A stretch of DNA of 64,000 nt from Candidatus Poseidoniaceae archaeon (lineage in GTDB: Archaea; Thermoplasmatota; Poseidoniia; Poseidoniales; Poseidoniaceae). Location of the stretch: positions 587 to 64,586 of the forward strand of contig JAOMTZ010000008.1 of assembly GCA_028356125.1 (NCBI GenBank), in the 5' to 3' direction. The position numbers and the translations under genes are program-made. The notes beneath the pieces were generated by a model. The model saw only the letters and a list, made by a program, of their open reading frames with translations. It did no database searches and was not told where the DNA came from. Below, one piece after another: positions 1-64,000 of the stretch. How positions within the stretch are numbered: the stretch's first letter is position 1; every line of letters begins with the position of its first letter.

Positions 1-35
1 GCAGAGAGCCTAAATCTAGCTTGAGATTAGTCTCA

Positions 36-58
36 CCCTTCAAGTAGGAAGGGCTTTT
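36..58 (+). terminator. Short hairpin CCCTTC-N6-GAAGGG followed by CTTTT. It may terminate an upstream gene or form a 5' leader structure for aIF-1A.
   Basis: Read directly: 36-41 cccttc pairs with 48-53 gaaggg, then cttttgg. The stem is only 6 bp and the function is not established. Confidence 0.25.
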
Positions 59-67
59 GGATATGTT

Positions 68-586
68 ATGGGCCGTAGGCGCGAAGAGAGAGTAGACGAG
101 GAAGAACTAGCTCGTCTAATGGGGACTGCAGAGGGTCAATCCTCTAAGATCCGTGTCAAGATGCCTAACAAAAAGGTCAACGAGATGTTCGCAATCGCTG
201 AACAGATTCTTGGTGGACGTAGAGTAACAGTGCTTTGTGCAGACGGGGAAACTCGTATGGCAAGAATACCTGGTAAAATGCGTCGCAGACAGTGGGTCCG
301 CGATGGAGATTTGATTATCGTTTGGCCATGGGATTTCCAAGACTCTAAGGCTGATGTAAAGCACCGATATACCAAAACTCAAGCACTCTACCTTTCAAGA
401 AAGGGAGAACTTCCTCCGGAAGTTGACATCTTTGGAATGAACTCACAAGCAGATGACTTTGATGATGAAGATGGTCTGTTCTCTTCTTCAGAAGTTACTG
501 TAGAGGCACCAGAAGAGGCACCAGAAGAGGCTGTTGAGGAAACAGAGGAAGATGATGACGATGAGATCAACGATCTCTTCGGTTGA
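68..586 (+). CDS. eif1a: Translation initiation factor aIF-1A (S1/OB fold) with an unusually long acidic C-terminal tail
   Basis: Track ORF with ATG at 68. The core GKMRRRQWVRDGDLIIVWPWDFQDSKADVKHRY matches the eIF1A/aIF1A signature. Residues ~125-172 are an Asp/Glu-rich extension. Confidence 0.93.
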   Translation: MGRRREERVDEEELARLMGTAEGQSSKIRVKMPNKKVNEMFAIAEQILGGRRVTVLCADGETRMARIPGKMRRRQWVRDGDLIIVWPWDFQDSKADVKHRYTKTQALYLSRKGELPPEVDIFGMNSQADDFDDEDGLFSSSEVTVEAPEEAPEEAVEETEEDDDDEINDLFG

Positions 587-623
587 ATCTGATTAGGGCC
601 TTTGCCTATTTGGAGGTCTTTGG

Positions 624-1592
624 ATGGTTCGTCACACAGAGTGGGATGAGGAATTATCCAAGGATACTAAACAAAGACGTCACAATCGTAAGCGCCGTAA
701 AGTGAGTGCAGACCAAGCACACCTTGATTCTGAATCGAAAGAGTTCATCAAAAGTTTAGACGAGTCTCACGGCTCAGGATGGATGGCAGAAAAAAAGTAC
801 AAGCGCATGTTCACTGAAATCGAAGAAGGCCTTTCTGGAGTATTAGGAGAAGGCCCATTCGAATGGGTAGACCGAAGAGTATTCGATGCTGTCTTTGACC
901 GTTTAACTCTAATGAGTTTGTACAAATTGATGAAATTAGGAGCAATCGACACTCTTGATTTCCCTATTGCTAGAGGAAAAGAAGCTCACGTCTTCCATGG
1001 TACTGGAGAATTTGGCCCAGTCGCTGTTAAAATATTTCACACCTCAAATGCTGTCTTCAAGAATCTGATTCAATATATTGAGGGTGATCCAAGGTTTGGA
1101 GGTCTGAAAAGGCGCCATAGAGACCTTGTTGACATTTGGGTCAGAAAAGAATTCAGAAATCTTTCACGTCTCGACAAATGGGGATTAGCAGTTCCTAAGC
1201 CAATCGCTGTTCACAAAAACGTACTTGTCATGGATTATCTGGGGACGCCCACCAGTCCTTCTCCTCGACTAAGAGATGTCAAAGTACTGAATCCTCAGGT
1301 AGTTTATGATGAATTAATTGAATTCCTTGCTGTTACTTGGCAAAAAGCAAAAATGGTCCACGGAGATTTCTCTCCTTACAACATTATGTGGCATGATGAC
1401 AGACCAGTCGTAATCGACGTAGGTCAAGCGGTAGTCCAGTCTCACCCTAAAAGTCAAGAATTCTTGGTTAGAGATGTTACAAGGTTGGTTGAATGGGCAA
1501 ACAAGAATGGATTGGATGCCAACTTAGCAGAAGCCATGTATGATGTGCTGGAAATGGATTTATCGCACATCAATCCCCGTGAAGAAGAATGA
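624..1592 (+). CDS. rio1: RIO-type serine/threonine protein kinase, Rio1-type
   Basis: RIO motifs are present: ARGKEAHVF (STGKEA-like loop), VAVKIF, VMDYLG hinge, HGDFSPYNIMW catalytic loop, VIDVGQAV. There is no N-terminal wHTH, so it is not Rio2. GGAGGT lies 7 nt upstream of ATG 624. Confidence 0.93.
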   Translation: MVRHTEWDEELSKDTKQRRHNRKRRKVSADQAHLDSESKEFIKSLDESHGSGWMAEKKYKRMFTEIEEGLSGVLGEGPFEWVDRRVFDAVFDRLTLMSLYKLMKLGAIDTLDFPIARGKEAHVFHGTGEFGPVAVKIFHTSNAVFKNLIQYIEGDPRFGGLKRRHRDLVDIWVRKEFRNLSRLDKWGLAVPKPIAVHKNVLVMDYLGTPTSPSPRLRDVKVLNPQVVYDELIEFLAVTWQKAKMVHGDFSPYNIMWHDDRPVVIDVGQAVVQSHPKSQEFLVRDVTRLVEWANKNGLDANLAEAMYDVLEMDLSHINPREEE

Positions 1593-1640
1593 ACCCAAAT
1601 TGCATATGGGTTGAAGAAGGGCAGGCTGCACGCTTTGGAT

Positions 1641-2387
1641 ATGCGTCAGTCATTACCGCGTGTTCCGAAAGACCGTATTGCGGTCTTGATCGGTGCCAAG
1701 GGAGCAACTAGGCGAGAGCTAGAAAAGGCTGCAGGGTGTAAAAGCCTGCAGATAGATTCTGTAACAGGAGACATTGAAGTTGAGTGGGCAGATGCGGGTG
1801 GTTATGACCCAGTCAAGGCTCTCAAACTCCCTGATGTAGTCAAGGCTGTAGGAAGAGGGATGGCTCCCAACAGAGCAATACAATTGTTACAAGATGATTG
1901 GTTCTTCGAGATGGTTGATCTCAGAGACCACGTCGGAAAACGCTCTAATCAGCAACGAAGGATTCGAGCTAGAATTATTGGTTCAGAAGGAAAGATTAGG
2001 AAAATGATTGAGCAACATACTAACACTGAGATATCAATTTACAAGTCTACAGTCGTACTCGTTGGAGACGGTGCTGGGCTTTCTAGTGCAAGACAAGCAA
2101 TCGAGATGCTTGCAAGTGGTAGTGAACATGGTACCGTAATCAAGCATTTAGAGCGGGAAAGAAGAAGATCTCGCATAGATGCGCGTGCTATTGATTACAT
2201 CGAAGCAAAGGAAGATGTTTCTGAACCTGCTGAAGGGTTTGCAGATTTAGTTCCAGGTTTGTCAGATGTTGCAAGTCGAAGAGGACGCCGTTTGAAAGCT
2301 TCACAGGTTGACCCTGAAGACGAAGAAGCGGTAGGCAAAATGATGGAACTATCCGAAGATGAAGAAGTTAGTTGGGAGGAGGAGTGA
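1641..2387 (+). CDS. KH-domain RNA-binding protein, archaeal Dim2/Pno1-like
   Basis: Two KH-like modules (RIAVLIGAKGATRRELEK and ARIIGSEGKIRKMIEQ). ATG 1641 is preferred over the track's TTG 1611. It sits in the aIF1A-Rio1-KH neighbourhood that I recall as conserved in Euryarchaeota. Confidence 0.85.
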   Translation: MRQSLPRVPKDRIAVLIGAKGATRRELEKAAGCKSLQIDSVTGDIEVEWADAGGYDPVKALKLPDVVKAVGRGMAPNRAIQLLQDDWFFEMVDLRDHVGKRSNQQRRIRARIIGSEGKIRKMIEQHTNTEISIYKSTVVLVGDGAGLSSARQAIEMLASGSEHGTVIKHLERERRRSRIDARAIDYIEAKEDVSEPAEGFADLVPGLSDVASRRGRRLKASQVDPEDEEAVGKMMELSEDEEVSWEEE

Positions 2388-4182
2388 CACTCTTCCTCTG
2401 GTACCAAGCTATTGCGAATCCAGTAATCAGTAAGGCGATTATGCCTGGCGCAAACGATGTGACGACACCTATTCCTGTTACACTTGCCCCTGTTACCATC
2501 ATGTGATGGTTATTGTTTGACTCATCTCTTTCATCGACATTATTGTTAGGGTCAATTACTAATCTAAGATCCCACTGACCTGTATTTGGAACTACATAGT
2601 TCCAAGTAATCAATTCACAAAAACAGTCATCAGATAAATTTCCGCCTTCTACAACAACGGTTTGCATTGTAGTCCAATCAACATCTGCACTTCTATCCGC
2701 GGGAGCTGCCTGGAGATATACAGTTACAGCGCCACCGTGGTCCTTGTTTGCCTCTAGCATACTTGTAATGACAATGTCACCATTAGTATCTCCTGGTCTT
2801 ACTACCAAGCGATCAACATTAGTTTCAGTCGCATTCCAGTACAAATCTAGACCTGGTAAAATCTGAACTGCGTTAGGAATAGTGACTAATTCATTGCCTG
2901 CATTATCGGTAACAACTGCTCGTAGCATCAGATATTGCCTAGATTTTGTGGACCATGATGACAAACCAACAGTTCCATTCAACCCATCTACTCCCACGTC
3001 AATCCATCTTCCCGATTGGTCAGGGGTTGCACCGACTCCGTTCAAATCGAATCCATATTGTATTTTGGAGTTAGCCGAATCGATTCCAGAACCTAGGTCT
3101 TGTGCAGCGAATGAAACATTCACATAACCTGTAAGGCTGGTAGTTAGTTCTTCAACAGTCCAGCCAATACCTTCTGGTTCATCGACATCAACTTTGATAT
3201 CAACATCAATTTCATTTCCAATATTTCCTACCTTGTCGATTGCACGTATGGAAATTATGTGTTCACCTTCAACAAAACTCAGTGTAGTGCTAGATGTAGT
3301 GACATCTGTCCACACACCGTCTTGCTCGATTTGGATGTAATCAATGCCAGAGCCACTACCGTCATCTGCTGAAGTATCTAGGTCTGAGATTGTGATACTT
3401 GTGCTGTCACTCCATTCTCCACCGTCTCCAATAGTCGGTGGGGACATTACCGGTGCAGTTCTGTCAACTCCAATGAACATTGTTTTGCTAGTGGATAGAC
3501 CTGAACCGTCCCAAACAGTCAATCTTGGATTGTATGTTCCTTCAGCAATCGCACCTGTATTCCATGCCCAACCATAGGCTAGAGTTCCAGGTCCATCATC
3601 AGATGGACTTCCTGGTCCTGGTACATTGGCTAAACTTGCGTGAGTTAGATCGTCATCGCTAGCGGACCATGTGAATCCTAATGTTCCATCCGCTTCCAAT
3701 GCATACCATGCTCTATCGGTTGCAGATGCGCCACTTCCAACCCCTGAGTTTGATAATGCAAATGATGTGATGATAGGAACTTGGTTTACAATATTGAATT
3801 CCTCACTGTTGTACCATTCAGTGTGATTGCTCACTGATGAATCCCATGCTCGAACTCTGAATGTCCAAGTTCCGTTAGCATACGATGTAGTATCGACATG
3901 CTGCAACCATGGAGTAGTTGTCAGATTGGTGACTTGAGTCCAACTTGTTCCATCTGATGAAATTTCAATTTCAATACTCGAGAGTGTTCCAGTGCCGGAT
4001 GATGCGATACTCAAGGTGAATAAGCCCTTCAAATCTTGTCCTTGCGATGGGCCATTTGAGTACACTAATTCTAAGTCGCTATCGGCTGCTTTGACCTGCT
4101 TAGAATCGGTCAAGAATATCTCATTACTTTGCCCCATAGTCATAATGACTAGGACCAATAGGACTGAGATGAAGCGCCTCAT
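2368..4182 (-). CDS. Secreted, C-terminally membrane-anchored surface protein with Ig-like/CARDB-like modules
   Basis: Long ORF with a hydrophobic N-terminal signal from ATG 4182 (MRRFISVLLVLVIMTMG). It has beta-rich Ser/Thr/Asp-rich repeats, a CARDB-like DPNNNVDERDESNNN segment, and a C-terminal APGIIALLITGFAIAWYQRKS anchor. Its 3' end overlaps the KH gene by 20 nt. Confidence 0.75.
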   Translation of the reverse strand: MRRFISVLLVLVIMTMGQSNEIFLTDSKQVKAADSDLELVYSNGPSQGQDLKGLFTLSIASSGTGTLSSIEIEISSDGTSWTQVTNLTTTPWLQHVDTTSYANGTWTFRVRAWDSSVSNHTEWYNSEEFNIVNQVPIITSFALSNSGVGSGASATDRAWYALEADGTLGFTWSASDDDLTHASLANVPGPGSPSDDGPGTLAYGWAWNTGAIAEGTYNPRLTVWDGSGLSTSKTMFIGVDRTAPVMSPPTIGDGGEWSDSTSITISDLDTSADDGSGSGIDYIQIEQDGVWTDVTTSSTTLSFVEGEHIISIRAIDKVGNIGNEIDVDIKVDVDEPEGIGWTVEELTTSLTGYVNVSFAAQDLGSGIDSANSKIQYGFDLNGVGATPDQSGRWIDVGVDGLNGTVGLSSWSTKSRQYLMLRAVVTDNAGNELVTIPNAVQILPGLDLYWNATETNVDRLVVRPGDTNGDIVITSMLEANKDHGGAVTVYLQAAPADRSADVDWTTMQTVVVEGGNLSDDCFCELITWNYVVPNTGQWDLRLVIDPNNNVDERDESNNNHHMMVTGASVTGIGVVTSFAPGIIALLITGFAIAWYQRKSVTPPPN

Positions 4183-4226
4183 CAAACACCTGACAGCACC
4201 ACTCGCCCTTGAATGCTCGCATTGCA

Positions 4227-4245
4227 ACACCCCCCTACGGGGTGT
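4227..4245. promoter_or_regulatory. GC-rich 7-bp hairpin (ACACCCC-N5-GGGGTGT) in the divergent intergenic region between two surface-protein genes
   Basis: Read directly: 4227-4233 acacccc and 4239-4245 ggggtgt. The role is unknown. Confidence 0.2.
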
Positions 4246-4323
4246 GTTGTGTGTTGTTAATATGTAGCCGGAGTCATGGTTACAGTCGGTTGTTTCAAGT
4301 GCTACCCCCCGCCTCTTAGTTAC

Positions 4324-7074
4324 ATGGCAAGTCGCTCTGTGACCACCCTTATCCTCGCAATGATGGTTTTGGCAGTCATACCTATGCCGGCAAGTGCAGG
4401 TGATAGTGGAGGAGTTCAGGCTTCTGAATCGTCAGTTGGAATCAGTCCACAAAGCCCGGTCGAGGGCGGTTCAGTGATTATCACTCTAACCTTACAAAAT
4501 ACAAATAATTTCGAAGCAGAGGATGTACTGTACAAGCTGTACTGGGACGGTGTTGCTACTAATCAACTCATGACTGCTAACACAGTCGATATCCCTGCAG
4601 AATCAACAACTGACATTCAGTATGTACAGTCAGGACTTACAGTTGGGGAACACAAAGTTTGGATTATTTTTGAGTATGATGGCGCAGGAGAACAGATGTT
4701 CTACCGGGATATTATTGTCAGTGGGCTTGCAGATTTAGAGGCCAGTTTGATTCTTACTAGTCCTTCATCATTGAATTCAGGAGATAGCGTTCTAATTAGT
4801 ACTCAAATTAGCAATACAGGTTCCCAAGATGCAGAATCAAGCCGAATGATGATTGATTTGGGCAGCCAGAATCAAATCCTCAACGTTCCTTCTATTCTCG
4901 CTGGAGAAAGCACATGGGTCAATCATAGCATGTCTGCACCTTCGGCAGGAGAACACCTTGTTGAAGTCACAGTAGACCTTGATGATGCTGTTACCGAAGC
5001 CGACGAGAACAATATGTTTAACCAATCACTTACAGTTGATCCGAGGATGGACCTATACCATATTGATATGTTGATAGAGGTTGAATCTGGTGCATTAGAA
5101 GGACCTTGGACAATATCTGGTAACATTGCCCGGGAAGGTGGAAATGGTATCACTCAAGTCCCAATGAAACTTGAAATCAAAGATGACAATGGTTTGGATT
5201 TACCATTGCCAATTTTCAGTGTTAATATTACAGGCGGGGGATTCACGCAACAAGCTTGGAGTTTTGTTTTGGAGTATCAATTCATCTCAACACTACCATC
5301 TGGTAACCACCAAGTGACAGCATTAATCGATCCATACAACTCTGGTTCATTCATTCAAGAATCCACTGACAATGACCGTATAAGCGGATATTTCGACAAG
5401 TTCGAAGTCCCTGATGTTTCGGTAGACCCATACGCGATTCCGTCCCAGAACGTGGTTAACAGTGGCAAGAATATCATCTGGGAAGTCGCAGTCACTAATT
5501 CTGGTCAGATTCCGATTAGTGGGCATTTGGAGTATACTTGGGAAGGCAAGACAGAGGATTCAGAAAGTAAAACTATCCAGCCTGGAGACACTTGGATTTG
5601 GATAGAAACATTACCTCCTGAAAGTGGAGCGCATATTGCTAAACTTGAAGCAAAATGGATAGCAGATAGTTACTCATTCGATGCTAACCCATTCAATTCT
5701 AATGCTAGTGGGGAAGTAAATGTCACAGCACAACTTCGACTTACTTGGTCCAAAACCTCTTCTTCATTGGTAGATTCTGATGGAGAAAGTGCATCTACAC
5801 CATTAACTGATGGTGAGGAATATACTGTTGAAATCAAGTTGTCGGCTCAAGAAACAGGGTCCGTGAATTATTCTTGTGAAAACGAATTGGGAGAAGTTTT
5901 CAGCATAATAGGAGTCGAAGTTACGGATAACCCAATTGTTACAATCGAATGTACATTCACTGCAACTGCACCTTACACAAATATCAATTTGATTCCAAGT
6001 GACCCTGCTGTAAGTACCCCTATGATTTGGAATATGGACACCAAGGGTACAGGGCCTTCCGTCGCCGATGAAGCAGGAAGTATGTCATTCCAAACAGCAG
6101 GTATGATTGCAGCGATTTGTCTAGTTTTGATACTAGTCCTAATTGCAGCAGTGATACTAACTAGAGAGACCGAGGAAGAAGTTGAGAGGGATATCTTCGA
6201 TTACTGTCCAGCGTGTGACGGAGAATTAGATGGTACAGAGGACCGTTGTCCATCATGTTCCTTCAACCTAAAGAAAGCAAGGAAACAATTCCATGATTGC
6301 GGCACATGTAGTGAATCAATACCAGATCTGCTCTCTAACTGCCCATACTGTGGTACTCCTCAAGACATCTCGCTATACTTCGAGAAGCGCGAAAGGAGAG
6401 TTGTCGAAAAGGAAACAGTTGCTCTTATCGATGAAGAAGAAATCGACCCAGAAACTATTCATGCTGCAGGTTACGAAGGATTTGACGAAGCAGTCAAAGA
6501 ATTCGGTTACGATTCTGATGACCTTGAAGGACATTGGGATGATAATATTGCAAAGGCAGAAGCTGAAGTGGAAGCAGCATATGATCGCAGAGTTGCGGCT
6601 GAAGAAGAATTTGAAATGGATGATGAAGAGGCTTTGACTACAGTTACTACAACTCTCAAGTCCATAGATGAAACCTTTGAAGGACACAATATCGATGCTA
6701 TACTCGACAACAAGGATGTCAAAGCACACCTAGACGATGGTGAAGAGTTGAGTGCTAGCGATGCTGAAATTAGAAGTCGGTTGTTTGAGATAACCGGTGA
6801 AAAAGGTGTTCTTCCAGGAGACGAAGTACGTGTTGGAATGGGCGTTCAAGACCGTTCATTAGCAGGTAATGAACTGCCTGAAGATGCTATGGATTTCTCA
6901 TTAGAAGATGAGGATGACGAAGTTAATCCAGTTGCCGCCGCAACAGCTGCAAACAAGAGACGCCGTGGAGTAAGAAGGAAATCGAAGGCTAAGATAGTTG
7001 AATGTGGAGCATGTGGTGCAGATATACCTGAAGATGCAAAGGAATGCTCGACATGCGGTGCTAAATTCGAATGA
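4324..7074 (+). CDS. Type-I surface protein with an extracellular CARDB-like array, one TM helix, and a ~300-aa acidic cytoplasmic tail carrying three zinc ribbons
   Basis: Signal-like MASRSVTTLILAMMVLAVIPMPASAG from ATG 4324 (track start 4276). CARDB-like DLDDAVTEADENNMFNQSLTV. TM helix AGMIAAICLVLILVLIAAVIL. Zinc ribbons CPACDG-x10-CPSC, CGTC-x10-CPYCG and CGACG-x9-CSTCG. Confidence 0.8.
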   Translation: MASRSVTTLILAMMVLAVIPMPASAGDSGGVQASESSVGISPQSPVEGGSVIITLTLQNTNNFEAEDVLYKLYWDGVATNQLMTANTVDIPAESTTDIQYVQSGLTVGEHKVWIIFEYDGAGEQMFYRDIIVSGLADLEASLILTSPSSLNSGDSVLISTQISNTGSQDAESSRMMIDLGSQNQILNVPSILAGESTWVNHSMSAPSAGEHLVEVTVDLDDAVTEADENNMFNQSLTVDPRMDLYHIDMLIEVESGALEGPWTISGNIAREGGNGITQVPMKLEIKDDNGLDLPLPIFSVNITGGGFTQQAWSFVLEYQFISTLPSGNHQVTALIDPYNSGSFIQESTDNDRISGYFDKFEVPDVSVDPYAIPSQNVVNSGKNIIWEVAVTNSGQIPISGHLEYTWEGKTEDSESKTIQPGDTWIWIETLPPESGAHIAKLEAKWIADSYSFDANPFNSNASGEVNVTAQLRLTWSKTSSSLVDSDGESASTPLTDGEEYTVEIKLSAQETGSVNYSCENELGEVFSIIGVEVTDNPIVTIECTFTATAPYTNINLIPSDPAVSTPMIWNMDTKGTGPSVADEAGSMSFQTAGMIAAICLVLILVLIAAVILTRETEEEVERDIFDYCPACDGELDGTEDRCPSCSFNLKKARKQFHDCGTCSESIPDLLSNCPYCGTPQDISLYFEKRERRVVEKETVALIDEEEIDPETIHAAGYEGFDEAVKEFGYDSDDLEGHWDDNIAKAEAEVEAAYDRRVAAEEEFEMDDEEALTTVTTTLKSIDETFEGHNIDAILDNKDVKAHLDDGEELSASDAEIRSRLFEITGEKGVLPGDEVRVGMGVQDRSLAGNELPEDAMDFSLEDEDDEVNPVAAATAANKRRRGVRRKSKAKIVECGACGADIPEDAKECSTCGAKFE

Positions 7075-7224
7075 TATTGTGCCCGTCAGTACTCACAGGG
7101 TTCGTCATCGCGAAAGCTCGGCTGACCCTCTTGACTTCATTCAGGCAATTGGGTCGAAGTGACATTTATCCTTCAACCCATCGAGGCGAGTGGTTCATAC
7201 CTTAGTTCTCCACAGCAGCATCTA

Positions 7225-7794
7225 ATGAGGCCTCAAAGAGCGATGTCTGCATTCGTCATGTTAGCCATAATTATGGCTTCTAACATAGGATGCATTGGTC
7301 TCGTTCCTGCAAGAGAGTTCATGGAGGATTTACGAGATCCGCCAAAACTCGAAACGCTTACAGATAGCGTTCAACTAAATCATACCTTCATCACTACAGA
7401 CTCGGACTCAATATTCGAAGATGGAAATAAAGTCCAAGAGTTCGAAGTGGTTTCAGAAACCATCGAAATCAGAGTCTATATGGAAGCACAACTCCAAAGT
7501 GTGGGAATTGAAGAGTTTCTGGGAATTTTAACAGAAGCACGATTCGTAAGAGCAACTCTCTACGACGCCAATGGCGAACAAGTATGGACTGAAGAGGCTG
7601 TTGAGTCCGAGAGGAAAATGACAGCAACATTCCAGCAACCATTAGCTGAAGGGACTTGGAGTTTACAAGTAGAAGCCATAGGATATGGTGAAGAATTCGC
7701 AGGCCTTGTTAAGGATTCATACAAAGTTCAGGTCAAGATAGAAAGCCAATGCTGGGAATATCCTAACGAAGAAGACGTCTGCACTTACGACTAA
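7225..7794 (+). CDS. Hypothetical secreted or membrane-anchored protein
   Basis: Track ORF 7159-7794. ATG 7225 gives MRPQRAMSAFVMLAIIMASNIGC, a signal-like N-terminus. I recognised no family. Confidence 0.6.
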   Translation: MRPQRAMSAFVMLAIIMASNIGCIGLVPAREFMEDLRDPPKLETLTDSVQLNHTFITTDSDSIFEDGNKVQEFEVVSETIEIRVYMEAQLQSVGIEEFLGILTEARFVRATLYDANGEQVWTEEAVESERKMTATFQQPLAEGTWSLQVEAIGYGEEFAGLVKDSYKVQVKIESQCWEYPNEEDVCTYD

Positions 7795-8954
7795 ACTAAA
7801 CTTGAATCACAGGCATAACGCCTTGAACAACTTTGACACTTTCCTTTACGGTTGTGATTCCTTTCTGCTCCGCCTTCAGTCATAAGTCTCTGAACTTCTT
7901 TCACAGCAGAGAATAAAGAATGCTTTGCGTCTTCATCCCATTCTATTGAATGTAGGTTTTCAGAACCGTATCTTAGAACGCCATATGGTGGCTTTCTATC
8001 GGTTGTAGATTCCACTAAATGTAGGTATGCTAATAGTTGCATTCTGTGGGATTTATGCGGTTTGTCAGGAACCTTTCCTGTCTTTTGTTCTACAGGAATA
8101 AATTCTCCTTCTACAATCACTATTTGATCTGGCCGGCCTCTCAACCCAGTATCTTCATCGATTAGTATTCCCGCAGTTGCGTCGTCATCAGAGTAAGCAA
8201 TGTCGATATCTTCCTCTAACCCTGCATCGATACGAGCAACTTCCAATGCACTATCTGCCAGCAGTGCTCGTTGTAGTTGCCATGATGCCAATAAAGTCCA
8301 AAACATTGCAACTGTAACCAGAATAAAACCTGCCTGCTGCTTGTCATCAGCCCACATCAAACCAATTGCATGTAGGCCGAAAATCGTGGCTCCCATTAGC
8401 AAACCAGCTTCAACTCTGCCTCCTTGCCCCCATCCACCAATAAACCCAAACGGTTCCAGTGCAGGAGTAATTGCAGTATCTTCTAGGATACTAATATCTT
8501 CAAGATTATTGGAATTATTAATCGAGGTTCCAGTCCATTTTCTCCAAGGTAGATATATCGCAAAAAGGCCGACAACGAGCCAAATAAACGCAAGAATTGT
8601 TAGATATCGTGCGATATCTACTGGCGTGCGACTATCAGTAATATTGGTGAATATTATTGCGTCCGATATGAATATAATTACGATAGTGAACCACCATGAC
8701 CAGATAATCAGAGCCTTCTTCAACTGATTTTGTTTTTCTTTGAAACTACGAACCTTTTCGTGAATTTCAGCGTGCTTTTCTCTGCCTGCTGAGATTGCTT
8801 CTCCACGGCCAGATTTCCCCTTTCTTGCTAAAGACCAAGATAGAGGGCAATATGCATGCCTTTCAAGATCGCTAGCAGAAACAGGAAGTGGTTTATCTTC
8901 AGAATCTCTCCAAAAACCATCATCGCTTTCTTCGGCGGCAACCAGTTTTTCCAT
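7791..8954 (-). CDS. Cas4/DUF83-family PD-(D/E)XK nuclease with an inserted four-helix transmembrane module
   Basis: Motifs: ERHAYCPLSW (N-terminal Cys), GRPDQIVIVEGEFIPVEQKTG (D..ExK), QLLAY (QxxxY), CQSCSRRYAC (Cx2Cx5C). Four hydrophobic helices lie between the N-terminal Cys and the core. ATG 8954 is preferred over TTG 9008. Confidence 0.8.
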   Translation of the reverse strand: MEKLVAAEESDDGFWRDSEDKPLPVSASDLERHAYCPLSWSLARKGKSGRGEAISAGREKHAEIHEKVRSFKEKQNQLKKALIIWSWWFTIVIIFISDAIIFTNITDSRTPVDIARYLTILAFIWLVVGLFAIYLPWRKWTGTSINNSNNLEDISILEDTAITPALEPFGFIGGWGQGGRVEAGLLMGATIFGLHAIGLMWADDKQQAGFILVTVAMFWTLLASWQLQRALLADSALEVARIDAGLEEDIDIAYSDDDATAGILIDEDTGLRGRPDQIVIVEGEFIPVEQKTGKVPDKPHKSHRMQLLAYLHLVESTTDRKPPYGVLRYGSENLHSIEWDEDAKHSLFSAVKEVQRLMTEGGAERNHNRKGKCQSCSRRYACDSSLV

Positions 8955-9127
8955 TGTCTCAATGCTCAAAATATCCCCCCCTCGTGCACCGAGTCGGGGG
9001 CTTTGCAATCAAGGTTATCCCTACGCGTATGATTTCTAACATCGTTATACTGCGCCTTTACCCTTCGATTTCCTTGGGGAAGTGGTTAATTAGGGGTGGA
9101 CAGTGGCCCGAATGCTGGAGTTATACT

Positions 9128-9727
9128 ATGACTGAACTTCTCATCGACCGTGAAACCTACGAGACACATGCTGTGAACATTGGTACCCAGCAAAAGAGCG
9201 CTGATATGGCACAGTTTATCCAAGAGGTACGTGCTGACGGTTTGTATATGTTGGATATCGATATTACAGACGGCAGAATCCGTGCTATTTCTCAATTCTT
9301 AAACCGCTACAACGCTGCTAACATCATGGTAGTTAGTGCTCGTCAATACGGACAGCGCCCAGCACGCAAGTTCGCAGAGGCAATTGGTGCTAACGCAAGT
9401 GTCGGCCGTTTCATTCCTGGAAGTTTGACCAACCCTGCTCTACGCTCATACGTCGAGCCGGACATGTTGTTCGTAACAGACCCTGCTGCTGACCAGCAAG
9501 CTCTACGTGAGGCTGTTAGTTCTGGACTACCAATCGTTGGAATCTGTGACGCTAACAACAACCTACGTAACGTCGACCTAGCACTACCTGCTAACAACAA
9601 GGGTCGCAAATCTCTTTCTCTACTTTACTGGGTTCTTGCTCGTGAAGTACTGAAGGCACGTGGCGAAACTACCGACGAGGCATGGGCTGAGACTCAAGAT
9701 CTTGAAGACTGGGAATCTACTTTCTGA
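9128..9727 (+). CDS. rps2: 30S ribosomal protein S2 (uS2), archaeal type
   Basis: Family-typical blocks: IMVVSARQYGQRPARKFAE, FIPGSLTNP, DMLFVTDPAADQQALREA, LPIVGICDANN. ATG 9128 is preceded by GGAG. The track's 8888 start is an unsupported upstream extension. Confidence 0.93.
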   Translation: MTELLIDRETYETHAVNIGTQQKSADMAQFIQEVRADGLYMLDIDITDGRIRAISQFLNRYNAANIMVVSARQYGQRPARKFAEAIGANASVGRFIPGSLTNPALRSYVEPDMLFVTDPAADQQALREAVSSGLPIVGICDANNNLRNVDLALPANNKGRKSLSLLYWVLAREVLKARGETTDEAWAETQDLEDWESTF

Positions 9728-9754
9728 GTACAAATTCCCCCATAGGGTGATGAG

Positions 9755-10780
9755 ATGAGCCAATTCATCTTGCCTAAACCTGGTGAATGGGAAGGCGAAG
9801 TTCGTCCGATATTCTTAGCGCCAATGTCTGGTGTTACTGATTTACCATACAGACTTCTTGCAAAAGAATGTGGTGCGGATTTCACAATTACCGAGTTTAC
9901 CAATTCAACAGCATTGACTCGTGATGCTGCAATGTCTTGGAGAAAGATGGAAACCTGTGAGGAGGAGAACCCTTTCATTCCCCAAATTTTTGGTGGAGTT
10001 TCAGAAGATATGGCGCTAGCAGCAGAATTACTTCAGGATAGTGCGGATATTATTGATCTCAATTTTGGATGTCCTGCGCCTAAGATTACGAAAATCTGCG
10101 CTGGTGCTGCTTTGATGGGAGAGCCACAGAATCTAGTATCAATGTGTGAACAGATAGTTGACAGAATTGACATACCCGTTACTGCAAAGATGCGCCTGGG
10201 TACAGGGCAAGGCAATTTCAACGCTAAAGAAATCTGCCAAGAATTAGAACAGGTCGGCGTGCAACGTCTTTGTGTTCATGGAAGAACCCTCAGGCAAAGG
10301 TACTCCGGCGTCGCAGATTGGGATTACATCACCGAAGTAGTAGAATCTGTAGAAGTTCCAGTTATTGCGAATGGGGATGTAGTAGATGCAGAATCAGCTA
10401 AAGCGTGCCTTAGTCAGACAAATGCTGCTGGATTGATGGTAGGCAGGGGTGCTATTGGGCGCCCTTCTGTATTCGGAGAAATCAAGGTGGGTCTTGGTTG
10501 GATGGAAGAAGAAGATCTTCCTTGGATAGCAGCCTATGACGGAGATTGGCATAGCCAGACAGATGTTGCTAAGCAATTTGCAACTCGCCGATGGTGTTGG
10601 AACCGTTACATCGAGTTAGCCCAACAAACAACAGGACTCGAATTAAAATCAATGAGAGGCCATGCTGTTTCCTTCACCAAAGGTCTGCCTAGTGCTAAAA
10701 AAATTCGTAGCATCATGCATGGAAAGCAAAGCAAAGAAGAGTTTGCAGCAGCCACAAGCGGATTCTTATCATCAAACTAG
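9755..10780 (+). CDS. dus: tRNA-dihydrouridine synthase (Dus family, FMN TIM barrel)
   Basis: Motifs: FLAPMSGVTDLPYRLL, IDLNFGCPAPKI (catalytic Cys), VTAKMRLG, HGRTLRQRYSG, VPVIANGDV. Confidence 0.9.
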   Translation: MSQFILPKPGEWEGEVRPIFLAPMSGVTDLPYRLLAKECGADFTITEFTNSTALTRDAAMSWRKMETCEEENPFIPQIFGGVSEDMALAAELLQDSADIIDLNFGCPAPKITKICAGAALMGEPQNLVSMCEQIVDRIDIPVTAKMRLGTGQGNFNAKEICQELEQVGVQRLCVHGRTLRQRYSGVADWDYITEVVESVEVPVIANGDVVDAESAKACLSQTNAAGLMVGRGAIGRPSVFGEIKVGLGWMEEEDLPWIAAYDGDWHSQTDVAKQFATRRWCWNRYIELAQQTTGLELKSMRGHAVSFTKGLPSAKKIRSIMHGKQSKEEFAAATSGFLSSN

Positions 10781-10781
10781 A

Positions 10782-13700
10782 TTATTCCCATTTCTTCCAA
10801 TCGGCCTTTCCACCTTTAGGCCTGTACCATTGAGTTTCACTATTCTTTGGCCATTTTATGTATTCATAACCGTCTTCTCCCACATTTCCCTTAGCGGCTT
10901 TCGGTGGTGCCTCATCAGGTGCCGTTGGAGTTGTTTTTTCCTCAATTTCAGGTAATTCTTTTTCCATTGATTCAGTTACCATTTGAGCAGCATTGGAAGT
11001 AAGTCCGCGACATTCATCTTGTTGTCTTTCTAGTATATTTCTCAATAATAATGCTTGAGGGATTTTCAGTTTATTCTTACTAATCAACTCGTTAATCTCC
11101 TCCTCATAATCCTCTAGAGTCAGAAGTTGTTCTGAATTCTCGATACCACTTTTGATTCTCTTGTATCGCCTTTTCTTTGCAAGCATTAGGTAAACCGTAA
11201 TCGGGGCAATCAGTAAAGGAAGCAAAAATTCACTGGATAATAAGTCCAAGAATGCTCCAAATGAGATCTCTATTCCATCTGGGTCGTATTGTGTGCTGAA
11301 ACCTTCGCCGGGAACATAGAAAGTACCTCCTCCATATTGCAGTAATGGGTCGCTATCAGCGTCTAGAGGGTCAGTACCTCTCTGTTCTTCGACATCGTCA
11401 GGGAACCCGTCATTATCATCATCTTCATCGAAGAAATCCGGAATTCCATCCTTGTCATTATCGTCTGGAGTCTCGGATGGATTGAATGGGTCGGTCATTG
11501 GGTCCATCTGATATTCCCATGTGTTGAAAATACCATCACCATCAGCGTCAGGGTCTAGAATATCTGGTATTCCATCTCCATCCATGTCTTTGCAACCTTT
11601 CATCGTGATAGTACTATTTCCATGCTGGCTAGGACAGTCATCGCTGTAATCAAGACCGGGTTGGTCAGTGAAATTGTCTCCATCTCCATCAGACCATGCA
11701 TTGGTGTCATTAGGCCATTTGTCAAGATTATCAGCCGAGCCATCTCCATCTGTATCAACACAACCAAGAGTTTCTTTCGTTCCTGCCTGGTCCTCGCACT
11801 GGTCAGCATTATCCCCTACGCCATCTCCATCGCTATCGAGCCATTCATTAGGGTCATTTGCATCCCAATCTATACTGTCGGCATATCCATCTCTGTCTTT
11901 ATCTGGACACCCTTTGTAGGGGCCATCATTTATGTCCCCACGATTATTTTTACATTCATCTGAGTTATCACCAAATCCATCTCCATCACTGTCTTTGCTT
12001 TCATTAGAATCATTAGGGAATTCATCAGCATTATCACCTATCAAGTCACCATCACTATCTCGCCATTCAGTCGGGTCATAACGGAAAGCATCTGAATTAT
12101 TTCCGGATTCGTTATCCCCATAACCATCGCCATCAATATCTAACCACTGAGTAACATCATTCGGGAACTTATCTTGAGTATTATCTCCGTATCCATCTCC
12201 GTCAAGATCTGCCCATTCAGAACGTAATTCTACAAACAAGTCTGGATTGTTTCCGGATTGGTTATCTCCATATCCATCTCCGTCAGAGTCTGACCATTGA
12301 GTCGAATCATCTGGGAAGGCATCATCAACATCTGCATAACCATCTCCATCGTAATCAGGGCAACCTACAAAGTTGCCAGTAGATATGTTGCCATATGTGA
12401 AGGTGCAAGCATCGGCATTGTTCCCTATGCCGTCTCCATCTGAATCTATTGTCTCTAACGGGTCATTGTCAAATTGGTCAGTGTTATCTCCTACACCATC
12501 ACCATCGCTATCAGCACTTTCATTTGCATTTAGGGGGAATGCATCTGAATTGTCACCAGTACCGTCACCGTCACTATCAAACCATTCTCCTGAATCATCA
12601 GGGAATTGGTCTGGATTGGTGCCAGTTGAGTTATCACCCCATCCGTCTCCATCTGAATCATTCCATTGTGACTTGTCGTTGTCGAATGCATCATCCCTAT
12701 CAGCCCAGCCATCTCCGTCACTATCGAGACAACCAAGAGCAGTACCCGAAGTTGCATTGCCCCATTCAAATATGCACCCGTCTCCTTCAAAGCCAGATGA
12801 ATTGTCGCCATATCCATCACCATCAGAATCTAAATATTGGGAATTTATATTTGGGAATTGGTCTGAGTTATCTCCTACTCCATCATTGTCTGAATCGTTC
12901 CACTCAGATTGGTCATTAGGGAATACATCGGTTCCATTAATCCAATATTGTAACCCATCAGCATTCGTCCAGGTTCTCATATCAGAATAGCCATCGCCAT
13001 CCCAATCATCAGTGTTGCTTGTTGCGGAATTAGGACTAGGGTCTCTGAGGTCACTAATTCCATCACCATCAGTATCAGCGCAACCAAGTCTGTCGAGCCA
13101 ACTGCTCCCATATTGCAAAGAACACGGGTCATCAATATCCGCGTATCCATCTCGATCAGAATCCGAACATCCGATGTATGATACATTTTGACCATCTGTA
13201 ATTCCATAGACTGAGTCTCCGTATTGGTTAGTACAATTATCAATAGTATCTGAGAATCCATCGAAATCAGTATCTAGGCATCCGAAAACAGCTCCGTTTC
13301 CATTGATTGCCCCTGCAGCATTTCGATTGGAGGCACCATACGTATTTGGGCACGAATCTGGCTGGAATCCAGTAGTATTGTCCCCATATCCATCCCAATC
13401 GCTGTCATTCCACTGGCTCATTTCACCAGGGAATCTGTCTCTTGCATCCGACCATCCATCAGTATCATAATCGGGGCAACCAAGTACTGGCCAAATCGAA
13501 TTTCCAGCTTGAGTTACACAACCATCAGGATTATTGCCTGTAGGAGCATCTCCAAACCCGTCATTGTCAAAGTCACTCCATTGACTTGAATCATTAGGGA
13601 ATTTGTCAGAATATTTACCCACACCATCGCCATCAATATCTTCAGTAATTCGAAGTAATGTTTGAATTCCATTACCTAGCAACACATGTATATCTCCCGA

Positions 13701-15260
13701 ACTTGAAATCTCAGTTGAATCAATCGAATAGCCTACAAAATTAGTCAATGCCACACTCCATCCCCATCCATAGCCTGTGGCTGATGCCGAAGCATTTGAG
13801 GTGTTGACTTGTGCAACGACTGGCGTGTTTGCTGAATTGATAATAAGTTCCTCAGAACCTAAGGTGATAATTCCTGTTGCTTTGAAAGCAGCAATAATTT
13901 GGGGCTCAGATTGATTCCCTGAAGACAAAACAATCGAATCTATTGTTCCAGTTCCAGAGTACCTTGTATAGCCATCTCGAGTGCATAATGATTCGTTCAT
14001 CCAAGATATGTGGTATACTGCGTTTGATGTAGTTGAACAATGTTCAGGTGCGTTGCCACCGCCACTTGTTGTTCCTTGGTAAGGCTGCTGAAAAGTCTGC
14101 TTTATTGAGAATGCAAATTGATCTGTATCCATCACATGGCCATCACCAATGCAGTCTCCGCAGCTCCCTGAACCGTAACCTCTTTGAACAAAGATTATCT
14201 TTTTCACAACTCCCGCTGAAGATAACTTAGCCATCAATATTCCAGGTGTACACATAGCGTTGGTTCCATATGTATCATCAAAAACTAAACCTCTCGCAGA
14301 ACCCTGTGAACCACACCAATTTGTAGAAGTGGTACCAGAGTTCTTAGTTTTCCCTTGTCCTATGATGTCGCCACTGCTATCATGCCATACATTTGATGAA
14401 AAAGCATCCAAGCTATGTGCGTGACCATTTATGTTACCCCAAGTGCCTGTACAATAATTTGTTGTGTAGCACCCTCCAGTTTTTTTGACCCATTGCCAAT
14501 CCCCAGTTGAATTTAATTTGCCAACAAACATGTTCACTCCAATAGCTCCATAGTTGTTATTAGTATTTGAGCTGTAAAATGAATCACATCTTTTGTATGA
14601 AATCAGGGCGCCAAATGAGATTCCCGCTCTTGTCGCATTGCAATCGCCTACGATTGCTATCGAATTATTAGACCCCCAATCTACATCAGAAATCTCGTTA
14701 CCGTGTTGGGTAGTCACATTGTTCGACCAAATTATACTGAAATTTTGGTCTAATTTCATCACTAGACCTTCTCTGTCATTAGTGGTGTAGTCGGTATTAC
14801 CCACGGTCAAATTAGCACCCATATATCCTCCAAGATATAGATTCCCATATGGGTCAATATCCATGCCTTTTATCCGGTCATCGCCAACTCCTCCAACGTG
14901 GAAGTAACTCGTAATTGTGCCGTTGAAATCGGTTTTTATAATCATAATATCTTCTGATGATGAATTGGACTGGATGATGTTTGTTGCGTTTAATTGTAAT
15001 GCACCATTAAAGTGTCCAAAAAATAAATATTCACTAGTGTTTGTAATTGAAAAATCGACCGCAGTGAAGTTACTTGGAAGTGTAAATGAGTCATCCACTA
15101 CATGTTTTGAAATTAAGGATTCTTTGGTGGGGTCAGCATTATTTTCAGATACCCGTAACTTGGAATCATCTTCATCATCGAGATACAAATCCGGACTGTA
15201 ATGTAAATTCATACTAACAAGGATTGCCAAAAGAATTGCATAATGGGTACGTCTGAACAT
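10782..15260 (-). CDS. Giant (1492 aa) surface adhesin-like protein with an N-terminal beta-rich region, about 29 TSP type-3-like Ca-binding repeats, a TM helix, and a ~150-aa cytoplasmic tail
   Basis: Uninterrupted 4.5-kb ORF. Signal-like YAILLAILVSMNL. Many DSDGDGYGDN-type repeats. TM helix LLPLLIAPITVYLMLAKKRRYKR. The tail ends in the Trp-rich motif QWYRPKGGKADWKKWE. Confidence 0.9.
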   Translation of the reverse strand: MFRRTHYAILLAILVSMNLHYSPDLYLDDEDDSKLRVSENNADPTKESLISKHVVDDSFTLPSNFTAVDFSITNTSEYLFFGHFNGALQLNATNIIQSNSSSEDIMIIKTDFNGTITSYFHVGGVGDDRIKGMDIDPYGNLYLGGYMGANLTVGNTDYTTNDREGLVMKLDQNFSIIWSNNVTTQHGNEISDVDWGSNNSIAIVGDCNATRAGISFGALISYKRCDSFYSSNTNNNYGAIGVNMFVGKLNSTGDWQWVKKTGGCYTTNYCTGTWGNINGHAHSLDAFSSNVWHDSSGDIIGQGKTKNSGTTSTNWCGSQGSARGLVFDDTYGTNAMCTPGILMAKLSSAGVVKKIIFVQRGYGSGSCGDCIGDGHVMDTDQFAFSIKQTFQQPYQGTTSGGGNAPEHCSTTSNAVYHISWMNESLCTRDGYTRYSGTGTIDSIVLSSGNQSEPQIIAAFKATGIITLGSEELIINSANTPVVAQVNTSNASASATGYGWGWSVALTNFVGYSIDSTEISSSGDIHVLLGNGIQTLLRITEDIDGDGVGKYSDKFPNDSSQWSDFDNDGFGDAPTGNNPDGCVTQAGNSIWPVLGCPDYDTDGWSDARDRFPGEMSQWNDSDWDGYGDNTTGFQPDSCPNTYGASNRNAAGAINGNGAVFGCLDTDFDGFSDTIDNCTNQYGDSVYGITDGQNVSYIGCSDSDRDGYADIDDPCSLQYGSSWLDRLGCADTDGDGISDLRDPSPNSATSNTDDWDGDGYSDMRTWTNADGLQYWINGTDVFPNDQSEWNDSDNDGVGDNSDQFPNINSQYLDSDGDGYGDNSSGFEGDGCIFEWGNATSGTALGCLDSDGDGWADRDDAFDNDKSQWNDSDGDGWGDNSTGTNPDQFPDDSGEWFDSDGDGTGDNSDAFPLNANESADSDGDGVGDNTDQFDNDPLETIDSDGDGIGNNADACTFTYGNISTGNFVGCPDYDGDGYADVDDAFPDDSTQWSDSDGDGYGDNQSGNNPDLFVELRSEWADLDGDGYGDNTQDKFPNDVTQWLDIDGDGYGDNESGNNSDAFRYDPTEWRDSDGDLIGDNADEFPNDSNESKDSDGDGFGDNSDECKNNRGDINDGPYKGCPDKDRDGYADSIDWDANDPNEWLDSDGDGVGDNADQCEDQAGTKETLGCVDTDGDGSADNLDKWPNDTNAWSDGDGDNFTDQPGLDYSDDCPSQHGNSTITMKGCKDMDGDGIPDILDPDADGDGIFNTWEYQMDPMTDPFNPSETPDDNDKDGIPDFFDEDDDNDGFPDDVEEQRGTDPLDADSDPLLQYGGGTFYVPGEGFSTQYDPDGIEISFGAFLDLLSSEFLLPLLIAPITVYLMLAKKRRYKRIKSGIENSEQLLTLEDYEEEINELISKNKLKIPQALLLRNILERQQDECRGLTSNAAQMVTESMEKELPEIEEKTTPTAPDEAPPKAAKGNVGEDGYEYIKWPKNSETQWYRPKGGKADWKKWE
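11340..13640 (-). repeat. In-frame array of about 29 degenerate thrombospondin type-3-like calcium-binding repeats (D-x-D-x-D-G-x-x-D)
   Basis: Manual count of DxDxDG motifs in the translated protein. The boundaries are approximate. The repeats are degenerate at the DNA level and coding, not a CRISPR array or mobile repeat. Confidence 0.8.
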
Positions 15261-15318
15261 ATTGTTTGGTTGAACACCAACCCCTTTACTTTTCTGATAT
15301 TGTATGATTTCAAATCAA

Positions 15319-15326
15319 TTTATATT
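15319..15326 (+). promoter_or_regulatory. TATA-like box (TTTATATT) about 22 nt upstream of the mscS ATG, consistent with a leaderless or very short-leader transcript
   Basis: Read directly in the 87-bp divergent intergenic region. This is an archaeal promoter expectation only, with no transcript data. Confidence 0.3.
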
Positions 15327-15347
15327 TGCAGTCCCCAACCCCGAATT

Positions 15348-16712
15348 ATGGATTTGATTTCCACCGCTCAAAATTATTGGGAAACTTTGGACTCATTGGA
15401 CTGGTGGGCAAAGTTAGCAGTGGGAATATTTGCTTCGATAATAGTTGCGGGATTAGTTCGTCTGATTGCGCACGGCCCGGTTCTGAAAATGGTCAAAAAG
15501 ACTTCAGGTAAGTACGACGATGTAATGTTTGAATTAGCAATTCCACTAATCAATTCAGGGATAATTCTTCTTGGAATTTGGCTTACTTTAATTTGGGCCT
15601 TGGAAGAATCATCGACGAATGAGATGATATTCTCAACACTGATTATAGTGATTCTACTATTTCTTGTCGGTCGTTTCCTTTCACAGACCGTTGACTTCTT
15701 CGTTCCAGTTGGGGTTGAAAACCTCAACAGAAGAGCCGATGTTGACCTGACTAGAATGGAATCCTTACTCTCCACAGTTCTCAAAGTGGCAATATGGGCT
15801 TCCGCCGTGATGGTAATTATGTCACAATTGAATATCGATGTAACAGGTTTCTTAGCATCTGCCACAATCATATCTCTAGTAGTGGGAATGGCATTGCAGG
15901 AGACCGCGTCAAACCTTGTTTCTGGTTTATTGATGGTAACAGATAAACCATTTGAACAGGGAGACAAAATCACGATTATGGGTGTTACTGGTACAGTAAT
16001 GGATATTGGAATAATGTCAACTAAGATACTCACAGTACAAGATCATCTAGTAATAATTCCAAATAATGTAATCTCTAGTAAAGAAGTAACTAATTTTGCA
16101 AAAGGAGGAACGCCAGGTTCTCCCAAAAGCGTTAACTTGCGATTAGACATCGAAGTCGGATACAACGAACAACCAGCACATGTAAAGCAAATGCTTCTTG
16201 ATATTACTCGTGAATGTGATTATGTAATGAGTGAACCACAACCTACTGCACTGTTCATGAATATGCTAGGGTCATCGCTTCAATTTAGGCTGAATTGTTG
16301 GGTTGAAGATTATGCAGATGAATGGGTTGCTCGTGATTGGTTACTCACCAACATTTTGCAAACATGTTCTGACCAAGGTATCGAGATACCATACCCGCAT
16401 ATGCAACTCAAGTATGACCCTGAATTACTTGTAGACCAAAGTCCGAAACAAAAAACCTCTGAAACTAACAAAAAGGCTGCTGAAAAGGAAAAGGCCCAAG
16501 CAGAAGCTAGAGTAAAAGACGAAGCAGAGTCAAAGGCTCGAATGAATGAACGTAAAGAGACTCGAAATCAAATCGAAGAATTACGTAATGAACTGAATTC
16601 CATAGAGCAAAAAGAAGAACTAACTGAAGTTGATGAGGAGCAAAAGGAGTCAATAATTTCCGAGATTAGTGAATTAGAACAACATCTCCTCCAAGGCGGC
16701 GGCAGTGATTGA
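15348..16712 (+). CDS. mscS: Mechanosensitive ion channel, MscS family, with a Lys/Glu-rich coiled-coil C-terminal extension
   Basis: MscS core LVSGLLMVTDKPFEQGDKITIMGVTGTVMDIGIMSTKILTVQDHLVIIPNNVISS, preceded by several TM helices. ATG 15348 is preferred because track start 15243 overlaps the divergent adhesin gene. Confidence 0.88.
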   Translation: MDLISTAQNYWETLDSLDWWAKLAVGIFASIIVAGLVRLIAHGPVLKMVKKTSGKYDDVMFELAIPLINSGIILLGIWLTLIWALEESSTNEMIFSTLIIVILLFLVGRFLSQTVDFFVPVGVENLNRRADVDLTRMESLLSTVLKVAIWASAVMVIMSQLNIDVTGFLASATIISLVVGMALQETASNLVSGLLMVTDKPFEQGDKITIMGVTGTVMDIGIMSTKILTVQDHLVIIPNNVISSKEVTNFAKGGTPGSPKSVNLRLDIEVGYNEQPAHVKQMLLDITRECDYVMSEPQPTALFMNMLGSSLQFRLNCWVEDYADEWVARDWLLTNILQTCSDQGIEIPYPHMQLKYDPELLVDQSPKQKTSETNKKAAEKEKAQAEARVKDEAESKARMNERKETRNQIEELRNELNSIEQKEELTEVDEEQKESIISEISELEQHLLQGGGSD

Positions 16713-16739
16713 TTTTTGCTAATTCGGGAACAAATTGAA

Positions 16740-17390
16740 ATGATTGACGAGTTTGGCAAGGATATGAACCCCCAACTACAACAGATGTTGATGCAGGATG
16801 CGATTATCGTCCAACAAGCCATAGAAATGGGCAATGTCCTTCTTGGAATCGAAGCATCAAACAAGTACGATGTGTTCGGGCCTACTGGCCACAAATTAGG
16901 TTCAGTTGCAGAAGTTAAAGGAGGAGCAGGTGGATTCATTCTGCGCCAGATTTTCAATAGTGCTAGGGCTTGCAAGTTACAGATTTTCGATCCTCAAGGT
17001 CAAGAAATTGGATTAATTGACAAGCCATTCAGATTTATTTTCTCTGAGATGGCAGCGATAGGAAAGAACACTGAAGGAATGGGAGAAGTAGGCCGTGTAA
17101 AGCGTGTTAGTCTGATTGCTAGAAACTACGCGATCTCTGTTGGCGGAGTTAACCAATTTTCAATTAAGAGCAGTTTATTCCAGTTCGGTAGAATCAAATT
17201 CGATGTCACTAGAAACGGCATTGTAGTTGCATCAATTGCTAAGAAGTACGAAGGTTTCATGAAAATGGCTTTCACACAGGCAGATAACTTTTCAATACAA
17301 TTCTTTGACAAGAATCTAACCCTTGAAGAAAGATACTCTCTTTTCGCAACTTTGTTCCTTATCGACTTCAACGTCTTTGAACAAAGATGA
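16740..17390 (+). CDS. Phospholipid scramblase (PLSCR) family protein
   Basis: IIVQQAIEMGNVLLGIEASNKYDVF aligns by eye with the PLSCR1 core (QQIELLEVLTGFETNNKYEI). FTQADNFSIQF matches the PLSCR Ca-binding segment DADNFGIQF. The C-terminal helix LFATLFLIDFNVFE resembles ACFLIDFMFFE. The track's alternative start is TTG 16716. Confidence 0.85.
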   Translation: MIDEFGKDMNPQLQQMLMQDAIIVQQAIEMGNVLLGIEASNKYDVFGPTGHKLGSVAEVKGGAGGFILRQIFNSARACKLQIFDPQGQEIGLIDKPFRFIFSEMAAIGKNTEGMGEVGRVKRVSLIARNYAISVGGVNQFSIKSSLFQFGRIKFDVTRNGIVVASIAKKYEGFMKMAFTQADNFSIQFFDKNLTLEERYSLFATLFLIDFNVFEQR

Positions 17391-17401
17391 GATGAATAGT
17401 T

Positions 17402-18484
17402 TCATTCTGTTAGCATCTTTCCGACTTTCTCGATTTTACGAATAATTCGATCGAGGTTATCGATTGATTTCTGCTTCATCATTGAAACATCCATTCCAAC
17501 TAATCGATGACCCAATGGTAATCTTCCGCCTAGGAGATTAAGCAGTAACATTTGTTCTCGTGCCTCCATCCCTTTGAGTGCTTTCTCCACAGTATCCGGT
17601 GTACAGTTGCCCTTTTTCAAATTCTTGAGCAGTGAATTCGGAACAGAAAGCCTCTCGAATCCTCCTTTCTTCAATAACCAATCTTCTCCTCTACGCATAT
17701 GTTGTGTTGTCATAGCAGACCAAAGCGCAGTGGATAGTCTATCTGTTCTTGCAACTCTTTCGACAAGTCCAGTTGCTCTGAATCTCTCCAAAATACGTCC
17801 AACTCTTGCTTTAGGGCCATCCAATTCTTTTGCAGCTTCATCGATTGAAATCGGGGGACCCGAATTTAGCAGCATTTCAAAAATACGAACAGAAAGAGAA
17901 TCGGAAGCGATTTCTTTTCCTGGCCTTTCACCTAGTAACCCCATATCCGCCATAAATCTTGAAAGTTCACTTTCTCCATCTTCTAGCGGGCCCCATTCTT
18001 TGATTCTGATTAATGCACTAGGCTTACCATCAGGTGGTAATTCAATAGCCATAGCGACTTTCTTACCTCGGTTCCAAACATCATCCATCATCTCAAGTCT
18101 TTGTGAATGAATTAGATTTGCTCTAACCTTCATACTGGCAATAGCCTTGGTGATTGAGCCTCCAACCAAGTAGTATGTTTTCCAGCCTTTACCCGATGAT
18201 GTAGATACTAAACCCGCAGATACTAGTCTTGAGAAGTGATGGTGTATTGCGGCAGTTGTTAATCCCAAGTCGTTCGCAAGATCTCTAGTTTCATAACCTC
18301 TACTGGCATCAAGAAACAGATGTTCAGACAGTATTCTGTGAATCGGAGAATATGTGCCATCATCTGCGGCATTCTCACCTCTGCGTCTGTGCAGACACAA
18401 TGTGTCGATAATCCATGAAATTAGGTTATCACGATTTTTCTTACTAGCGGGTAAGGGGATTTCATCCACGCGCAAGTCGAACAT
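17402..18484 (-). CDS. Transcriptional regulator with two winged-helix (ArsR/TrmB-like) domains
   Basis: HTH-like segments are ETRDLANDLGLTTAAIHHHFSRLVSAGLV and ISIDEAAKELDGPKARVGRILERFRATGLV. ATG 18484 is preferred over TTG 18517. Confidence 0.7.
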   Translation of the reverse strand: MFDLRVDEIPLPASKKNRDNLISWIIDTLCLHRRRGENAADDGTYSPIHRILSEHLFLDASRGYETRDLANDLGLTTAAIHHHFSRLVSAGLVSTSSGKGWKTYYLVGGSITKAIASMKVRANLIHSQRLEMMDDVWNRGKKVAMAIELPPDGKPSALIRIKEWGPLEDGESELSRFMADMGLLGERPGKEIASDSLSVRIFEMLLNSGPPISIDEAAKELDGPKARVGRILERFRATGLVERVARTDRLSTALWSAMTTQHMRRGEDWLLKKGGFERLSVPNSLLKNLKKGNCTPDTVEKALKGMEAREQMLLLNLLGGRLPLGHRLVGMDVSMMKQKSIDNLDRIIRKIEKVGKMLTE

Positions 18485-18553
18485 ACAACTGACCGAATGA
18501 CGATAGGTTTTGAACAATCCGCAACAAACGTTACTTGAGAGACGATTACTGAA

Positions 18554-19201
18554 TCAGCGCCTTTCATCGGACCAATCGTAATCAAGAGGTCTCGAAGAGT
18601 TCCACTCTTCTGAATTAATCAGGTGAGGTGCCATCTCTAGGCGGTCTTCTCTCATGATTCCACGGCGGCGCAGAACCTTGACAGCAGAGTGAACAGTTGC
18701 TCTTGAGCGGCCAATTCTTCTTGCTAGAGATGCCTGTGAGCGAGGTATTCCATTGACTTTGATATCGTCAATTATCGTTCTTTGAACAAGAGATAAACCA
18801 ATTGGCATTTTTCTTGCTGCTTCATTCTCTCCCACATTCATTCCGCGAAGGACTTCGACTTGTGAAGGAGCTCCTGCGAAGTAGCAAGTTCGGCCATTAA
18901 CTGAGATTATTGTAATGGATTTCCTACTGGTTAGGACATCGAGGTGGTGTCTTAGGGTTCCGTTTGCTGCAGACAGGTTAGATTGTAATTCACGATAACA
19001 AAGGCCAGGGCTCTTCTCTAGAGTCCTGATTATCCTTCGTCGAAGAGGATGTTCGTAATCGCTAATCTTTGATTTGACTCCACCTCTTGTGAATGCAAGA
19101 GAGGAAAGGCCTGAGCCTAGGCCTACCAAACCGCCAGTAGCTCCAGCGATCCCAGCAGCAAGCCAAGGACGCTGAGAAATCCACTGTCTCAGAAGTGCCA
19201 T
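18554..19201 (-). CDS. Membrane-tethered regulator with two winged-helix domains
   Basis: N-terminal Gly-rich TM helix WLAAGIAGATGGLVGLGSGL. wHTH segments are LCYRELQSNLSAANGTLRHHLDVL and RSQASLARRIGRSRATVHSAVKVL. Confidence 0.7.
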   Translation of the reverse strand: MALLRQWISQRPWLAAGIAGATGGLVGLGSGLSSLAFTRGGVKSKISDYEHPLRRRIIRTLEKSPGLCYRELQSNLSAANGTLRHHLDVLTSRKSITIISVNGRTCYFAGAPSQVEVLRGMNVGENEAARKMPIGLSLVQRTIIDDIKVNGIPRSQASLARRIGRSRATVHSAVKVLRRRGIMREDRLEMAPHLINSEEWNSSRPLDYDWSDERR

Positions 19202-19252
19202 AGATTATATTCAGCGCTACTCACATGTAATGGATTCGGTTGATTGAATCAT

Positions 19253-19759
19253 TCACTTTGTCTTCATTGAACCATTACGAATTTTCAGATGAGCCACCAA
19301 AGGAGATAGTAATCTTCCGCATGTTACTCCGTGTTCTGAAAGAATGTATTCGACTCTAATTGGAGGCCCATCATCGACTTGTCGGATTACTAACTCTTCT
19401 TCGACCAAGAATCTCAATTTGTCGGACAGTGTGCGACTGGAAATACCTGAAAGGAGTTTTTTGAGTTGGTTGAACCTTCTTGGCCCGGCTATGTACAGTG
19501 TAGAGAGGATTTCGATAGTCCATCTACTTCCGAATACATGTAATGCTTCAACAGCAGCTTCGACTTCCCATTCTGTATTCCATGGGCCTGAAGATGAGTG
19601 CTTGGCCAAGACTTTTCGAATATGTGTTCCGTTAGAAATTGTATCCTCAATGTGGGATTCAACATCTTCAAGAATTGCACTAGGAAGAGTTAGTGGAGGT
19701 TCGGGCATATACTCGGTAAGAGGTGTCCGAAATAAAACATAGTGTAACAGAAACACCAT
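19253..19759 (-). CDS. HxlR-family winged-helix transcriptional regulator with an N-terminal extension
   Basis: HxlR signature GSRWTIEILSTL...RRFNQLKKLLSGISSRTLSDKLRFLVEEELV...VEYILSEHG. Its ATG shares 1 nt (TGATG) with the stop of the upstream dehydrogenase gene. Confidence 0.8.
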   Translation of the reverse strand: MVFLLHYVLFRTPLTEYMPEPPLTLPSAILEDVESHIEDTISNGTHIRKVLAKHSSSGPWNTEWEVEAAVEALHVFGSRWTIEILSTLYIAGPRRFNQLKKLLSGISSRTLSDKLRFLVEEELVIRQVDDGPPIRVEYILSEHGVTCGRLLSPLVAHLKIRNGSMKTK

Positions 19760-21816
19760 CAGGAGTTCTGATAGGTAGGTTTTCTTCCTTCGATTAGAGC
19801 ACTCAATCCTTCTAGAGCATCGTCGGTAGAAAATATAGTTTCCAGATTACTCAACTCTTGTCCAAGGCCGTCTGAAAGGTTGGTGTTGCCTGCAGCATTG
19901 ATCAAATCATTTGCTAGTGAAAGGGCGATTGGAGCAGTGCGAGATAGAGACTTCATCTGACGGGAGACTCCCTTGTCTTCAGAATCAAAACCTTCAGGGC
20001 AATTACCAGCAAGAACGGTTGCAATATTTTCATCGCTGTAGAATGAATTTGCAAACTGTACAACTTTAGAATCAGGATTTGCAGGTTTCCCTGGATACTT
20101 GTTTTCTGGCTTACCATCGGAATCTAGAGTACGGATAGTAGATTCTACTTCTGAGATATCTACCAGATTTGTAACTAGTCCAAGGTCTGCTGCAGTCTTT
20201 GAATCCATGAAGTTTCCAGCTAAAACAGCCCATCTAGCCGCAGGAATACCTGAGATTCTAGCAGGGCGTTGAGTTCCACCTAGTCCAGGGAAGATTCCAA
20301 TGCTAGTCTCAGGGAATCTAAATTGAGTCTTGCGAGTTCCTATTCTATAATCACAAGATAAAGCCAATTCTAGGCCGCCACCAAGGGCAAGACCGGTTGT
20401 AAGCGCAATCGTTGTCTTCGAGGAAGATTCTAACTTGTCTTGGACAACATGTCCGTTAGCAGTAAAGTCGTAGATGTCAGAAAATGAGTCTGCACGGATC
20501 TTATCGACGAAGAATTTCACATCAGCACCTGCTACGAATGCTTTGCCTGCTCCATCGAGGACAATTGTTCTAACCGAGTCATCAGAGTTTGCTTTGTCTA
20601 GTGCCAATCCCAATTGATTAACTACAGTTTCATTTAGGGCATTCATTGCTTCTGGTCGATTGATTGTGACAGTTGCAATTCCGTTTTCTACAGCCAAATC
20701 TACGTAACTGAAATCGAATGATTTGTTCCTTTTCCAAACTTCAGGAACTGGGAAGTTAGCTAATTCACAATAGTCTTCGGCCATTGACTTCGCTTCATCT
20801 ATTCCCAAACGGTTTGCTAATTCGAAAGGCCCACGAGCCCAACGAAGTCCGACCTTTGCTCCACGATCTACGTCTTCAAGTGAACAAATCTCTTCATCAA
20901 CAATTTGACCTGCAACTGCAAATACTTGGCCCAATAATCTGACACGGATTGTTTCAGCAGCCTCCTTACTACAATCAACATCCTCGCCAATTTCCCATTG
21001 GTCTCCAGCAGCGACCATTTCTCGTAAGTTCTCAGCACCCACATACCTTGGAGTTTCAAGTTGTTCTGCGAGATAGTCGGTAGAATGCAGTGCGATTGGA
21101 GGGCCTGTAAGGTTCATCAATGCGAAAGGACCCATGCCAATTCTGAATGCTTTCATAGCGACTGCATCAATTGCTGCAGCGCTTGCAATTCCTTCTTGGA
21201 GTAGCAGGCATGCCTCATTCAACCAAGGTACGAAGAACCGGTTAACTACGAAACCTGGGCGGTCCTTACAGATTATTACGACTTTTCCAAGACCACGACA
21301 ATACTGTACGGTTCTAGCTATAGTTTCTGCAGATGTGTCATCTCCAGGAATAACTTCTACCAAACGGTTTTTTGCAGGGTGGTAAAAGAAATGCAGTCCA
21401 ACAAATCGGTCAGGTCTACCTGATGCGGCAGATAAGTCGTTTACGGAAAGTGAAGATGTATTAGATGCAAGAATAGTTTTGTCTCCACATACTTCATTCA
21501 ATGCATTGAAAACAGCAGTCTTGATATCGAAGTCTTCGAAAACTGCTTCAATTACTAGGTCGGTATCAGGGGATGTGTTCTCAGTACCGATTACTCCAGT
21601 TATTCTTCCCTGAATATCTGCAACTTGTTGCGGCGAGAAAATCCTTCTCTCAACAGCCTCAGAAAGGAAATCAGCAATAATTGACTGGCCACGTTCAACC
21701 CATTGTGCTTCACGGTCTACCATTTGGACATCAAATTCTTCTTGAGCGGTTTTCTGGGCAATACCTGAACCCATGTTGCCGGCGCCGATGATTGCTACAC
21801 TCTGTACTGGCTGCAT
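19759..21816 (-). CDS. Bifunctional 3-hydroxyacyl-CoA dehydrogenase (N-terminal) / enoyl-CoA hydratase (C-terminal)
   Basis: Rossmann motif IGAGNMGSGIAQ with HAD-type middle domains. The C-terminal crotonase fold has ITINRPEAMNALN and GGGLELALSCDYRI. ATG 21816 is preceded by GAGGTG; the track start is GTG 21837. Confidence 0.92.
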   Translation of the reverse strand: MQPVQSVAIIGAGNMGSGIAQKTAQEEFDVQMVDREAQWVERGQSIIADFLSEAVERRIFSPQQVADIQGRITGVIGTENTSPDTDLVIEAVFEDFDIKTAVFNALNEVCGDKTILASNTSSLSVNDLSAASGRPDRFVGLHFFYHPAKNRLVEVIPGDDTSAETIARTVQYCRGLGKVVIICKDRPGFVVNRFFVPWLNEACLLLQEGIASAAAIDAVAMKAFRIGMGPFALMNLTGPPIALHSTDYLAEQLETPRYVGAENLREMVAAGDQWEIGEDVDCSKEAAETIRVRLLGQVFAVAGQIVDEEICSLEDVDRGAKVGLRWARGPFELANRLGIDEAKSMAEDYCELANFPVPEVWKRNKSFDFSYVDLAVENGIATVTINRPEAMNALNETVVNQLGLALDKANSDDSVRTIVLDGAGKAFVAGADVKFFVDKIRADSFSDIYDFTANGHVVQDKLESSSKTTIALTTGLALGGGLELALSCDYRIGTRKTQFRFPETSIGIFPGLGGTQRPARISGIPAARWAVLAGNFMDSKTAADLGLVTNLVDISEVESTIRTLDSDGKPENKYPGKPANPDSKVVQFANSFYSDENIATVLAGNCPEGFDSEDKGVSRQMKSLSRTAPIALSLANDLINAAGNTNLSDGLGQELSNLETIFSTDDALEGLSALIEGRKPTYQNS

Positions 21817-21869
21817 AAACACCGCCACCTCAATCACCTCAATGAATTAAACGGCGAGTCGTACAATAA

Positions 21870-22901
21870 TCAGAACAACGAATTGTATGTTTCTTTGAGT
21901 CTTTCAGTCCATTTCTCAACTGAGAAATCAGCCGCTCTTGCCCTTACTTCATCGCTCTCATCAATCAATTCTGAGATTGCTGTTCGCCACATTTGGATGT
22001 CATCATGAGGTAATATGTGATGCTCCAATGGAATTTCATTGTGTGCTGGTGCGTCAGCAACTAGTGCTACTGTTCCGGCTGCATATGCTTCTAGGGGTGG
22101 TAGCCCAAATCCTTCAGCAATAGAAGGGAAAAGTAATGCATCTGCATGTTGTAATGCTGCAATCATTTCATCCTGTTCTAATCTACCAACCCAATTCAGA
22201 TTACAATCCAAATCATCCGCTAAGTTACACAACTTTCTCTTTGAATCTGGGGATGACTCTGCTCCGATCTTGTGGAGATTTACATTCATTCCTCCACAAA
22301 CCTCGATCGCAAATTCAACTCTTTTACGAGGCTCTTCGCTTCCAATAATAATTAGATTAATTCCATCTTTGAACCAACTTGGTCGAACTGTTTCCACAGC
22401 ATATTGTTCAATTTCGATAGCATGAGGTATCCATGCTGTAGCAATACCTGGGAATCGCATTTCACATTCTTGCTGAGTATATTTTGAAACACATACCAAT
22501 AAATCTGCCCTAGCAATGCCTTGTTTGATTTTATTTAGGTCTCTTTTCCTAATCATAGAAGGCTTGTGATATCCGATTTCCACACCCTCTCTTTGTGAAG
22601 GAAACAAGTGGAATAGGTCGTGCACAGTTACGATAGATCTTCCATTTTGAGGAACAAGTCCTGCTTGCTCTTGGTCGGTAATGTGGACTATGTCGTGGGC
22701 TTCTGCCCATTGAGCAACCTTTTTGGGAGCGCTTTTCCATCTTCGCCATAACCTTTTGATTGGGTTTTTACTCAAATCATATTCATGGACACTTCCGAGT
22801 TGATAATCTTCAACAGAACCCGATTTCAACCTTTCAAGTAGTGCAGAGTGAGTACTACCTAAACCAGAGTATGGAGACATAGCTCCTCCTCTCGCCAGCA
22901 T
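21870..22901 (-). CDS. Glycosyltransferase, GT-B fold (GT4-like)
   Basis: C-terminal GT1/GT4 signature: ADALLFPSIAEGFGLPPLEAYAAGTVALVADAPAHNEI. ATG 22901 is preferred over TTG 22913. Confidence 0.85.
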   Translation of the reverse strand: MLARGGAMSPYSGLGSTHSALLERLKSGSVEDYQLGSVHEYDLSKNPIKRLWRRWKSAPKKVAQWAEAHDIVHITDQEQAGLVPQNGRSIVTVHDLFHLFPSQREGVEIGYHKPSMIRKRDLNKIKQGIARADLLVCVSKYTQQECEMRFPGIATAWIPHAIEIEQYAVETVRPSWFKDGINLIIIGSEEPRKRVEFAIEVCGGMNVNLHKIGAESSPDSKRKLCNLADDLDCNLNWVGRLEQDEMIAALQHADALLFPSIAEGFGLPPLEAYAAGTVALVADAPAHNEIPLEHHILPHDDIQMWRTAISELIDESDEVRARAADFSVEKWTERLKETYNSLF

Positions 22902-22922
22902 TACTCTTCGCAAAATTAACCC

Positions 22923-23966
22923 TCATTGAATTATCTTCAGATGCTTAACAGATTCCGCAATTCCCAAATCCTCCGGGAAATACATTGTCGCTTCAGGAAT
23001 CGGAATTGGTACAATTTCTCTTCCGACTAATGCTACTCTACTAGGTGGTGAGTCATCTAGCAACTTTCTATCAGTTAGAGGGGCTAGGGCGTTGGAGAAG
23101 TCAAGAATATCTTCATGGAATGGCATGTTCTCAGCAGTCAAGTTTTCTCGCGAATTACCTACGTGAACATACCCTTTGCATTCTATCCAATCTGGGTCTG
23201 CCCTGTTGTCTAATGCAGCATATTGAGGAATATGTTCCGGCTTCATATTACGTCCCTTAATCAGAGTATGGCGGCAGACGATTCTTGTGTCTAGGCTTGG
23301 TAATAAGTCGATTGTTTCGTCGAACTTTTCCCATGCTGCAGCATTCCATTTTGGACGACATATTTCATCGAAAACCTCCTTGTTTGGAGCATCTACTGAA
23401 ACATACAATTGTGTTGGAAGAGTATCCAACTTTTCCAGAACTTTTGGCAATGTACCGTTAGTAACTAACATTGTAGTCATACCATGTGAATGACATAGTT
23501 CGATATATTCTGATAATCTGGTGTAAAGAGTAGGCTCGCCATTTAGAGAAATCGCAACATGTTTTGGATTCTGTGCATCCAAAAACTTCTCTTTGGGAAC
23601 CTTCGGGTTTCCTCCGAATCCAGAAAGAAGCCTTCGTTGGGCCTTAACCGATTCATACAACATCTCAAGTGGGTCTTGGTCTGTTAACTCTAAAGTGTCC
23701 ATGTGAGGCTCTCTCCAGCAATAGGAGCATGCCAGGTTACATTGGTCAACAACTGGGGACATTTGCATGCAATTATGGCTTGCAATACCGTAAAACTTGC
23801 CTTTGTAGCATTGACGATCTCTGAGTAAAGATTCCTTTGTCCAATGACAAATCTTTACACCACCGTGTTCGCCCACAATGTGGTAACGTTGCTTTTGCAA
23901 CTTCGCCTTCAATAGTGGGTCCATGCCTATCTGAGTAGTGTTGCCGATTTCAACCCCACGCTTCAT
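22923..23966 (-). CDS. taw1: Radical-SAM tRNA 4-demethylwyosine synthase (Taw1/TYW1)
   Basis: Motifs: KQRYHIVGEHGGVKICHWTKESL, CYKGKFYGIASHNCMQMSP, and the radical-SAM cluster CNLACSYCW. Confidence 0.9.
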   Translation of the reverse strand: MKRGVEIGNTTQIGMDPLLKAKLQKQRYHIVGEHGGVKICHWTKESLLRDRQCYKGKFYGIASHNCMQMSPVVDQCNLACSYCWREPHMDTLELTDQDPLEMLYESVKAQRRLLSGFGGNPKVPKEKFLDAQNPKHVAISLNGEPTLYTRLSEYIELCHSHGMTTMLVTNGTLPKVLEKLDTLPTQLYVSVDAPNKEVFDEICRPKWNAAAWEKFDETIDLLPSLDTRIVCRHTLIKGRNMKPEHIPQYAALDNRADPDWIECKGYVHVGNSRENLTAENMPFHEDILDFSNALAPLTDRKLLDDSPPSRVALVGREIVPIPIPEATMYFPEDLGIAESVKHLKIIQ

Positions 23967-24006
23967 GAGGTGGCATCTTTCGCCTCTTTACTCAATAAAG
24001 TGAGCC

Positions 24007-26166
24007 TCACCTTGAGAGGCTTGGCAGGAAAGCGTTAGCAGCCTTCTCACAAGCGTTTGCAACATCATCCATTCTTTGCAGAACACGATACATGTGCATT
24101 GCAGCTAGTGCATCATCGTCACCAGTAGAGAATACATGTGCAGCAGCCTTGGCTTCTATTTCATCAGCAGCGTGCTCTTTCAGGTTTACCTCTTTGATCA
24201 ACTTCGCAACCTTCTCCTTTGCAACCTTTGTTTCTCCACTAATAGATAGGTCACGCATTGCTAGAACAGTATCTTCGTATACAGATACAGTCTCTGAAAC
24301 AGCCTCAGCCATCTCCTTCAGCATCTTCCTAGCCTTTTTGTCAGTATACAATTCTCTGAAACTTAATTGTTCAGCCACATTCTGTGCATAGTCCGCAATT
24401 CTATCTTGACGAGTTAACATGTGCAAGAAGTCATCCATTGATACGATCAATCTAATGTCGGTCTCAGCCATTCTCGCTCTGAGTTCTGATTTGATATTGT
24501 CAGCATCCAATTCAGCATCGATTGTTGCTTGGATTTCCTTGCTAGCGTCCTTGCCATCTGCAGATTTGTTAACTGCATTTAGCATGTGTCCGACTGTGAC
24601 TTCAACCGCTTCAGCGTGCTCATGGAATAGTTCGAAAGGAGTTTGTGCCTTAGGAGCGTTGACATCGATTGATACTTCACCACTACTTGCCTCTGATAGA
24701 GCATCTTCTACGTAGATCTCCCCATCTCTTGTCTTCCACATAACATAACCAACTGTCATGAATGCAATTGGAAGTAGAATGATCATCTTTAGATTGTCAC
24801 CACCAGATAGGACATAAATTGTTGCGGCTCCGAAAGCTGCAACTGGCACACTAGCAACCCAAGATGCTGCGATCTTTCCAAACACTCGGAAATCAACTGC
24901 TTTAGCGCCACCAGCAAGTCCGACTCCTACAACAGCGCCAACCAAAGTGTGTGTTGTCGAAACCGGTACTGCAAGGAACGGCATTGAGAAAATCATAATT
25001 GTCGTTGCTGCACCAAATTCTGCTGCAAATCCTCTTGTTGGAGTGATTTCAGTAATTTTCTTACCGATAGTTTCCATAACTCTCCATCCCCAGGTCATTA
25101 CACCGATTGCAATTCCTGCTGATCCAAGTAAGACTAACCATAACGGAATTGGAGCTTTCTCCATTAACATTCCAGTGTCATTGGATAGTACTTGCCAAAC
25201 TGCAGCCATAGGTCCGATTGCGTTAGAACGGTCATTTGCACCGTGTGCGAATGCAACATAGGCAGCGGTAATAATTTGTAACCAGACGAAGATTCTCTCA
25301 ACACCCTTGAAACCTCTACTCTCTTCATTGATGTCTATCCTCCTCAGAATTAGATAAAGGCCGAACGATGCAATAGCACCAATTATTGCAGCCAAAAGAA
25401 GCGAGTTCGCAGGGAACCATGCGGTATCCACGAATGGGTTCCAACTACCAACTGGACCACCGTCTGCTGGCTTGTAAGGCAGCCATTCACCCTTATCTTC
25501 AATCCATCCATTCGATTGGGCTTTTGAAAAGAACCCCTTGAGGGCTTTGAACTGCAGAGCAAGGCCCAGGACAAAGAAAGTTGGGAATGCTAGAATTGGC
25601 GCTAACCACAAAGAACGCTGTTCGGGATTTTCTGCATCCAATATCGTTTTCTTAATTATCCAATATGAGAAGAATGCTACCAGGCCACCCATCAAAGGAC
25701 TTGCAACCCAACTCATCACCACTTTCTGAACAACTCCCCAGTTGATGTAAGAGGTATTGTGATCGACCTCAAGAACAAGCCCTACTCCAATTATCCCACC
25801 GATGATAGAGTGTGTTGTTGAAACTGGGAGGCCAAACCTTGTTGCTATTGTTAACCAAGTTGCTGCAGCCATCATTGCGGCAATGAAACCAAATGCAATA
25901 TCTTGAGAGATTTCGGGAGTAACTGTCGAGAAATCTACTTCTAAAATCCCTTTCCTAACAGTATCAGTTACTGCATCTCCTGCGAAAAATGCTCCACAGA
26001 ATTCGAAGATTGCAGCGATAATTACTGCTTGCTTCAAAGTCAGTGCTCGAGAACCAACAGAGGTTCCCATAGCATTTGCAACATCATTAGCACCGATGTT
26101 CCATGCCATGTAAGCACAGACAATCAAAGCAAGCCCAATTACAACCATCGTGATAGGTTCCATCAA
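24007..26166 (-). CDS. Inorganic phosphate transporter (PiT/PHO4 family) fused to a C-terminal DUF47/PhoU-like domain
   Basis: PiT signatures GANDVANAMGTSVGS and HGANDRSNAIGP (two halves). About 220 soluble helical C-terminal residues resemble the DUF47 Pit-accessory family (LDADNIKSEL...QDRIADYAQNVAE...MDDVANACEKAAN). Confidence 0.9.
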   Translation of the reverse strand: MMEPITMVVIGLALIVCAYMAWNIGANDVANAMGTSVGSRALTLKQAVIIAAIFEFCGAFFAGDAVTDTVRKGILEVDFSTVTPEISQDIAFGFIAAMMAAATWLTIATRFGLPVSTTHSIIGGIIGVGLVLEVDHNTSYINWGVVQKVVMSWVASPLMGGLVAFFSYWIIKKTILDAENPEQRSLWLAPILAFPTFFVLGLALQFKALKGFFSKAQSNGWIEDKGEWLPYKPADGGPVGSWNPFVDTAWFPANSLLLAAIIGAIASFGLYLILRRIDINEESRGFKGVERIFVWLQIITAAYVAFAHGANDRSNAIGPMAAVWQVLSNDTGMLMEKAPIPLWLVLLGSAGIAIGVMTWGWRVMETIGKKITEITPTRGFAAEFGAATTIMIFSMPFLAVPVSTTHTLVGAVVGVGLAGGAKAVDFRVFGKIAASWVASVPVAAFGAATIYVLSGGDNLKMIILLPIAFMTVGYVMWKTRDGEIYVEDALSEASSGEVSIDVNAPKAQTPFELFHEHAEAVEVTVGHMLNAVNKSADGKDASKEIQATIDAELDADNIKSELRARMAETDIRLIVSMDDFLHMLTRQDRIADYAQNVAEQLSFRELYTDKKARKMLKEMAEAVSETVSVYEDTVLAMRDLSISGETKVAKEKVAKLIKEVNLKEHAADEIEAKAAAHVFSTGDDDALAAMHMYRVLQRMDDVANACEKAANAFLPSLSR

Positions 26167-26245
26167 TAGTTTCTGTAGTAAGAGGGTATATCACCTGTGG
26201 CCCATGTAATCTATATAGATGTAAATATTGGGGGAAATGATACTG

Positions 26246-27292
26246 ATGTCTTACGGACCTGGCGACACGGATGTACGAAAAGTGCAGTTGACTGGCGGCT
26301 CAACATACACTCTCAGTTTACCTAAACCGTGGGTCGATGAAATGTCTCTCAGTCCGCGCGATGGTGTGCGTGTAGATTGGCGGCCAAGCGGAGCTCTCCG
26401 TCTGACCCCAATCGATTTGTTGGATAAACAAGAAAAACGAGTCCATATCGATGCAGGAAAGATACCTAACGATTCATTACACGACCATTTAATGGGTGTC
26501 TATTTATCAGGTGCTGATAGAATAAAAGTTAGGTTTCCAGTAGTTAAAGAGCGTACTTATCGTAAAGAAATACGCCGTTTCTTGAGAAACACCAGAGGTT
26601 TTGAAATAATGGATGAATCAGAATCTGGAGCAGAACTAATTTGTCTGATAAGTGCAGCGGAGATGCCCCTTAGCGCTAGCATCAACAGAATGTATCTGCA
26701 GCTATCTTCTCTGGTGAGAGACATAGTTTCTGTCTTGGAAGGAGATGATGTCGAACTTCTAAGCGATGCCGAGGAACGAGAATCAGAAGTAGATGCTCTA
26801 CTGTATTTAGTTGAAAGGCAAGTTTGTGTCGCACTCGACTCACACTTAGTCGCAACTTCTCTAAAAATTGGGCGTAATCAAGCGGTTGAACATTCGAATT
26901 TAGCCCGATCGTTGGAGCGTATGATGGATCATGCATTACAAATGGCATTATTGACAAGGCTAACGCCTAAGGCTGGAATGAAATCTAGTGAACCGCCACT
27001 AAACCAAATCATATTGTGGCAAAAAGCAATCAAGCAACTCATGATTAATATTCGAAAACGAGATTCCTACGAGATTGAAGAGTCGAGGATGTCTCTAAAA
27101 CAGGCGCAAAATGAAATATCGGAATATGAAGAAACACTTCTGGAAAACAGAAAACTATCGGGCGAAGAATTATTTTTCTTCAGAATATCTGAATCCGTAC
27201 GTCGATTATGTGCTTATGCTAGGGACTTTGGCGAAGTACTTCTGAATCTGAAAATGTATGATGAAATGATTGTAGGAAGCACTTCGAACTAG
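26246..27292 (+). CDS. phoU: Phosphate uptake regulator: AbrB/SpoVT-like N-terminal domain plus PhoU repeats
   Basis: VRKVQLTGGSTYTLSLPKPWV is the AbrB-like swapped hairpin typical of archaeal PhoU homologues, followed by helical PhoU-like repeats. The start is ambiguous (26228 TTG, 26237 or 26246 ATG). Confidence 0.85.
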   Translation: MSYGPGDTDVRKVQLTGGSTYTLSLPKPWVDEMSLSPRDGVRVDWRPSGALRLTPIDLLDKQEKRVHIDAGKIPNDSLHDHLMGVYLSGADRIKVRFPVVKERTYRKEIRRFLRNTRGFEIMDESESGAELICLISAAEMPLSASINRMYLQLSSLVRDIVSVLEGDDVELLSDAEERESEVDALLYLVERQVCVALDSHLVATSLKIGRNQAVEHSNLARSLERMMDHALQMALLTRLTPKAGMKSSEPPLNQIILWQKAIKQLMINIRKRDSYEIEESRMSLKQAQNEISEYEETLLENRKLSGEELFFFRISESVRRLCAYARDFGEVLLNLKMYDEMIVGSTSN

Positions 27293-27579
27293 TGTAATCA
27301 ATAACACTTAGTTTGTTAAATAAACCCAAAGACCATTATAGGGCCGGTTCCAAAAGTAAACTGGGGAAGCAACATGGACCGCGAACTAGATACTTGGGTT
27401 GACGAAGTGATGGATAAACAGCAATACCGTAACGGGATTTTTTCCAGCAATGGAATCCTTAAATGGTTTAGAAAACTTACTTTCGGCTCCCAATAACTGA
27501 TTTTTAGTATCTCACTTAGATGGGAAATCCAAACACTATTTGATATACAATAACTTGATGCTGGCATGTAGGTGTCATT

Positions 27580-28299
27580 GTGTTAGATGTGAAGGGGCTA
27601 ACTAAGTCGTTTGGAGCCGGTTCTAATAAATTGCAAGTTCTCAAAGGTATTGAGATGAACCTCAAGAGAGGAGAACTTGTTGCTTTGATGGGACCATCGG
27701 GATGTGGTAAATCTACCCTTCTGAATATCATAGGAGGACTACTTCCTGCGGATTCTGGAGATATCGCCTTGAAAGATCGTAACTACGGTTTGAAGAATCC
27801 TTCAGCTGTAGTTGATGTAAGAAGGACTTTGGTAGGATGGATATTCCAGGACTTCCATCTTCTTGACCATCTCTCTGCTCTTGATAATGTAGCAATGGCA
27901 CTTGAAATATCAGGTGTTTCATCTAAAGATGCTCTCAAGAGAGCAGAGGATGCACTCACTAAGGTGAATCTGAGCGACAGAATGCATCACATTCCAAATC
28001 AATTGTCTGGAGGTCAACAGCAAAGGGTTGCAATTGCACGTGCAATAGCGGGCAATCGACCTTTGCTTCTAGCCGATGAGCCTACTGGCAACCTGGACAT
28101 TGCATCTGGTGCAGAAGTTCTTCAACTGTTCAAGGATTTGTGTCATGATGAAGAAAATCCAATTTCGATACTAATGGTCACTCACGACCCCGACTTGGCT
28201 AGTAAAGCCGACAGAATGTTGTTGATGCGTGATGGATTAGTGGCTGCAAGCGACATACGTTCAGCTTGGGGACTTGATGAGGAAGGTGAAGAAGAATGA
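27580..28299 (+). CDS. ABC transporter ATP-binding protein (MacB/LolD-like), NBD-1
   Basis: Walker A GPSGCGKSTLLN, signature [14 protein letters not shown], Walker B LLLADEPTGNLD. GTG start with AGGTG 5 nt upstream. ATGA overlap with the permease gene. Confidence 0.92.
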   Translation: MLDVKGLTKSFGAGSNKLQVLKGIEMNLKRGELVALMGPSGCGKSTLLNIIGGLLPADSGDIALKDRNYGLKNPSAVVDVRRTLVGWIFQDFHLLDHLSALDNVAMALEISGVSSKDALKRAEDALTKVNLSDRMHHIPNQLSGGQQQRVAIARAIAGNRPLLLADEPTGNLDIASGAEVLQLFKDLCHDEENPISILMVTHDPDLASKADRMLLMRDGLVAASDIRSAWGLDEEGEEE

Positions 28300-31200
28300 G
28301 TCGGACTTCAGCTACGATGAATTATTTTAGGCACGAATTACCTCGTAAAATCCGAGATGCTCCAGATAATTTGCGTCTTGCTACAATTGGGGCCTGGAGG
28401 GGAAGAGAGCGTGGAATGGCTGTTTTCGCAGGTGTATTTCTTGCAAGCCTGGTAATAACAACAGTTCTGTCCTATGGTGTTGGACTTTCACAAGTTTTCT
28501 TCGAAGAATCACTTGAGAACAATATCTTTGATGCTAAAGTTGAGTTCGACAAACCCCCCGCCGAAGGAACTGACGGTTGGACTAACAATACTACTACCTT
28601 AATCGAAGTCTGTGATGAATTCACTGATATGGAAGAATTTTCAGATTGTACAGTAGTGTATGGCAAAAAAGGAATCCATGGCCAATTTACCTTTGGTAAT
28701 GAGGATGTTTGGATGGCACTTCCGCTAGGTGTGAAAGATATCAATTCGTCAGACCAATTAAGAACTTGGGGGGCTAAAGATATCTGGGATTACGAATACA
28801 ATAACGGTCCACCGATTTCCGATGAAAGAGCGATTAGTTTCCTTGGCCCGGGTGCATTTGACGGAGTTCTTGCCGATAGACTATCTGAGAACATAATCTA
28901 TGAGAGGGGTAGCTGGGCTTCCCCAGAGGATGTCGAGTCAAAGCGCGGAGTTTACATTCCATCAGACGTGGCAAGTAAAGCCGGTGCTGAGGCTGGAGAT
29001 TTCCTCGAAAGGTTAGAATTTGCCTACACAGTAGAATCTGCTCTAGATATTGATTCTGAAGACTGTGAAGGGGAGATATACAACTCCAGAGAAGTTGAAC
29101 ATTGCCAGGTTATCATGGTAGTTGAGAACTTGACAATTCTTGGGATTTATGATCCATGGCCTCAAGGAAACCCAACATTAGCGGCGAACCCAGTATATGC
29201 TACTTGGAGTGTACTGAATGAAACTCAAAGAACTACTTTAGTGGATTATGACCACTTTTATTTCGGGCTAACTTTAGAGCGTTCTTTACTACCAACAACC
29301 TCCACAGCAGATGCTTCTGATTGGTTGGAAGATTTGAGCATGAAAGTCCAAGATAAAGAATTTGCAGATGGAGAAGTTGAAATTTACTATGTAGACATCG
29401 TAGGGGGAACAATCGATTTCTTAGAAATATTCCTTGGACTGATTCAGGCATTTGATTATGTCATCATGGTACCAATTGTGGTACTATCACTTTCCGTACT
29501 GATCTATGGACTTATTTTATCACTAGAACAACGAAGACGTGAAATTTCTATTCATCGCGTCATAGGAGCCACAGCCAAAGATTTGAGAGGAATGGTTCTT
29601 CTTGAATTGGCCGTAGTATCATTCGTTGCGTGGGTGGCGGGTTACCTACTTGCTATGGCGGCAGTTCCAGTCGTACTGGCTAGTGTTGGATTCATGAAAT
29701 TCGAAGCCTTAGGTTTCAATGTAGACCCCGCTTTGAGTTTCGGCGCGACACTGTTCACGGCAATCACCACACTCGGTCTTGCTCTCTTGTTCGGTAGGGC
29801 TCGTACTCGTGACTTTATGGAATTAGAAATCGATGAGGGAGTTAGCCGTGTTCAAAAAGTAGCCAAGCCAAAGGTGTGGCTACACTGGACATTATTCTTG
29901 GTAGGTTCACTTGGAGCAATCGATACTTATCTTGAGATGAACGGTAGCGAAGACGGAATTCTGACAAACTGGTTTGTTGAAGGTTTGATCAATGTGTTTG
30001 GACCGTTCATGCTATGGATTGGTGGAGCGCTATTACTAGGTAAAATTGGAGCAGCAGGGCCTAGAATAATGCAGTTCTTCTTTAGCAGAACTCCTCTTCT
30101 TTCCGACGTTAAGAGAGGATTGAAGGGCAGTGGTTCTACTGAATCTGTTAACCGATTGGCAGTAATCATGCTTCTCACGCTATCTATTGTTACACTGGCT
30201 GCAGTTCAGGGTTACACTGGAACGCAAGTGGACGAGGTAACTGCAGATTTGCAGGTGGGTAGTGATTTACAAGTTGTGACAAATGAAAACTATTCTGCAA
30301 CTGAAATCGAATCTATGATTCAAGAAATTAGTGATAATGAAGTTACAGCGTTAGCAGTGACAGTTCCTACAATTTCATTGATACCTAATGGGGGAGAAGC
30401 TCTCACTGCATATGTAATACTTGATGAAGGAGAAGATGTACTAAGATGGTTCCCTCAAGCAATTCCTGGAGATGATACTTCAGCAGCATTAGATGCTTAC
30501 AGGGAAGGTGGCTTCTCAGCAGGAGAAGATGCAGCATATGCAATGGATCTGTGGGGTTCAGGAAGAAAAGGTGGAGACGATTATGGAGACATTTTGCTGT
30601 CTGAGAGCAGTAGCAATACAGAAGATGTTGAATTCATTTGGGAAGAAAAGTCGTATAATTTCTCAACCCAATCTGTAGATGTAGCGGAATCCAATACAAC
30701 CCTCAGATACATCGGAGTGCACGAATTCGTACCAGGAGTACCTGAGGATTTGATGTCTACTAGCGTTGTAATCGGGGAATCTGGATACAGAGAACTTGTC
30801 GGCGACAACAGAGTCGATAACTTGTTCTCAAACAACTGGATTGTCAAAGTAGATGGTGTTGAAGGAGAAGATCTAACCGCTTTGAAGAATAACATTGAAG
30901 CTGATGAAAGGTTCAACAGCACAATCGATTGGGAGACTGCCCATGATGCAGTTGAGCGTAATGGTGGACTAATCTTTGGTACACCGGGATTACTTTCGCT
31001 ACAATTCATTGTAGCAAGCGTTGCAGCAGTAGCATCTGCGTTCGTATTCCTGTCTCTAGTTCTAAATCAAAGACAGAAGGAATTAGCAGTCTTACAAGCA
31101 ATTGGAGCAAGCCCTAACCAAATCATCAGACTAGTATTATTCGAGATTCTTTCAATTGTCATTGTATCGATGGCACTAGGTATCCTACTTGGAATGGGAC

Positions 31201-31418
31201 TTGCATTATCATTCAATGGCCTGTTTAACGTGTTTGGATTTATATTCCAAATATTAGGTTCTGATACGACTTCTGCGATAGATCGGCAATTGGTTTGGCC
31301 ATGGTTCGAATTAGCATTAGTCGCTCTGGCGGTGTTTGCAGCAGTGGTTACTGCGCTATTAGTGACTACGAGGAAGGCGTTGAAGTCAGACCTTGCTAGC
31401 GTATTGAAGGGGGAGTGA
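28296..31418 (+). CDS. Fused double-FtsX ABC permease (1040 aa) with large extracytoplasmic domains
   Basis: Two FtsX/MacB-type modules (SLEQRRREISIHRVIGATAKDLRGMVLLE and LNQRQKELAVLQAIGASPNQIIRLVLFE). Each follows a long non-hydrophobic loop. Confidence 0.88.
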   Translation: MSRTSATMNYFRHELPRKIRDAPDNLRLATIGAWRGRERGMAVFAGVFLASLVITTVLSYGVGLSQVFFEESLENNIFDAKVEFDKPPAEGTDGWTNNTTTLIEVCDEFTDMEEFSDCTVVYGKKGIHGQFTFGNEDVWMALPLGVKDINSSDQLRTWGAKDIWDYEYNNGPPISDERAISFLGPGAFDGVLADRLSENIIYERGSWASPEDVESKRGVYIPSDVASKAGAEAGDFLERLEFAYTVESALDIDSEDCEGEIYNSREVEHCQVIMVVENLTILGIYDPWPQGNPTLAANPVYATWSVLNETQRTTLVDYDHFYFGLTLERSLLPTTSTADASDWLEDLSMKVQDKEFADGEVEIYYVDIVGGTIDFLEIFLGLIQAFDYVIMVPIVVLSLSVLIYGLILSLEQRRREISIHRVIGATAKDLRGMVLLELAVVSFVAWVAGYLLAMAAVPVVLASVGFMKFEALGFNVDPALSFGATLFTAITTLGLALLFGRARTRDFMELEIDEGVSRVQKVAKPKVWLHWTLFLVGSLGAIDTYLEMNGSEDGILTNWFVEGLINVFGPFMLWIGGALLLGKIGAAGPRIMQFFFSRTPLLSDVKRGLKGSGSTESVNRLAVIMLLTLSIVTLAAVQGYTGTQVDEVTADLQVGSDLQVVTNENYSATEIESMIQEISDNEVTALAVTVPTISLIPNGGEALTAYVILDEGEDVLRWFPQAIPGDDTSAALDAYREGGFSAGEDAAYAMDLWGSGRKGGDDYGDILLSESSSNTEDVEFIWEEKSYNFSTQSVDVAESNTTLRYIGVHEFVPGVPEDLMSTSVVIGESGYRELVGDNRVDNLFSNNWIVKVDGVEGEDLTALKNNIEADERFNSTIDWETAHDAVERNGGLIFGTPGLLSLQFIVASVAAVASAFVFLSLVLNQRQKELAVLQAIGASPNQIIRLVLFEILSIVIVSMALGILLGMGLALSFNGLFNVFGFIFQILGSDTTSAIDRQLVWPWFELALVALAVFAAVVTALLVTTRKALKSDLASVLKGE

Positions 31419-31420
31419 AA

Positions 31421-32401
31421 ATGTCTGATAAACCAACAATTCTGGAAGCAGATTCATTGTACCATGTCTACGAATCTAAGGCCGAAGACGGTAACGTTGT
31501 AGCACTTAGAGGATTACATGTAAGCGTCAAAGAAGGTGAAGCTGTAGCGGTAGTAGGACCTTCAGGTTCTGGAAAATCCACTCTACTGAAGTGCCTTGGT
31601 GGATTGATGAAGCCGAGCGCAGGTAAAGTCGAATTAGATAGCAAGAATATGACCCGGTTGACAGGTAAGGAACTAGTTCAACTCCGACAGGATACGGTAT
31701 CATTTATTTTCCAAGAAGGAAACCTATTGCCGCATTTGTCAGCATTAGACAATGTAGCGCAACCTCTTCGCCATCAGAAAGTTTCACCTAAAGAAGCGAA
31801 AAGAAGAGCATTAGAATTGATGACGGATCTCGGAATAGAACATCGTGCGAAAGGATTGCCATCAATGCTTTCAGGTGGAGAACAGCAACGAGTTGCTATC
31901 GCTCGAGCATTGATCACCAATCCTCGTTTAATTCTAGCAGATGAGCCAACAGGTGCACTCGATCCAATAACCAGTCGTGAAGTGCTGAAGTTGTTCAAGG
32001 ATTTACACGACAATCAAAATGTTGCGTTCTTACTAGTTACTCACTCAAAAGAAGTTGCAGCGTTTGCAGATAGGTCTTTGGAATTGAGAGATGGAAGGTT
32101 CGTAGCCGAACACGGTACGGACTTGGATATCGAGAACCTATCTAAGGGTAGGGAATTGATTGTTGACGAAATGGGAACAGTGACTTTACCTCCTGATATC
32201 TTGACACAGATGGGAGGCCCAGGTCGCTATTCAGTCGGAGAATTGGAAAGTGGAAAACTATCTCTTGTTGGAGAAAGGATTTCCTCTGTAGGCGAACTTG
32301 TTCTAGCGTCATCTTGCCCAGCATGTAATCATGATTACGCTGACACCGACGACCAATTATGTCCATCTTGTGGTTCAAGTAGGCCTATGGTGGAGGCTTA
32401 A
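31421..32401 (+). CDS. ABC transporter ATP-binding protein, NBD-2, with a ~100-aa C-terminal extension ending in a zinc ribbon
   Basis: Walker [13 protein letters not shown], signature [14 protein letters not shown], Walker [13 protein letters not shown]-terminal [24 protein letters not shown] 31421 lies 5 nt after GAAGGGGGAG; the track start is GTG 31415. Confidence 0.9.
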
Positions 32402-32403
32402 TT

Positions 32404-32694
32404 TTGAGTTTCTTTAGAGTATCTGGAATCCTAGAAACTATTTCCACCATTTCTTTGTTTTTCATCGCTATGCCGTTGAAATACATTGGCGGGAATGAAA
32501 TTTTGGTGAAAATAATCGGACCCATTCATGGTGGATTATTCATTCTATACATCGTTCTAGTTTGGTGGGAACAGCGGCAGGGTCGAATGGATATGAATAC
32601 TGCAATCAAGGGAATGATTGCAGCAATTCCACCAGGCGGGCCAATTTGGTTTGAAAGAAAACTTGCCCGTAAAGAAGCCGAACCCTCAATTTGA
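32404..32694 (+). CDS. Small membrane protein, DUF3817-like
   Basis: IAMPLKYIGG...GPIHGGLFILYIV matches my recollection of the DUF3817 signature. TTG start 2 nt after the NBD-2 stop. Confidence 0.7.
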   Translation: MSFFRVSGILETISTISLFFIAMPLKYIGGNEILVKIIGPIHGGLFILYIVLVWWEQRQGRMDMNTAIKGMIAAIPPGGPIWFERKLARKEAEPSI

Positions 32695-32747
32695 ATCCGT
32701 TCAATATAGGCGGTAAGACAAACTAATGGGTCCCCTTATCGGGAGTT

Positions 32748-34640
32748 ATGTCCAATGTATGGGTCGTAGACTCAAATTGCTTCATTCATGTTGGTTCAAT
32801 GGCTCCAGACAACTTTCTGAAAGACCTTTCAGGAATATTGGAATCAGGGGACTCTGCTCTCTATGTTACGCCAGGGGTACATGACGAAGTCAGAACAGTA
32901 CGTTTCCAAAGATGGGCCGGTCAACCGAACCTATTGGAAAAGTTCAGAGATATTTTGATCACAGTAACTATTGATGAAGCAGAGGTAAAAGCTCTCGCTC
33001 AGCACATTGGGGAAAAAGCATCACCTCAAGATGTAGATTTATCATTAATGATTCTAGGCTCAAAATTAGCGCATGAAGGCAAGAAAGTAACTCTTGTATC
33101 TGATGATTATAAGATGACAACAACTGGTGAAAAGGCAAATTTAAATTTTGAAACATGCCCTCCATCTACCTTTTTACAACGGTTGGCAGACTTAGGTAAC
33201 AGTGGTCAAAGGTCAAGATTGCGTAGTTTATCCCGAAGGGTACGGGCTGCTGAAATGCGTTACGCTATCAGTAGGGCAGGGCAATATGACATTCAAGCAA
33301 AATTGACTTGGATGGTAGACTCATTACTCTCATCTCGTGTTGCTCTGTCAGAAGATGCGGAGGATGTAACATCTTCAGATGAGAGTAAATTGATTTCAGC
33401 TCTTAACCGTTCAATAAGGGGAGAGAAAGTCAAGAACTCAATGCTCAACCAATTAGGTCCATTACCCGATATCTGCGCTCCAGTGATTCGATTAGATGAA
33501 CACCTTTCTTCAATGACTTCGGGAGAAACTTCTGATGATATCAATCAGGCATATGATTCATCAGTTGAATTACTAAGTGAAATTTTGGAGATGACAGGGA
33601 ATGGTTTGGCTCCCCTAGGAGAAGAGATGGCAGAACTTGCACACAGGGCAATGGCAGGCCATCTATACCGAATGGAATCAGCATTAGGAATGCTATCGAA
33701 GATGTCAGGTAATTTGCGTGTATCGCGATTACACTTATCCCGCGCATTATTCAATGCAACACTCGTAGATGATATGGGTGCTGAAATGAGGGCTATGCAT
33801 CAATTGGGATTACTTGCACTCGCAGCCAATAATTGGCATCGTGCAGCAATGCTTTTCGAGACAGCGGATAGGCAAAGCCAGGTCATCGGAGTTAGCCGGC
33901 TTGGACATTTAGTCCTAGCCGGAATCTCACGCCATCTATCTGGCGATGAAGATCTTGCTAAATCCCATTTAGATGCTGCAAACGATATTGTAAGCGAAGA
34001 CCAAGTCGAAGCGATTTCAGTTCTTACTAACATCGGAAACTCACTCTTAGCAATTGATTGCCCAGGATTAGCAATCGAGATTCTTGACGAAGCAATGGAG
34101 TGCGCTATTGAATCAGGTCAACACGATAAATTGGATATGCTTGCAGAGACATTACTACTAGCAAACACAGCATTGAATGACAAAGACATTCCCCAATATG
34201 AGGGCCTCAGACAATTACTCGATGGTCTAAATCATATCTCAAAAGAAGCATCTGAAGAGTTTGCTGCTAAGATTTCAGATATCGATCAACGTGCTTCTGA
34301 ATTATCTAAGCCTCTTGATGAGACTTGGAGTGAATGGCAGGATGCATCAAGGCTGATTCCATCAGGATCACCTCTAATTGTATTGCGAGTAGATGTAGAT
34401 GAAGCAGGTCGTAACCTGATAATTTCTCACCACTCTGAAATTGGAGCAATCGGTTTATGGCTTCCGGAAGGTGGTGTAATTGCAGCTCCGGGCAACTCTA
34501 TTATGGTCCATGACAGTCGAATAAAGGTCGCAGCACCAACTGATGAGTTACGTGAAACTCACAATATTAGAGGTGTAGTGGCTGTTGAAGACTCATCAGC
34601 GCTCACATTCACTGCGAGTACCGAAGATATAATGGAATAA
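32748..34640 (+). CDS. PIN-like (Nob1/Fcf1-type) N-terminal domain fused to a large helical-repeat (TPR-like) region and a beta-rich C-terminal domain
   Basis: Acidic residues are arranged as in PIN domains: VWVVDSNCFI, GVHDEV, DVDLSLMILG, VTLVSDDYKM. Residues ~330-480 are helical and Ala/Leu-rich. There is no zinc ribbon. Confidence 0.7.
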   Translation: MSNVWVVDSNCFIHVGSMAPDNFLKDLSGILESGDSALYVTPGVHDEVRTVRFQRWAGQPNLLEKFRDILITVTIDEAEVKALAQHIGEKASPQDVDLSLMILGSKLAHEGKKVTLVSDDYKMTTTGEKANLNFETCPPSTFLQRLADLGNSGQRSRLRSLSRRVRAAEMRYAISRAGQYDIQAKLTWMVDSLLSSRVALSEDAEDVTSSDESKLISALNRSIRGEKVKNSMLNQLGPLPDICAPVIRLDEHLSSMTSGETSDDINQAYDSSVELLSEILEMTGNGLAPLGEEMAELAHRAMAGHLYRMESALGMLSKMSGNLRVSRLHLSRALFNATLVDDMGAEMRAMHQLGLLALAANNWHRAAMLFETADRQSQVIGVSRLGHLVLAGISRHLSGDEDLAKSHLDAANDIVSEDQVEAISVLTNIGNSLLAIDCPGLAIEILDEAMECAIESGQHDKLDMLAETLLLANTALNDKDIPQYEGLRQLLDGLNHISKEASEEFAAKISDIDQRASELSKPLDETWSEWQDASRLIPSGSPLIVLRVDVDEAGRNLIISHHSEIGAIGLWLPEGGVIAAPGNSIMVHDSRIKVAAPTDELRETHNIRGVVAVEDSSALTFTASTEDIME

Positions 34641-34865
34641 TTATTCGGGGTTTTGTGTTTGATTTTGTTCCTGGAATGAAGTTGGACATGTTCGCACGCC
34701 GAATACCTTGTAGAAAGGGCACCATCCAAATACGGATGTTGTAACACTCCATGCGCCAAATAATAGGAATATGATTTCCCAACTGGCGTTTGCAAGGTAG
34801 TCGAAGAAAACTAAACCTAGCCCAGCAAGTAATCTAACAACCCTATCAAAAAAACCTATATTCAT
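34641..34865 (-). CDS. Small membrane protein, DUF2892 (YgaP C-terminal-like)
   Basis: FDRVVRLLAGLGLVFF...FGWCPFYKVFGVRTC matches the DUF2892 pattern. ATG 34865 is preferred over TTG 34889. Confidence 0.7.
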   Translation of the reverse strand: MNIGFFDRVVRLLAGLGLVFFDYLANASWEIIFLLFGAWSVTTSVFGWCPFYKVFGVRTCPTSFQEQNQTQNPE

Positions 34866-34937
34866 TTCGATTGCCTTTCCTATGGGCAATGTCCATAATC
34901 TTCCCTTATGAAGGGTTGTTATTCTCTTTAGGCGTAT

Positions 34938-34991
34938 GCTCTGAATTGAATCAGAACATGATTATAAATATCAATTGATAAATTTCAGAGC
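34938..34991 (+). promoter_or_regulatory. 8-bp inverted repeat GCTCTGAA...TTCAGAGC bracketing a TATA-like box (ATTATAAATA, 34961-34970) just upstream of the SDR gene
   Basis: Read directly: 34938-34945 gctctgaa, 34984-34991 ttcagagc (exact reverse complement), with an inner TCTGA-N6-TCAGA at 34940-34955. Confidence 0.3.
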
Positions 34992-35723
34992 ATGAAAAAA
35001 TCATATTTGTTGGTAGGTGGTAGTAGTGATATGGCAATTGTAACTGCTAAAATGCTTCTCAGTGAAGGAAACAGTGTTACAATACTGGCCAGAGATATCT
35101 CTAGAGTTGAAGACATAGCATCGATGGGCGCAAGCATTGTCCAAGGTGACGCTTTAGACCAAGAATCAGTATTGTCTGCATTAGAAGAGGCGTCAACAAA
35201 CGGTGATGGTCAGATTTCAGGAGTTGCTCATTTCGTAGGGTCGATTGTAATTAGACCCCCTCATGCGTTGAAGATTGATGCATTTGAGGAAGTGATCAGA
35301 ACCAACCTTACTAGCGCTTTCTTGACATTGTCATTGGCTGGTAAAAATATGTTGAAATCAGGAGGAGGAAGAATGGTCTTCACATCCAGTGTTGCTGGAA
35401 GCCTTGGTCTGGTGAATCATGAGGCGATTTCTGCAGCAAAGGGTGGAATTGAATCGATGGTCCGCTCTGCTGCAGCGACATATGCAAAGAGAGGAATAAG
35501 GGTGAATGCAGTAGCTCCTGGTCTAACAGACACCAGGCTAGCATCGACCATTTTACGTTCTGATGCCATGAGAGAAGCATCTGCACAAAAGATACCCTTG
35601 AATCGAATAAATGAAGCAGAAGAGATAGCCTCTAGTATCCATTGGTTACTTACAGGGGCACCTGATAATTTCACCGGACAAGTGATGCATCTTGATGGTG
35701 GAATGTCGCAAGTATTGGCTTGA
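34992..35723 (+). CDS. Short-chain dehydrogenase/reductase family protein with an atypical active site
   Basis: SDR blocks MVFTSSVAGS and GIRVNAVAPGLTDT are present. The catalytic YxxxK position reads ISAAK (Tyr replaced by Ile) and the Gly-rich motif is the degenerate GGSSDMA. Confidence 0.85.
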   Translation: MKKSYLLVGGSSDMAIVTAKMLLSEGNSVTILARDISRVEDIASMGASIVQGDALDQESVLSALEEASTNGDGQISGVAHFVGSIVIRPPHALKIDAFEEVIRTNLTSAFLTLSLAGKNMLKSGGGRMVFTSSVAGSLGLVNHEAISAAKGGIESMVRSAAATYAKRGIRVNAVAPGLTDTRLASTILRSDAMREASAQKIPLNRINEAEEIASSIHWLLTGAPDNFTGQVMHLDGGMSQVLA

Positions 35724-35732
35724 GGTGATGAC

Positions 35733-36092
35733 ATGACTTGGCATATTGCAATGAAGGAAAGTAAACTGAAACCTGGTAAGAAGAAAATGCGCACTGTTGC
35801 GAAAAAAATGGTACTTATCGGACAAACCGAAGATGGTTATTTCGCTACTGAAGCGCTGTGCCGGCACATGCGATGGCCACTAGCATATGGCGGGAAAGTG
35901 AAGGACGGATGCATACGCTGTCCTTTGCATCAGACAACTCACCAAATCGATGATGGTGAACTCGTTGAATGGTCCCCGTTTCCTCTATTCCCACCATACG
36001 GAAAATTGGTCGGGAAAATGAGTAAACAGAAAAACCTCAAAGTGTATCCCACCAGAGTTAAAGACGGAAATATCGAAATTGAGATTCAGTAG
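35733..36092 (+). CDS. Small Rieske [2Fe-2S] domain protein
   Basis: C-R-H-x17-C-P-L-H (CRHMRWPLAYGGKVKDGCIRCPLH) is the Rieske ligand pattern. It starts 10 nt after the SDR stop. Confidence 0.8.
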   Translation: MTWHIAMKESKLKPGKKKMRTVAKKMVLIGQTEDGYFATEALCRHMRWPLAYGGKVKDGCIRCPLHQTTHQIDDGELVEWSPFPLFPPYGKLVGKMSKQKNLKVYPTRVKDGNIEIEIQ

Positions 36093-36201
36093 AACCGTTT
36101 AGTAAATCAGTTAACATTAGTGGCATAGAATAATCTCTACCAACTTAAAAATGTGAACCATTATCCGTTCATCTTAAACATAAAAAGGCACTGGAAAATT
36201 C

Positions 36202-36549
36202 ATGCCAGTAATAGATGCATACAACAAAGCCTGGGAAAACGGAGATGTCGAGGAACTTGAGAAACTCATCCACGATGACTGTGTGTTCAATCCACACGTC
36301 GGAGGTATGACTATGAGCAAGTCCGATATTTTGGGATTCGTTAGTGGTGGAAACACCCCTACTTCAGAAAACAACCGAATTCTGTTTGAGAACGATGAAG
36401 TTGGAGTTGCTCATTCAATTGTTCACTTCGCAAATGGTTCAGATTCAGAAGCAGTCATGTCGTTTATGAAATTCAAAGATGGTCAAATCATTTCAATGGA
36501 AACCGGTGCTACGCCAATTTCTCCTGATTACAAGTTAATCGGAAACTGA
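36202..36549 (+). CDS. NTF2-like / SnoaL-like small protein
   Basis: N-terminal YNKAWENGDVEELEKLIHDDCVF is typical of SnoaL/DUF4440-type NTF2 folds. The size is 115 aa. Confidence 0.65.
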   Translation: MPVIDAYNKAWENGDVEELEKLIHDDCVFNPHVGGMTMSKSDILGFVSGGNTPTSENNRILFENDEVGVAHSIVHFANGSDSEAVMSFMKFKDGQIISMETGATPISPDYKLIGN

Positions 36550-36615
36550 CATCGGATCTAGTTTGGGCATGGGAATATTCATGGATAATACATCGTAATC
36601 GGAATGGTGTCATAA

Positions 36616-36996
36616 ATGACATTTGATTCAGAGTACGAACCCTTTTTCCAACCACCTGGCTGGATTGTAGGGCCTGTGTGGGCTGTACTTTACACTTGTA
36701 TTGCAATTAGTTTCTTTATGGTTTTAAGCAGAAGAAGTGAAATAAATTATTCTAATATTGCAATCGCATTATTCCTTACGCAACTTGCTGTGAATCTAGC
36801 TTGGCCTTCCGTCTTTAACGATACCAAATATCTCCAGTCGTTAGTAATGATAGTTGTAATGATTGTATTTTCAACAATCTATGCCTATCTGATATACGAT
36901 ACAGAACCAAATGCGTCTTACCTAATTTGGCCATACATTGTCTGGGTTACCTTTGCAGGAATGATCAATGCTGCTTACTATCTAGAATCTAGTTGA
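36616..36996 (+). CDS. tspO: TspO/MBR (tryptophan-rich sensory protein) family, N-terminally short form
   Basis: FQPPGWIVGPVWAVLYTCIA and LAVNLAWPSVFF match TspO TM2/TM3 signatures. An in-frame TAA lies immediately upstream of the ATG, so the usual TM1 is absent. Confidence 0.8.
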   Translation: MTFDSEYEPFFQPPGWIVGPVWAVLYTCIAISFFMVLSRRSEINYSNIAIALFLTQLAVNLAWPSVFNDTKYLQSLVMIVVMIVFSTIYAYLIYDTEPNASYLIWPYIVWVTFAGMINAAYYLESS

Positions 36997-36999
36997 ATT

Positions 37000-38073
37000 T
37001 CAAGAATCCATTTTCACGATGCATTTACCCTTTGCTCTACCTGAGAATGATTTGTTGAATGCACCAACCCATCCATTCTCTTGGTCTTCAGAATTGAAAT
37101 CCCACTCGTTGTCCAGAACAGCCTTAATTGTACCATCTGTAAGGTGACCTGCAAGTTCTGTGAGGTCTTTTTTGCTAGGTGAAAGGAACAGATAGGTCCA
37201 ATCTGCATTGATTGCTTTAGCAGCTTTGAACTCCTTGCGCTTCTCTCTCCTCTTCAAGAATAACTTGAGGATCCAAGCAGTTCCTCCGATTCTCCTTATT
37301 TCATCCAAGGTTGGCATCCCTGAGATCGAAACAATCTTTCCACCCGATTTGATGATATTTGTCATCTCAAGACTCTCTGCAGTTGTATCGAAACAAACAT
37401 CGAACTTCTTGTCATCAGTTCCATAAACAGATACAAAGTTTTCAGATTTGTAATCTAGGACTTCATCTGCACCTAGGGTTTTGCACAAATCAGCCTTTTC
37501 TCCTTTTGATGCGGTAGTAACCACGCGTCCTGCTTTGAATACGTGCTTTGCTAATTGAATGGCCATTGTACCAACTCCACCGGCTCCTCCTGAGATGAAG
37601 ATGGAACCTCCTTCTTTCAATCCGGATGTCTTCAGTACCTGTAGTGCAGTCATTCCTACTAGTGGAATTGATGCGGCTTCTTCAAAACTGATATTTTCCG
37701 GTTTAGTGACTACATTGGAGGTATGCGCAACACAATATTCTGCCATCGAGCCTCTGAACCACGGAGTCTTCTTACCATCGCTTACATCTCCAAATAGACG
37801 AGCAAATACAGGCTGTCCTACAGAAAAAACTCCTTTATTATCGGCTTCTTCAACAACTCCTGCAACATCATAACAGATTACATGAGGGAATTCAGCAACT
37901 GGTCTAACCATTTTCAAGTCCCCTGACAGAAGGGCCTTATCTACCGGATTAATCGCTGATGCGTGAACCTTGATTACTACATTTACCGCTGTATCAAACC
38001 CATGAGGGTAGGCAACATCCACCTTTTTGAGATTAGCAGGATTGCCGTATTTACTGAATGCGATCGCCTTCAT
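37000..38073 (-). CDS. Zinc-independent medium-chain dehydrogenase/reductase (NADPH:quinone oxidoreductase-like)
   Basis: MKAIAFSKYG...VKVHASAINPVD...GGAGGVGTMAIQLAK (nucleotide-binding). ATG 38073 gives the typical N-terminus; the track start is 38100. Confidence 0.9.
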   Translation of the reverse strand: MKAIAFSKYGNPANLKKVDVAYPHGFDTAVNVVIKVHASAINPVDKALLSGDLKMVRPVAEFPHVICYDVAGVVEEADNKGVFSVGQPVFARLFGDVSDGKKTPWFRGSMAEYCVAHTSNVVTKPENISFEEAASIPLVGMTALQVLKTSGLKEGGSIFISGGAGGVGTMAIQLAKHVFKAGRVVTTASKGEKADLCKTLGADEVLDYKSENFVSVYGTDDKKFDVCFDTTAESLEMTNIIKSGGKIVSISGMPTLDEIRRIGGTAWILKLFLKRREKRKEFKAAKAINADWTYLFLSPSKKDLTELAGHLTDGTIKAVLDNEWDFNSEDQENGWVGAFNKSFSGRAKGKCIVKMDS

Positions 38074-38154
38074 TGTTCTTCCACTAGAATTAGTCTTCAT
38101 TGTGTTGGCCTAAGACCCTCTCTACATAAGGCGGTGAGTGTCACAGGTGGCTTC

Positions 38155-38197
38155 TTGTAACAATGTTGTAACTTGTGTCTTGATAACAAAATGTAAC
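38155..38197. promoter_or_regulatory. Three (T/A)TGTAAC direct repeats in the divergent quinone-oxidoreductase/HxlR intergenic region; candidate operator
   Basis: Read directly: TTGTAAC at 38155-38161 and 38166-38172 (11-bp spacing), TGTAAC at 38192-38197. Confidence 0.25.
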
Positions 38198-38208
38198 CAC
38201 CAAGGGAC

Positions 38209-38565
38209 ATGTCCGCTGAACAATCGCAACGTATGATGTCAATGTGTGAATCTGCAAGAGTTCATGTTGACGAATTACTTGTTGTTTTAGCAAAGTCGAA
38301 GATGCTTAACATTCTTTACATCCTTAATTGTGATACAAAGCCCTTGAGGTTCTCAGAAATCAAAAGGCGGGTAAATTCCTCATCTACCACGGTAACTCGC
38401 AGATTAGGGGAGTTGGAAAAGCACGACCTTGTTACCAGGACAGTATTCCCTACAGTTCCTACAACCGTTGAGTATTCTCTTACTAAAGCAGGAATCGCCT
38501 TACAGCCAAGCTTGGAATCGCTATTTGATTGGGTACTCGACTTTGCAGACGAATCGCAAAACTAA
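38209..38565 (+). CDS. HxlR-family transcriptional regulator
   Basis: LRFSEIKRRVNSSSTTVTRRLGELEKHDLVTRTVFPTVPTTVEYSLTKAG is a canonical HxlR wHTH. It is divergent from an oxidoreductase, which is a typical pairing. Confidence 0.88.
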   Translation: MSAEQSQRMMSMCESARVHVDELLVVLAKSKMLNILYILNCDTKPLRFSEIKRRVNSSSTTVTRRLGELEKHDLVTRTVFPTVPTTVEYSLTKAGIALQPSLESLFDWVLDFADESQN

Positions 38566-38567
38566 TC

Positions 38568-39530
38568 TCAAACTCTTGCCATCAATCCCATATTCATTGG
38601 AATTGGTGCAATGAAGTTCTTGTGAATTGGGTTGTTAGCATCATTTCTGTTGATGTGATGGCTTAGAAGAATCATTGCGGCGGATCTTGGTAGCAGCCCT
38701 TTCCTGAATTGGTGGATAACTTCTACGATCTCTTTCTTGTCTTGCTTTGTCATGTTTGGTAGTTTCCCAACGACTCTCTCCATAGCGTGAGCGATTCGTC
38801 CGCGCTTGGTTAGTACGGACAAGCCCTTCTGTGCTTCTGTCATATACTTCAGAGCCACAGATTCTGGATGCTCGTCGTTATCGAATCCTTGTGCGATTAT
38901 TCTTCCTAGGGTTCTCTTTACATCTGGAGCGCGGCTCAGTAAGAACAACTTGTGTTCTGCATGGAATTGCATAATTTTTTGTGCAGTCCAGCCTTCTTCA
39001 CCGATTGTTTGCCATTCACTGAAAAAGTGTACGCGGGCGAGGAAATGCTCTGCTTGTAGTGGGTCTGTCAATCGACCTTCCTCGATTACTGGAATGTGGG
39101 GGTATAACGTGGTGAATACCTTTGCAAACATGCCAACACCATCTCGGACTGCTTGCGGGTTATCACCACGATATACCTTAACTCGCTCAAGACCACAGCT
39201 TGGTGAATCCTTCTTGAACACGAATCCACTAATACCGACCGACATTAGATAATCAGATTGAATCTCTGAATACTCTAGCATCTTATCAGTGAAATCTTCA
39301 CCGTTCTTTGGGTTCACTAGCGAAATTCTCTCTTCACCTTTGACTAGCCTGATGGTTGGACGTGGCACCCCCATGCCGATTCCAACTTCAGGGCAGACTC
39401 CGATCAATTCGAGGTGTTCGCTCCAAACTCTGTTGAGCACCCTAAACTCTGCTGCATCGCCATTATAGCGAACTTTCTTTCCAAGTAGACATGCTGATAC
39501 TGCGAGTTTAGGCTTACTAGACATATCCAT
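38568..39530 (-). CDS. DUF523 (TudS-like thiouracil desulfidase) fused to DUF1722 (YbgA-like)
   Basis: N-terminal KLAVSACLLGKKVRYNGD and later Cys residues fit DUF523. The C-terminal helical half fits the YbgA/DUF1722 arrangement. Confidence 0.85.
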   Translation of the reverse strand: MDMSSKPKLAVSACLLGKKVRYNGDAAEFRVLNRVWSEHLELIGVCPEVGIGMGVPRPTIRLVKGEERISLVNPKNGEDFTDKMLEYSEIQSDYLMSVGISGFVFKKDSPSCGLERVKVYRGDNPQAVRDGVGMFAKVFTTLYPHIPVIEEGRLTDPLQAEHFLARVHFFSEWQTIGEEGWTAQKIMQFHAEHKLFLLSRAPDVKRTLGRIIAQGFDNDEHPESVALKYMTEAQKGLSVLTKRGRIAHAMERVVGKLPNMTKQDKKEIVEVIHQFRKGLLPRSAAMILLSHHINRNDANNPIHKNFIAPIPMNMGLMARV

Positions 39531-39575
39531 ATCCTTAGTGGGTGAGTATATGAAAGCCCGTTTTTCTCAACGAAT

Positions 39576-40391
39576 TTATTCGATGCAATATGGGCAAGAA
39601 ACTCCACGTACGAACTCTGGGCTCTGCGCTTGTTCAGGAGTTAATGGCTCTCTGCAAGCCCAGCAAACCTCGGAATCTGTAACGCTAAGATCGCCTAAGA
39701 CTCCTACTCTCCTGTCGAACACGAAGCACTCTCCATCCCAGTGCGCTCCACCAGTCTTTTCGAAATAGTTCAGGATTCCACCATTGATTTGGTAGACTTC
39801 CTCATAACCTTCGTTTAGCATTACCACGCTTGCCTTCTCGCAACGAATACCGCCTGTGCAGAACATTACTACTGGCTTATCCTTTGGAATATCACATTCC
39901 TCTACCGCCTTAGGGAATGCTCGGAAACTTTCGATATCGAAATCAACAGCTCCCTCAAAGGTCCCCATTCTAACTTCGTAGTCATTACGCGTGTCGAGAA
40001 TTGTAACTTCTTTTCCTTCATCTAGCCATTGTTTGAACACTTCAGGGTCGATGTGCGTCCCAGTATATTCGTGAGGCTTTACAGTAGGAACTCCCATCGA
40101 GATGATCTCTTTCTTCAGGCGGACATTCATCTTTCTAAATGCGCATTCATCGGACTCAGAGTACTTGACCCAGATGTCCTCAAACCTAGAATCCGACTTT
40201 ATGTGTTCGACAAAAATGTCGATTTTATCTCTTGGTGCTGATAGGAATATGTTGATTCCCTCTGGTGACAAAAGAATGGTGCCATAGATTCCATGAGAAT
40301 CGCAAAACTCCTTCAGTGGCGCTCTTAGTTCTTCGAATTTCGGCATATCAAGAAACTTGTATGCTGAAATGTTAGTCCACATTGAACTCAC
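39576..40391 (-). CDS. trhO: Rhodanese-domain protein TrhO/YceA (UPF0176, tRNA U34 hydroxylase family)
   Basis: ISAYKFLDMP...GTILLSPEGINIF, rhodanese active-site loop FCTGGIRCEKAS, C-terminal CWAC...CPYC. Confidence 0.88.
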   Translation of the reverse strand: MSSMWTNISAYKFLDMPKFEELRAPLKEFCDSHGIYGTILLSPEGINIFLSAPRDKIDIFVEHIKSDSRFEDIWVKYSESDECAFRKMNVRLKKEIISMGVPTVKPHEYTGTHIDPEVFKQWLDEGKEVTILDTRNDYEVRMGTFEGAVDFDIESFRAFPKAVEECDIPKDKPVVMFCTGGIRCEKASVVMLNEGYEEVYQINGGILNYFEKTGGAHWDGECFVFDRRVGVLGDLSVTDSEVCWACREPLTPEQAQSPEFVRGVSCPYCIE

Positions 40392-40392
40392 C

Positions 40393-40755
40393 TCAAGCGG
40401 ATTTTACGCCTTCAGGCCATAGAACTAGAATCAGGGTTTTCCCTCTTGTTCTTGGTGTGTGAGTAGTTTCTCTATTCATCCAGACAATTGAGCCTTGAGG
40501 ATATGTGCCGTCTTCGTCCCAAACCTCTCCTTCGAGGACGATGTAGCATTCTCCACCAGGATGGCTGTGAGGCATGAATGCATCCACTTCTACCTCCGAA
40601 TTGGCTTCATACAGTACTAGTGATGTTTTTTCTTCCCGCTTTAGTTTGCCCAATCGGACACCAGTCCCGAAATCTCGCCAGGAAATATTCTCCTCAAGCC
40701 ACTCGCGGTCAATGCTCATGCTGAGCCAATCAGATAGTCCGTGCCAGAAGGGCAT
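40393..40755 (-). CDS. Cupin-domain protein (ChrR-like cupin)
   Basis: Cupin metal motif HSHPGGECYIVLEGEV...VWMNRETTHTP. It ends 1 nt before the trhO start. The track's alternative start is GTG 40773. Confidence 0.75.
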   Translation of the reverse strand: MPFWHGLSDWLSMSIDREWLEENISWRDFGTGVRLGKLKREEKTSLVLYEANSEVEVDAFMPHSHPGGECYIVLEGEVWDEDGTYPQGSIVWMNRETTHTPRTRGKTLILVLWPEGVKSA

Positions 40756-40839
40756 GTTAACCCGAATGAACACCCCATGTTTAGTATTGTGATAGCCAAA
40801 TAGTCATTTAGGAGTATAATATACCCCCTATTGGTCAGG

Positions 40840-41184
40840 ATGAGAAAACAACGTGATTTACCGGTTACAATGTATCGAATTTTACTCTATATCTCCAGAA
40901 TGAAAAACGCTGAAGATGACTCTCGCCGCCTTGTCAGGATAGAGAGAGCTACAGGAATCGATCGTAAAGAATTACGCAATTACCTAGAAAAAATGGAGGC
41001 TAATGAGTTACTTGAGTCGGTAGAATCTGGTAAGAAAGGACGCGGCGGGCATCCAATTATTTGTTGGAATATCACTGAGTCGGGAAGAATGTGGCGTTCT
41101 GATCTTGGAAGATTCATTCAGCTAGGGCAAAGATTAGAATTCTATCCCGAGTCATTCTTTTATCTTCCCTCAGACGGATTTTAG
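40840..41184 (+). CDS. Small winged-helix DNA-binding protein
   Basis: LVRIERATGIDRKELRNYLEKMEANELLESV followed by a beta-hairpin-like GGHPIICWNITESG. An AT-rich TATA-like element (AGTATAATATA) lies upstream. Confidence 0.6.
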   Translation: MRKQRDLPVTMYRILLYISRMKNAEDDSRRLVRIERATGIDRKELRNYLEKMEANELLESVESGKKGRGGHPIICWNITESGRMWRSDLGRFIQLGQRLEFYPESFFYLPSDGF

Positions 41185-41237
41185 GTGGTTCTTTTACCCC
41201 CTATACTCTTCCTCTTCTGTATATATCATGCACCGAC

Positions 41238-41537
41238 ATGGGAGGTTTCATGGCGGACAAGAAGAACCCGGTTGACAAGACAACCAAAGGCCTCAGTTCA
41301 TTGATTGATGAATTTACCAGTTCTATCAAGGAATTAGTAAATGCAGGTGAGGAGACTGTTATTCATTTAGCAGTCGGAGGCGGCAGAGCAATATCTGCCG
41401 TTGTGGATGCTACTGGTACAGTAACAAAAGTAGCAGTTGAAACCGCAACCAATGTTGTTGGAGCAGTAGGCGGGGGAGCTTATCGAGCCGTAAAAAATCT
41501 AAGCAAAGATAAAACAAAAAAGGAGGAAGATGAATGA
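41238..41537 (+). CDS. Hypothetical 99-aa Gly/Ala/Val-rich protein
   Basis: Track ORF. ATGA overlap with the next ORF, and the AGGAGGA Shine-Dalgarno for the next gene is embedded at 41521. I recognised no family. Confidence 0.5.
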   Translation: MGGFMADKKNPVDKTTKGLSSLIDEFTSSIKELVNAGEETVIHLAVGGGRAISAVVDATGTVTKVAVETATNVVGAVGGGAYRAVKNLSKDKTKKEEDE

Positions 41538-41722
41538 TAGGAAAAACATTGATGCTAACATTAAGCGTTGCAGTTGCAGGATTTGTAGCAGGTGCAGCGA
41601 CAAGTGGTTTCAAGCATTATTACAACAGATTTGCAGATGAAGAAGATCTAAACGACGGTACGATAAACAAAGTGATTATTGTAGCTGACGAAACTAAGAA
41701 AACCAGGGGGCGAAAGAAATGA
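41534..41722 (+). CDS. Hypothetical 62-aa single-TM protein
   Basis: Track ORF. N-terminal TM helix LMLTLSVAVAGFVAGAATSGF and a basic C-terminus. ATGA overlaps on both sides. Confidence 0.5.
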   Translation: MIGKTLMLTLSVAVAGFVAGAATSGFKHYYNRFADEEDLNDGTINKVIIVADETKKTRGRKK

Positions 41723-41898
41723 TTCCTTTGATATCAGGTGCGTTTAGTTTACTTTCAACGACAGTAAATGCTGTCAGCATTGGAGCTACTGCCGGAATGA
41801 CTTACGGATTAGGTCGTAAATACGGACGTAAGATTTGTGAACTTGCAGATAACATTGAAGGACGTGCCATGAACTTCATCGCTCAAACATCTGAGTAA
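41719..41898 (+). CDS. Hypothetical 59-aa Gly-zipper-like mini-protein, not in the supplied track because it is under 60 aa
   Basis: My translation: MIPLISGAFSLLSTTVNAVSIGATAGMTYGLGRKYGRKICELADNIEGRAMNFIAQTSE. ATG 41719 overlaps the previous stop (ATGA), AGGGGG lies 10 nt upstream, and the stop is TAA 41896-41898. Confidence 0.4.
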   Translation: MIPLISGAFSLLSTTVNAVSIGATAGMTYGLGRKYGRKICELADNIEGRAMNFIAQTSE

Positions 41899-41927
41899 TT
41901 CAAAAACCGGCTACCAATGGGATATTC

Positions 41928-42722
41928 GTGATCGAAGCAATTTCATTACCAACATTTCCTCCTGGGAATGTTTGGGACCTGTACATATTGTTCCTTTTAC
42001 TACCGTTTTTGATGAGGGCTGTGTTATTGGCAAGACCCTTTTATCGTGTAGTTAAACAGCTTTCACCACATGGTGGTTGGTTGTTAAAAAGAGTACGTGA
42101 ACTACCAATAAAGGGCTTAGGAATTATCGCATTTAATGAGGTGATGGCATTTTGTCTTCCAATAATTTTGGTTCTTGTTCTCAGAATGTTTTCGAACAGT
42201 CTTGGCTGGGATAATTGGGGAAGTACACCGATTGTGGGTTTAGCAATCTTGATTGTTTTAGGATTATTTTGGATTCTGTTTGATCTAATTCGCATTGCTC
42301 GTATTAGGAGAATGCTGAAGGCAATTGAAAAACAAAATATTGCGAAATTGCGAAAGGTTGCAGATGCAGGATTTGGGATTCGAAGTTGGTTGAACAAATT
42401 TTCTAAAAAAGAAGAAACTGATGCCGACAAGGCGAAAAGAGCCAGTAAATCAGTTGGCAAGAAAATTGGATTAGCACTTTGGAGTGCGAGAAAGGTAACC
42501 CCTGGCGGCCTAGTAGCTGCTGTTGCAACAGGAGCGGCAATTGAAGCCGCTAGAGTTGGTGCTGGCAAAGTTACTGATATGATCGATGAGAAGATGCAGG
42601 ACGAATTCGATAAAATAGCTAAATCAAATACCAACACTTTGATACAATTATTTGCTAGAGATTTCCTGATGGGAATTGCTCCATTACTCGCATTGTGGCT
42701 TATTCCAGCGCTATTACCTTGA
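41928..42722 (+). CDS. Hypothetical multi-pass membrane protein (264 aa) with a Lys-rich amphipathic and Gly/Ala-rich C-terminal half
   Basis: Track ORF with a GTG start. Several clear TM helices. Composition (K/E/D rich loops) matches neighbouring genes, unlike the antisense 258-aa ORF. Confidence 0.6.
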   Translation: MIEAISLPTFPPGNVWDLYILFLLLPFLMRAVLLARPFYRVVKQLSPHGGWLLKRVRELPIKGLGIIAFNEVMAFCLPIILVLVLRMFSNSLGWDNWGSTPIVGLAILIVLGLFWILFDLIRIARIRRMLKAIEKQNIAKLRKVADAGFGIRSWLNKFSKKEETDADKAKRASKSVGKKIGLALWSARKVTPGGLVAAVATGAAIEAARVGAGKVTDMIDEKMQDEFDKIAKSNTNTLIQLFARDFLMGIAPLLALWLIPALLP

Positions 42723-42755
42723 GAAGGTTGAAGGGGCATAGGCTCGCCCCTAGGA

Positions 42756-43457
42756 ATGAGAGACATGGCGCTCCTCATCCTCATGCGACACGGACAATCA
42801 ATGTGGAATGCTGCCAATTTGTTTACTGGTTGGGTTGATGTTCCGCTAACAAATAAGGGAATCGAAGAAGCGATTTCTGGTGGAAAAGAAATCGCATCCC
42901 TTCCAATCGATGAAGTCCACGTCTCAACCTTGATCCGTGCACAGATGACTGCAATGCTTGCATTAGCTCAACATGATTCTGGGAAAACTCCAATCTTCCA
43001 ATACTCTGCAAACGGAGATTCGATGAGTGAGAATGAATCTAGAATGGTTGAATGGGCTCAATCAAATGATTCAGGAAGAAATACTCTTCCTGTGCACGTG
43101 TCATGGCAACTGAATGAGCGTATGTATGGGGATTTACAAGGTTTAGATAAACAAGAAACTCGCGACAAATATGGCGATGAGCAAGTCCACATCTGGCGCC
43201 GTTCATACGATGTACCTCCTCCTAATGGCGAGTCGCTAGAATTGACAGCGGCGCGAACAATCCCTTATTTGCAATCAGCAATTATGTCATCACTAGAAGA
43301 GGGAAAGAATGTGTTTGTAGCCGCTCACGGAAACAGCCTTCGTTCAATGGTAATGAATATCGAAGGGTTGTCAAAGGAAGAAGTACTGAAATTAGAAATA
43401 CCAACCGGCCAACCTATCGTGTACGAATGGAGTAATGGCAACTGGTCACGCAGGTGA
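42756..43457 (+). CDS. gpmA: 2,3-bisphosphoglycerate-dependent phosphoglycerate mutase
   Basis: LILMRHGQSMWNAANLFTGWVDVPLTNKG (catalytic RHG), ERMYGDLQG, HGNSLR. Confidence 0.92.
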   Translation: MRDMALLILMRHGQSMWNAANLFTGWVDVPLTNKGIEEAISGGKEIASLPIDEVHVSTLIRAQMTAMLALAQHDSGKTPIFQYSANGDSMSENESRMVEWAQSNDSGRNTLPVHVSWQLNERMYGDLQGLDKQETRDKYGDEQVHIWRRSYDVPPPNGESLELTAARTIPYLQSAIMSSLEEGKNVFVAAHGNSLRSMVMNIEGLSKEEVLKLEIPTGQPIVYEWSNGNWSRR

Positions 43458-43875
43458 TTCCTTGTCCAAATTATGGCAATGGGCTCCTGCAATTTATCTT
43501 GCGGGGTTACTCTTGATGAACATACTTAGCATTCCATTCGGTGTATCGGAAATGCCAGATGAATGTCCGGAAGGCTCTATGAATTGTGATTACAGAACAA
43601 TTCAGTTAGATGTTAGCGATGAAGAACTCGATGATGCAATCATGGATTGGGCTCGTGAAAGGTCGTTTACGACAACATTCACCCCCGGCCATGTAGTAGA
43701 TAGATCCCTCGTGTTTCAATTTCCAGATGACGTCCACTATTCCAATGAATGTGGAGCAGTTGATCTATTCAGCAAGTCAAGATTAGGACGTTCAGATCTT
43801 GGAGTGAACAGTGAAAGGTTAGATGAATTAGAAGAATATCTTCTTGATTATGATTTCGAAACTACTTGTCAGTAG
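43435..43875 (+). CDS. DUF1499-like membrane-anchored protein
   Basis: CPEGSMNC and FQFPDDVHY...SKSRLGRSDLGVNSERLDEL match my recollection of DUF1499 blocks. It overlaps gpmA by 23 nt. Confidence 0.65.
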   Translation: MATGHAGDSLSKLWQWAPAIYLAGLLLMNILSIPFGVSEMPDECPEGSMNCDYRTIQLDVSDEELDDAIMDWARERSFTTTFTPGHVVDRSLVFQFPDDVHYSNECGAVDLFSKSRLGRSDLGVNSERLDELEEYLLDYDFETTCQ

Positions 43876-44561
43876 GCGATTCCATCATCGTTAACGAATA
43901 CGACATTGACTCCCAAACCTGCTTTGTGGAATGCTATCAATTCGAGAGAGTGTATACGATGTCCAGTAGGTGCAACCCCCAGAACCTTCCTCTTGTCTTT
44001 TCGTGAAAACCATGATTTCTTTTCACCAATAACTCTTCTTTCCCCTTCAATTCCATCGAACCAAGGTAGAGGCCCTTCTGGAGAAAACTCAATCCCTAAA
44101 ATTAGGTCGACTCCGTCCGTGGATTGAGCAGCACTAGCATCCGCCTCGCTAGGTATTGCTGGACAATTTGGATGAGTATGGAGCCAATGTGTGAATCTTC
44201 CAGCCCTAGGGCCTCTGTCACTTCCAAATACTTCATCTGTCCATTCTTCTGGTAAATGATGAACTGAAAATGAGTCGCCTCTGTTGACCATTGCAGCTTC
44301 ATTTATTCTGTACCCTTGGCCAGCAAACAGGTTCTTGCGTTGCTTTTCACCTTGGAACTCAACTTCAATTTCTGGTAAGTTTTGTAATTCAGAAACATCT
44401 AATCCAACAAGAATTTCGTCTGGAAGGGCTTTGAATGCCCATTCTAGAATATCTTCTAGGATTCTTGCTGGAAAGTGAACTTGCGCCACATATTCTTCTC
44501 TACGGTTGTGAGATTCGTCATTGTAGATAGCGATAGCATCAGCCAACCAATCGCTCACCAT
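43869..44561 (-). CDS. JAB1/MPN/Mov34 (JAMM) metalloprotease-domain protein with an N-terminal extension of ~130 aa
   Basis: JAMM motif HWLHTHPNCPAIPSEAD (HxHx7SxxD). Confidence 0.8.
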   Translation of the reverse strand: MVSDWLADAIAIYNDESHNRREEYVAQVHFPARILEDILEWAFKALPDEILVGLDVSELQNLPEIEVEFQGEKQRKNLFAGQGYRINEAAMVNRGDSFSVHHLPEEWTDEVFGSDRGPRAGRFTHWLHTHPNCPAIPSEADASAAQSTDGVDLILGIEFSPEGPLPWFDGIEGERRVIGEKKSWFSRKDKRKVLGVAPTGHRIHSLELIAFHKAGLGVNVVFVNDDGIAY

Positions 44562-44652
44562 GGTATGGCGAACCAGTGCTTAGACATGAAGAAGTCGCAA
44601 AACTGTACTTGTTCGGGTAATACTTGAATACCCCCGGTACCTTATTGACACC

Positions 44653-45348
44653 ATGGCGAAGAAAAAGGGAGGATTCGGACGTTTCCTCGGTGCCATCACA
44701 GGTAGCCCGTACGAGCGCTTGCAAAAGCAAATCGACAAAGTGATTTCAGAAGCGAGTAGTGACAAGGCTCTGGCTAGAACTTTGAAAAAATTAGTCAAAG
44801 CTATTGGCGACCAGTACGATGAAGAAAACATCGATGAAGAAGAGCATGATTTATTGCTCGAATCAATAGAGGAAGCGGACCCTGAAGGTCGTTCTTTTCC
44901 AAAACTAACCGATGATAGTGATGAATTCTATGATGGAGGAGATATGCCAGATTCTCCCAAACTTAATCTTGGAAAGCGCAAGAATCTAGATGACTTGATG
45001 AAATCCCAAGGTTCAGAGTTTACAGGTTCCTTCGGTAGAGATGAATTCGAAGAGTTCCGCCAATCCATGTCTGCAGATTTCTATGCAGAATCTGACGATG
45101 CTATTGCGGCAGGAGATCACCAACATGAAATCCGCACTCAGAATCGTGTGTTTGCAGATGCTGAAGATGGAATTGGTCAACTGAAGAAACAGATGGCAGA
45201 GGAAAGTGGCCTTGATGATCCTAGTTCGGATGAAGAAGCAGACGAGAATTACTACACTGACGATGATGGAATCGAATGGTGGAAGGACGATGACGGCTAT
45301 TGGTGGTACCGCGAGCCTGGTCATGATGATTGGCAGCCTCACGAGTGA
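44653..45348 (+). CDS. Highly acidic hypothetical protein ending in a Trp-rich WW-like motif
   Basis: Track ORF with ATG 44653. It is Asp/Glu-rich throughout, and the C-terminus reads DDDGIEWWKDDDGYWWYREPGHDDWQPHE. Confidence 0.65.
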   Translation: MAKKKGGFGRFLGAITGSPYERLQKQIDKVISEASSDKALARTLKKLVKAIGDQYDEENIDEEEHDLLLESIEEADPEGRSFPKLTDDSDEFYDGGDMPDSPKLNLGKRKNLDDLMKSQGSEFTGSFGRDEFEEFRQSMSADFYAESDDAIAAGDHQHEIRTQNRVFADAEDGIGQLKKQMAEESGLDDPSSDEEADENYYTDDDGIEWWKDDDGYWWYREPGHDDWQPHE

Positions 45349-45686
45349 GTACTCCAAACATCTAGTGTAGCTAGTTCAAATTTGACAATCCCAATGTTAG
45401 CTCCAATTTTCAGCATTGCATTATTTGCCATGCTTGCTGAACTCATTGCGATTATTTTACTTGGTCTATCAATTTCAGATGCAAGCAACTTCCTCAACAC
45501 ATCCAATCCTTTGATTGGGGGCATATAGTGGTCAAGTAACAGTATGTCTGGTGAATACTTTGAGATGCGTTCTAAACAATCTTGTGAATCCCAATACTGC
45601 TTCAATTCAACATTTGTCATATTGACGCCGCCACTTACGAGAAGCGCTTCAATGTCAACAGAATCCTCGAAGGCTAGAACCTTCAT
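45339..45686 (-). CDS. Stand-alone response-regulator receiver (CheY-like) domain
   Basis: MKVLAFEDS (acidic pocket), DILLLDHYMPPIKGLDVLRKL (phospho-acceptor Asp), IIAMSS. ATGA overlap with the upstream peptidase gene. Confidence 0.8.
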   Translation of the reverse strand: MKVLAFEDSVDIEALLVSGGVNMTNVELKQYWDSQDCLERISKYSPDILLLDHYMPPIKGLDVLRKLLASEIDRPSKIIAMSSASMANNAMLKIGANIGIVKFELATLDVWSTHS

Positions 45687-47536
45687 TCTTCAACATCCCA
45701 CCAATTAGGGACATCGAACCATTCAGGTGCATTTTCACTTCTTTCTATTAGTGGCAAACTCAAAACCGAAGAAGAATCAGCATTGATTCCCATCCCAATT
45801 GCAGCACATGCACTTGGAAGGTAATCTTCACCAGTTTCTGTCAGAACTATCGATATCTCATTTCCAGCAGGTATGAGTGCGTCTATTGGATTGAATTCCA
45901 TTTGCATCAGGTAAGTCGTGAAAGGAGTGACAATTTTAGCTTCATGTCCGCCATCTCTGTATCTAACATCCATAGTACCATGCCCAATTCGTAAACCAGT
46001 AGTTGAATCAAACATTGTGGCAAATACTTGTCCACCATCACATAATCCCGTGGTTACTGAAAGGTGGAGAGTAGGTAATCCTGAGATGAACCTATCTTCT
46101 TCAGATGAAGGTACTGTGATCGTCATTTCGGATGTAGCGCTGACTGTATTCCCTTCCGCAGTAGTCTGGTCTAATGGAATGACTTCCCACTCCATATCCT
46201 CTGGTGGCCAAGTATCTTCTACGTGCCACTGGCCATCATTACGTTGCATTTGAACATGCAAATCAGGCATTGGACCGTTATCCTTGAGCCAGTATTCAAA
46301 CCATGCAAATAGGTCTACTGCCCAATCCATTCTGCTCATTTGTGGAAATGCTTCTGCGCCATATCCTGATGTTAATTCCCCATGGCGGTCAGGTTGGTCT
46401 GGATAATTGTGAGCCCATTGGCCCATAATTCCTCTAGCCGGAATACCTGCATCTCTCATCAATTGGTATGTCGGGAATGCATGGTATGGGTCAACATTCC
46501 AATCTTGCATTCCCCAAACTAAGTATACACTGCCTTTGTAATTCTCTAATACATCAGGTAAATGCCTTCTTTCATCCCAATAGTCATTCCATTCAGCGCC
46601 GCCATATTGAGCCCATAGTTGAGTGGTAAACGGATTTAGTGGGCCAGTTAAATCATCTTGGCAAACTCTCAACTCATCAGTTGTTAGATCACTGGTTGCA
46701 GCCTGATATGCTGCATCATAACCTAGGGCTCTAAATTCACTAGAACCGTTTCGATAGAACATTTCTTGCACGCCAATTGAGCCTGAAATTGGTACAATTG
46801 TCTTCAGATGTTCTGAAGGATTTTGTGCGGCTTCCCAGTTGGTTGTACCCGCATATGACTTGCCCATTAGTCCTACATTTCCGTTAGACCACTCTTGTTC
46901 ACCCAGCCAATCAACTACTGCTTGTATTCCGGTTTGCTCACCTAAGCCTTTGACATCTTGACAGTGAGTGGATTTGCCAGTTCCAAAAGTTGAAGCTTGT
47001 GCGAGTGCGTATCCGTGGGAGATGAAATTTTCGTGCACCCAAGCGCCAATTCCTCCATCGGGAACTGTGTTTGGATTGGAGTCTTCACCAACTCCTGGCA
47101 TTCCTTCACCGCCGAAGTCATAGTAAGGGTGAATTGTCATGATTACAGGGACTTCTTGCCCTTCAGGCACATCTGGTAACCACAAAGCAACATGCATAAC
47201 ATCTTCCTCAGGGAAACCTGCATCCTCTTCAGAAGCAGGTAATTCGACAGAGACATAGTGTTCTGTGTATGTTAGAATATCATAAGTGCCATTTACGGGT
47301 AATACAGATCGCATTTGTGTTAGATCTAAGTCCATGTTATGTCGGTCATGTAGTGGGGTTTGCCACCATTCATATGACTGCGCAGAATTATCATTTTCTA
47401 GAACAACTTCTCCGAAACTTGTGCCCAAAATAAGAAACACGATAGATACTGCAATTGTTGCAGCGAAGGTGATATTGAGTGCTCCACCATCCCCCGTTGG
47501 GATGATTTCTGCATCGAATACTTCGTCTTCCATCAT
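45683..47536 (-). CDS. X-Pro dipeptidyl-peptidase / CocE-NonD family serine hydrolase (S15), N-terminally membrane-anchored
   Basis: N-terminal TM helix ATIAVSIVFLILGTSF, alpha/beta-hydrolase nucleophile elbow GKSYAGT, and a C-terminal beta-sandwich-sized region. ATG 47536 is preferred over GTG 47557. Confidence 0.88.
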   Translation of the reverse strand: MMEDEVFDAEIIPTGDGGALNITFAATIAVSIVFLILGTSFGEVVLENDNSAQSYEWWQTPLHDRHNMDLDLTQMRSVLPVNGTYDILTYTEHYVSVELPASEEDAGFPEEDVMHVALWLPDVPEGQEVPVIMTIHPYYDFGGEGMPGVGEDSNPNTVPDGGIGAWVHENFISHGYALAQASTFGTGKSTHCQDVKGLGEQTGIQAVVDWLGEQEWSNGNVGLMGKSYAGTTNWEAAQNPSEHLKTIVPISGSIGVQEMFYRNGSSEFRALGYDAAYQAATSDLTTDELRVCQDDLTGPLNPFTTQLWAQYGGAEWNDYWDERRHLPDVLENYKGSVYLVWGMQDWNVDPYHAFPTYQLMRDAGIPARGIMGQWAHNYPDQPDRHGELTSGYGAEAFPQMSRMDWAVDLFAWFEYWLKDNGPMPDLHVQMQRNDGQWHVEDTWPPEDMEWEVIPLDQTTAEGNTVSATSEMTITVPSSEEDRFISGLPTLHLSVTTGLCDGGQVFATMFDSTTGLRIGHGTMDVRYRDGGHEAKIVTPFTTYLMQMEFNPIDALIPAGNEISIVLTETGEDYLPSACAAIGMGINADSSSVLSLPLIERSENAPEWFDVPNWWDVEE

Positions 47537-47622
47537 GAGAGACGATGAGAATCTCACACATCAGCCTTCTCTAGAGCCGTTCATGACAAAATCATCAAAG
47601 AGTTGCTAACTTAGCGCCAATC

Positions 47623-48009
47623 ATGAGCGAGCAGTATACAGTGGCAGGCCAGACAATTCCGACTATAACTTCTGGATATGGCGGCTTTCTCATTATTTGG
47701 GGAATCGTAATATCGGTAGTTTCCGATTCTGACTCGATAACATCTTTCTTCCCTTCCTTGTTAGGAATACCTCTTCTTTTATCTGGTATTCTTGCTGCAA
47801 AGATTCCTGAGAAAAGGAAGTTGTGGATGCATATTGCTGCAACCTTTGGATTATTGTGCGCATTAGGAGGTACTCGCTTTTTCATGGTCATGTCAGATGG
47901 GATTAATTACGCATCAGGTTCGATGCTAATGCTACTATTAACAGGCTCAGCATACACCTATTTCTGTGTGCAATCTTTCATTCATGCAAGAAAAGCACGT
48001 CAAGAATGA
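47623..48009 (+). CDS. Hypothetical 4-TM membrane protein
   Basis: Track ORF with four hydrophobic helices. I recognised no family. Confidence 0.6.
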   Translation: MSEQYTVAGQTIPTITSGYGGFLIIWGIVISVVSDSDSITSFFPSLLGIPLLLSGILAAKIPEKRKLWMHIAATFGLLCALGGTRFFMVMSDGINYASGSMLMLLLTGSAYTYFCVQSFIHARKARQE

Positions 48010-48040
48010 TTTCATCATGTTTGAGTGATTGGAGTGTTAC

Positions 48041-48967
48041 ATGCGAGCCATTGCAATTCTGCTAAGTGTGCTCGTTCTGAGTCCAATTGCTGGTGCAAAT
48101 TATGAGACCGGTGATGAAGACTGGAGAGATTTCGAAGTCGATATGTCGGGCTGGATTGATGGGCCAGAATTAGAAGGTTCACCTATGGACGAGCCTCGAG
48201 CAGGAGATGCAGTATTGGTAATCGAAGTCGATTACAAACCTAGCCATCTTGGTGCATCAGTACAAGGTGAAATTGTGATTGAATTATTCGAGGAATGGGC
48301 TCCTGAAACTACAACAAATATGATCAAGAATGTTGAGGCTGAGATCTACAACGGTATTTTCTTCCATAGAGTAATCGATGATTTCGTTACTCAAGCAGGA
48401 GACCCGACTTGCAAAACAGTTGCAGTTTATCCAGCTACAAGTGCACAATGCGGAAGCGGAGGAACAGGAGAAAATTTGGACATGGAACACAATGAGAATT
48501 TGTCTCATGTTGATGGTGCGATAGGAATGGCACGTGGGCAAGACCCAGATAGTGCTGATTCTCAGTGGTATATCGCTGAAACAGAAGCTCATGGATTAGA
48601 TCCCGAAAACAGAGACGATGAGGGATATGTCACATTTGGAATTGTAAGAAATGGAATGAGCCATGTAAGAGCAATTGCAATGGTGCCAACATCAGATGAC
48701 CCTACAGGTGAAGAGATAGTAGTAAACCCTGCTTCTTCTGCAGGAAGGCCAATTTGGGAAGTACATATTTCGAATGTTGAAATGATTGGAGTGATTCCAG
48801 GAGACACAGATTCTGAAGATGTTGAAACCCAATCTTTCTTTTCAACAGCAGCAGGTAAAGTGACAATCTCAATGGTTATAATCGGAGTTTGTATTGCTAG
48901 CTACGTGATTTTCGTAGGTAGTAGAGAAGAAGAACCAGATGCAATTCTTCTGGGCCCGGAAGATTAA
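48041..48967 (+). CDS. Cyclophilin-type peptidyl-prolyl cis-trans isomerase with a signal peptide and C-terminal TM anchor (extracytoplasmic)
   Basis: FFHRVIDDFVTQAGDP and GAIGMARGQDPDSADSQWYI are cyclophilin signatures. N-terminal MRAIAILLSVLVLSPIAGA. C-terminal VTISMVIIGVCIASYVIFVG. GGAG lies 6 nt upstream of ATG 48041. Confidence 0.9.
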   Translation: MRAIAILLSVLVLSPIAGANYETGDEDWRDFEVDMSGWIDGPELEGSPMDEPRAGDAVLVIEVDYKPSHLGASVQGEIVIELFEEWAPETTTNMIKNVEAEIYNGIFFHRVIDDFVTQAGDPTCKTVAVYPATSAQCGSGGTGENLDMEHNENLSHVDGAIGMARGQDPDSADSQWYIAETEAHGLDPENRDDEGYVTFGIVRNGMSHVRAIAMVPTSDDPTGEEIVVNPASSAGRPIWEVHISNVEMIGVIPGDTDSEDVETQSFFSTAAGKVTISMVIIGVCIASYVIFVGSREEEPDAILLGPED

Positions 48968-49938
48968 CTAATTTTCAAATCTAGAACAATATGCCTAATG
49001 CGTGGGCAATATTGTTTGACGTCTTCTAAATGAATACGAGTAGCAACTTTACCACTCACAGTGGAAAACCATTCAGTCGTTTTCTCAGCCCACTCTTCAA
49101 TCTCATTTTCATGAACATTCATGTGTACGTGAATTACTCCACCCTCTTGTTTCAGACAGTTAATCGCTAATCCCCATGTTTTCATCGATGAAGGTATTAG
49201 CCCAAGGATTACTCTGTCTGCAATTCCAGATAATTGCTTCATTGTATTGCGGTTATCTCCTTCATATATCGTGCATTTGTCAGAGACAAAATTTCTCTGT
49301 AAACCTTTACTTAGTGCTAAAATACTGTCAGGGTTTATCTCACAAGCATGAACATGCTCTGCCTTACCGCGAGTTAGGAATTGCAATGTGTAGTAGCCAA
49401 TACCGCAGTAAGCATCGACAATTACCTCTCCTTCAGTTTGCAACTCACCCATTCTTCTTCTCTCTGTGACATTCCCAGATGAGAACATGACGGCCGTAGC
49501 ATCGAATTCATATTCAACAAAATTCTCTCTATGTACAACCCATCCTTCTTCACCATAGACCAGTTCTAACTGAGACTTTCTTCTTATTCCAGAATCTATT
49601 TCTCCCTGGATTGCTATACGTTTAGCACCAAGGGCAATAGCTACTTTTTCTAAGGGCCAATCTTTAGTATCTGTTCCATTCTGGAATATTGCCATGTCTC
49701 CCAGTTTTTCCCATCTGCGAGGGGGATTATCTAAAATCAGCTTTAGTCTCTCATGGGGGTTGTGCCTTTCAACACAATCAAACTTCAACTTTAACTCACC
49801 CTCCAAAACAGGTATTGCTATCATTTCTTTGTAAGGCATCGGCTTCAAATTAGAATTTATTTTTCCTTCATCCTTCAGACGTTGGTACTCATCTGAGGCC
49901 ACATCTCGACCACACAAGTATGCGCTAGAGAGGGTCAT
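48964..49938 (-). CDS. taw2: tRNA wyosine-derivative synthesis protein Taw2/TYW2-like (Trm5-family class I SAM-dependent transferase)
   Basis: VVDAYCGIGYYTLQFL, HACEINPDS, ADRVILGLIPSS and GGVIHVHMNV resemble TYW2 blocks (ADRVNLGLIPSS, GGILHIHQNV). ATG 49938 avoids overlap with the divergent gene; the track start is 50094. Confidence 0.85.
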   Translation of the reverse strand: MTLSSAYLCGRDVASDEYQRLKDEGKINSNLKPMPYKEMIAIPVLEGELKLKFDCVERHNPHERLKLILDNPPRRWEKLGDMAIFQNGTDTKDWPLEKVAIALGAKRIAIQGEIDSGIRRKSQLELVYGEEGWVVHRENFVEYEFDATAVMFSSGNVTERRRMGELQTEGEVIVDAYCGIGYYTLQFLTRGKAEHVHACEINPDSILALSKGLQRNFVSDKCTIYEGDNRNTMKQLSGIADRVILGLIPSSMKTWGLAINCLKQEGGVIHVHMNVHENEIEEWAEKTTEWFSTVSGKVATRIHLEDVKQYCPRIRHIVLDLKIS

Positions 49939-49996
49939 AATTGACTGCAGGTTGGCAAACCATGTTAAATGTCCCAGTGTAGGAATGGGTGGTAGC

Positions 49997-52984
49997 ATGA
50001 AGTCGAGACTAGCATTTTCTCTAATTTTCTTATTTGCAATTTCAATTCTAGCACCTCTTGCTAGTGCAACTGGAATGCAAGCATGTACTATCAACGGTGG
50101 AGTCTGTGATACTTGGGATAAAGCAGATGATGGTACTGAAAATCAACAAGATTGGATTGAAGGAGTTTACGAGTTCGATTTGGTTGACACCTCAACTATT
50201 GAGATGGAAATGTCTTGGGCATTATATGAGTTCAACCGTTCCACATTAGGTCTGGATGGTGCTGCCATGAATGTAGCATTAGCAGCCGAAGGAATGAGTG
50301 CACAAGACGGTGCACCTGCCGACCTGATTCGTAATTACTTCGACCAAACAACCGCTGGTGCAGGCACTCCTACCGTCAAGGAAAAGTTAGTTTCAGAGGT
50401 TAACGATACTATTGAGGAGTTACTGGGTAATGGTTTTGGAACTGTAAATGAAATCTCTACAGATTACGTTAATTCAATTTCAAACTCAGGAATAACCACG
50501 ACATGTAGCGATGACCCTAACACAGATACTGCTGCTGAGAGTGGACTCTCAAACAATGTATTTGATCCTCCAATCTGCTTCACAGTGTCAGCAACTGTCT
50601 CATTATCCACTTCTACATTCAACCTTGGAAGTGTGGACCCTTTGACTCTTGATCGAGTATACCGTGGTATGCTAGTAATGGGCTCGGATATAACATCTGA
50701 ATTCGAGTTGTTTAGCGAACCTGGTCATTCCTCAGTATTCGTGATTAATCCACCAGATTTCGCAACAGTGAAAGGTGTTGATTCAGGAGGAGTTCAAGTT
50801 ATCAGAGCAGGCCCTCCATCATATATGGCTGCTCAATGGCTAATCGATAATTTGGATGCACCAATTTTGGGAGAGCGAATTTCCCAAGACGTTAGTGTCG
50901 AGATCGGTCATCGTAATTCAACTCAGACTAGCAGCGTAGAAGTTACTCCTTTGGATACAGGTATTACCTTGGACGTCACTCTAGATATGTCAGATGAAAA
51001 TTCGGCATGGATCGATATCATTGCAGGAATTAACCACATCGATAAGAGTACTATGGATGACTGGGATATTTCTTTGGTTGACGTAACTCAAAATGCTAAG
51101 GTTCCGTGGGTTACATCTGATGGTATTCGATTGGCTTATCACAATGACTTGATTGAATTAGACGACTTCGCTGATAATTTCCCCATGGATAGAGTTGGTA
51201 ATGCAGTAGAAGATGCAGTTCCAGGTGTAGGCTCAGTCGAGATAAATAGTCCAACATGGGTTTCAAATTCGATAGCAATTGGTATACCTGAACCTTCAGG
51301 GGGTCTGAATCATACTCATTCAGGATGTCCTGAAACGTTGCCTCCGGGTACGGTGGTAAACTATTGTATTGAAGGACCCAATGCTATGGACGGTAACAAT
51401 CCAATTTACCTTCGCGCTTCATCGAATTCATTTGAATTACATATTCTCGATTTACTAAAACAGGAAATAAATGATTCAACTGGAATTTTGGATGTAATTC
51501 AGGAAAGTGATTTGAAGAAACTTCTAGACTCAGGCTTGAGTATTGAATCTCAATTCGGGCAGGACCTATTACAAAAAATGATTCCGAGTGAACTTCCTCC
51601 CACAGAGCTGACACTTGAGTTGATTTTGCCGGTATGGATGCAAGCAGCAACAGGGGAATCCTCAATTATTTTGATAGAACGAACTAATGGTATGGACGAA
51701 CTTACAATCTCTATGTCTGGACCGAATGCATACGATCCTAGACATGCCATTCTGGATGATGATGACAACGAAATATGTTCTGCTGATAGAGCAGATTGGT
51801 CATGTGTAGATCTCGATGTTGACTTTGATGTCAGCGACTTAGACTTCAACGAGTGGGGGCCGAGTATTGATGTCACAGCATCCTTCACAGCAACTGTAGA
51901 TGTATATCGAGTAAAAATTCCAGATAAAGTATTAGAAAAAATGCAATCTGAAAACACAACAATTACCATGGAGGTAATCCCTTCAGATTTGATTCGTCTA
52001 GGATTAGATATCACTGACAGGCTGATTGAGCCTCGTATTGAAGAAGTGAATTTAGGTGGAGATGAGAATGCTACAGTCGAATTGACAACCAGTGGTCTTG
52101 AAGATTTCATAGATGATCTTGGTCAAGAATTAACTGAAAACATCCATCGGAAAGCCAAAGAAATAAGCGCAGAAAATGATAATGCTGAATTAGATTTGTC
52201 TGGGATTCAGATTATTACATCCTTAGAAAATTTAGGAAATATCGGAGCATCAATGGGTGATGACACTCCCATCAGATTATCTGTTAGAATACCGGAATTT
52301 ACTATGGAAGCGGGTGTTACAAATGGTTGGGGTGGAATCACAAATGGGGATCCAACAGTCGGAATCACAACCGCATTTTACTCTCCAATACTCAATATGG
52401 CTAATTCTTTCAGCAATGCATTCACCAATTTCGGATTACAATTTTTACAAATGGGTGGCTCTGGATTAACTTTAGATAATAATGGCGCACCTTTTGAATC
52501 TTTGATTGAAGCCACTGAAATCGAACATGAAGAAACCGAGTCGGAATTGCGTGGAGAAATTACATTCGTTCTTCCAGATGGCATTACCCTAGAAAACTTC
52601 CAAACAGCAAACGGCTGGGAAGAAGTCACTACTGAGGATGGGCGACAGAAAATTACAATCTCTCTTGAGTCTTTCACTGCAGGTGATGAATTTGTTTTCA
52701 GTGTCAAAGTATCATGGTGGTTTGTGTTTATGCAAATTTGGATTTATCCAACAATTCTATTGTCATTGATCATTTGGCGAGTTAGAGCTAGAAGGAAGAA
52801 GAAGAAAAGAAAGAACCAGGCCCTACATGATACAGAAAACAAGATTGTTTCAAGTGGTAAAGGAGGACTTTCTGATTCTGATTTCAATTCACTAAGCAGT
52901 GGATATGACCCTTCTACTCCAAGTAGTGGCGATTTTAACATGTACGATGATGACAATTTGTACGACGACAAATGGAATCAGTGA
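49997..52984 (+). CDS. Large (~995 aa) acidic surface protein with a signal peptide, a C-terminal TM helix, and a polybasic plus acidic cytoplasmic tail
   Basis: MKSRLAFSLIFLFAISILAPLASATG from ATG 49997 (track start 49952). TM helix WWFVFMQIWIYPTILLSLIIW followed by RVRARRKKKKRK. I recognised no domain. Confidence 0.8.
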   Translation: MKSRLAFSLIFLFAISILAPLASATGMQACTINGGVCDTWDKADDGTENQQDWIEGVYEFDLVDTSTIEMEMSWALYEFNRSTLGLDGAAMNVALAAEGMSAQDGAPADLIRNYFDQTTAGAGTPTVKEKLVSEVNDTIEELLGNGFGTVNEISTDYVNSISNSGITTTCSDDPNTDTAAESGLSNNVFDPPICFTVSATVSLSTSTFNLGSVDPLTLDRVYRGMLVMGSDITSEFELFSEPGHSSVFVINPPDFATVKGVDSGGVQVIRAGPPSYMAAQWLIDNLDAPILGERISQDVSVEIGHRNSTQTSSVEVTPLDTGITLDVTLDMSDENSAWIDIIAGINHIDKSTMDDWDISLVDVTQNAKVPWVTSDGIRLAYHNDLIELDDFADNFPMDRVGNAVEDAVPGVGSVEINSPTWVSNSIAIGIPEPSGGLNHTHSGCPETLPPGTVVNYCIEGPNAMDGNNPIYLRASSNSFELHILDLLKQEINDSTGILDVIQESDLKKLLDSGLSIESQFGQDLLQKMIPSELPPTELTLELILPVWMQAATGESSIILIERTNGMDELTISMSGPNAYDPRHAILDDDDNEICSADRADWSCVDLDVDFDVSDLDFNEWGPSIDVTASFTATVDVYRVKIPDKVLEKMQSENTTITMEVIPSDLIRLGLDITDRLIEPRIEEVNLGGDENATVELTTSGLEDFIDDLGQELTENIHRKAKEISAENDNAELDLSGIQIITSLENLGNIGASMGDDTPIRLSVRIPEFTMEAGVTNGWGGITNGDPTVGITTAFYSPILNMANSFSNAFTNFGLQFLQMGGSGLTLDNNGAPFESLIEATEIEHEETESELRGEITFVLPDGITLENFQTANGWEEVTTEDGRQKITISLESFTAGDEFVFSVKVSWWFVFMQIWIYPTILLSLIIWRVRARRKKKKRKNQALHDTENKIVSSGKGGLSDSDFNSLSSGYDPSTPSSGDFNMYDDDNLYDDKWNQ

Positions 52985-54702
52985 AGAGAATCATAAATTC
53001 TCTTGGCCAAGGATGGGCCAATCCCAGGAACTGTCTTCAGGTCCTTCACAGTTGCATGACTGATACCTTGTCTTCCGCCAAAATGCCTAATCAGGGATTG
53101 TAATTTCTTAGCCCCAAGGCCGCTGACATTTTCAAGAGGGTCTGACAAGCGACTCTTTGCTCGACTTTTACGATGGAATTTATTCACAAACCTATGCGCT
53201 TCATCACGAGCATGAACTAGCACTCGGCCTCTTCTATCCAGAATAATGTCTTCTAGTCCTTCTCTGTGAATCGTTTCTTCTCTTTTGGCAAGACTTGCTA
53301 GTTGCATTCGATCCCTAACTCCATGCTTTTCCAACAATTTAGCGATGATGGATAGGTGAGTTTCCCCTCCATCTATGAGCAATAAATCTGGCCAATCTTC
53401 AACTCTCTTTATCCAGCGCTCGACAACTTCCCTCATCATTCTGAGGTCATCCATAGCATCCCCTTTCACCGTATAGGTGCGGTATTCTTTCTTCGCAGGC
53501 CTTCCATTGCGAAGACAAATACTTGCCCCGACTCTTGAATCTCCAAGTAGTTGCGCCATATCGAAACAAACGATATGGTCAAGTGAATCCATGGATAACA
53601 ATCTCGCTGCTTCATCTGCAGCTCTCTGTTCCAAAGAGCCAGATGCCTTGTTCGACATTCTTTCAATTTGCATCTCAGCATTTTGTCTTGCTAGGTTAGT
53701 TAGGGTAACAAAGTCTCCACGTGATGGAGTTCTATTTTCGACATTTGAACCTCGTCGCTCAGCAAGCCATTCAACTATTGTTTCATTTAGTGGGATTGGA
53801 GTCAGTAATAGTCGAGGAGGTCTCCTGTTTGAATAATGTTCAACGACGAAACTTGAGATTGATTCACCCTCGTCCCCACGATGGATTAACGGCCAAGCTT
53901 CCTGACCTTTGATGGCCCCGTCATCTGCATGAATGACTACGATTGCCGCAAGTTCGCCCTTGACACCAATCCCAATTGCATCACAGTCTCTGTATACGGT
54001 CGAAGATATCACTTGCTGACTTGTGACAGTTCTCACCGCTTTGATCATATCTCTAATTGAAGCAGCCCTTTCATATTCTTGATTAGTTGAAAATGTATCC
54101 ATTTCTAGAGCGAGTTCTTCGATCAAATCAGTAGCATCTCCGTCGAGTATTCTCCTTACGCTAGCAACTCTTTGAGAATAATCTCCAGCTGTTATACATG
54201 GTCCTGCGCATAGCCCGATATGCATTGCCAGACAACCTTGTGGTAGCAATTCTTTGCAGTCTCTGATTCCGAAATGCCTTCTCAATAGTTGGACAACTTG
54301 TTTTGCAGCACCCGCATTAGGAAAGGGTCCCCATTTCCAAGAGTCATTTGGAGGGTAGCGTGTGTACATGATTCTAGGAAATTCTTCTTTGGTTAATGAG
54401 AGATACGGGTATGATTTGTCATCTTTCAACATAGAGTTGTATCTTGGCCTATGTTGCCTGATTAATTGCCTCTCCAGAATCAACGCTTCTTGTGGAGAGT
54501 TGGTTACTATACATTCAATTTCATCCGCCTTGTTAACTAATTCTGGAATCATTGCTCTATCGGGGTTTGAGGCAAAGTAAGAACGGATTCGTTGTGAAAG
54601 AACAGTTGCTTTTCCAACGTAAAGTACTCTTGCTTTCGATGTACGGAAAAGGTATACCCCTGGTTTGGCCGGGAGATCGACCGTATCAGGATCCACCGGC
54701 AT
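52978..54702 (-). CDS. uvrC: Excinuclease ABC subunit C
   Basis: GIY-YIG N-terminus (PGVYLFRTSKARVLYVGKATVLSQRIRSYF), a UVR-like segment, and C-terminal (HhH)2 GLGAKKLQSLIRHFG...VPGIGPSLAKRIYDSL. Confidence 0.93.
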   Translation of the reverse strand: MPVDPDTVDLPAKPGVYLFRTSKARVLYVGKATVLSQRIRSYFASNPDRAMIPELVNKADEIECIVTNSPQEALILERQLIRQHRPRYNSMLKDDKSYPYLSLTKEEFPRIMYTRYPPNDSWKWGPFPNAGAAKQVVQLLRRHFGIRDCKELLPQGCLAMHIGLCAGPCITAGDYSQRVASVRRILDGDATDLIEELALEMDTFSTNQEYERAASIRDMIKAVRTVTSQQVISSTVYRDCDAIGIGVKGELAAIVVIHADDGAIKGQEAWPLIHRGDEGESISSFVVEHYSNRRPPRLLLTPIPLNETIVEWLAERRGSNVENRTPSRGDFVTLTNLARQNAEMQIERMSNKASGSLEQRAADEAARLLSMDSLDHIVCFDMAQLLGDSRVGASICLRNGRPAKKEYRTYTVKGDAMDDLRMMREVVERWIKRVEDWPDLLLIDGGETHLSIIAKLLEKHGVRDRMQLASLAKREETIHREGLEDIILDRRGRVLVHARDEAHRFVNKFHRKSRAKSRLSDPLENVSGLGAKKLQSLIRHFGGRQGISHATVKDLKTVPGIGPSLAKRIYDSLH

Positions 54703-54762
54703 GAATCGCTTGTAGTGTCGGTGGATGAAGAATACATCGCCAATCAGTTAGGGGCAAGAAAC

Positions 54763-56832
54763 ATGATTGATGAGCGACAACGAACTAACATGGTGACCGG
54801 ACCAGAGGCAAGAATTCTAGCCCGGCTTGCTACATTTCCATCAAGTTTAGACTCTGCATGGGATGTTCCTAGAGAGATTTGCCTTCCTGGTTTGTCCGAA
54901 TATCTAGGCGTCGTTCGTTCCGCATTACACGCACCTCTAAACGAATTAATATCTAAGAATTTAATCGTTGAAAGGAAAGCCCATGTTATTGGTGGAGGCA
55001 GCCGAAAAAGGAAAGTGTATCACATCACAATTGCAGGTCGTGCTGAGTGTGAAGGCATAGAAATCCCATCTAAAGTTAAGATTGGAGAATTGTTAGGAAA
55101 TCCTCCAGCACAAACTTTGTTGAAGGGTAGGAACTCTCTAATTAGTAATCTGAAAGATGTATCAAAATTAATCCTCACTGGCCTTCCAGGGATTGGTAAA
55201 ACATCGTTATTACGCTGTATTGCAGATGAGTTGGTAGGGGAAGGCAAAACTGTGCGTTTCGCCACTATGGAATCATTCAAGGATATTACACAAATTTTTG
55301 CAGAGTGGGGTCTTGAACATAGTAGCGAAGAAGCAAATCTAAACCTAACAAAAAATGAAGTGTTAATTCTAGATGAGTTACAAGAAGTAAATCAAAGACA
55401 TCTTGCCAGGTTGGAACAATTTGTACAAAAATCACCACATGTTATCATGGCTAGTCGCGCTCCAATACCGATTAGTGAAGGTTTTACAATTGTAGAAGTG
55501 CCTCCATTAGAAATTGAAGATGCAGTTACATTATTACCTGTTCATTTAGAAGATCGAGAGTTAGTTGCTGAAAGGTTAGGTGGGCACCCATTAGCCTTGC
55601 AAATGCATGATGAAAAATCAGAATTACCAGAGGCAGGTTCAGATTTACAAGAATGGGTTAGAGATGTAGTGTTGTCCAATCTGGGTCAAGAGATAGTAGG
55701 TTTGGACGAATTATCGTTATTGCCAGTTCCGGTTCCTTCAGATTTATTACAACATGAAAATCATTTACTAGAATTAGATGACCATGCTCTGATAAGGTGG
55801 TTAGAAAGTGGTGTTGAGTTACATCATCTAGTTAGAAACGTACGCTCGACTATGCTTACTGAAGCCGACCACGAGAAGGCCGCAATCTATTGGTCAAGAA
55901 TAAAAGGAGACCTAGCTAGATTAGTTGAGATGCATCATATATTGAATTCTGGTGGAGATATCGAATCACATTTGCTTTCCAACGCTGAAGCCTTAATGGT
56001 AAGGTCTAGTGCAGGGTTAGCGACATTGATTGGAGACGCAATATATCGAAGTCCATCGAAATCATTGCATAGAATTGCGGCGATGGTTGCAATCGAGAGG
56101 GGAGAGCCAGAAATGGCATCTGAACATTTAGTTAATTGTGATGCTCCAGATCTGGCATATTCACTTTCGTTATTGGAGGGAAATACTGATTTGCCAATTC
56201 CAGAGAACTCCGATTCGAGGCTAATCTTGTCGGAAGCATCTAGAAGGTTAGATGATAGAATACCTGGCCAGGCTCCCGGTAATGACATCATCAAATTATT
56301 GGATAAACTCGATTTCAGTCAAGTTACTGATGATATGAAGAAAATCATACTTGTCGCAATTGCCCACATCCGCCACTCATGGCATATCGCAAATGAAAAT
56401 TGGACTGAAGCTGCAGAGATAAGGGATAATTTAGAATCCATTTCTCACAGTGAAGATCCTCAACTAAAATCACTTAAACTGCGCGATGAAATCGCTCAAT
56501 CAACTCCGAGTTCATCATCATTTGATAACTTGGTTGACACTGTCTTTTCGAGGTCAGGATTACGTGCAATTATGTTACAACTTTCCATAGTCCAGAAATG
56601 TGATGACCAAAGGGCAGCATCACTTTTGAATAAGATAGAACTACCAAGTTCAGCATCTCAAAACAATCTGAATTCTGCTAGAAGAATAGCAGCCAAAATT
56701 TGGTATTTGCGAGCGGTTTACAAGACACACAACCCATTCTCATCTCTAGCAGAAGCAATCTCGCTTTGGAAGCGTGCACTTTGTCCTAATGCGGCCAAAG
56801 ATGCAACAGAAATGATGCATAAATTACTGTGA
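54763..56832 (+). CDS. STAND/AAA-type P-loop NTPase with an N-terminal winged helix and a C-terminal helical-repeat region
   Basis: wHTH-like LSEYLGVVRSALHAPLNELISKNLIV, Walker A GLPGIGKTSLL, Walker B VLILDELQ, and ~400 helical C-terminal residues. The start is uncertain (GTG 54715, ATG 54763 or 54790). Confidence 0.8.
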   Translation: MIDERQRTNMVTGPEARILARLATFPSSLDSAWDVPREICLPGLSEYLGVVRSALHAPLNELISKNLIVERKAHVIGGGSRKRKVYHITIAGRAECEGIEIPSKVKIGELLGNPPAQTLLKGRNSLISNLKDVSKLILTGLPGIGKTSLLRCIADELVGEGKTVRFATMESFKDITQIFAEWGLEHSSEEANLNLTKNEVLILDELQEVNQRHLARLEQFVQKSPHVIMASRAPIPISEGFTIVEVPPLEIEDAVTLLPVHLEDRELVAERLGGHPLALQMHDEKSELPEAGSDLQEWVRDVVLSNLGQEIVGLDELSLLPVPVPSDLLQHENHLLELDDHALIRWLESGVELHHLVRNVRSTMLTEADHEKAAIYWSRIKGDLARLVEMHHILNSGGDIESHLLSNAEALMVRSSAGLATLIGDAIYRSPSKSLHRIAAMVAIERGEPEMASEHLVNCDAPDLAYSLSLLEGNTDLPIPENSDSRLILSEASRRLDDRIPGQAPGNDIIKLLDKLDFSQVTDDMKKIILVAIAHIRHSWHIANENWTEAAEIRDNLESISHSEDPQLKSLKLRDEIAQSTPSSSSFDNLVDTVFSRSGLRAIMLQLSIVQKCDDQRAASLLNKIELPSSASQNNLNSARRIAAKIWYLRAVYKTHNPFSSLAEAISLWKRALCPNAAKDATEMMHKLL

Positions 56833-57066
56833 TTATATCTCGGCACCAAGCAAAGTTTTGGTGTCAACAATTCCTGAAATAGGCCTAATCTCTTCAACAA
56901 TAACTTTGGTCAGTGTGTATTCGTCATCAGCCTGTATTTTTGCAATCAGGTCATATTCTCCAAATAGCATCCAGCGATTGACAACGTGTTCTATTTTGTC
57001 CAAACTGCTGCGAACATCATGCTCACTTCCAGGGTTAGTGGTAATTAATACAAATCCAGTAGCCAT
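56833..57066 (-). CDS. Stand-alone Lrp/AsnC-type ligand-binding (RAM) domain protein, 77 aa
   Basis: GFVLITTNPGSEHDVRSSLDKIEHVVNRWMLFGEYDLIAKI has the beta-alpha-beta-beta-alpha-beta RAM pattern. There is no HTH. Confidence 0.8.
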   Translation of the reverse strand: MATGFVLITTNPGSEHDVRSSLDKIEHVVNRWMLFGEYDLIAKIQADDEYTLTKVIVEEIRPISGIVDTKTLLGAEI

Positions 57067-57075
57067 TTTCTCACC

Positions 57076-57309
57076 TCAATAATCAACAGCAATCATCGTT
57101 TGAGTCTCTCGAACTCCAGATATCTGCCTAAATTCTTTCATCAGCATCCCAGTGAGGCCTTTTGCATCAGCAGATGAAATCCGAATTAGGAGGTCAAATT
57201 CCCCGTAAAGGACATGCACTTCTGAAACACTAGGGTTGCCTGAAAGTTCCAAATAAACCTCTCTTTCTTTGGTCGGCTCAGTCTTAAACAGGACGAACGC
57301 TTCAGGCAT
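57076..57309 (-). CDS. Stand-alone Lrp/AsnC-type ligand-binding (RAM) domain protein, 77 aa, paralogue of the neighbour
   Basis: AFVLFKTEPTKEREVYLELSGNPSVSEVHVLYGEFDLLIRI. ATG 57309 gives a 77-aa product, the same size as the neighbour; the track start is 57339. Confidence 0.8.
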   Translation of the reverse strand: MPEAFVLFKTEPTKEREVYLELSGNPSVSEVHVLYGEFDLLIRISSADAKGLTGMLMKEFRQISGVRETQTMIAVDY

Positions 57310-57386
57310 TAAACAATCCACATAACACCCCCTATTCACTGTGCCGATTTAACTTCTAAGTTTAAACCTAGAGGGGGAACAGTCTA

Positions 57387-60300
57387 ATGCATCGAGGGTG
57401 TCGTGGAAATATGATGAGTAAAAAGTCAGTATCTGCGGTTGGCTTACTCATTATTTTCTGTCTGTCATCACAATCACCAATTTTCTTGAGTGTCGACGAA
57501 ATCAGTGAAACTAGTGGGCGTGCGCAAACAACTTGGTCAGGAGAAGTTGTTCTCAATAATCATCACACTGTTTCAGTTACTGATGAACTGATTATTTCGG
57601 CTTGTACTAACGTAACAATGTCAAATGGAGTTAGGATCTTTGTCGAAGGTCGAATTACAGTTGAAGGAACAAGTAATTGTCCGGTTTACTTTGACTATGC
57701 GGGTGGCGGTGACCACATGGGAATTCAGTTCAATTCCACTTCAAACGGTAGAGGCAGCAGAATAGACAATGCCTCAATTATTCACTCAACTTATGGACTC
57801 ACGATTTACGGGTCCGACCCTTATCTTGCCAATGTAACAATCTGGAATGCAGATGATGTAGCGGTTGACATGTTCAATTCCGCAACACCTACTATTCGTG
57901 ATATGGTCATAGATGAAGCCGGGCAAGACTGGAACTTCCCTACATACTGGAGGTATGGAATCGGACTTTCAATAGGGGCTGGTTCGGCTCCGAATATCGA
58001 TGGTTTGACAATCACCGATGCGGTTACCAGGGGTGTCAATTTGTGGGGTAACTCTGGCGGCCTACTACGCAATATTACAATTTCAAATATTACTGGAGCA
58101 ACACTCGCTGAGGCAGCAGGGATTTGGGTAGAAGATAGTGTTCCATTGTTGGAAGGCGTATCAGTTAACCGCTCTGATCACGGTGCAATAATCCGCCACA
58201 TCGATGATGGCATTACTACCAGGGCAGTAATCAGAGACTTGGATATTCGAAATTCCATGTACAAGGCTCTCATAATCGACAAAGAAGACCACACAAATTA
58301 CACAAATTATCAGAGTGCAATAATCGAGGGTTTAGAGATTAGTGGAACCGGTGGGCCCGATGCTAAGACGTCTGGTCTTGCTACTGCTACAATTGAGATA
58401 AACGCCACAGGTGCTTGGATTGAAGATGCTCATCTTGAAGACAACGACGCTGTTGGAGTTCAGTTATATTTCGTGGATTCATCAACTATATTCACAAATC
58501 TTTCAATCAATAATACTGGAGGTTCTGGAAGTGGCGCAGATGGTGCAGGAATATCGATACGTTCTTCTTATTTCGCAGCTAAATTTGACGGACTTGAAGT
58601 TTCGAATTCTACAGGTCCAGGAGTATTTGCTTTGAACGGTGGAGCAATTCAAGGAAACGATTGGAACCTTCATGATAATGGTCAAGAGGGATTCTACTTA
58701 GAGAGCGCAGCAACTATTGTTGACGGTTTGACACTAGACAACAATGGTAACTCAGGCGTACATATTGATGATGCAAGGTACGTCTACCTCTCTAATCTTT
58801 CCAGTTCTAACAATGCAGATGCAGGACTCGAATTCAACCGAGCGAATGATATTGAGTCTGGTTCCGGAGACGTCAGTTGTGTATCTTGTGTTTCAATTGG
58901 CAACAACCGCGGCGTTGTAATCACAGATTCAGTCGATATTTATCTTGAAGATTTACAGATACATGACCCATTGACAGGGCCTGCGATATCGATTGATAAT
59001 AGTGGTTTGAATATTGGTTCTCAGGGCGGATTGTTCCATTTACATGACGTAGAAGCTTGGGTGAACAATAGCGGACCTGGAATCGATATCGTTGCTGCAG
59101 AAGGCGTGATTGATGGGCTCGACATCTTCGGAACTCATGGAGGACTCATTTGGGATGCAGACCATAATGTTGAGAGAGTCAGCGTTCTATCAAATGCTAA
59201 TTTCTCAGGAAGTGGTTGTCTCAATCTCTCAAACCATGACCAATTGTCAGGGTCAGGGAATACCATAACATCTAGTTGCACAGGTGAACTTACATTCACC
59301 AATGTTGAACTTAATTGGACAAAATTCAGTGATCTCGGTTCACATGTTCTAAATTTAGATACAGATTCACATTTACATTTACATCAGCCTACAAACATCG
59401 GTTATTCTAGTGCCAACATTGCTGGTAACGGGTGGATTGAAGAGGCGTGGGATGTTGAGGTATGGGTTGTAAATAATTACTCAAATGGAATTCCAAATGC
59501 AGCAGTGCATCTTGGTTTTGACCAATTAGAAAATTCAATATCAGAATCAACAAACAACATTGGTACTGTGACATTCTCCGATCTAAGAGGTAAGAAATAC
59601 ACAAGCGTTGGACAAAGCCCTTACACCACAGTTACAATCGATTGTTCTTATGATAGTGTATCTAACTCTACTAGTATCTCCTTGTCTGAAGACAGGATGG
59701 TCTGGTGTCAACTTCCTTTGTCAAATCAAGCACCTTTCATAATTTGGGACACTCCTTCAGATCAGAATGTTTACCCATCACAAGGAGATATTTTATTCAA
59801 CGCTAGTGCTTCTTGGGACCTTGATGATGATGAACTAACCTTCGCGTGGACAAGCGACCTAGATGGTGATATCTTGGCATCATGCACCGGTCAGGGTAAT
59901 CCATTCAATCCTAACAGAGGGTTTGCATTCTCTGTAAATTCGGATGGTGTATGGGGTTGTACTCTCTCAGACGGAGTACATGATATTACCCTGGAAATAT
60001 GTGACGACAAGGGTAACTGCGTTGATGAAACAAGAACGATTGAATTATCTAACCAAGACCCTATTATTGTCGTTAACACAGACCCTTCACTTTCCCCTTG
60101 GGGTGAGTTGAAAACTCCAATTACCAAACCCGTGGAGTTCTGGCTAAATGGGACTTATGACCCTGAAAATGATACTCTAGATTGTTCATGGTCATGGCCT
60201 GGAAACAATGTGCAACTAGGTGATTGTGTAAACGGAACTGGATACTTATCATTCGCAAATATGAACGACATGACATTCGATCTCACTCTATCTGTGTCTG

Positions 60301-62036
60301 ATGGAATAAACCCTGTTAAAGAATGGGTAGTTCCAGTTGAATTGTATAACGAAGTACCAATTTCTTCTTTCGAGGTTAGCCGTGAAGGTAATTTATCTGA
60401 AGATGAGATTACTCTGTTAAGTACGACTGTAGACCCTGAAGGAGACGAAGTCACCTATCTTTGGGAAAGTTCTCTAGATGGTATAATCTCGAATCAAAGT
60501 ACTTGGCAAGGCCACCTCTCAAGGGGCGCCCATGTAATCACCTTGAGTGTTAATGACGGAAGGATGGAACACATCAATTCAACATCTCAGAACTCGACTA
60601 TTCTTACAGTAGAAAATAGCCCTCCTAAAGCAGTTATATCATCGCCCCAAGCCGGCACTAGTCACGATTCTAGCCACTTATTCGAGTTCAATGCTTCTGG
60701 TTCAGGAGATTGGGATAGTGCTTGTAGCACATTCCCTGACAATATATCGTGGCATTGTGCTGAAAATGAACCAGCAACTGGTTCAGAATATCTGATTTAT
60801 TCTTGGTATTCTGACATCGATGGTCTTCTTCAAGAGGATGGCTCTGATTGGTTAATTTTCGAAGGTCACTTGTCTAGTGGAACGCATACAATCACCTTGA
60901 TGATGGATGATGGGATTCACTCTCCTGTGACCAGCAACGTGATTGTTGAAGTCGCACCTTCTGCTCCGGTTCTCATCATTACAAGTCCTGATTTATCATA
61001 TGGGTACAATTCTAGTGATTTGATCGAACTTGACATCCGTCAAAGCATGGATTATGACGGTGATAATTTTACATTCAGTTTGGAAAGCGATGTTTCTGGT
61101 ATTATCCTTACAGATGAAAGTCCATTAGAATTATACATTATTACTTTAGCTTCAGGTGAACACATACTGACATTCACATTGGTTGACGAAACAGGTTTGT
61201 CTAGGGATGAGATAGTCAATTTACTGGTGGTTGAATCCGACCCAGATGCCGTAATCTATGAGCCAGTTAACAACCAGTATTACGAACCCGGGGAATTAGT
61301 TATGTTTGACTCGAACGGGACAAGCGATGCTGATGATGACATTACTAGACGAGAATGGCGTTTGCACGTAGCAGGTGAAATATACCCGGTTGTACTGTCG
61401 AACGATGCTTTCTATTCTACGAAATTAGCACCAGGGGTGCATCATATTTCGCTTTTCATTGAGGACCGGAGAGGCGGAATTGATGAACAACATCTCAACA
61501 TAACAGTTGCATCTAGCAGCCCAGACCTTTCTAATTTGACAGCTACACCGAAGACCGCAACGGTTGATGAACTCACTAAGATTTCAGTTCGAGTCAAATT
61601 AGATGACCCGGATGGTACAACTCAATTGCTTAATGCAACAATTATCAAAGAGCCTCAAATTTGGTACTTCAATTTGACAGATGATGACGGTGACGGCATT
61701 TGGACAGGAGAAGTCGAAATACTACCGGAAGGCGATGGTAAAGCTCAGGTAAAAGTAACTGCATTCGATGATGAAAGCATAGACTACATCAGTATCAATA
61801 TTGAATTTACAGAAGAAGAAAAAGATAACACTTCGCTGTATGTTGCAGGTGCTTCAATAGGAGGATTCCTTCTTCTATCATCGGTTGTGGCTTTAGTAGT
61901 GATACGAAGGAGAAAGCGTCTAGCAGACATAGATCTCATAGATTCATGGGGAGTATTTGGCGGCGAGTCCAAAGAATACTTAGAAGGTGATTTGGACGAA
62001 AGCCTAGTTGATAATTCTGCTGAAAACGTTGAATAA
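57387..62036 (+). CDS. Giant (1549 aa) surface protein with a right-handed parallel beta-helix region, multiple PKD/Ig-like domains, a C-terminal TM helix, and a short acidic tail
   Basis: Signal-like SAVGLLIIFCLSS. The first ~600 aa carry periodic G-x-x-I/V...N repeats typical of PbH1/NosD-like beta-helices. PKD-like units follow (FNASASWDLDDDELTFAWTSDLDG and similar). TM helix SIGGFLLLSSVVALVVIRRRKR. GAGGGGG lies 8 nt upstream of ATG 57387. Confidence 0.9.
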   Translation: MHRGCRGNMMSKKSVSAVGLLIIFCLSSQSPIFLSVDEISETSGRAQTTWSGEVVLNNHHTVSVTDELIISACTNVTMSNGVRIFVEGRITVEGTSNCPVYFDYAGGGDHMGIQFNSTSNGRGSRIDNASIIHSTYGLTIYGSDPYLANVTIWNADDVAVDMFNSATPTIRDMVIDEAGQDWNFPTYWRYGIGLSIGAGSAPNIDGLTITDAVTRGVNLWGNSGGLLRNITISNITGATLAEAAGIWVEDSVPLLEGVSVNRSDHGAIIRHIDDGITTRAVIRDLDIRNSMYKALIIDKEDHTNYTNYQSAIIEGLEISGTGGPDAKTSGLATATIEINATGAWIEDAHLEDNDAVGVQLYFVDSSTIFTNLSINNTGGSGSGADGAGISIRSSYFAAKFDGLEVSNSTGPGVFALNGGAIQGNDWNLHDNGQEGFYLESAATIVDGLTLDNNGNSGVHIDDARYVYLSNLSSSNNADAGLEFNRANDIESGSGDVSCVSCVSIGNNRGVVITDSVDIYLEDLQIHDPLTGPAISIDNSGLNIGSQGGLFHLHDVEAWVNNSGPGIDIVAAEGVIDGLDIFGTHGGLIWDADHNVERVSVLSNANFSGSGCLNLSNHDQLSGSGNTITSSCTGELTFTNVELNWTKFSDLGSHVLNLDTDSHLHLHQPTNIGYSSANIAGNGWIEEAWDVEVWVVNNYSNGIPNAAVHLGFDQLENSISESTNNIGTVTFSDLRGKKYTSVGQSPYTTVTIDCSYDSVSNSTSISLSEDRMVWCQLPLSNQAPFIIWDTPSDQNVYPSQGDILFNASASWDLDDDELTFAWTSDLDGDILASCTGQGNPFNPNRGFAFSVNSDGVWGCTLSDGVHDITLEICDDKGNCVDETRTIELSNQDPIIVVNTDPSLSPWGELKTPITKPVEFWLNGTYDPENDTLDCSWSWPGNNVQLGDCVNGTGYLSFANMNDMTFDLTLSVSDGINPVKEWVVPVELYNEVPISSFEVSREGNLSEDEITLLSTTVDPEGDEVTYLWESSLDGIISNQSTWQGHLSRGAHVITLSVNDGRMEHINSTSQNSTILTVENSPPKAVISSPQAGTSHDSSHLFEFNASGSGDWDSACSTFPDNISWHCAENEPATGSEYLIYSWYSDIDGLLQEDGSDWLIFEGHLSSGTHTITLMMDDGIHSPVTSNVIVEVAPSAPVLIITSPDLSYGYNSSDLIELDIRQSMDYDGDNFTFSLESDVSGIILTDESPLELYIITLASGEHILTFTLVDETGLSRDEIVNLLVVESDPDAVIYEPVNNQYYEPGELVMFDSNGTSDADDDITRREWRLHVAGEIYPVVLSNDAFYSTKLAPGVHHISLFIEDRRGGIDEQHLNITVASSSPDLSNLTATPKTATVDELTKISVRVKLDDPDGTTQLLNATIIKEPQIWYFNLTDDDGDGIWTGEVEILPEGDGKAQVKVTAFDDESIDYISINIEFTEEEKDNTSLYVAGASIGGFLLLSSVVALVVIRRRKRLADIDLIDSWGVFGGESKEYLEGDLDESLVDNSAENVE

Positions 62037-62090
62037 TCCCATTTTTCCGCAGCCCATACCTTGATTACCCAGTTATCATAAGGTTTAGAC

Positions 62091-64000
62091 ATGAGGAATC
62101 GTTTCTCGAGAATGAATGCCGTTTTGCTGACCGTACTTTTGTGTGCATCTGTTTTGCCACAAGGAGTCGCTGCAGAAGATGCTACAACTGAACATTTCGC
62201 GTTTGGAATGGAATATGATTGGACCAACATGGACACAGACTTTGAGTCTATGACTGGCTTGCCGCTTGATGAAATCCTAGCAGATGTCATGCAGTCTGCA
62301 GATGATGCAGGAATGGAAATGCTCATCCTAGAAGAAATCACAGGTACTTCTTCAATGATTGTCGACCAATATGAAGATGGAACAATGATGTTTGATGCTA
62401 CAGATGGATCTTCGGTTGAAGTAACAAAGCACATTACTGAATTGACAGTTCGCCATGGCTCACTTACAGATATGGCAATTATCACTGAATGGTCAGATGC
62501 TCGTGCAGGTTGGGATTTAACAATCTCAGCTGGCTCTGAAGGTATATTCAACGTCGATGCTTACTATATCGAGTACCGTGATATCGATGGACTAATCTAT
62601 GGCCATGATATCGATATGTCTCTAAACTCTGACACTAAAGTAACTTTTGATTTAGAAGGGCACTTCGAAGCCGATGATGGCGACAAAGTCATGCCTCTTG
62701 ATATCCATATGGAAATGGGTGTCGCTTACGGAGTAACCGAAGCAGAAAGTTCGGTTATCTACTCTGAACCAAGCACAATTTATCAGGAACTTTCTAACCT
62801 TGAGGGTGGGGAAGAATTGTGGTGGTCAATTGGAGACTTAGACGACGATGACGATTACATTTCGTGGAATGAGTACGATGCATCAGAATGGACATGCGAA
62901 TGGACAGAAGGAAACAGGTACATGTGTGATAATGGCGATTGGGGTGACATGTACGACTACTGTGAATACTATTCTCAATTCGAAACATACTATTGTACTG
63001 AGGATTTCGGTCACAAATCTGATTATGAAAATTCACTTGGATGGACTCATTACTATGATGGAACAAGTCCAGAAGATGGCTCCTCTGACGAAGTTGAATC
63101 CCACACAGGTTCTTTCTCAACATCTACCGGGTTCAACTTTGAACTGACAGGTTTACCTGCTGAAGAAATGGGATTCCCACAAGGTAAGTGGGATGTTTCA
63201 GCAAGTGATTCCACAACAGATGCTGGTGGATTCAATGAGGATTACGATTGTGAAATGGGAATTGAATTGTTCGAAGGAACTCAAATGATTACTACCGATG
63301 GTGACCAAATCGAAGTTATGCAAGCATATACTTCTCCTCTTCCTTGGGGAATGACATGCCACGTTGCCAATCTATTCTACTACGCATTCATGGGAACTGA
63401 AGATGCTGCAACTCTTGAAGATATGATTGTAGACAGCACAGAAGAGATTGCAGAAAGCCTGGAAGGAAATGGCGACGATTATGAGTCAAGCGACATGATG
63501 TCCATGGAAATGAGAGTCTATTCCCAAGAAGAAATAGAACTCCAATTAGAGGTATGGGATCTGGATTATAACAACAATTACGAAGTAAACATGGTACTGG
63601 TTGACTCAGATGGAATTACTCAAGACACAGGCTCCTACGTAATCTCAAACAGTGGGTATGACTGGGACAGTACGGAGATGTCTACTAGTTCATGGGGTGA
63701 ACACTGTGTTACTACACAACTGAAAGATATCACAAATAACCAAATCGTCGATACTGTTGAAACATGTACTGAAGTTGCTCAAGAAGCAGAGCCTAGTCAA
63801 CTTGTAGAAGATATTGTTGAGGGATTCTCTGAATCTACACTAGAAAATGTGTTAGAGAACTTTGGTGAAAATTTGGAATACAGGCTTGATGGTTACGAAG
63901 CCGACTTCCCATATGATGATGGAGATATGTTCGTACTTTGGGACAACACCAACAATATGGTAGTTGGATTCCAAATGGTTGTCACATCTGATGATAGCAA
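62091..64000 (+). CDS. 5' part (more than 636 codons) of a secreted, extremely acidic protein; the ORF runs off the window end and is absent from the track
   Basis: I translated the frame from ATG 62091 to 64000 and found no stop. The N-terminus MRNRFSRMNAVLLTVLLCASVLPQGVAA is signal-like. AGGT lies 7 nt upstream, and an oligo-T (62043-62047) follows the previous gene. Confidence 0.75.
   Translation, partial: MRNRFSRMNAVLLTVLLCASVLPQGVAAEDATTEHFAFGMEYDWTNMDTDFESMTGLPLDEILADVMQSADDAGMEMLILEEITGTSSMIVDQYEDGTMMFDATDGSSVEVTKHITELTVRHGSLTDMAIITEWSDARAGWDLTISAGSEGIFNVDAYYIEYRDIDGLIYGHDIDMSLNSDTKVTFDLEGHFEADDGDKVMPLDIHMEMGVAYGVTEAESSVIYSEPSTIYQELSNLEGGEELWWSIGDLDDDDDYISWNEYDASEWTCEWTEGNRYMCDNGDWGDMYDYCEYYSQFETYYCTEDFGHKSDYENSLGWTHYYDGTSPEDGSSDEVESHTGSFSTSTGFNFELTGLPAEEMGFPQGKWDVSASDSTTDAGGFNEDYDCEMGIELFEGTQMITTDGDQIEVMQAYTSPLPWGMTCHVANLFYYAFMGTEDAATLEDMIVDSTEEIAESLEGNGDDYESSDMMSMEMRVYSQEEIELQLEVWDLDYNNNYEVNMVLVDSDGITQDTGSYVISNSGYDWDSTEMSTSSWGEHCVTTQLKDITNNQIVDTVETCTEVAQEAEPSQLVEDIVEGFSESTLENVLENFGENLEYRLDGYEADFPYDDGDMFVLWDNTNNMVVGFQMVVTSDDS

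Follow-up and report, generated by a model that had tools for sequence, protein, structure and literature searches.

Why would a Cas4 nuclease that stands apart from any CRISPR locus carry membrane helices in the middle of its catalytic domain? An open reading frame in the 64-kb stretch of DNA analysed here (the window) raises this question. Characterized solo-Cas4 proteins (COG1468/PF01930; M. mazei Solo-Cas4, SSO0001 in 4IC1, and Pcal_0546 in 4R5Q) are soluble, about 170 to 220 aa long, and often form soluble oligomers. The protein of this archaeon, a member of the Poseidoniales (MGII), has the same catalytic domain but, instead of being compact, soluble, and single-domain, it holds a polytopic module of four predicted transmembrane (TM) helices within that domain. 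We propose that it is a vertically inherited solo-Cas4 of Thermoplasmatota in an integral membrane form, and we give this explanation as a whole about an even chance of being right.

A Cas4 nuclease domain in two pieces

The open reading frame starts with ATG. A TTG at position 9008, upstream of it, is an alternative start that gives 405 aa, but the lengths of the orthologs, mostly 389 to 392 aa, favor a start near the ATG. An earlier note on this DNA had claimed the full set of Cas4 hallmarks, and every motif it quoted is where it placed it: ERHAYCPLSW with C36; the catalytic block GRPDQIVIVEGEFIPVEQKTG with D276, E289, and K291; QLLAY with Q306 and Y310; and CQSCSRRYAC with C373, C376, and C382. 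Those four cysteines are the only ones in the whole protein (Table 1).

The profile search that the note had proposed recovered Cas4 and PD-(D/E)XK families. Pfam gave matches to PDDEXK_1 (1.1e-12) and Cas_Cas4 (1e-10), with a weak match to the Exo5 N terminus, and the scores exceeded the curated cutoffs for PF01930 (42.3 bits versus 22.7), PF12705 (48.8 versus 22), and TIGR00372 cas4 (69.2 bits versus 65). PADLOC also called Cas4 (2.8e-20). Its Druantia DruK match was far weaker (3e-11) and was rejected, there being no helicase, such as the Druantia partner DruE, in the window. The Cas_Cas4 match pairs residues 272 to 382 with positions 53 to 158 of the 160 in the profile, and the Cas4 profiles as a group cover only the C-terminal two-thirds of the domain in one unbroken stretch, which is consistent with an insertion in the Cas4 domain. 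When PDB sequences were searched with the single sequence (phmmer), no relevant match was found, but a profile built from the family matched the solved Cas4 proteins 8d3l, 4r5q, 4ic1, and 7mi4. This profile aligned the N-terminal piece to residues 9 to 61 of type I-C Cas4 (8d3l_I), and the two-piece collinear match puts the insertion between residues ~61 and ~90 to 102 in type I-C Cas4 numbering. Residues 25 to 62 and 246 to 387 jointly make up a complete Cas4 nuclease domain.

Structure prediction points the same way. The AF2 model of the protein has a pLDDT of 84.5 and a pTM of 0.79, and four of its top five Foldseek matches are Cas4 chains (7mi5, 8d3l, 8d3q, and 7mi4; probability, 1.00; target-normalized TM-score, ~0.5), so the modeled fold is of the Cas4/RecB-like type. 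In an alignment of 30 sequences sharing 24 to 85% identity, neither the catalytic residues nor the Cys ligands vary, whether before or after the insert; Y35, C36, and G57 likewise show no variation, and H61 almost none. The catalytic residues and Cys ligands are also invariant in 38 sequences of a short form. H61, D276, E289, K291, Q306, and Y310, all invariant or nearly so, align with their counterparts in solved Cas4 structures.

The protein thus has in common with solo-Cas4 the D...ExK and QxxxY motifs and one N-terminal Cys plus Cx2Cx5C, the 1+3 set of a [4Fe-4S] cluster. At the level of sequence this set, which the earlier note had pointed out, is complete and invariant, and a cluster is predicted from it. 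From the invariance and the high pLDDT and pTM, we infer that C36 packs against the Cys triad in the folded protein. With these motifs intact, the predicted function is that of a metal-dependent DNA nuclease. What sets the MGII protein apart from known solo-Cas4 within the domain is a family-specific HRNH-x-R-x-GKC before the Cys triad, of which R365-N-H367 is a part, together with YCPLSW.

Table 1. Positions in the window of the membrane Cas4 gene, its parts, and its neighbors
Feature	Coordinates	Strand	Remarks
Membrane-inserted solo-Cas4, complete CDS, 387 aa	7791..8954	-	Stop codon 7791-7793
N-terminal Cas4 piece, residues 25-62	8769..8882	-	Family profile aligned to 8d3l_I
Fe-S ligand C36 (predicted)	8847-8849	-	Invariant
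G57-x3-H61 motif; H61, putative metal-binding His	H61 at 8772-8774	-	
Continuous helix, residues 52-104: His-bearing nuclease helix, then stalk 63-80, then TM1 81-103	8643..8801	-	
Helical hairpin 1: TM1 81-103, outside loop 104-116, TM2 117-137	8544..8714	-	
Cytoplasmic inter-hairpin loop, residues 138-180 (predicted)	8415..8543	-	MGII-specific
Conserved juxtamembrane motif LEPFGFIGGWGQGGRVE, residues 166-182	8409..8459	-	
Helical hairpin 2: TM3 181-200, outside loop 201-206, TM4 207-227	8274..8414	-	
Stalk 2, residues 228-245: TM4 prolonged as a helix into the nuclease core	8220..8273	-	
C-terminal Cas4 piece, residues 246-387, beta-sheet core	7794..8219	-	Pfam, TIGRFAM, PADLOC, Foldseek
Catalytic D276...E289-x-K291	8082-8129	-	Invariant columns
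Q306-x3-Y310	8025-8039	-	Invariant columns
Cys triad C373-x2-C376-x5-C382	7809-7838	-	Invariant columns
Convergent neighbor, small protein with hydrophobic N terminus, no Pfam family	7225..7794	+	
Ribosomal protein S2, divergent neighbor	9029..9727	+	Pfam Ribosomal_S2, 4.2e-20

A membrane insert built of hairpins

Kyte-Doolittle hydropathy gave strong hydrophobic segments at about residues 81 to 103, 117 to 137, and 209 to 227 and a weaker one at 181 to 200. In the AlphaFold model, all four are long helices (H52-104, H111-134, H180-200, and H205-244), in agreement with the earlier reading of a Cas4 split by a four-helix insert. The secondary structure of helix 52-104 is modeled with a pLDDT of 86 to 92, and stalk 2 lies in H205-244. 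The model of the Aciduliprofundum boonei relative has the same architecture (pLDDT, 84.8), with H29-78 and H145-183 as the equivalents of these two helices. Each stalk has ~17 to 19 residues; the corresponding length of about 25 to 30 A is an estimate from residue counts.

As judged from its sequence, the insert consists of a ~60-aa helical-hairpin repeat in tandem. The repeats are homologous to each other, with z values of up to 13.6 in forms with four TM helices and up to 16 in those with eight. They can be aligned as a single unit, in which the first helix has a conserved Glu at its cytoplasmic end and the second an invariant Trp. A hairpin HMM built without MGII sequences matches residues 186 to 231 (hairpin 2) in register, with an i-E of 0.002, and residues 112 to 135 (hairpin 1) in register but weakly (i-E, 0.05). 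A search of 5.8 billion proteins with the hairpin alignment, which missed true family members too, gave no match at E<=0.01. Neither the tandem-repeat nature of the insert nor its two-, four-, and eight-helix forms had been part of the earlier note.

Conservation within the insert is uneven. In hairpin 1, W85, W87, W88, D98, P136, and W137 are invariant; in hairpin 2, E182, H195, W219, T220, W225, Q226, and L227 are. The cytoplasmic loop between the hairpins, absent from the short forms, is the least conserved region (dN/dS, 0.128), with variable, disordered residues at 138 to 165 and a pLDDT of <50 across 145 to 177. Its last part overlaps the juxtamembrane motif LEPFGFIGGWGQGGRVE, here called GGW, whose dN/dS of 0.031 is the lowest of all regions and in which F171, G173, G174, W175, G179, and E182 are invariant in MGII.

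The earlier note had argued that an even number of helices would keep both halves of the protein on one face of the membrane. The number of helices is 2, 4, or 8 in all 61 complete representatives and odd in none; three representatives for which an odd number was first counted proved to be threshold artifacts and resolved to 4, 2, and 8. A hairpin has both its ends on one side of the bilayer, so that the chain is back in the cytoplasm after however many units, and there the N-terminal Cys and His can come together again with the C-terminal core and the Cys triad. The loops on the outside are very short, 13 and 6 aa. Topology was assigned from Kyte-Doolittle hydropathy and the positive-inside rule: K and R residues total 465 on the predicted cytoplasmic flanks versus 180 outside, with agreement in 53 of 55 representatives. 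By this rule, the nuclease domain is predicted to sit in the cytoplasm. The hydrophilic 80-aa N terminus contains no signal or Tat motif. Given the charge bias, the missing export signal, and the requirement for an Fe-S cluster, we rejected an extracellular nuclease.

Family, selection, and neighborhood

Homologs number 1131 in a database clustered at 90%, with 858 representatives at 50% identity. Relatives are encoded in 551 species-level genomes, and the best 80 of these 551 are all Poseidoniales. More distant ones occur in other Thermoplasmatota, including A. boonei (ADD08116.1), with 2, 4, or 8 helices, and all the named relatives belong to Thermoplasmatota. A relative has one, two, or four hairpins; the protein described here has two.

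Purifying selection is uniformly strong. The dN/dS is 0.065 for the TM helices versus 0.062 for the nuclease core, and analysis by region gave no diversifying signal for the outside loops, which are constrained like the rest. The polar residues D98, E182, H195, T220, Q226, and Q228 of the membrane module are strictly conserved. Because relatives are carried by 551 genomes and the TM helices match the nuclease core in dN/dS, the architecture is a selected one rather than a chance fusion, as the earlier note had held. The same data bear on whether this could be a degenerate Cas4 reused as a membrane or Fe-S protein, an artifact, or a nuclease working outside the cell. Nothing specific favors such readings apart from the low-confidence C-terminal Cys region of the A. 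boonei model. The catalytic and cluster residues are all invariant over wide divergence, the gene is present in hundreds of independent assemblies with a dN/dS of 0.06, and the positive-inside bias and missing export signal count against the extracellular version. We regard them as highly improbable.

The gene is surrounded by core housekeeping genes, and its synteny is conserved in 80 of 80 Poseidoniales loci. The convergent small-protein gene, whose stop codon overlaps that of Cas4 by 4 nt, is beside it in 79 of the 80 and the gene for ribosomal protein S2 in 78. We treat both flanking genes as context, with no functional link to Cas4 implied. All genes in these neighborhoods are syntenic, and the neighborhoods are therefore uninformative on partners. 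The earlier note, which had called for a survey of Thermoplasmatota, guessed the group correctly. Across seven other lineages, neighbors differ and there is no conserved functional partner; only a gene for an LTD-PLDc_2 protein recurs near Cas4, in two clades.

No sign of a CRISPR system was found. Tandem Repeats Finder (TRF) and a direct-repeat scan gave no CRISPR array in the window, and Pfam scans of 50 selected open reading frames of at least 99 aa gave no Cas1, Cas2, or helicase domains, as the earlier note had stated. One candidate array, a 14-copy direct repeat at 11728 to 12907, codes for part of a Ca-binding-repeat surface protein and belongs to the sole repeat family in the window. 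Thirteen related loci from other lineages also lack cas genes and a CRISPR array. Thus, although CRISPR-associated Cas4 proteins (type I-C, 8D3L; the Cas4/Cas1 fusion, 7MI4/7MI5) are the best structural and profile matches, the cas1, cas2, and array that adjoin an adaptation-module Cas4 are absent here and from the related loci examined, and a role in PAM-specific prespacer trimming is not expected. The earlier note had found the missing CRISPR context remarkable. It is in fact ordinary: most archaea have a solo-Cas4, which is vertically inherited (PMC5704561). Like other solo-Cas4 genes, this one stands alone outside cas loci and mobile elements and is inherited mainly vertically, along order-level taxonomy, and in this sense it is a solo-Cas4. 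What is new is a Cas4 with an intradomain membrane module; the solo-Cas4 domain itself was already known. We found no description of a TM-inserted Cas4 in the papers searched, including the one on Cas4 phylogenomics (PMC5704561).

There is no defense island around the gene in the window, and a scan of IMG/VR for viral homologs gave 115 pattern matches, none of which was confirmed. Together with the housekeeping neighborhood, the order-wide synteny, and the strong purifying selection, this speaks against a classical defense role and would be atypical of a gene in an arms race. For the action in defense or uptake that the earlier note had suggested, the evidence is thus mixed.

Could the protein be a housekeeping nuclease? 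It would then resect ends or process flaps or ssDNA of the cell's own DNA, not foreign DNA, in repair or maintenance, and the membrane module would regulate or localize the activity, for example, at membrane-attached sites of replication, segregation, or repair. A near-universal gene of Poseidoniales in fixed synteny among housekeeping neighbors, with a dN/dS of ~0.06 throughout and no viral copies, fits such a function. In other lineages, the gene adjoins that of the RFC small subunit at one locus and lies near RNase HII at two and FtsZ at another. Hudaiberdiev et al. concluded that the evolution of solo-cas4 resembles that of ordinary cellular genes and that its function may be in repair (PMC5704561). 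The structural neighbors Dna2, MGME1, and AdnAB are repair or replication nucleases; with AddB and Exo5, they belong to the same PD-(D/E)XK fold subclass by Foldseek, but these enzymes are soluble, are usually fused to or partnered with a helicase, and have no TM insert. No helicase, Mre11/Rad50, or NurA/HerA recurs as a repair partner from one lineage to the next, and UvrC, the sole repair gene in the window, is 44 kb away. Nor is it obvious why such an enzyme should be rigidly held at the membrane and kept apart from the nucleoid. We consider a housekeeping role rather unlikely, though a serious candidate.

The recurring LTD-PLDc_2 gene raises the possibility of DNA uptake. ComEC/Rec2, which processes DNA at the membrane, resembles the membrane Cas4 in being a polytopic membrane protein that includes a nuclease domain. 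Its channel domain is large and its nuclease is of the metallo-beta-lactamase type, and there is no kinship in sequence or fold between the two. By analogy with the ComEC nuclease domain, the membrane Cas4 might trim or degrade imported DNA, possibly in cooperation with a surface-anchored PLD-family (NucT-like) enzyme that would cut DNA outside the cell. The neighbor in question, an LTD plus double-HKD PLDc_2 protein (with PKD) with a C-terminal TM anchor, is encoded on the same strand, adjacent to Cas4 or three genes off. The association is present at three loci in the A. boonei clade and in the clade of loci L083 and L093, with differing gene orders, and in the A. boonei clade, a metallo-beta-lactamase-fold gene follows Cas4 directly. 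The protein's sequence matches in PDB include both NucT, a nuclease associated with transformation, and a phospholipase, and the PLD protein may itself be a phospholipase. The association is missing in five other lineages, MGII among them, and channel or competence genes were not found in the neighborhoods. With 2 to 8 helices per monomer and very short outside loops, the membrane module is not evidently a conduit for DNA. An uptake function is, in our judgment, improbable.

Proposed action at the cytoplasmic membrane face

The explanation that we favor is a membrane-confined solo-Cas4 that acts on DNA at the membrane; its mechanism and role are put forward with confidence that is evenly balanced. 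A complete Cas4 PD-(D/E)XK domain with a predicted [4Fe-4S] cluster would be placed at the cytoplasmic face of the membrane. The interruption would come after the helix with the metal-binding His and before the first beta-strand of the core, and the two connecting helices, continuous with TM1 and TM4, would keep the active site a set distance below the membrane. A nuclease confined in this way would reach only DNA ends or ssDNA arriving at the inner membrane surface, and the bulk of the chromosome would be beyond its reach. It would take no part in CRISPR adaptation and would act constitutively on DNA at the membrane, most plausibly viral, other mobile, or uptake DNA as it enters. The role is the least certain step of this explanation.

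There is precedent for keeping a nuclease at the membrane. The soluble Solo-Cas4 of M. mazei is an active DNase whose overexpression lowers growth (PMC12501428). SNIPE, a bacterial antiphage membrane nuclease, becomes toxic when deprived of its TM segment, and it cuts phage DNA that is being injected; membrane sequestration of a nuclease is thus an established principle (bioRxiv 10.1101/2025.11.03.685801). The earlier note knew of no characterized membrane nuclease that acts on incoming DNA; SNIPE is one, with another fold and architecture (10.1101/2025.11.03.685801). Compared in mechanism only, it is the best functional analogue of the membrane Cas4, whose nuclease is likewise predicted to be at the cytoplasmic membrane face: the tether of SNIPE keeps host DNA safe and puts the enzyme where it can cut DNA as it is injected. 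In other respects, the two differ. SNIPE combines GIY-YIG with DUF4041, an unrelated fold, and is anchored by a single N-terminal TM helix, whereas the membrane Cas4 has only PD-(D/E)XK/Cas4 domains by Pfam and an intradomain hairpin array. SNIPE is bacterial (E. coli) and has variable N-terminal regions; the membrane Cas4 is a core gene under uniform purifying selection.

Simple sequestration leaves the conserved intramembrane polar residues and the GGW motif unexplained, and these suggest that the module does more than anchor. It may gate the nuclease: the hairpin array would be a sensor or switch for membrane perturbation, potential, or a partner membrane protein, and a conformational change, relayed to the catalytic His helix along both continuous helices, would turn the nuclease on or off. 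The continuity of the G57/H61 helix with TM1, and of TM4 with the helix that enters the core, fits this idea, as do the invariant polar residues, the slow evolution of the GGW motif, and the Glu and Trp of the repeat unit. SNIPE is reportedly auto-inhibited at the membrane (10.1101/2025.11.03.685801). Gating is purely a structural inference, however; the conserved polar residues could merely serve helix packing or oligomerization, and no partner gene is conserved. We assign gating a low probability. A slightly wider proposal, which we consider a long shot, is that the hairpin array is a membrane device, either a switch that responds when the membrane is perturbed, for example, by virus entry, or an oligomeric DNA-threading ring. 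As a switch, it would use the two continuous helices to signal to the helix with the catalytic His; as a ring, an oligomer under or within the membrane would thread entering DNA into the Cas4 toroid.

What does this mean for the family? Although solo-Cas4 is so widespread in archaea, its cellular role has been elusive, and the MGII lineage gives a first strong positional clue: an enzyme that is predicted to have been fixed to the cytoplasmic membrane face across a phylum-level group and over a long evolutionary time. Fixed there, the enzyme would have as substrates only such DNA as comes to the membrane, and the question is testable, since one carrier, A. boonei, is cultured. The database label "CRISPR-associated protein Cas4" for this family is misleading. 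The architecture is itself unusual, a polytopic membrane module within a soluble enzyme fold that grows only by hairpin units (1, 2, or 4), which allows an Fe-S nuclease to be put together from its two halves on a single side of the membrane. Because MGII are very abundant in surface oceans, the effect of the enzyme on viral, exogenous, or own DNA would be very large in scale. If the hairpin array does prove to be a membrane device, it would represent a previously unknown archaeal mechanism that couples the passage of DNA at the membrane to its degradation and is constitutive in an archaeal group that ranks among the most abundant of the surface ocean.

Cas4 assignment of the interrupted nuclease

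The ORF begins with ATG; some gene callers choose an alternative TTG start at 9008, which gives 405 aa. The earlier note had read the product as a Cas4-family PD-(D/E)XK nuclease, and each motif that it quoted is found in the translation: N-terminal ERHAYCPLSW, which contains C36; the catalytic block GRPDQIVIVEGEFIPVEQKTG, with D276, E289 and K291; QLLAY; and C-terminal CQSCSRRYAC. The protein has four cysteines in total, all within the two Cys motifs. Profile searches at or above curated thresholds bear out the family assignment, with matches to Pfam PDDEXK_1 (1.1e-12) and Cas_Cas4 (1e-10), to TIGR00372 cas4 (69.2 bits, cutoff 65) and to PADLOC Cas4 models (down to 2.8e-20). They are confined to a single stretch, profile positions ~53-160 and query residues ~253-383, as expected if an insertion displaces the first third of the domain. 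The best Foldseek matches are Cas4 chains (7mi5_A, 8d3l_I, 8d3l_J, 8d3q_J and 7mi4_A), followed by Dna2, MGME1 and AdnAB. By all sequence and fold criteria applied, the protein belongs to the Cas4 family and to the solo-Cas4 class.

We aligned 30 full-length members with four transmembrane (TM) helices, 24-85% identical to the query. Invariant columns are Y35, C36, G57, G273, P275, D276, P287, K291, P296, S302, H303, Q306, G325, Y329, R365, H367, C373, C376 and C382; H61, E289 and Y310 are nearly invariant. Thus, catalytic residues and cluster ligands are kept on either side of the insert. Against solved Cas4 structures, the family profile aligns as two collinear pieces, positions 7-58 pairing with residues 9-61 of type I-C Cas4 (FC...GQxxH) and positions 231-332 with residues 102-202. 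The insertion point therefore lies after the helix that bears the His and ahead of the strand that runs to the catalytic Asp.

Directly before the Cys triad lies a family-specific invariant motif, (H)RNH-x-R-x-GKC, which includes R365 and H367. It is not conserved in the aligned solved canonical Cas4 sequences and may provide an additional contact to DNA or metal.

Features of the window and of loci of relatives
Feature	Position	Strand	Remarks
Membrane-inserted solo-Cas4 ORF	7791-8954	minus	387 aa
(H)RNH-x-R-x-GKC motif	7809-7865		residues 364-382
Small convergent neighbour	7225-7794	plus	189 aa from ATG; hydrophobic, possibly lipoprotein-like N-terminus (…NIGCIG…)
Large CARDB-domain surface protein	2368-4182	minus	
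Large CARDB-domain surface protein	4276-7074	plus	TM helix, then cytoplasmic tail with double zinc-ribbon motifs and long acidic region
Ca-binding surface protein	10782-15260	minus	1492 aa; many 'DSDGDGxGDN' thrombospondin-type-3-like repeats
Direct repeat, same protein at DNA level	11728-12907		14 diverged copies of 40 nt
Phospholipid Scramblase homolog	16740-17390	plus	216 aa; full-length match to eukaryote-type PF03803, 6.7e-38
Large ORF	32748-34640	plus	630 aa; no Pfam match
Large ORF	49985-52984	plus	999 aa; no Pfam match
UvrC	52978-54702		
Protein adjoining UvrC	54763-56832	plus	689 aa; weak STAND/AAA NTPase matches
LTD-PLDc_2 genes, A. boonei clade	L081:9131-10969; L090:9106-10896	same as Cas4	
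LTD-PLDc_2 genes, second clade	L083:4339-6996; L093:3808-5979	same as Cas4	directly abut Cas4 start
Metallo-beta-lactamase-fold and DUF3198 genes, A. boonei clade	L081:8021-9146; L090:8013-9121	same as Cas4	downstream of Cas4, before LTD-PLD; short gaps

The membrane module

Four hydrophobic helices had been proposed for the insert. Kyte-Doolittle analysis of the query gives three strong segments and a weaker one, and AlphaFold2 models all four. Lys and Arg in the TM flanks number 465 on the predicted cytoplasmic side versus 180 on the opposite side, a bias that agrees in 53 of 55 representatives, and the hydrophilic 80-residue N-terminus carries no signal or twin-arginine motif. Both observations place the nuclease in the cytoplasm. 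The outside loops of the query span only 13 and 6 residues.

With the family alignment as input, AlphaFold2 returned a model of the query with pLDDT 84.5 and pTM 0.79, low in confidence only in the cytoplasmic loop 145-177, which is specific to Poseidoniales (Marine Group II, MGII). Helix 52-104 links the G57/H61 segment to TM1 by way of a stalk of ~19 residues; helices 111-134 and 180-200 form TM2 and TM3; and helix 205-244 carries TM4 through a ~17-residue stalk to the core. A separate model of the Aciduliprofundum boonei protein (pLDDT 84.8) has the same layout, with helices 29-78, 82-106, 112-138 and 145-183. The invariance of C36 and the confidence of the model suggest that this residue packs against the Cys triad. 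The prediction overall is of an integral membrane protein in which two helices form a stalk that holds the complete Cas4 domain on the cytoplasmic side.

A search of the 90% cluster database returned 1131 homologs at E<=1e-3, those named being 'Dna2/Cas4 domain-containing protein [Candidatus Poseidoniaceae archaeon]'. When each GTDB species was represented by one genome, 551 genomes were found to encode relatives; the best 80 are all Poseidoniales, with both MGIIa and MGIIb represented. An exhaustive 50%-identity library holds 858 representatives, and every named member comes from Thermoplasmatota. Complete representatives, those with both the N-terminal Cys motif and C-terminal Cx2Cx5C (n=61), fall into three discrete classes by hydrophobic-segment screen: about 260-285 aa with 2 TM helices (a 280-aa protein of 'Ca. 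Poseidoniia' MAGs), about 320-410 aa with 4 (the short form of cultured A. boonei, ADD08116.1, annotated only 'CRISPR-associated protein Cas4') and about 500-600 aa with 8 (UCH89508.1, from a Thermoplasmata genome). The default threshold gives 2, 4 or 8 helices for 58 of them, and lowering it slightly brings the other three to 4, 2 and 8. The even count remarked on in the earlier note therefore extends to all 61, with no odd-numbered or 6-helix form among them.

The hairpins themselves account for this regularity. In short 4-TM forms the TM1-TM2 hairpin significantly resembles TM3-TM4 (z up to 13.6 against composition-preserving shuffles), and in 8-TM forms each of the four hairpins resembles the others (z up to 16). 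We could align 28 units as one motif of ~60 residues: helix a, with a conserved Glu at its cytoplasmic start and then 'FA..A..LA..G'; a short outside turn; and helix b, 'IL...AL.WL..A..FLY', with an invariant Trp. The two MGII hairpins have diverged from one another (z about 1). A hairpin HMM containing no MGII sequence matches query residues 186-231 in register (i-E 0.002) and 112-135 weakly (i-E 0.05), and matches no other membrane protein of the window. Judged by these comparisons, the insert is a tandem hairpin repeat. Since it grows by whole hairpins (1, 2, 4), helix number is always even, a structural solution by which the nuclease halves can come together on the same membrane face.

Among PDB sequences, the part of the family profile that covers the hairpins also gives weak matches to the de novo designed transmembrane helical bundles TMHC4_R and O43-TM (E about 0.006), which reflects idealised regular helical-hairpin character, not homology.

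Selective constraint and genomic neighbourhood

A comparison of 76 complete Poseidoniales orthologs (50-98% identity) shows conservation equal to that of the nuclease core in TM3, in TM4 and in the juxtamembrane motif F171-x-G173-G174-W175-x3-G179-x2-E182. Within or at the bilayer, residues that never vary include W85, W87, W88, D98, P136, W137, R138, H195, W219, T220, W225, Q226 and Q228. Region-wise dN/dS from 52 pairs is 0.062 for the nuclease core, 0.065 for TM helices, 0.075 for stalks, 0.031 for the GGW motif, 0.099 for outside loops, 0.128 for the variable cytoplasmic loop and 0.178 for the N-terminal tail, with no sign of diversifying selection in any region. Purifying selection on the membrane module equals that on the active site. 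We consider it very improbable that the protein is inactive or an artefact. Simple anchoring does not explain why polar intramembrane residues and the GGW motif are so strictly conserved, and mainly for these features we keep the idea of a membrane-gated nuclease with the hairpin array as sensor, unlikely though we judge it.

The lack of CRISPR-Cas context reported earlier was confirmed: the window has no CRISPR array, its sole direct-repeat family being the coding repeat of the Ca-binding surface protein, and a Pfam scan of 50 selected ORFs found no Cas1, Cas2 or helicase. The immediate neighbours are the small convergent protein, which has no Pfam or PADLOC family and whose stop overlaps the Cas4 stop by 4 nt, and divergent ribosomal protein S2; they occur in 79 and 78 of 80 Poseidoniales loci, respectively. 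The wider surroundings hold eIF-1A, RIO kinase, a KH protein, two CARDB surface proteins, Dus, MscS, the scramblase homolog and several regulators. Since these neighbours are all conserved in Poseidoniales, the synteny reflects order-wide collinearity and is not evidence of linkage. Neighbours vary among other Thermoplasmatota lineages: POR genes, a beta-lactamase-fold gene, DUF3198 and LTD-PLDc_2; RFC small subunit; TPD and GlmS, with RNase HII nearby; ribosomal L15e, with FtsZ nearby; or THEP1, Trm1, RpoL and TruD. At the loci examined in the window and in other Thermoplasmatota we saw neither cas genes nor a defence island nor any mobile-element context, and we found no viral contig encoding a relative. 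The protein is not a CRISPR-associated Cas4. Its genomic behaviour fits the description of solo-cas4 genes, present in most archaea and vertically inherited (PMC5704561).

Elsewhere in the window, both CARDB proteins are kept beside Cas4 across Poseidoniales, and the Ca-binding surface protein locus occurs at this position in only 1 of 80 Poseidoniales loci. A phospholipid Scramblase family protein is unusual in an archaeon.

In two Thermoplasmatota clades with differing gene order, a neighbour of Cas4 encodes a surface-anchored LTD plus double-HKD PLDc_2 (+PKD) protein, whose PDB sequence matches include phospholipase and the transformation nuclease NucT. The row of Cas4, metallo-beta-lactamase-fold, DUF3198 and LTD-PLD genes in the A. 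boonei clade is possibly an operon. The recurrent PLD-family neighbour would fit a role in processing DNA during uptake, possibly together with the surface enzyme; LTD-PLDc_2 is absent near membrane Cas4 in MGII and four other lineages, and we hold such a role to be unlikely.

Possible role of the membrane form

By analogy with characterised Cas4 enzymes, SSO0001 among them, the protein would be a metal-dependent DNA nuclease with a [4Fe-4S] cluster. It would be able to reach only DNA that comes to the inner face of the membrane, and the reading that we favour is a spatially confined nuclease whose substrate is DNA found there, with incoming DNA the most plausible source. The Solo-Cas4 of M. 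mazei binds such a cluster and degrades DNA, and its overexpression slows growth (PMC12501428). In the bacterial nuclease SNIPE, membrane tethering keeps the enzyme off the chromosome and positions it to cut DNA as it enters (10.1101/2025.11.03.685801); SNIPE is unrelated, and the likeness lies in the tethering principle. We hold the incoming-DNA role loosely because the gene's evolution looks like housekeeping and not arms-race defence. A repair or maintenance nuclease regulated by its membrane module is a lesser but real possibility.

None of the characterised solo-Cas4 or Cas4 members has an intradomain polytopic membrane module of hairpin repeats, as this protein does. Databases label these proteins plain Cas4, and our full-text literature searches, which took in a dedicated Cas4 phylogenomics paper, found no description of a TM-inserted Cas4. 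The enzymatic family is already known; the role of the membrane form is one that we infer. This surprising architecture is kept across an ecologically dominant archaeal order and offers a concrete way into the question of solo-Cas4 function.
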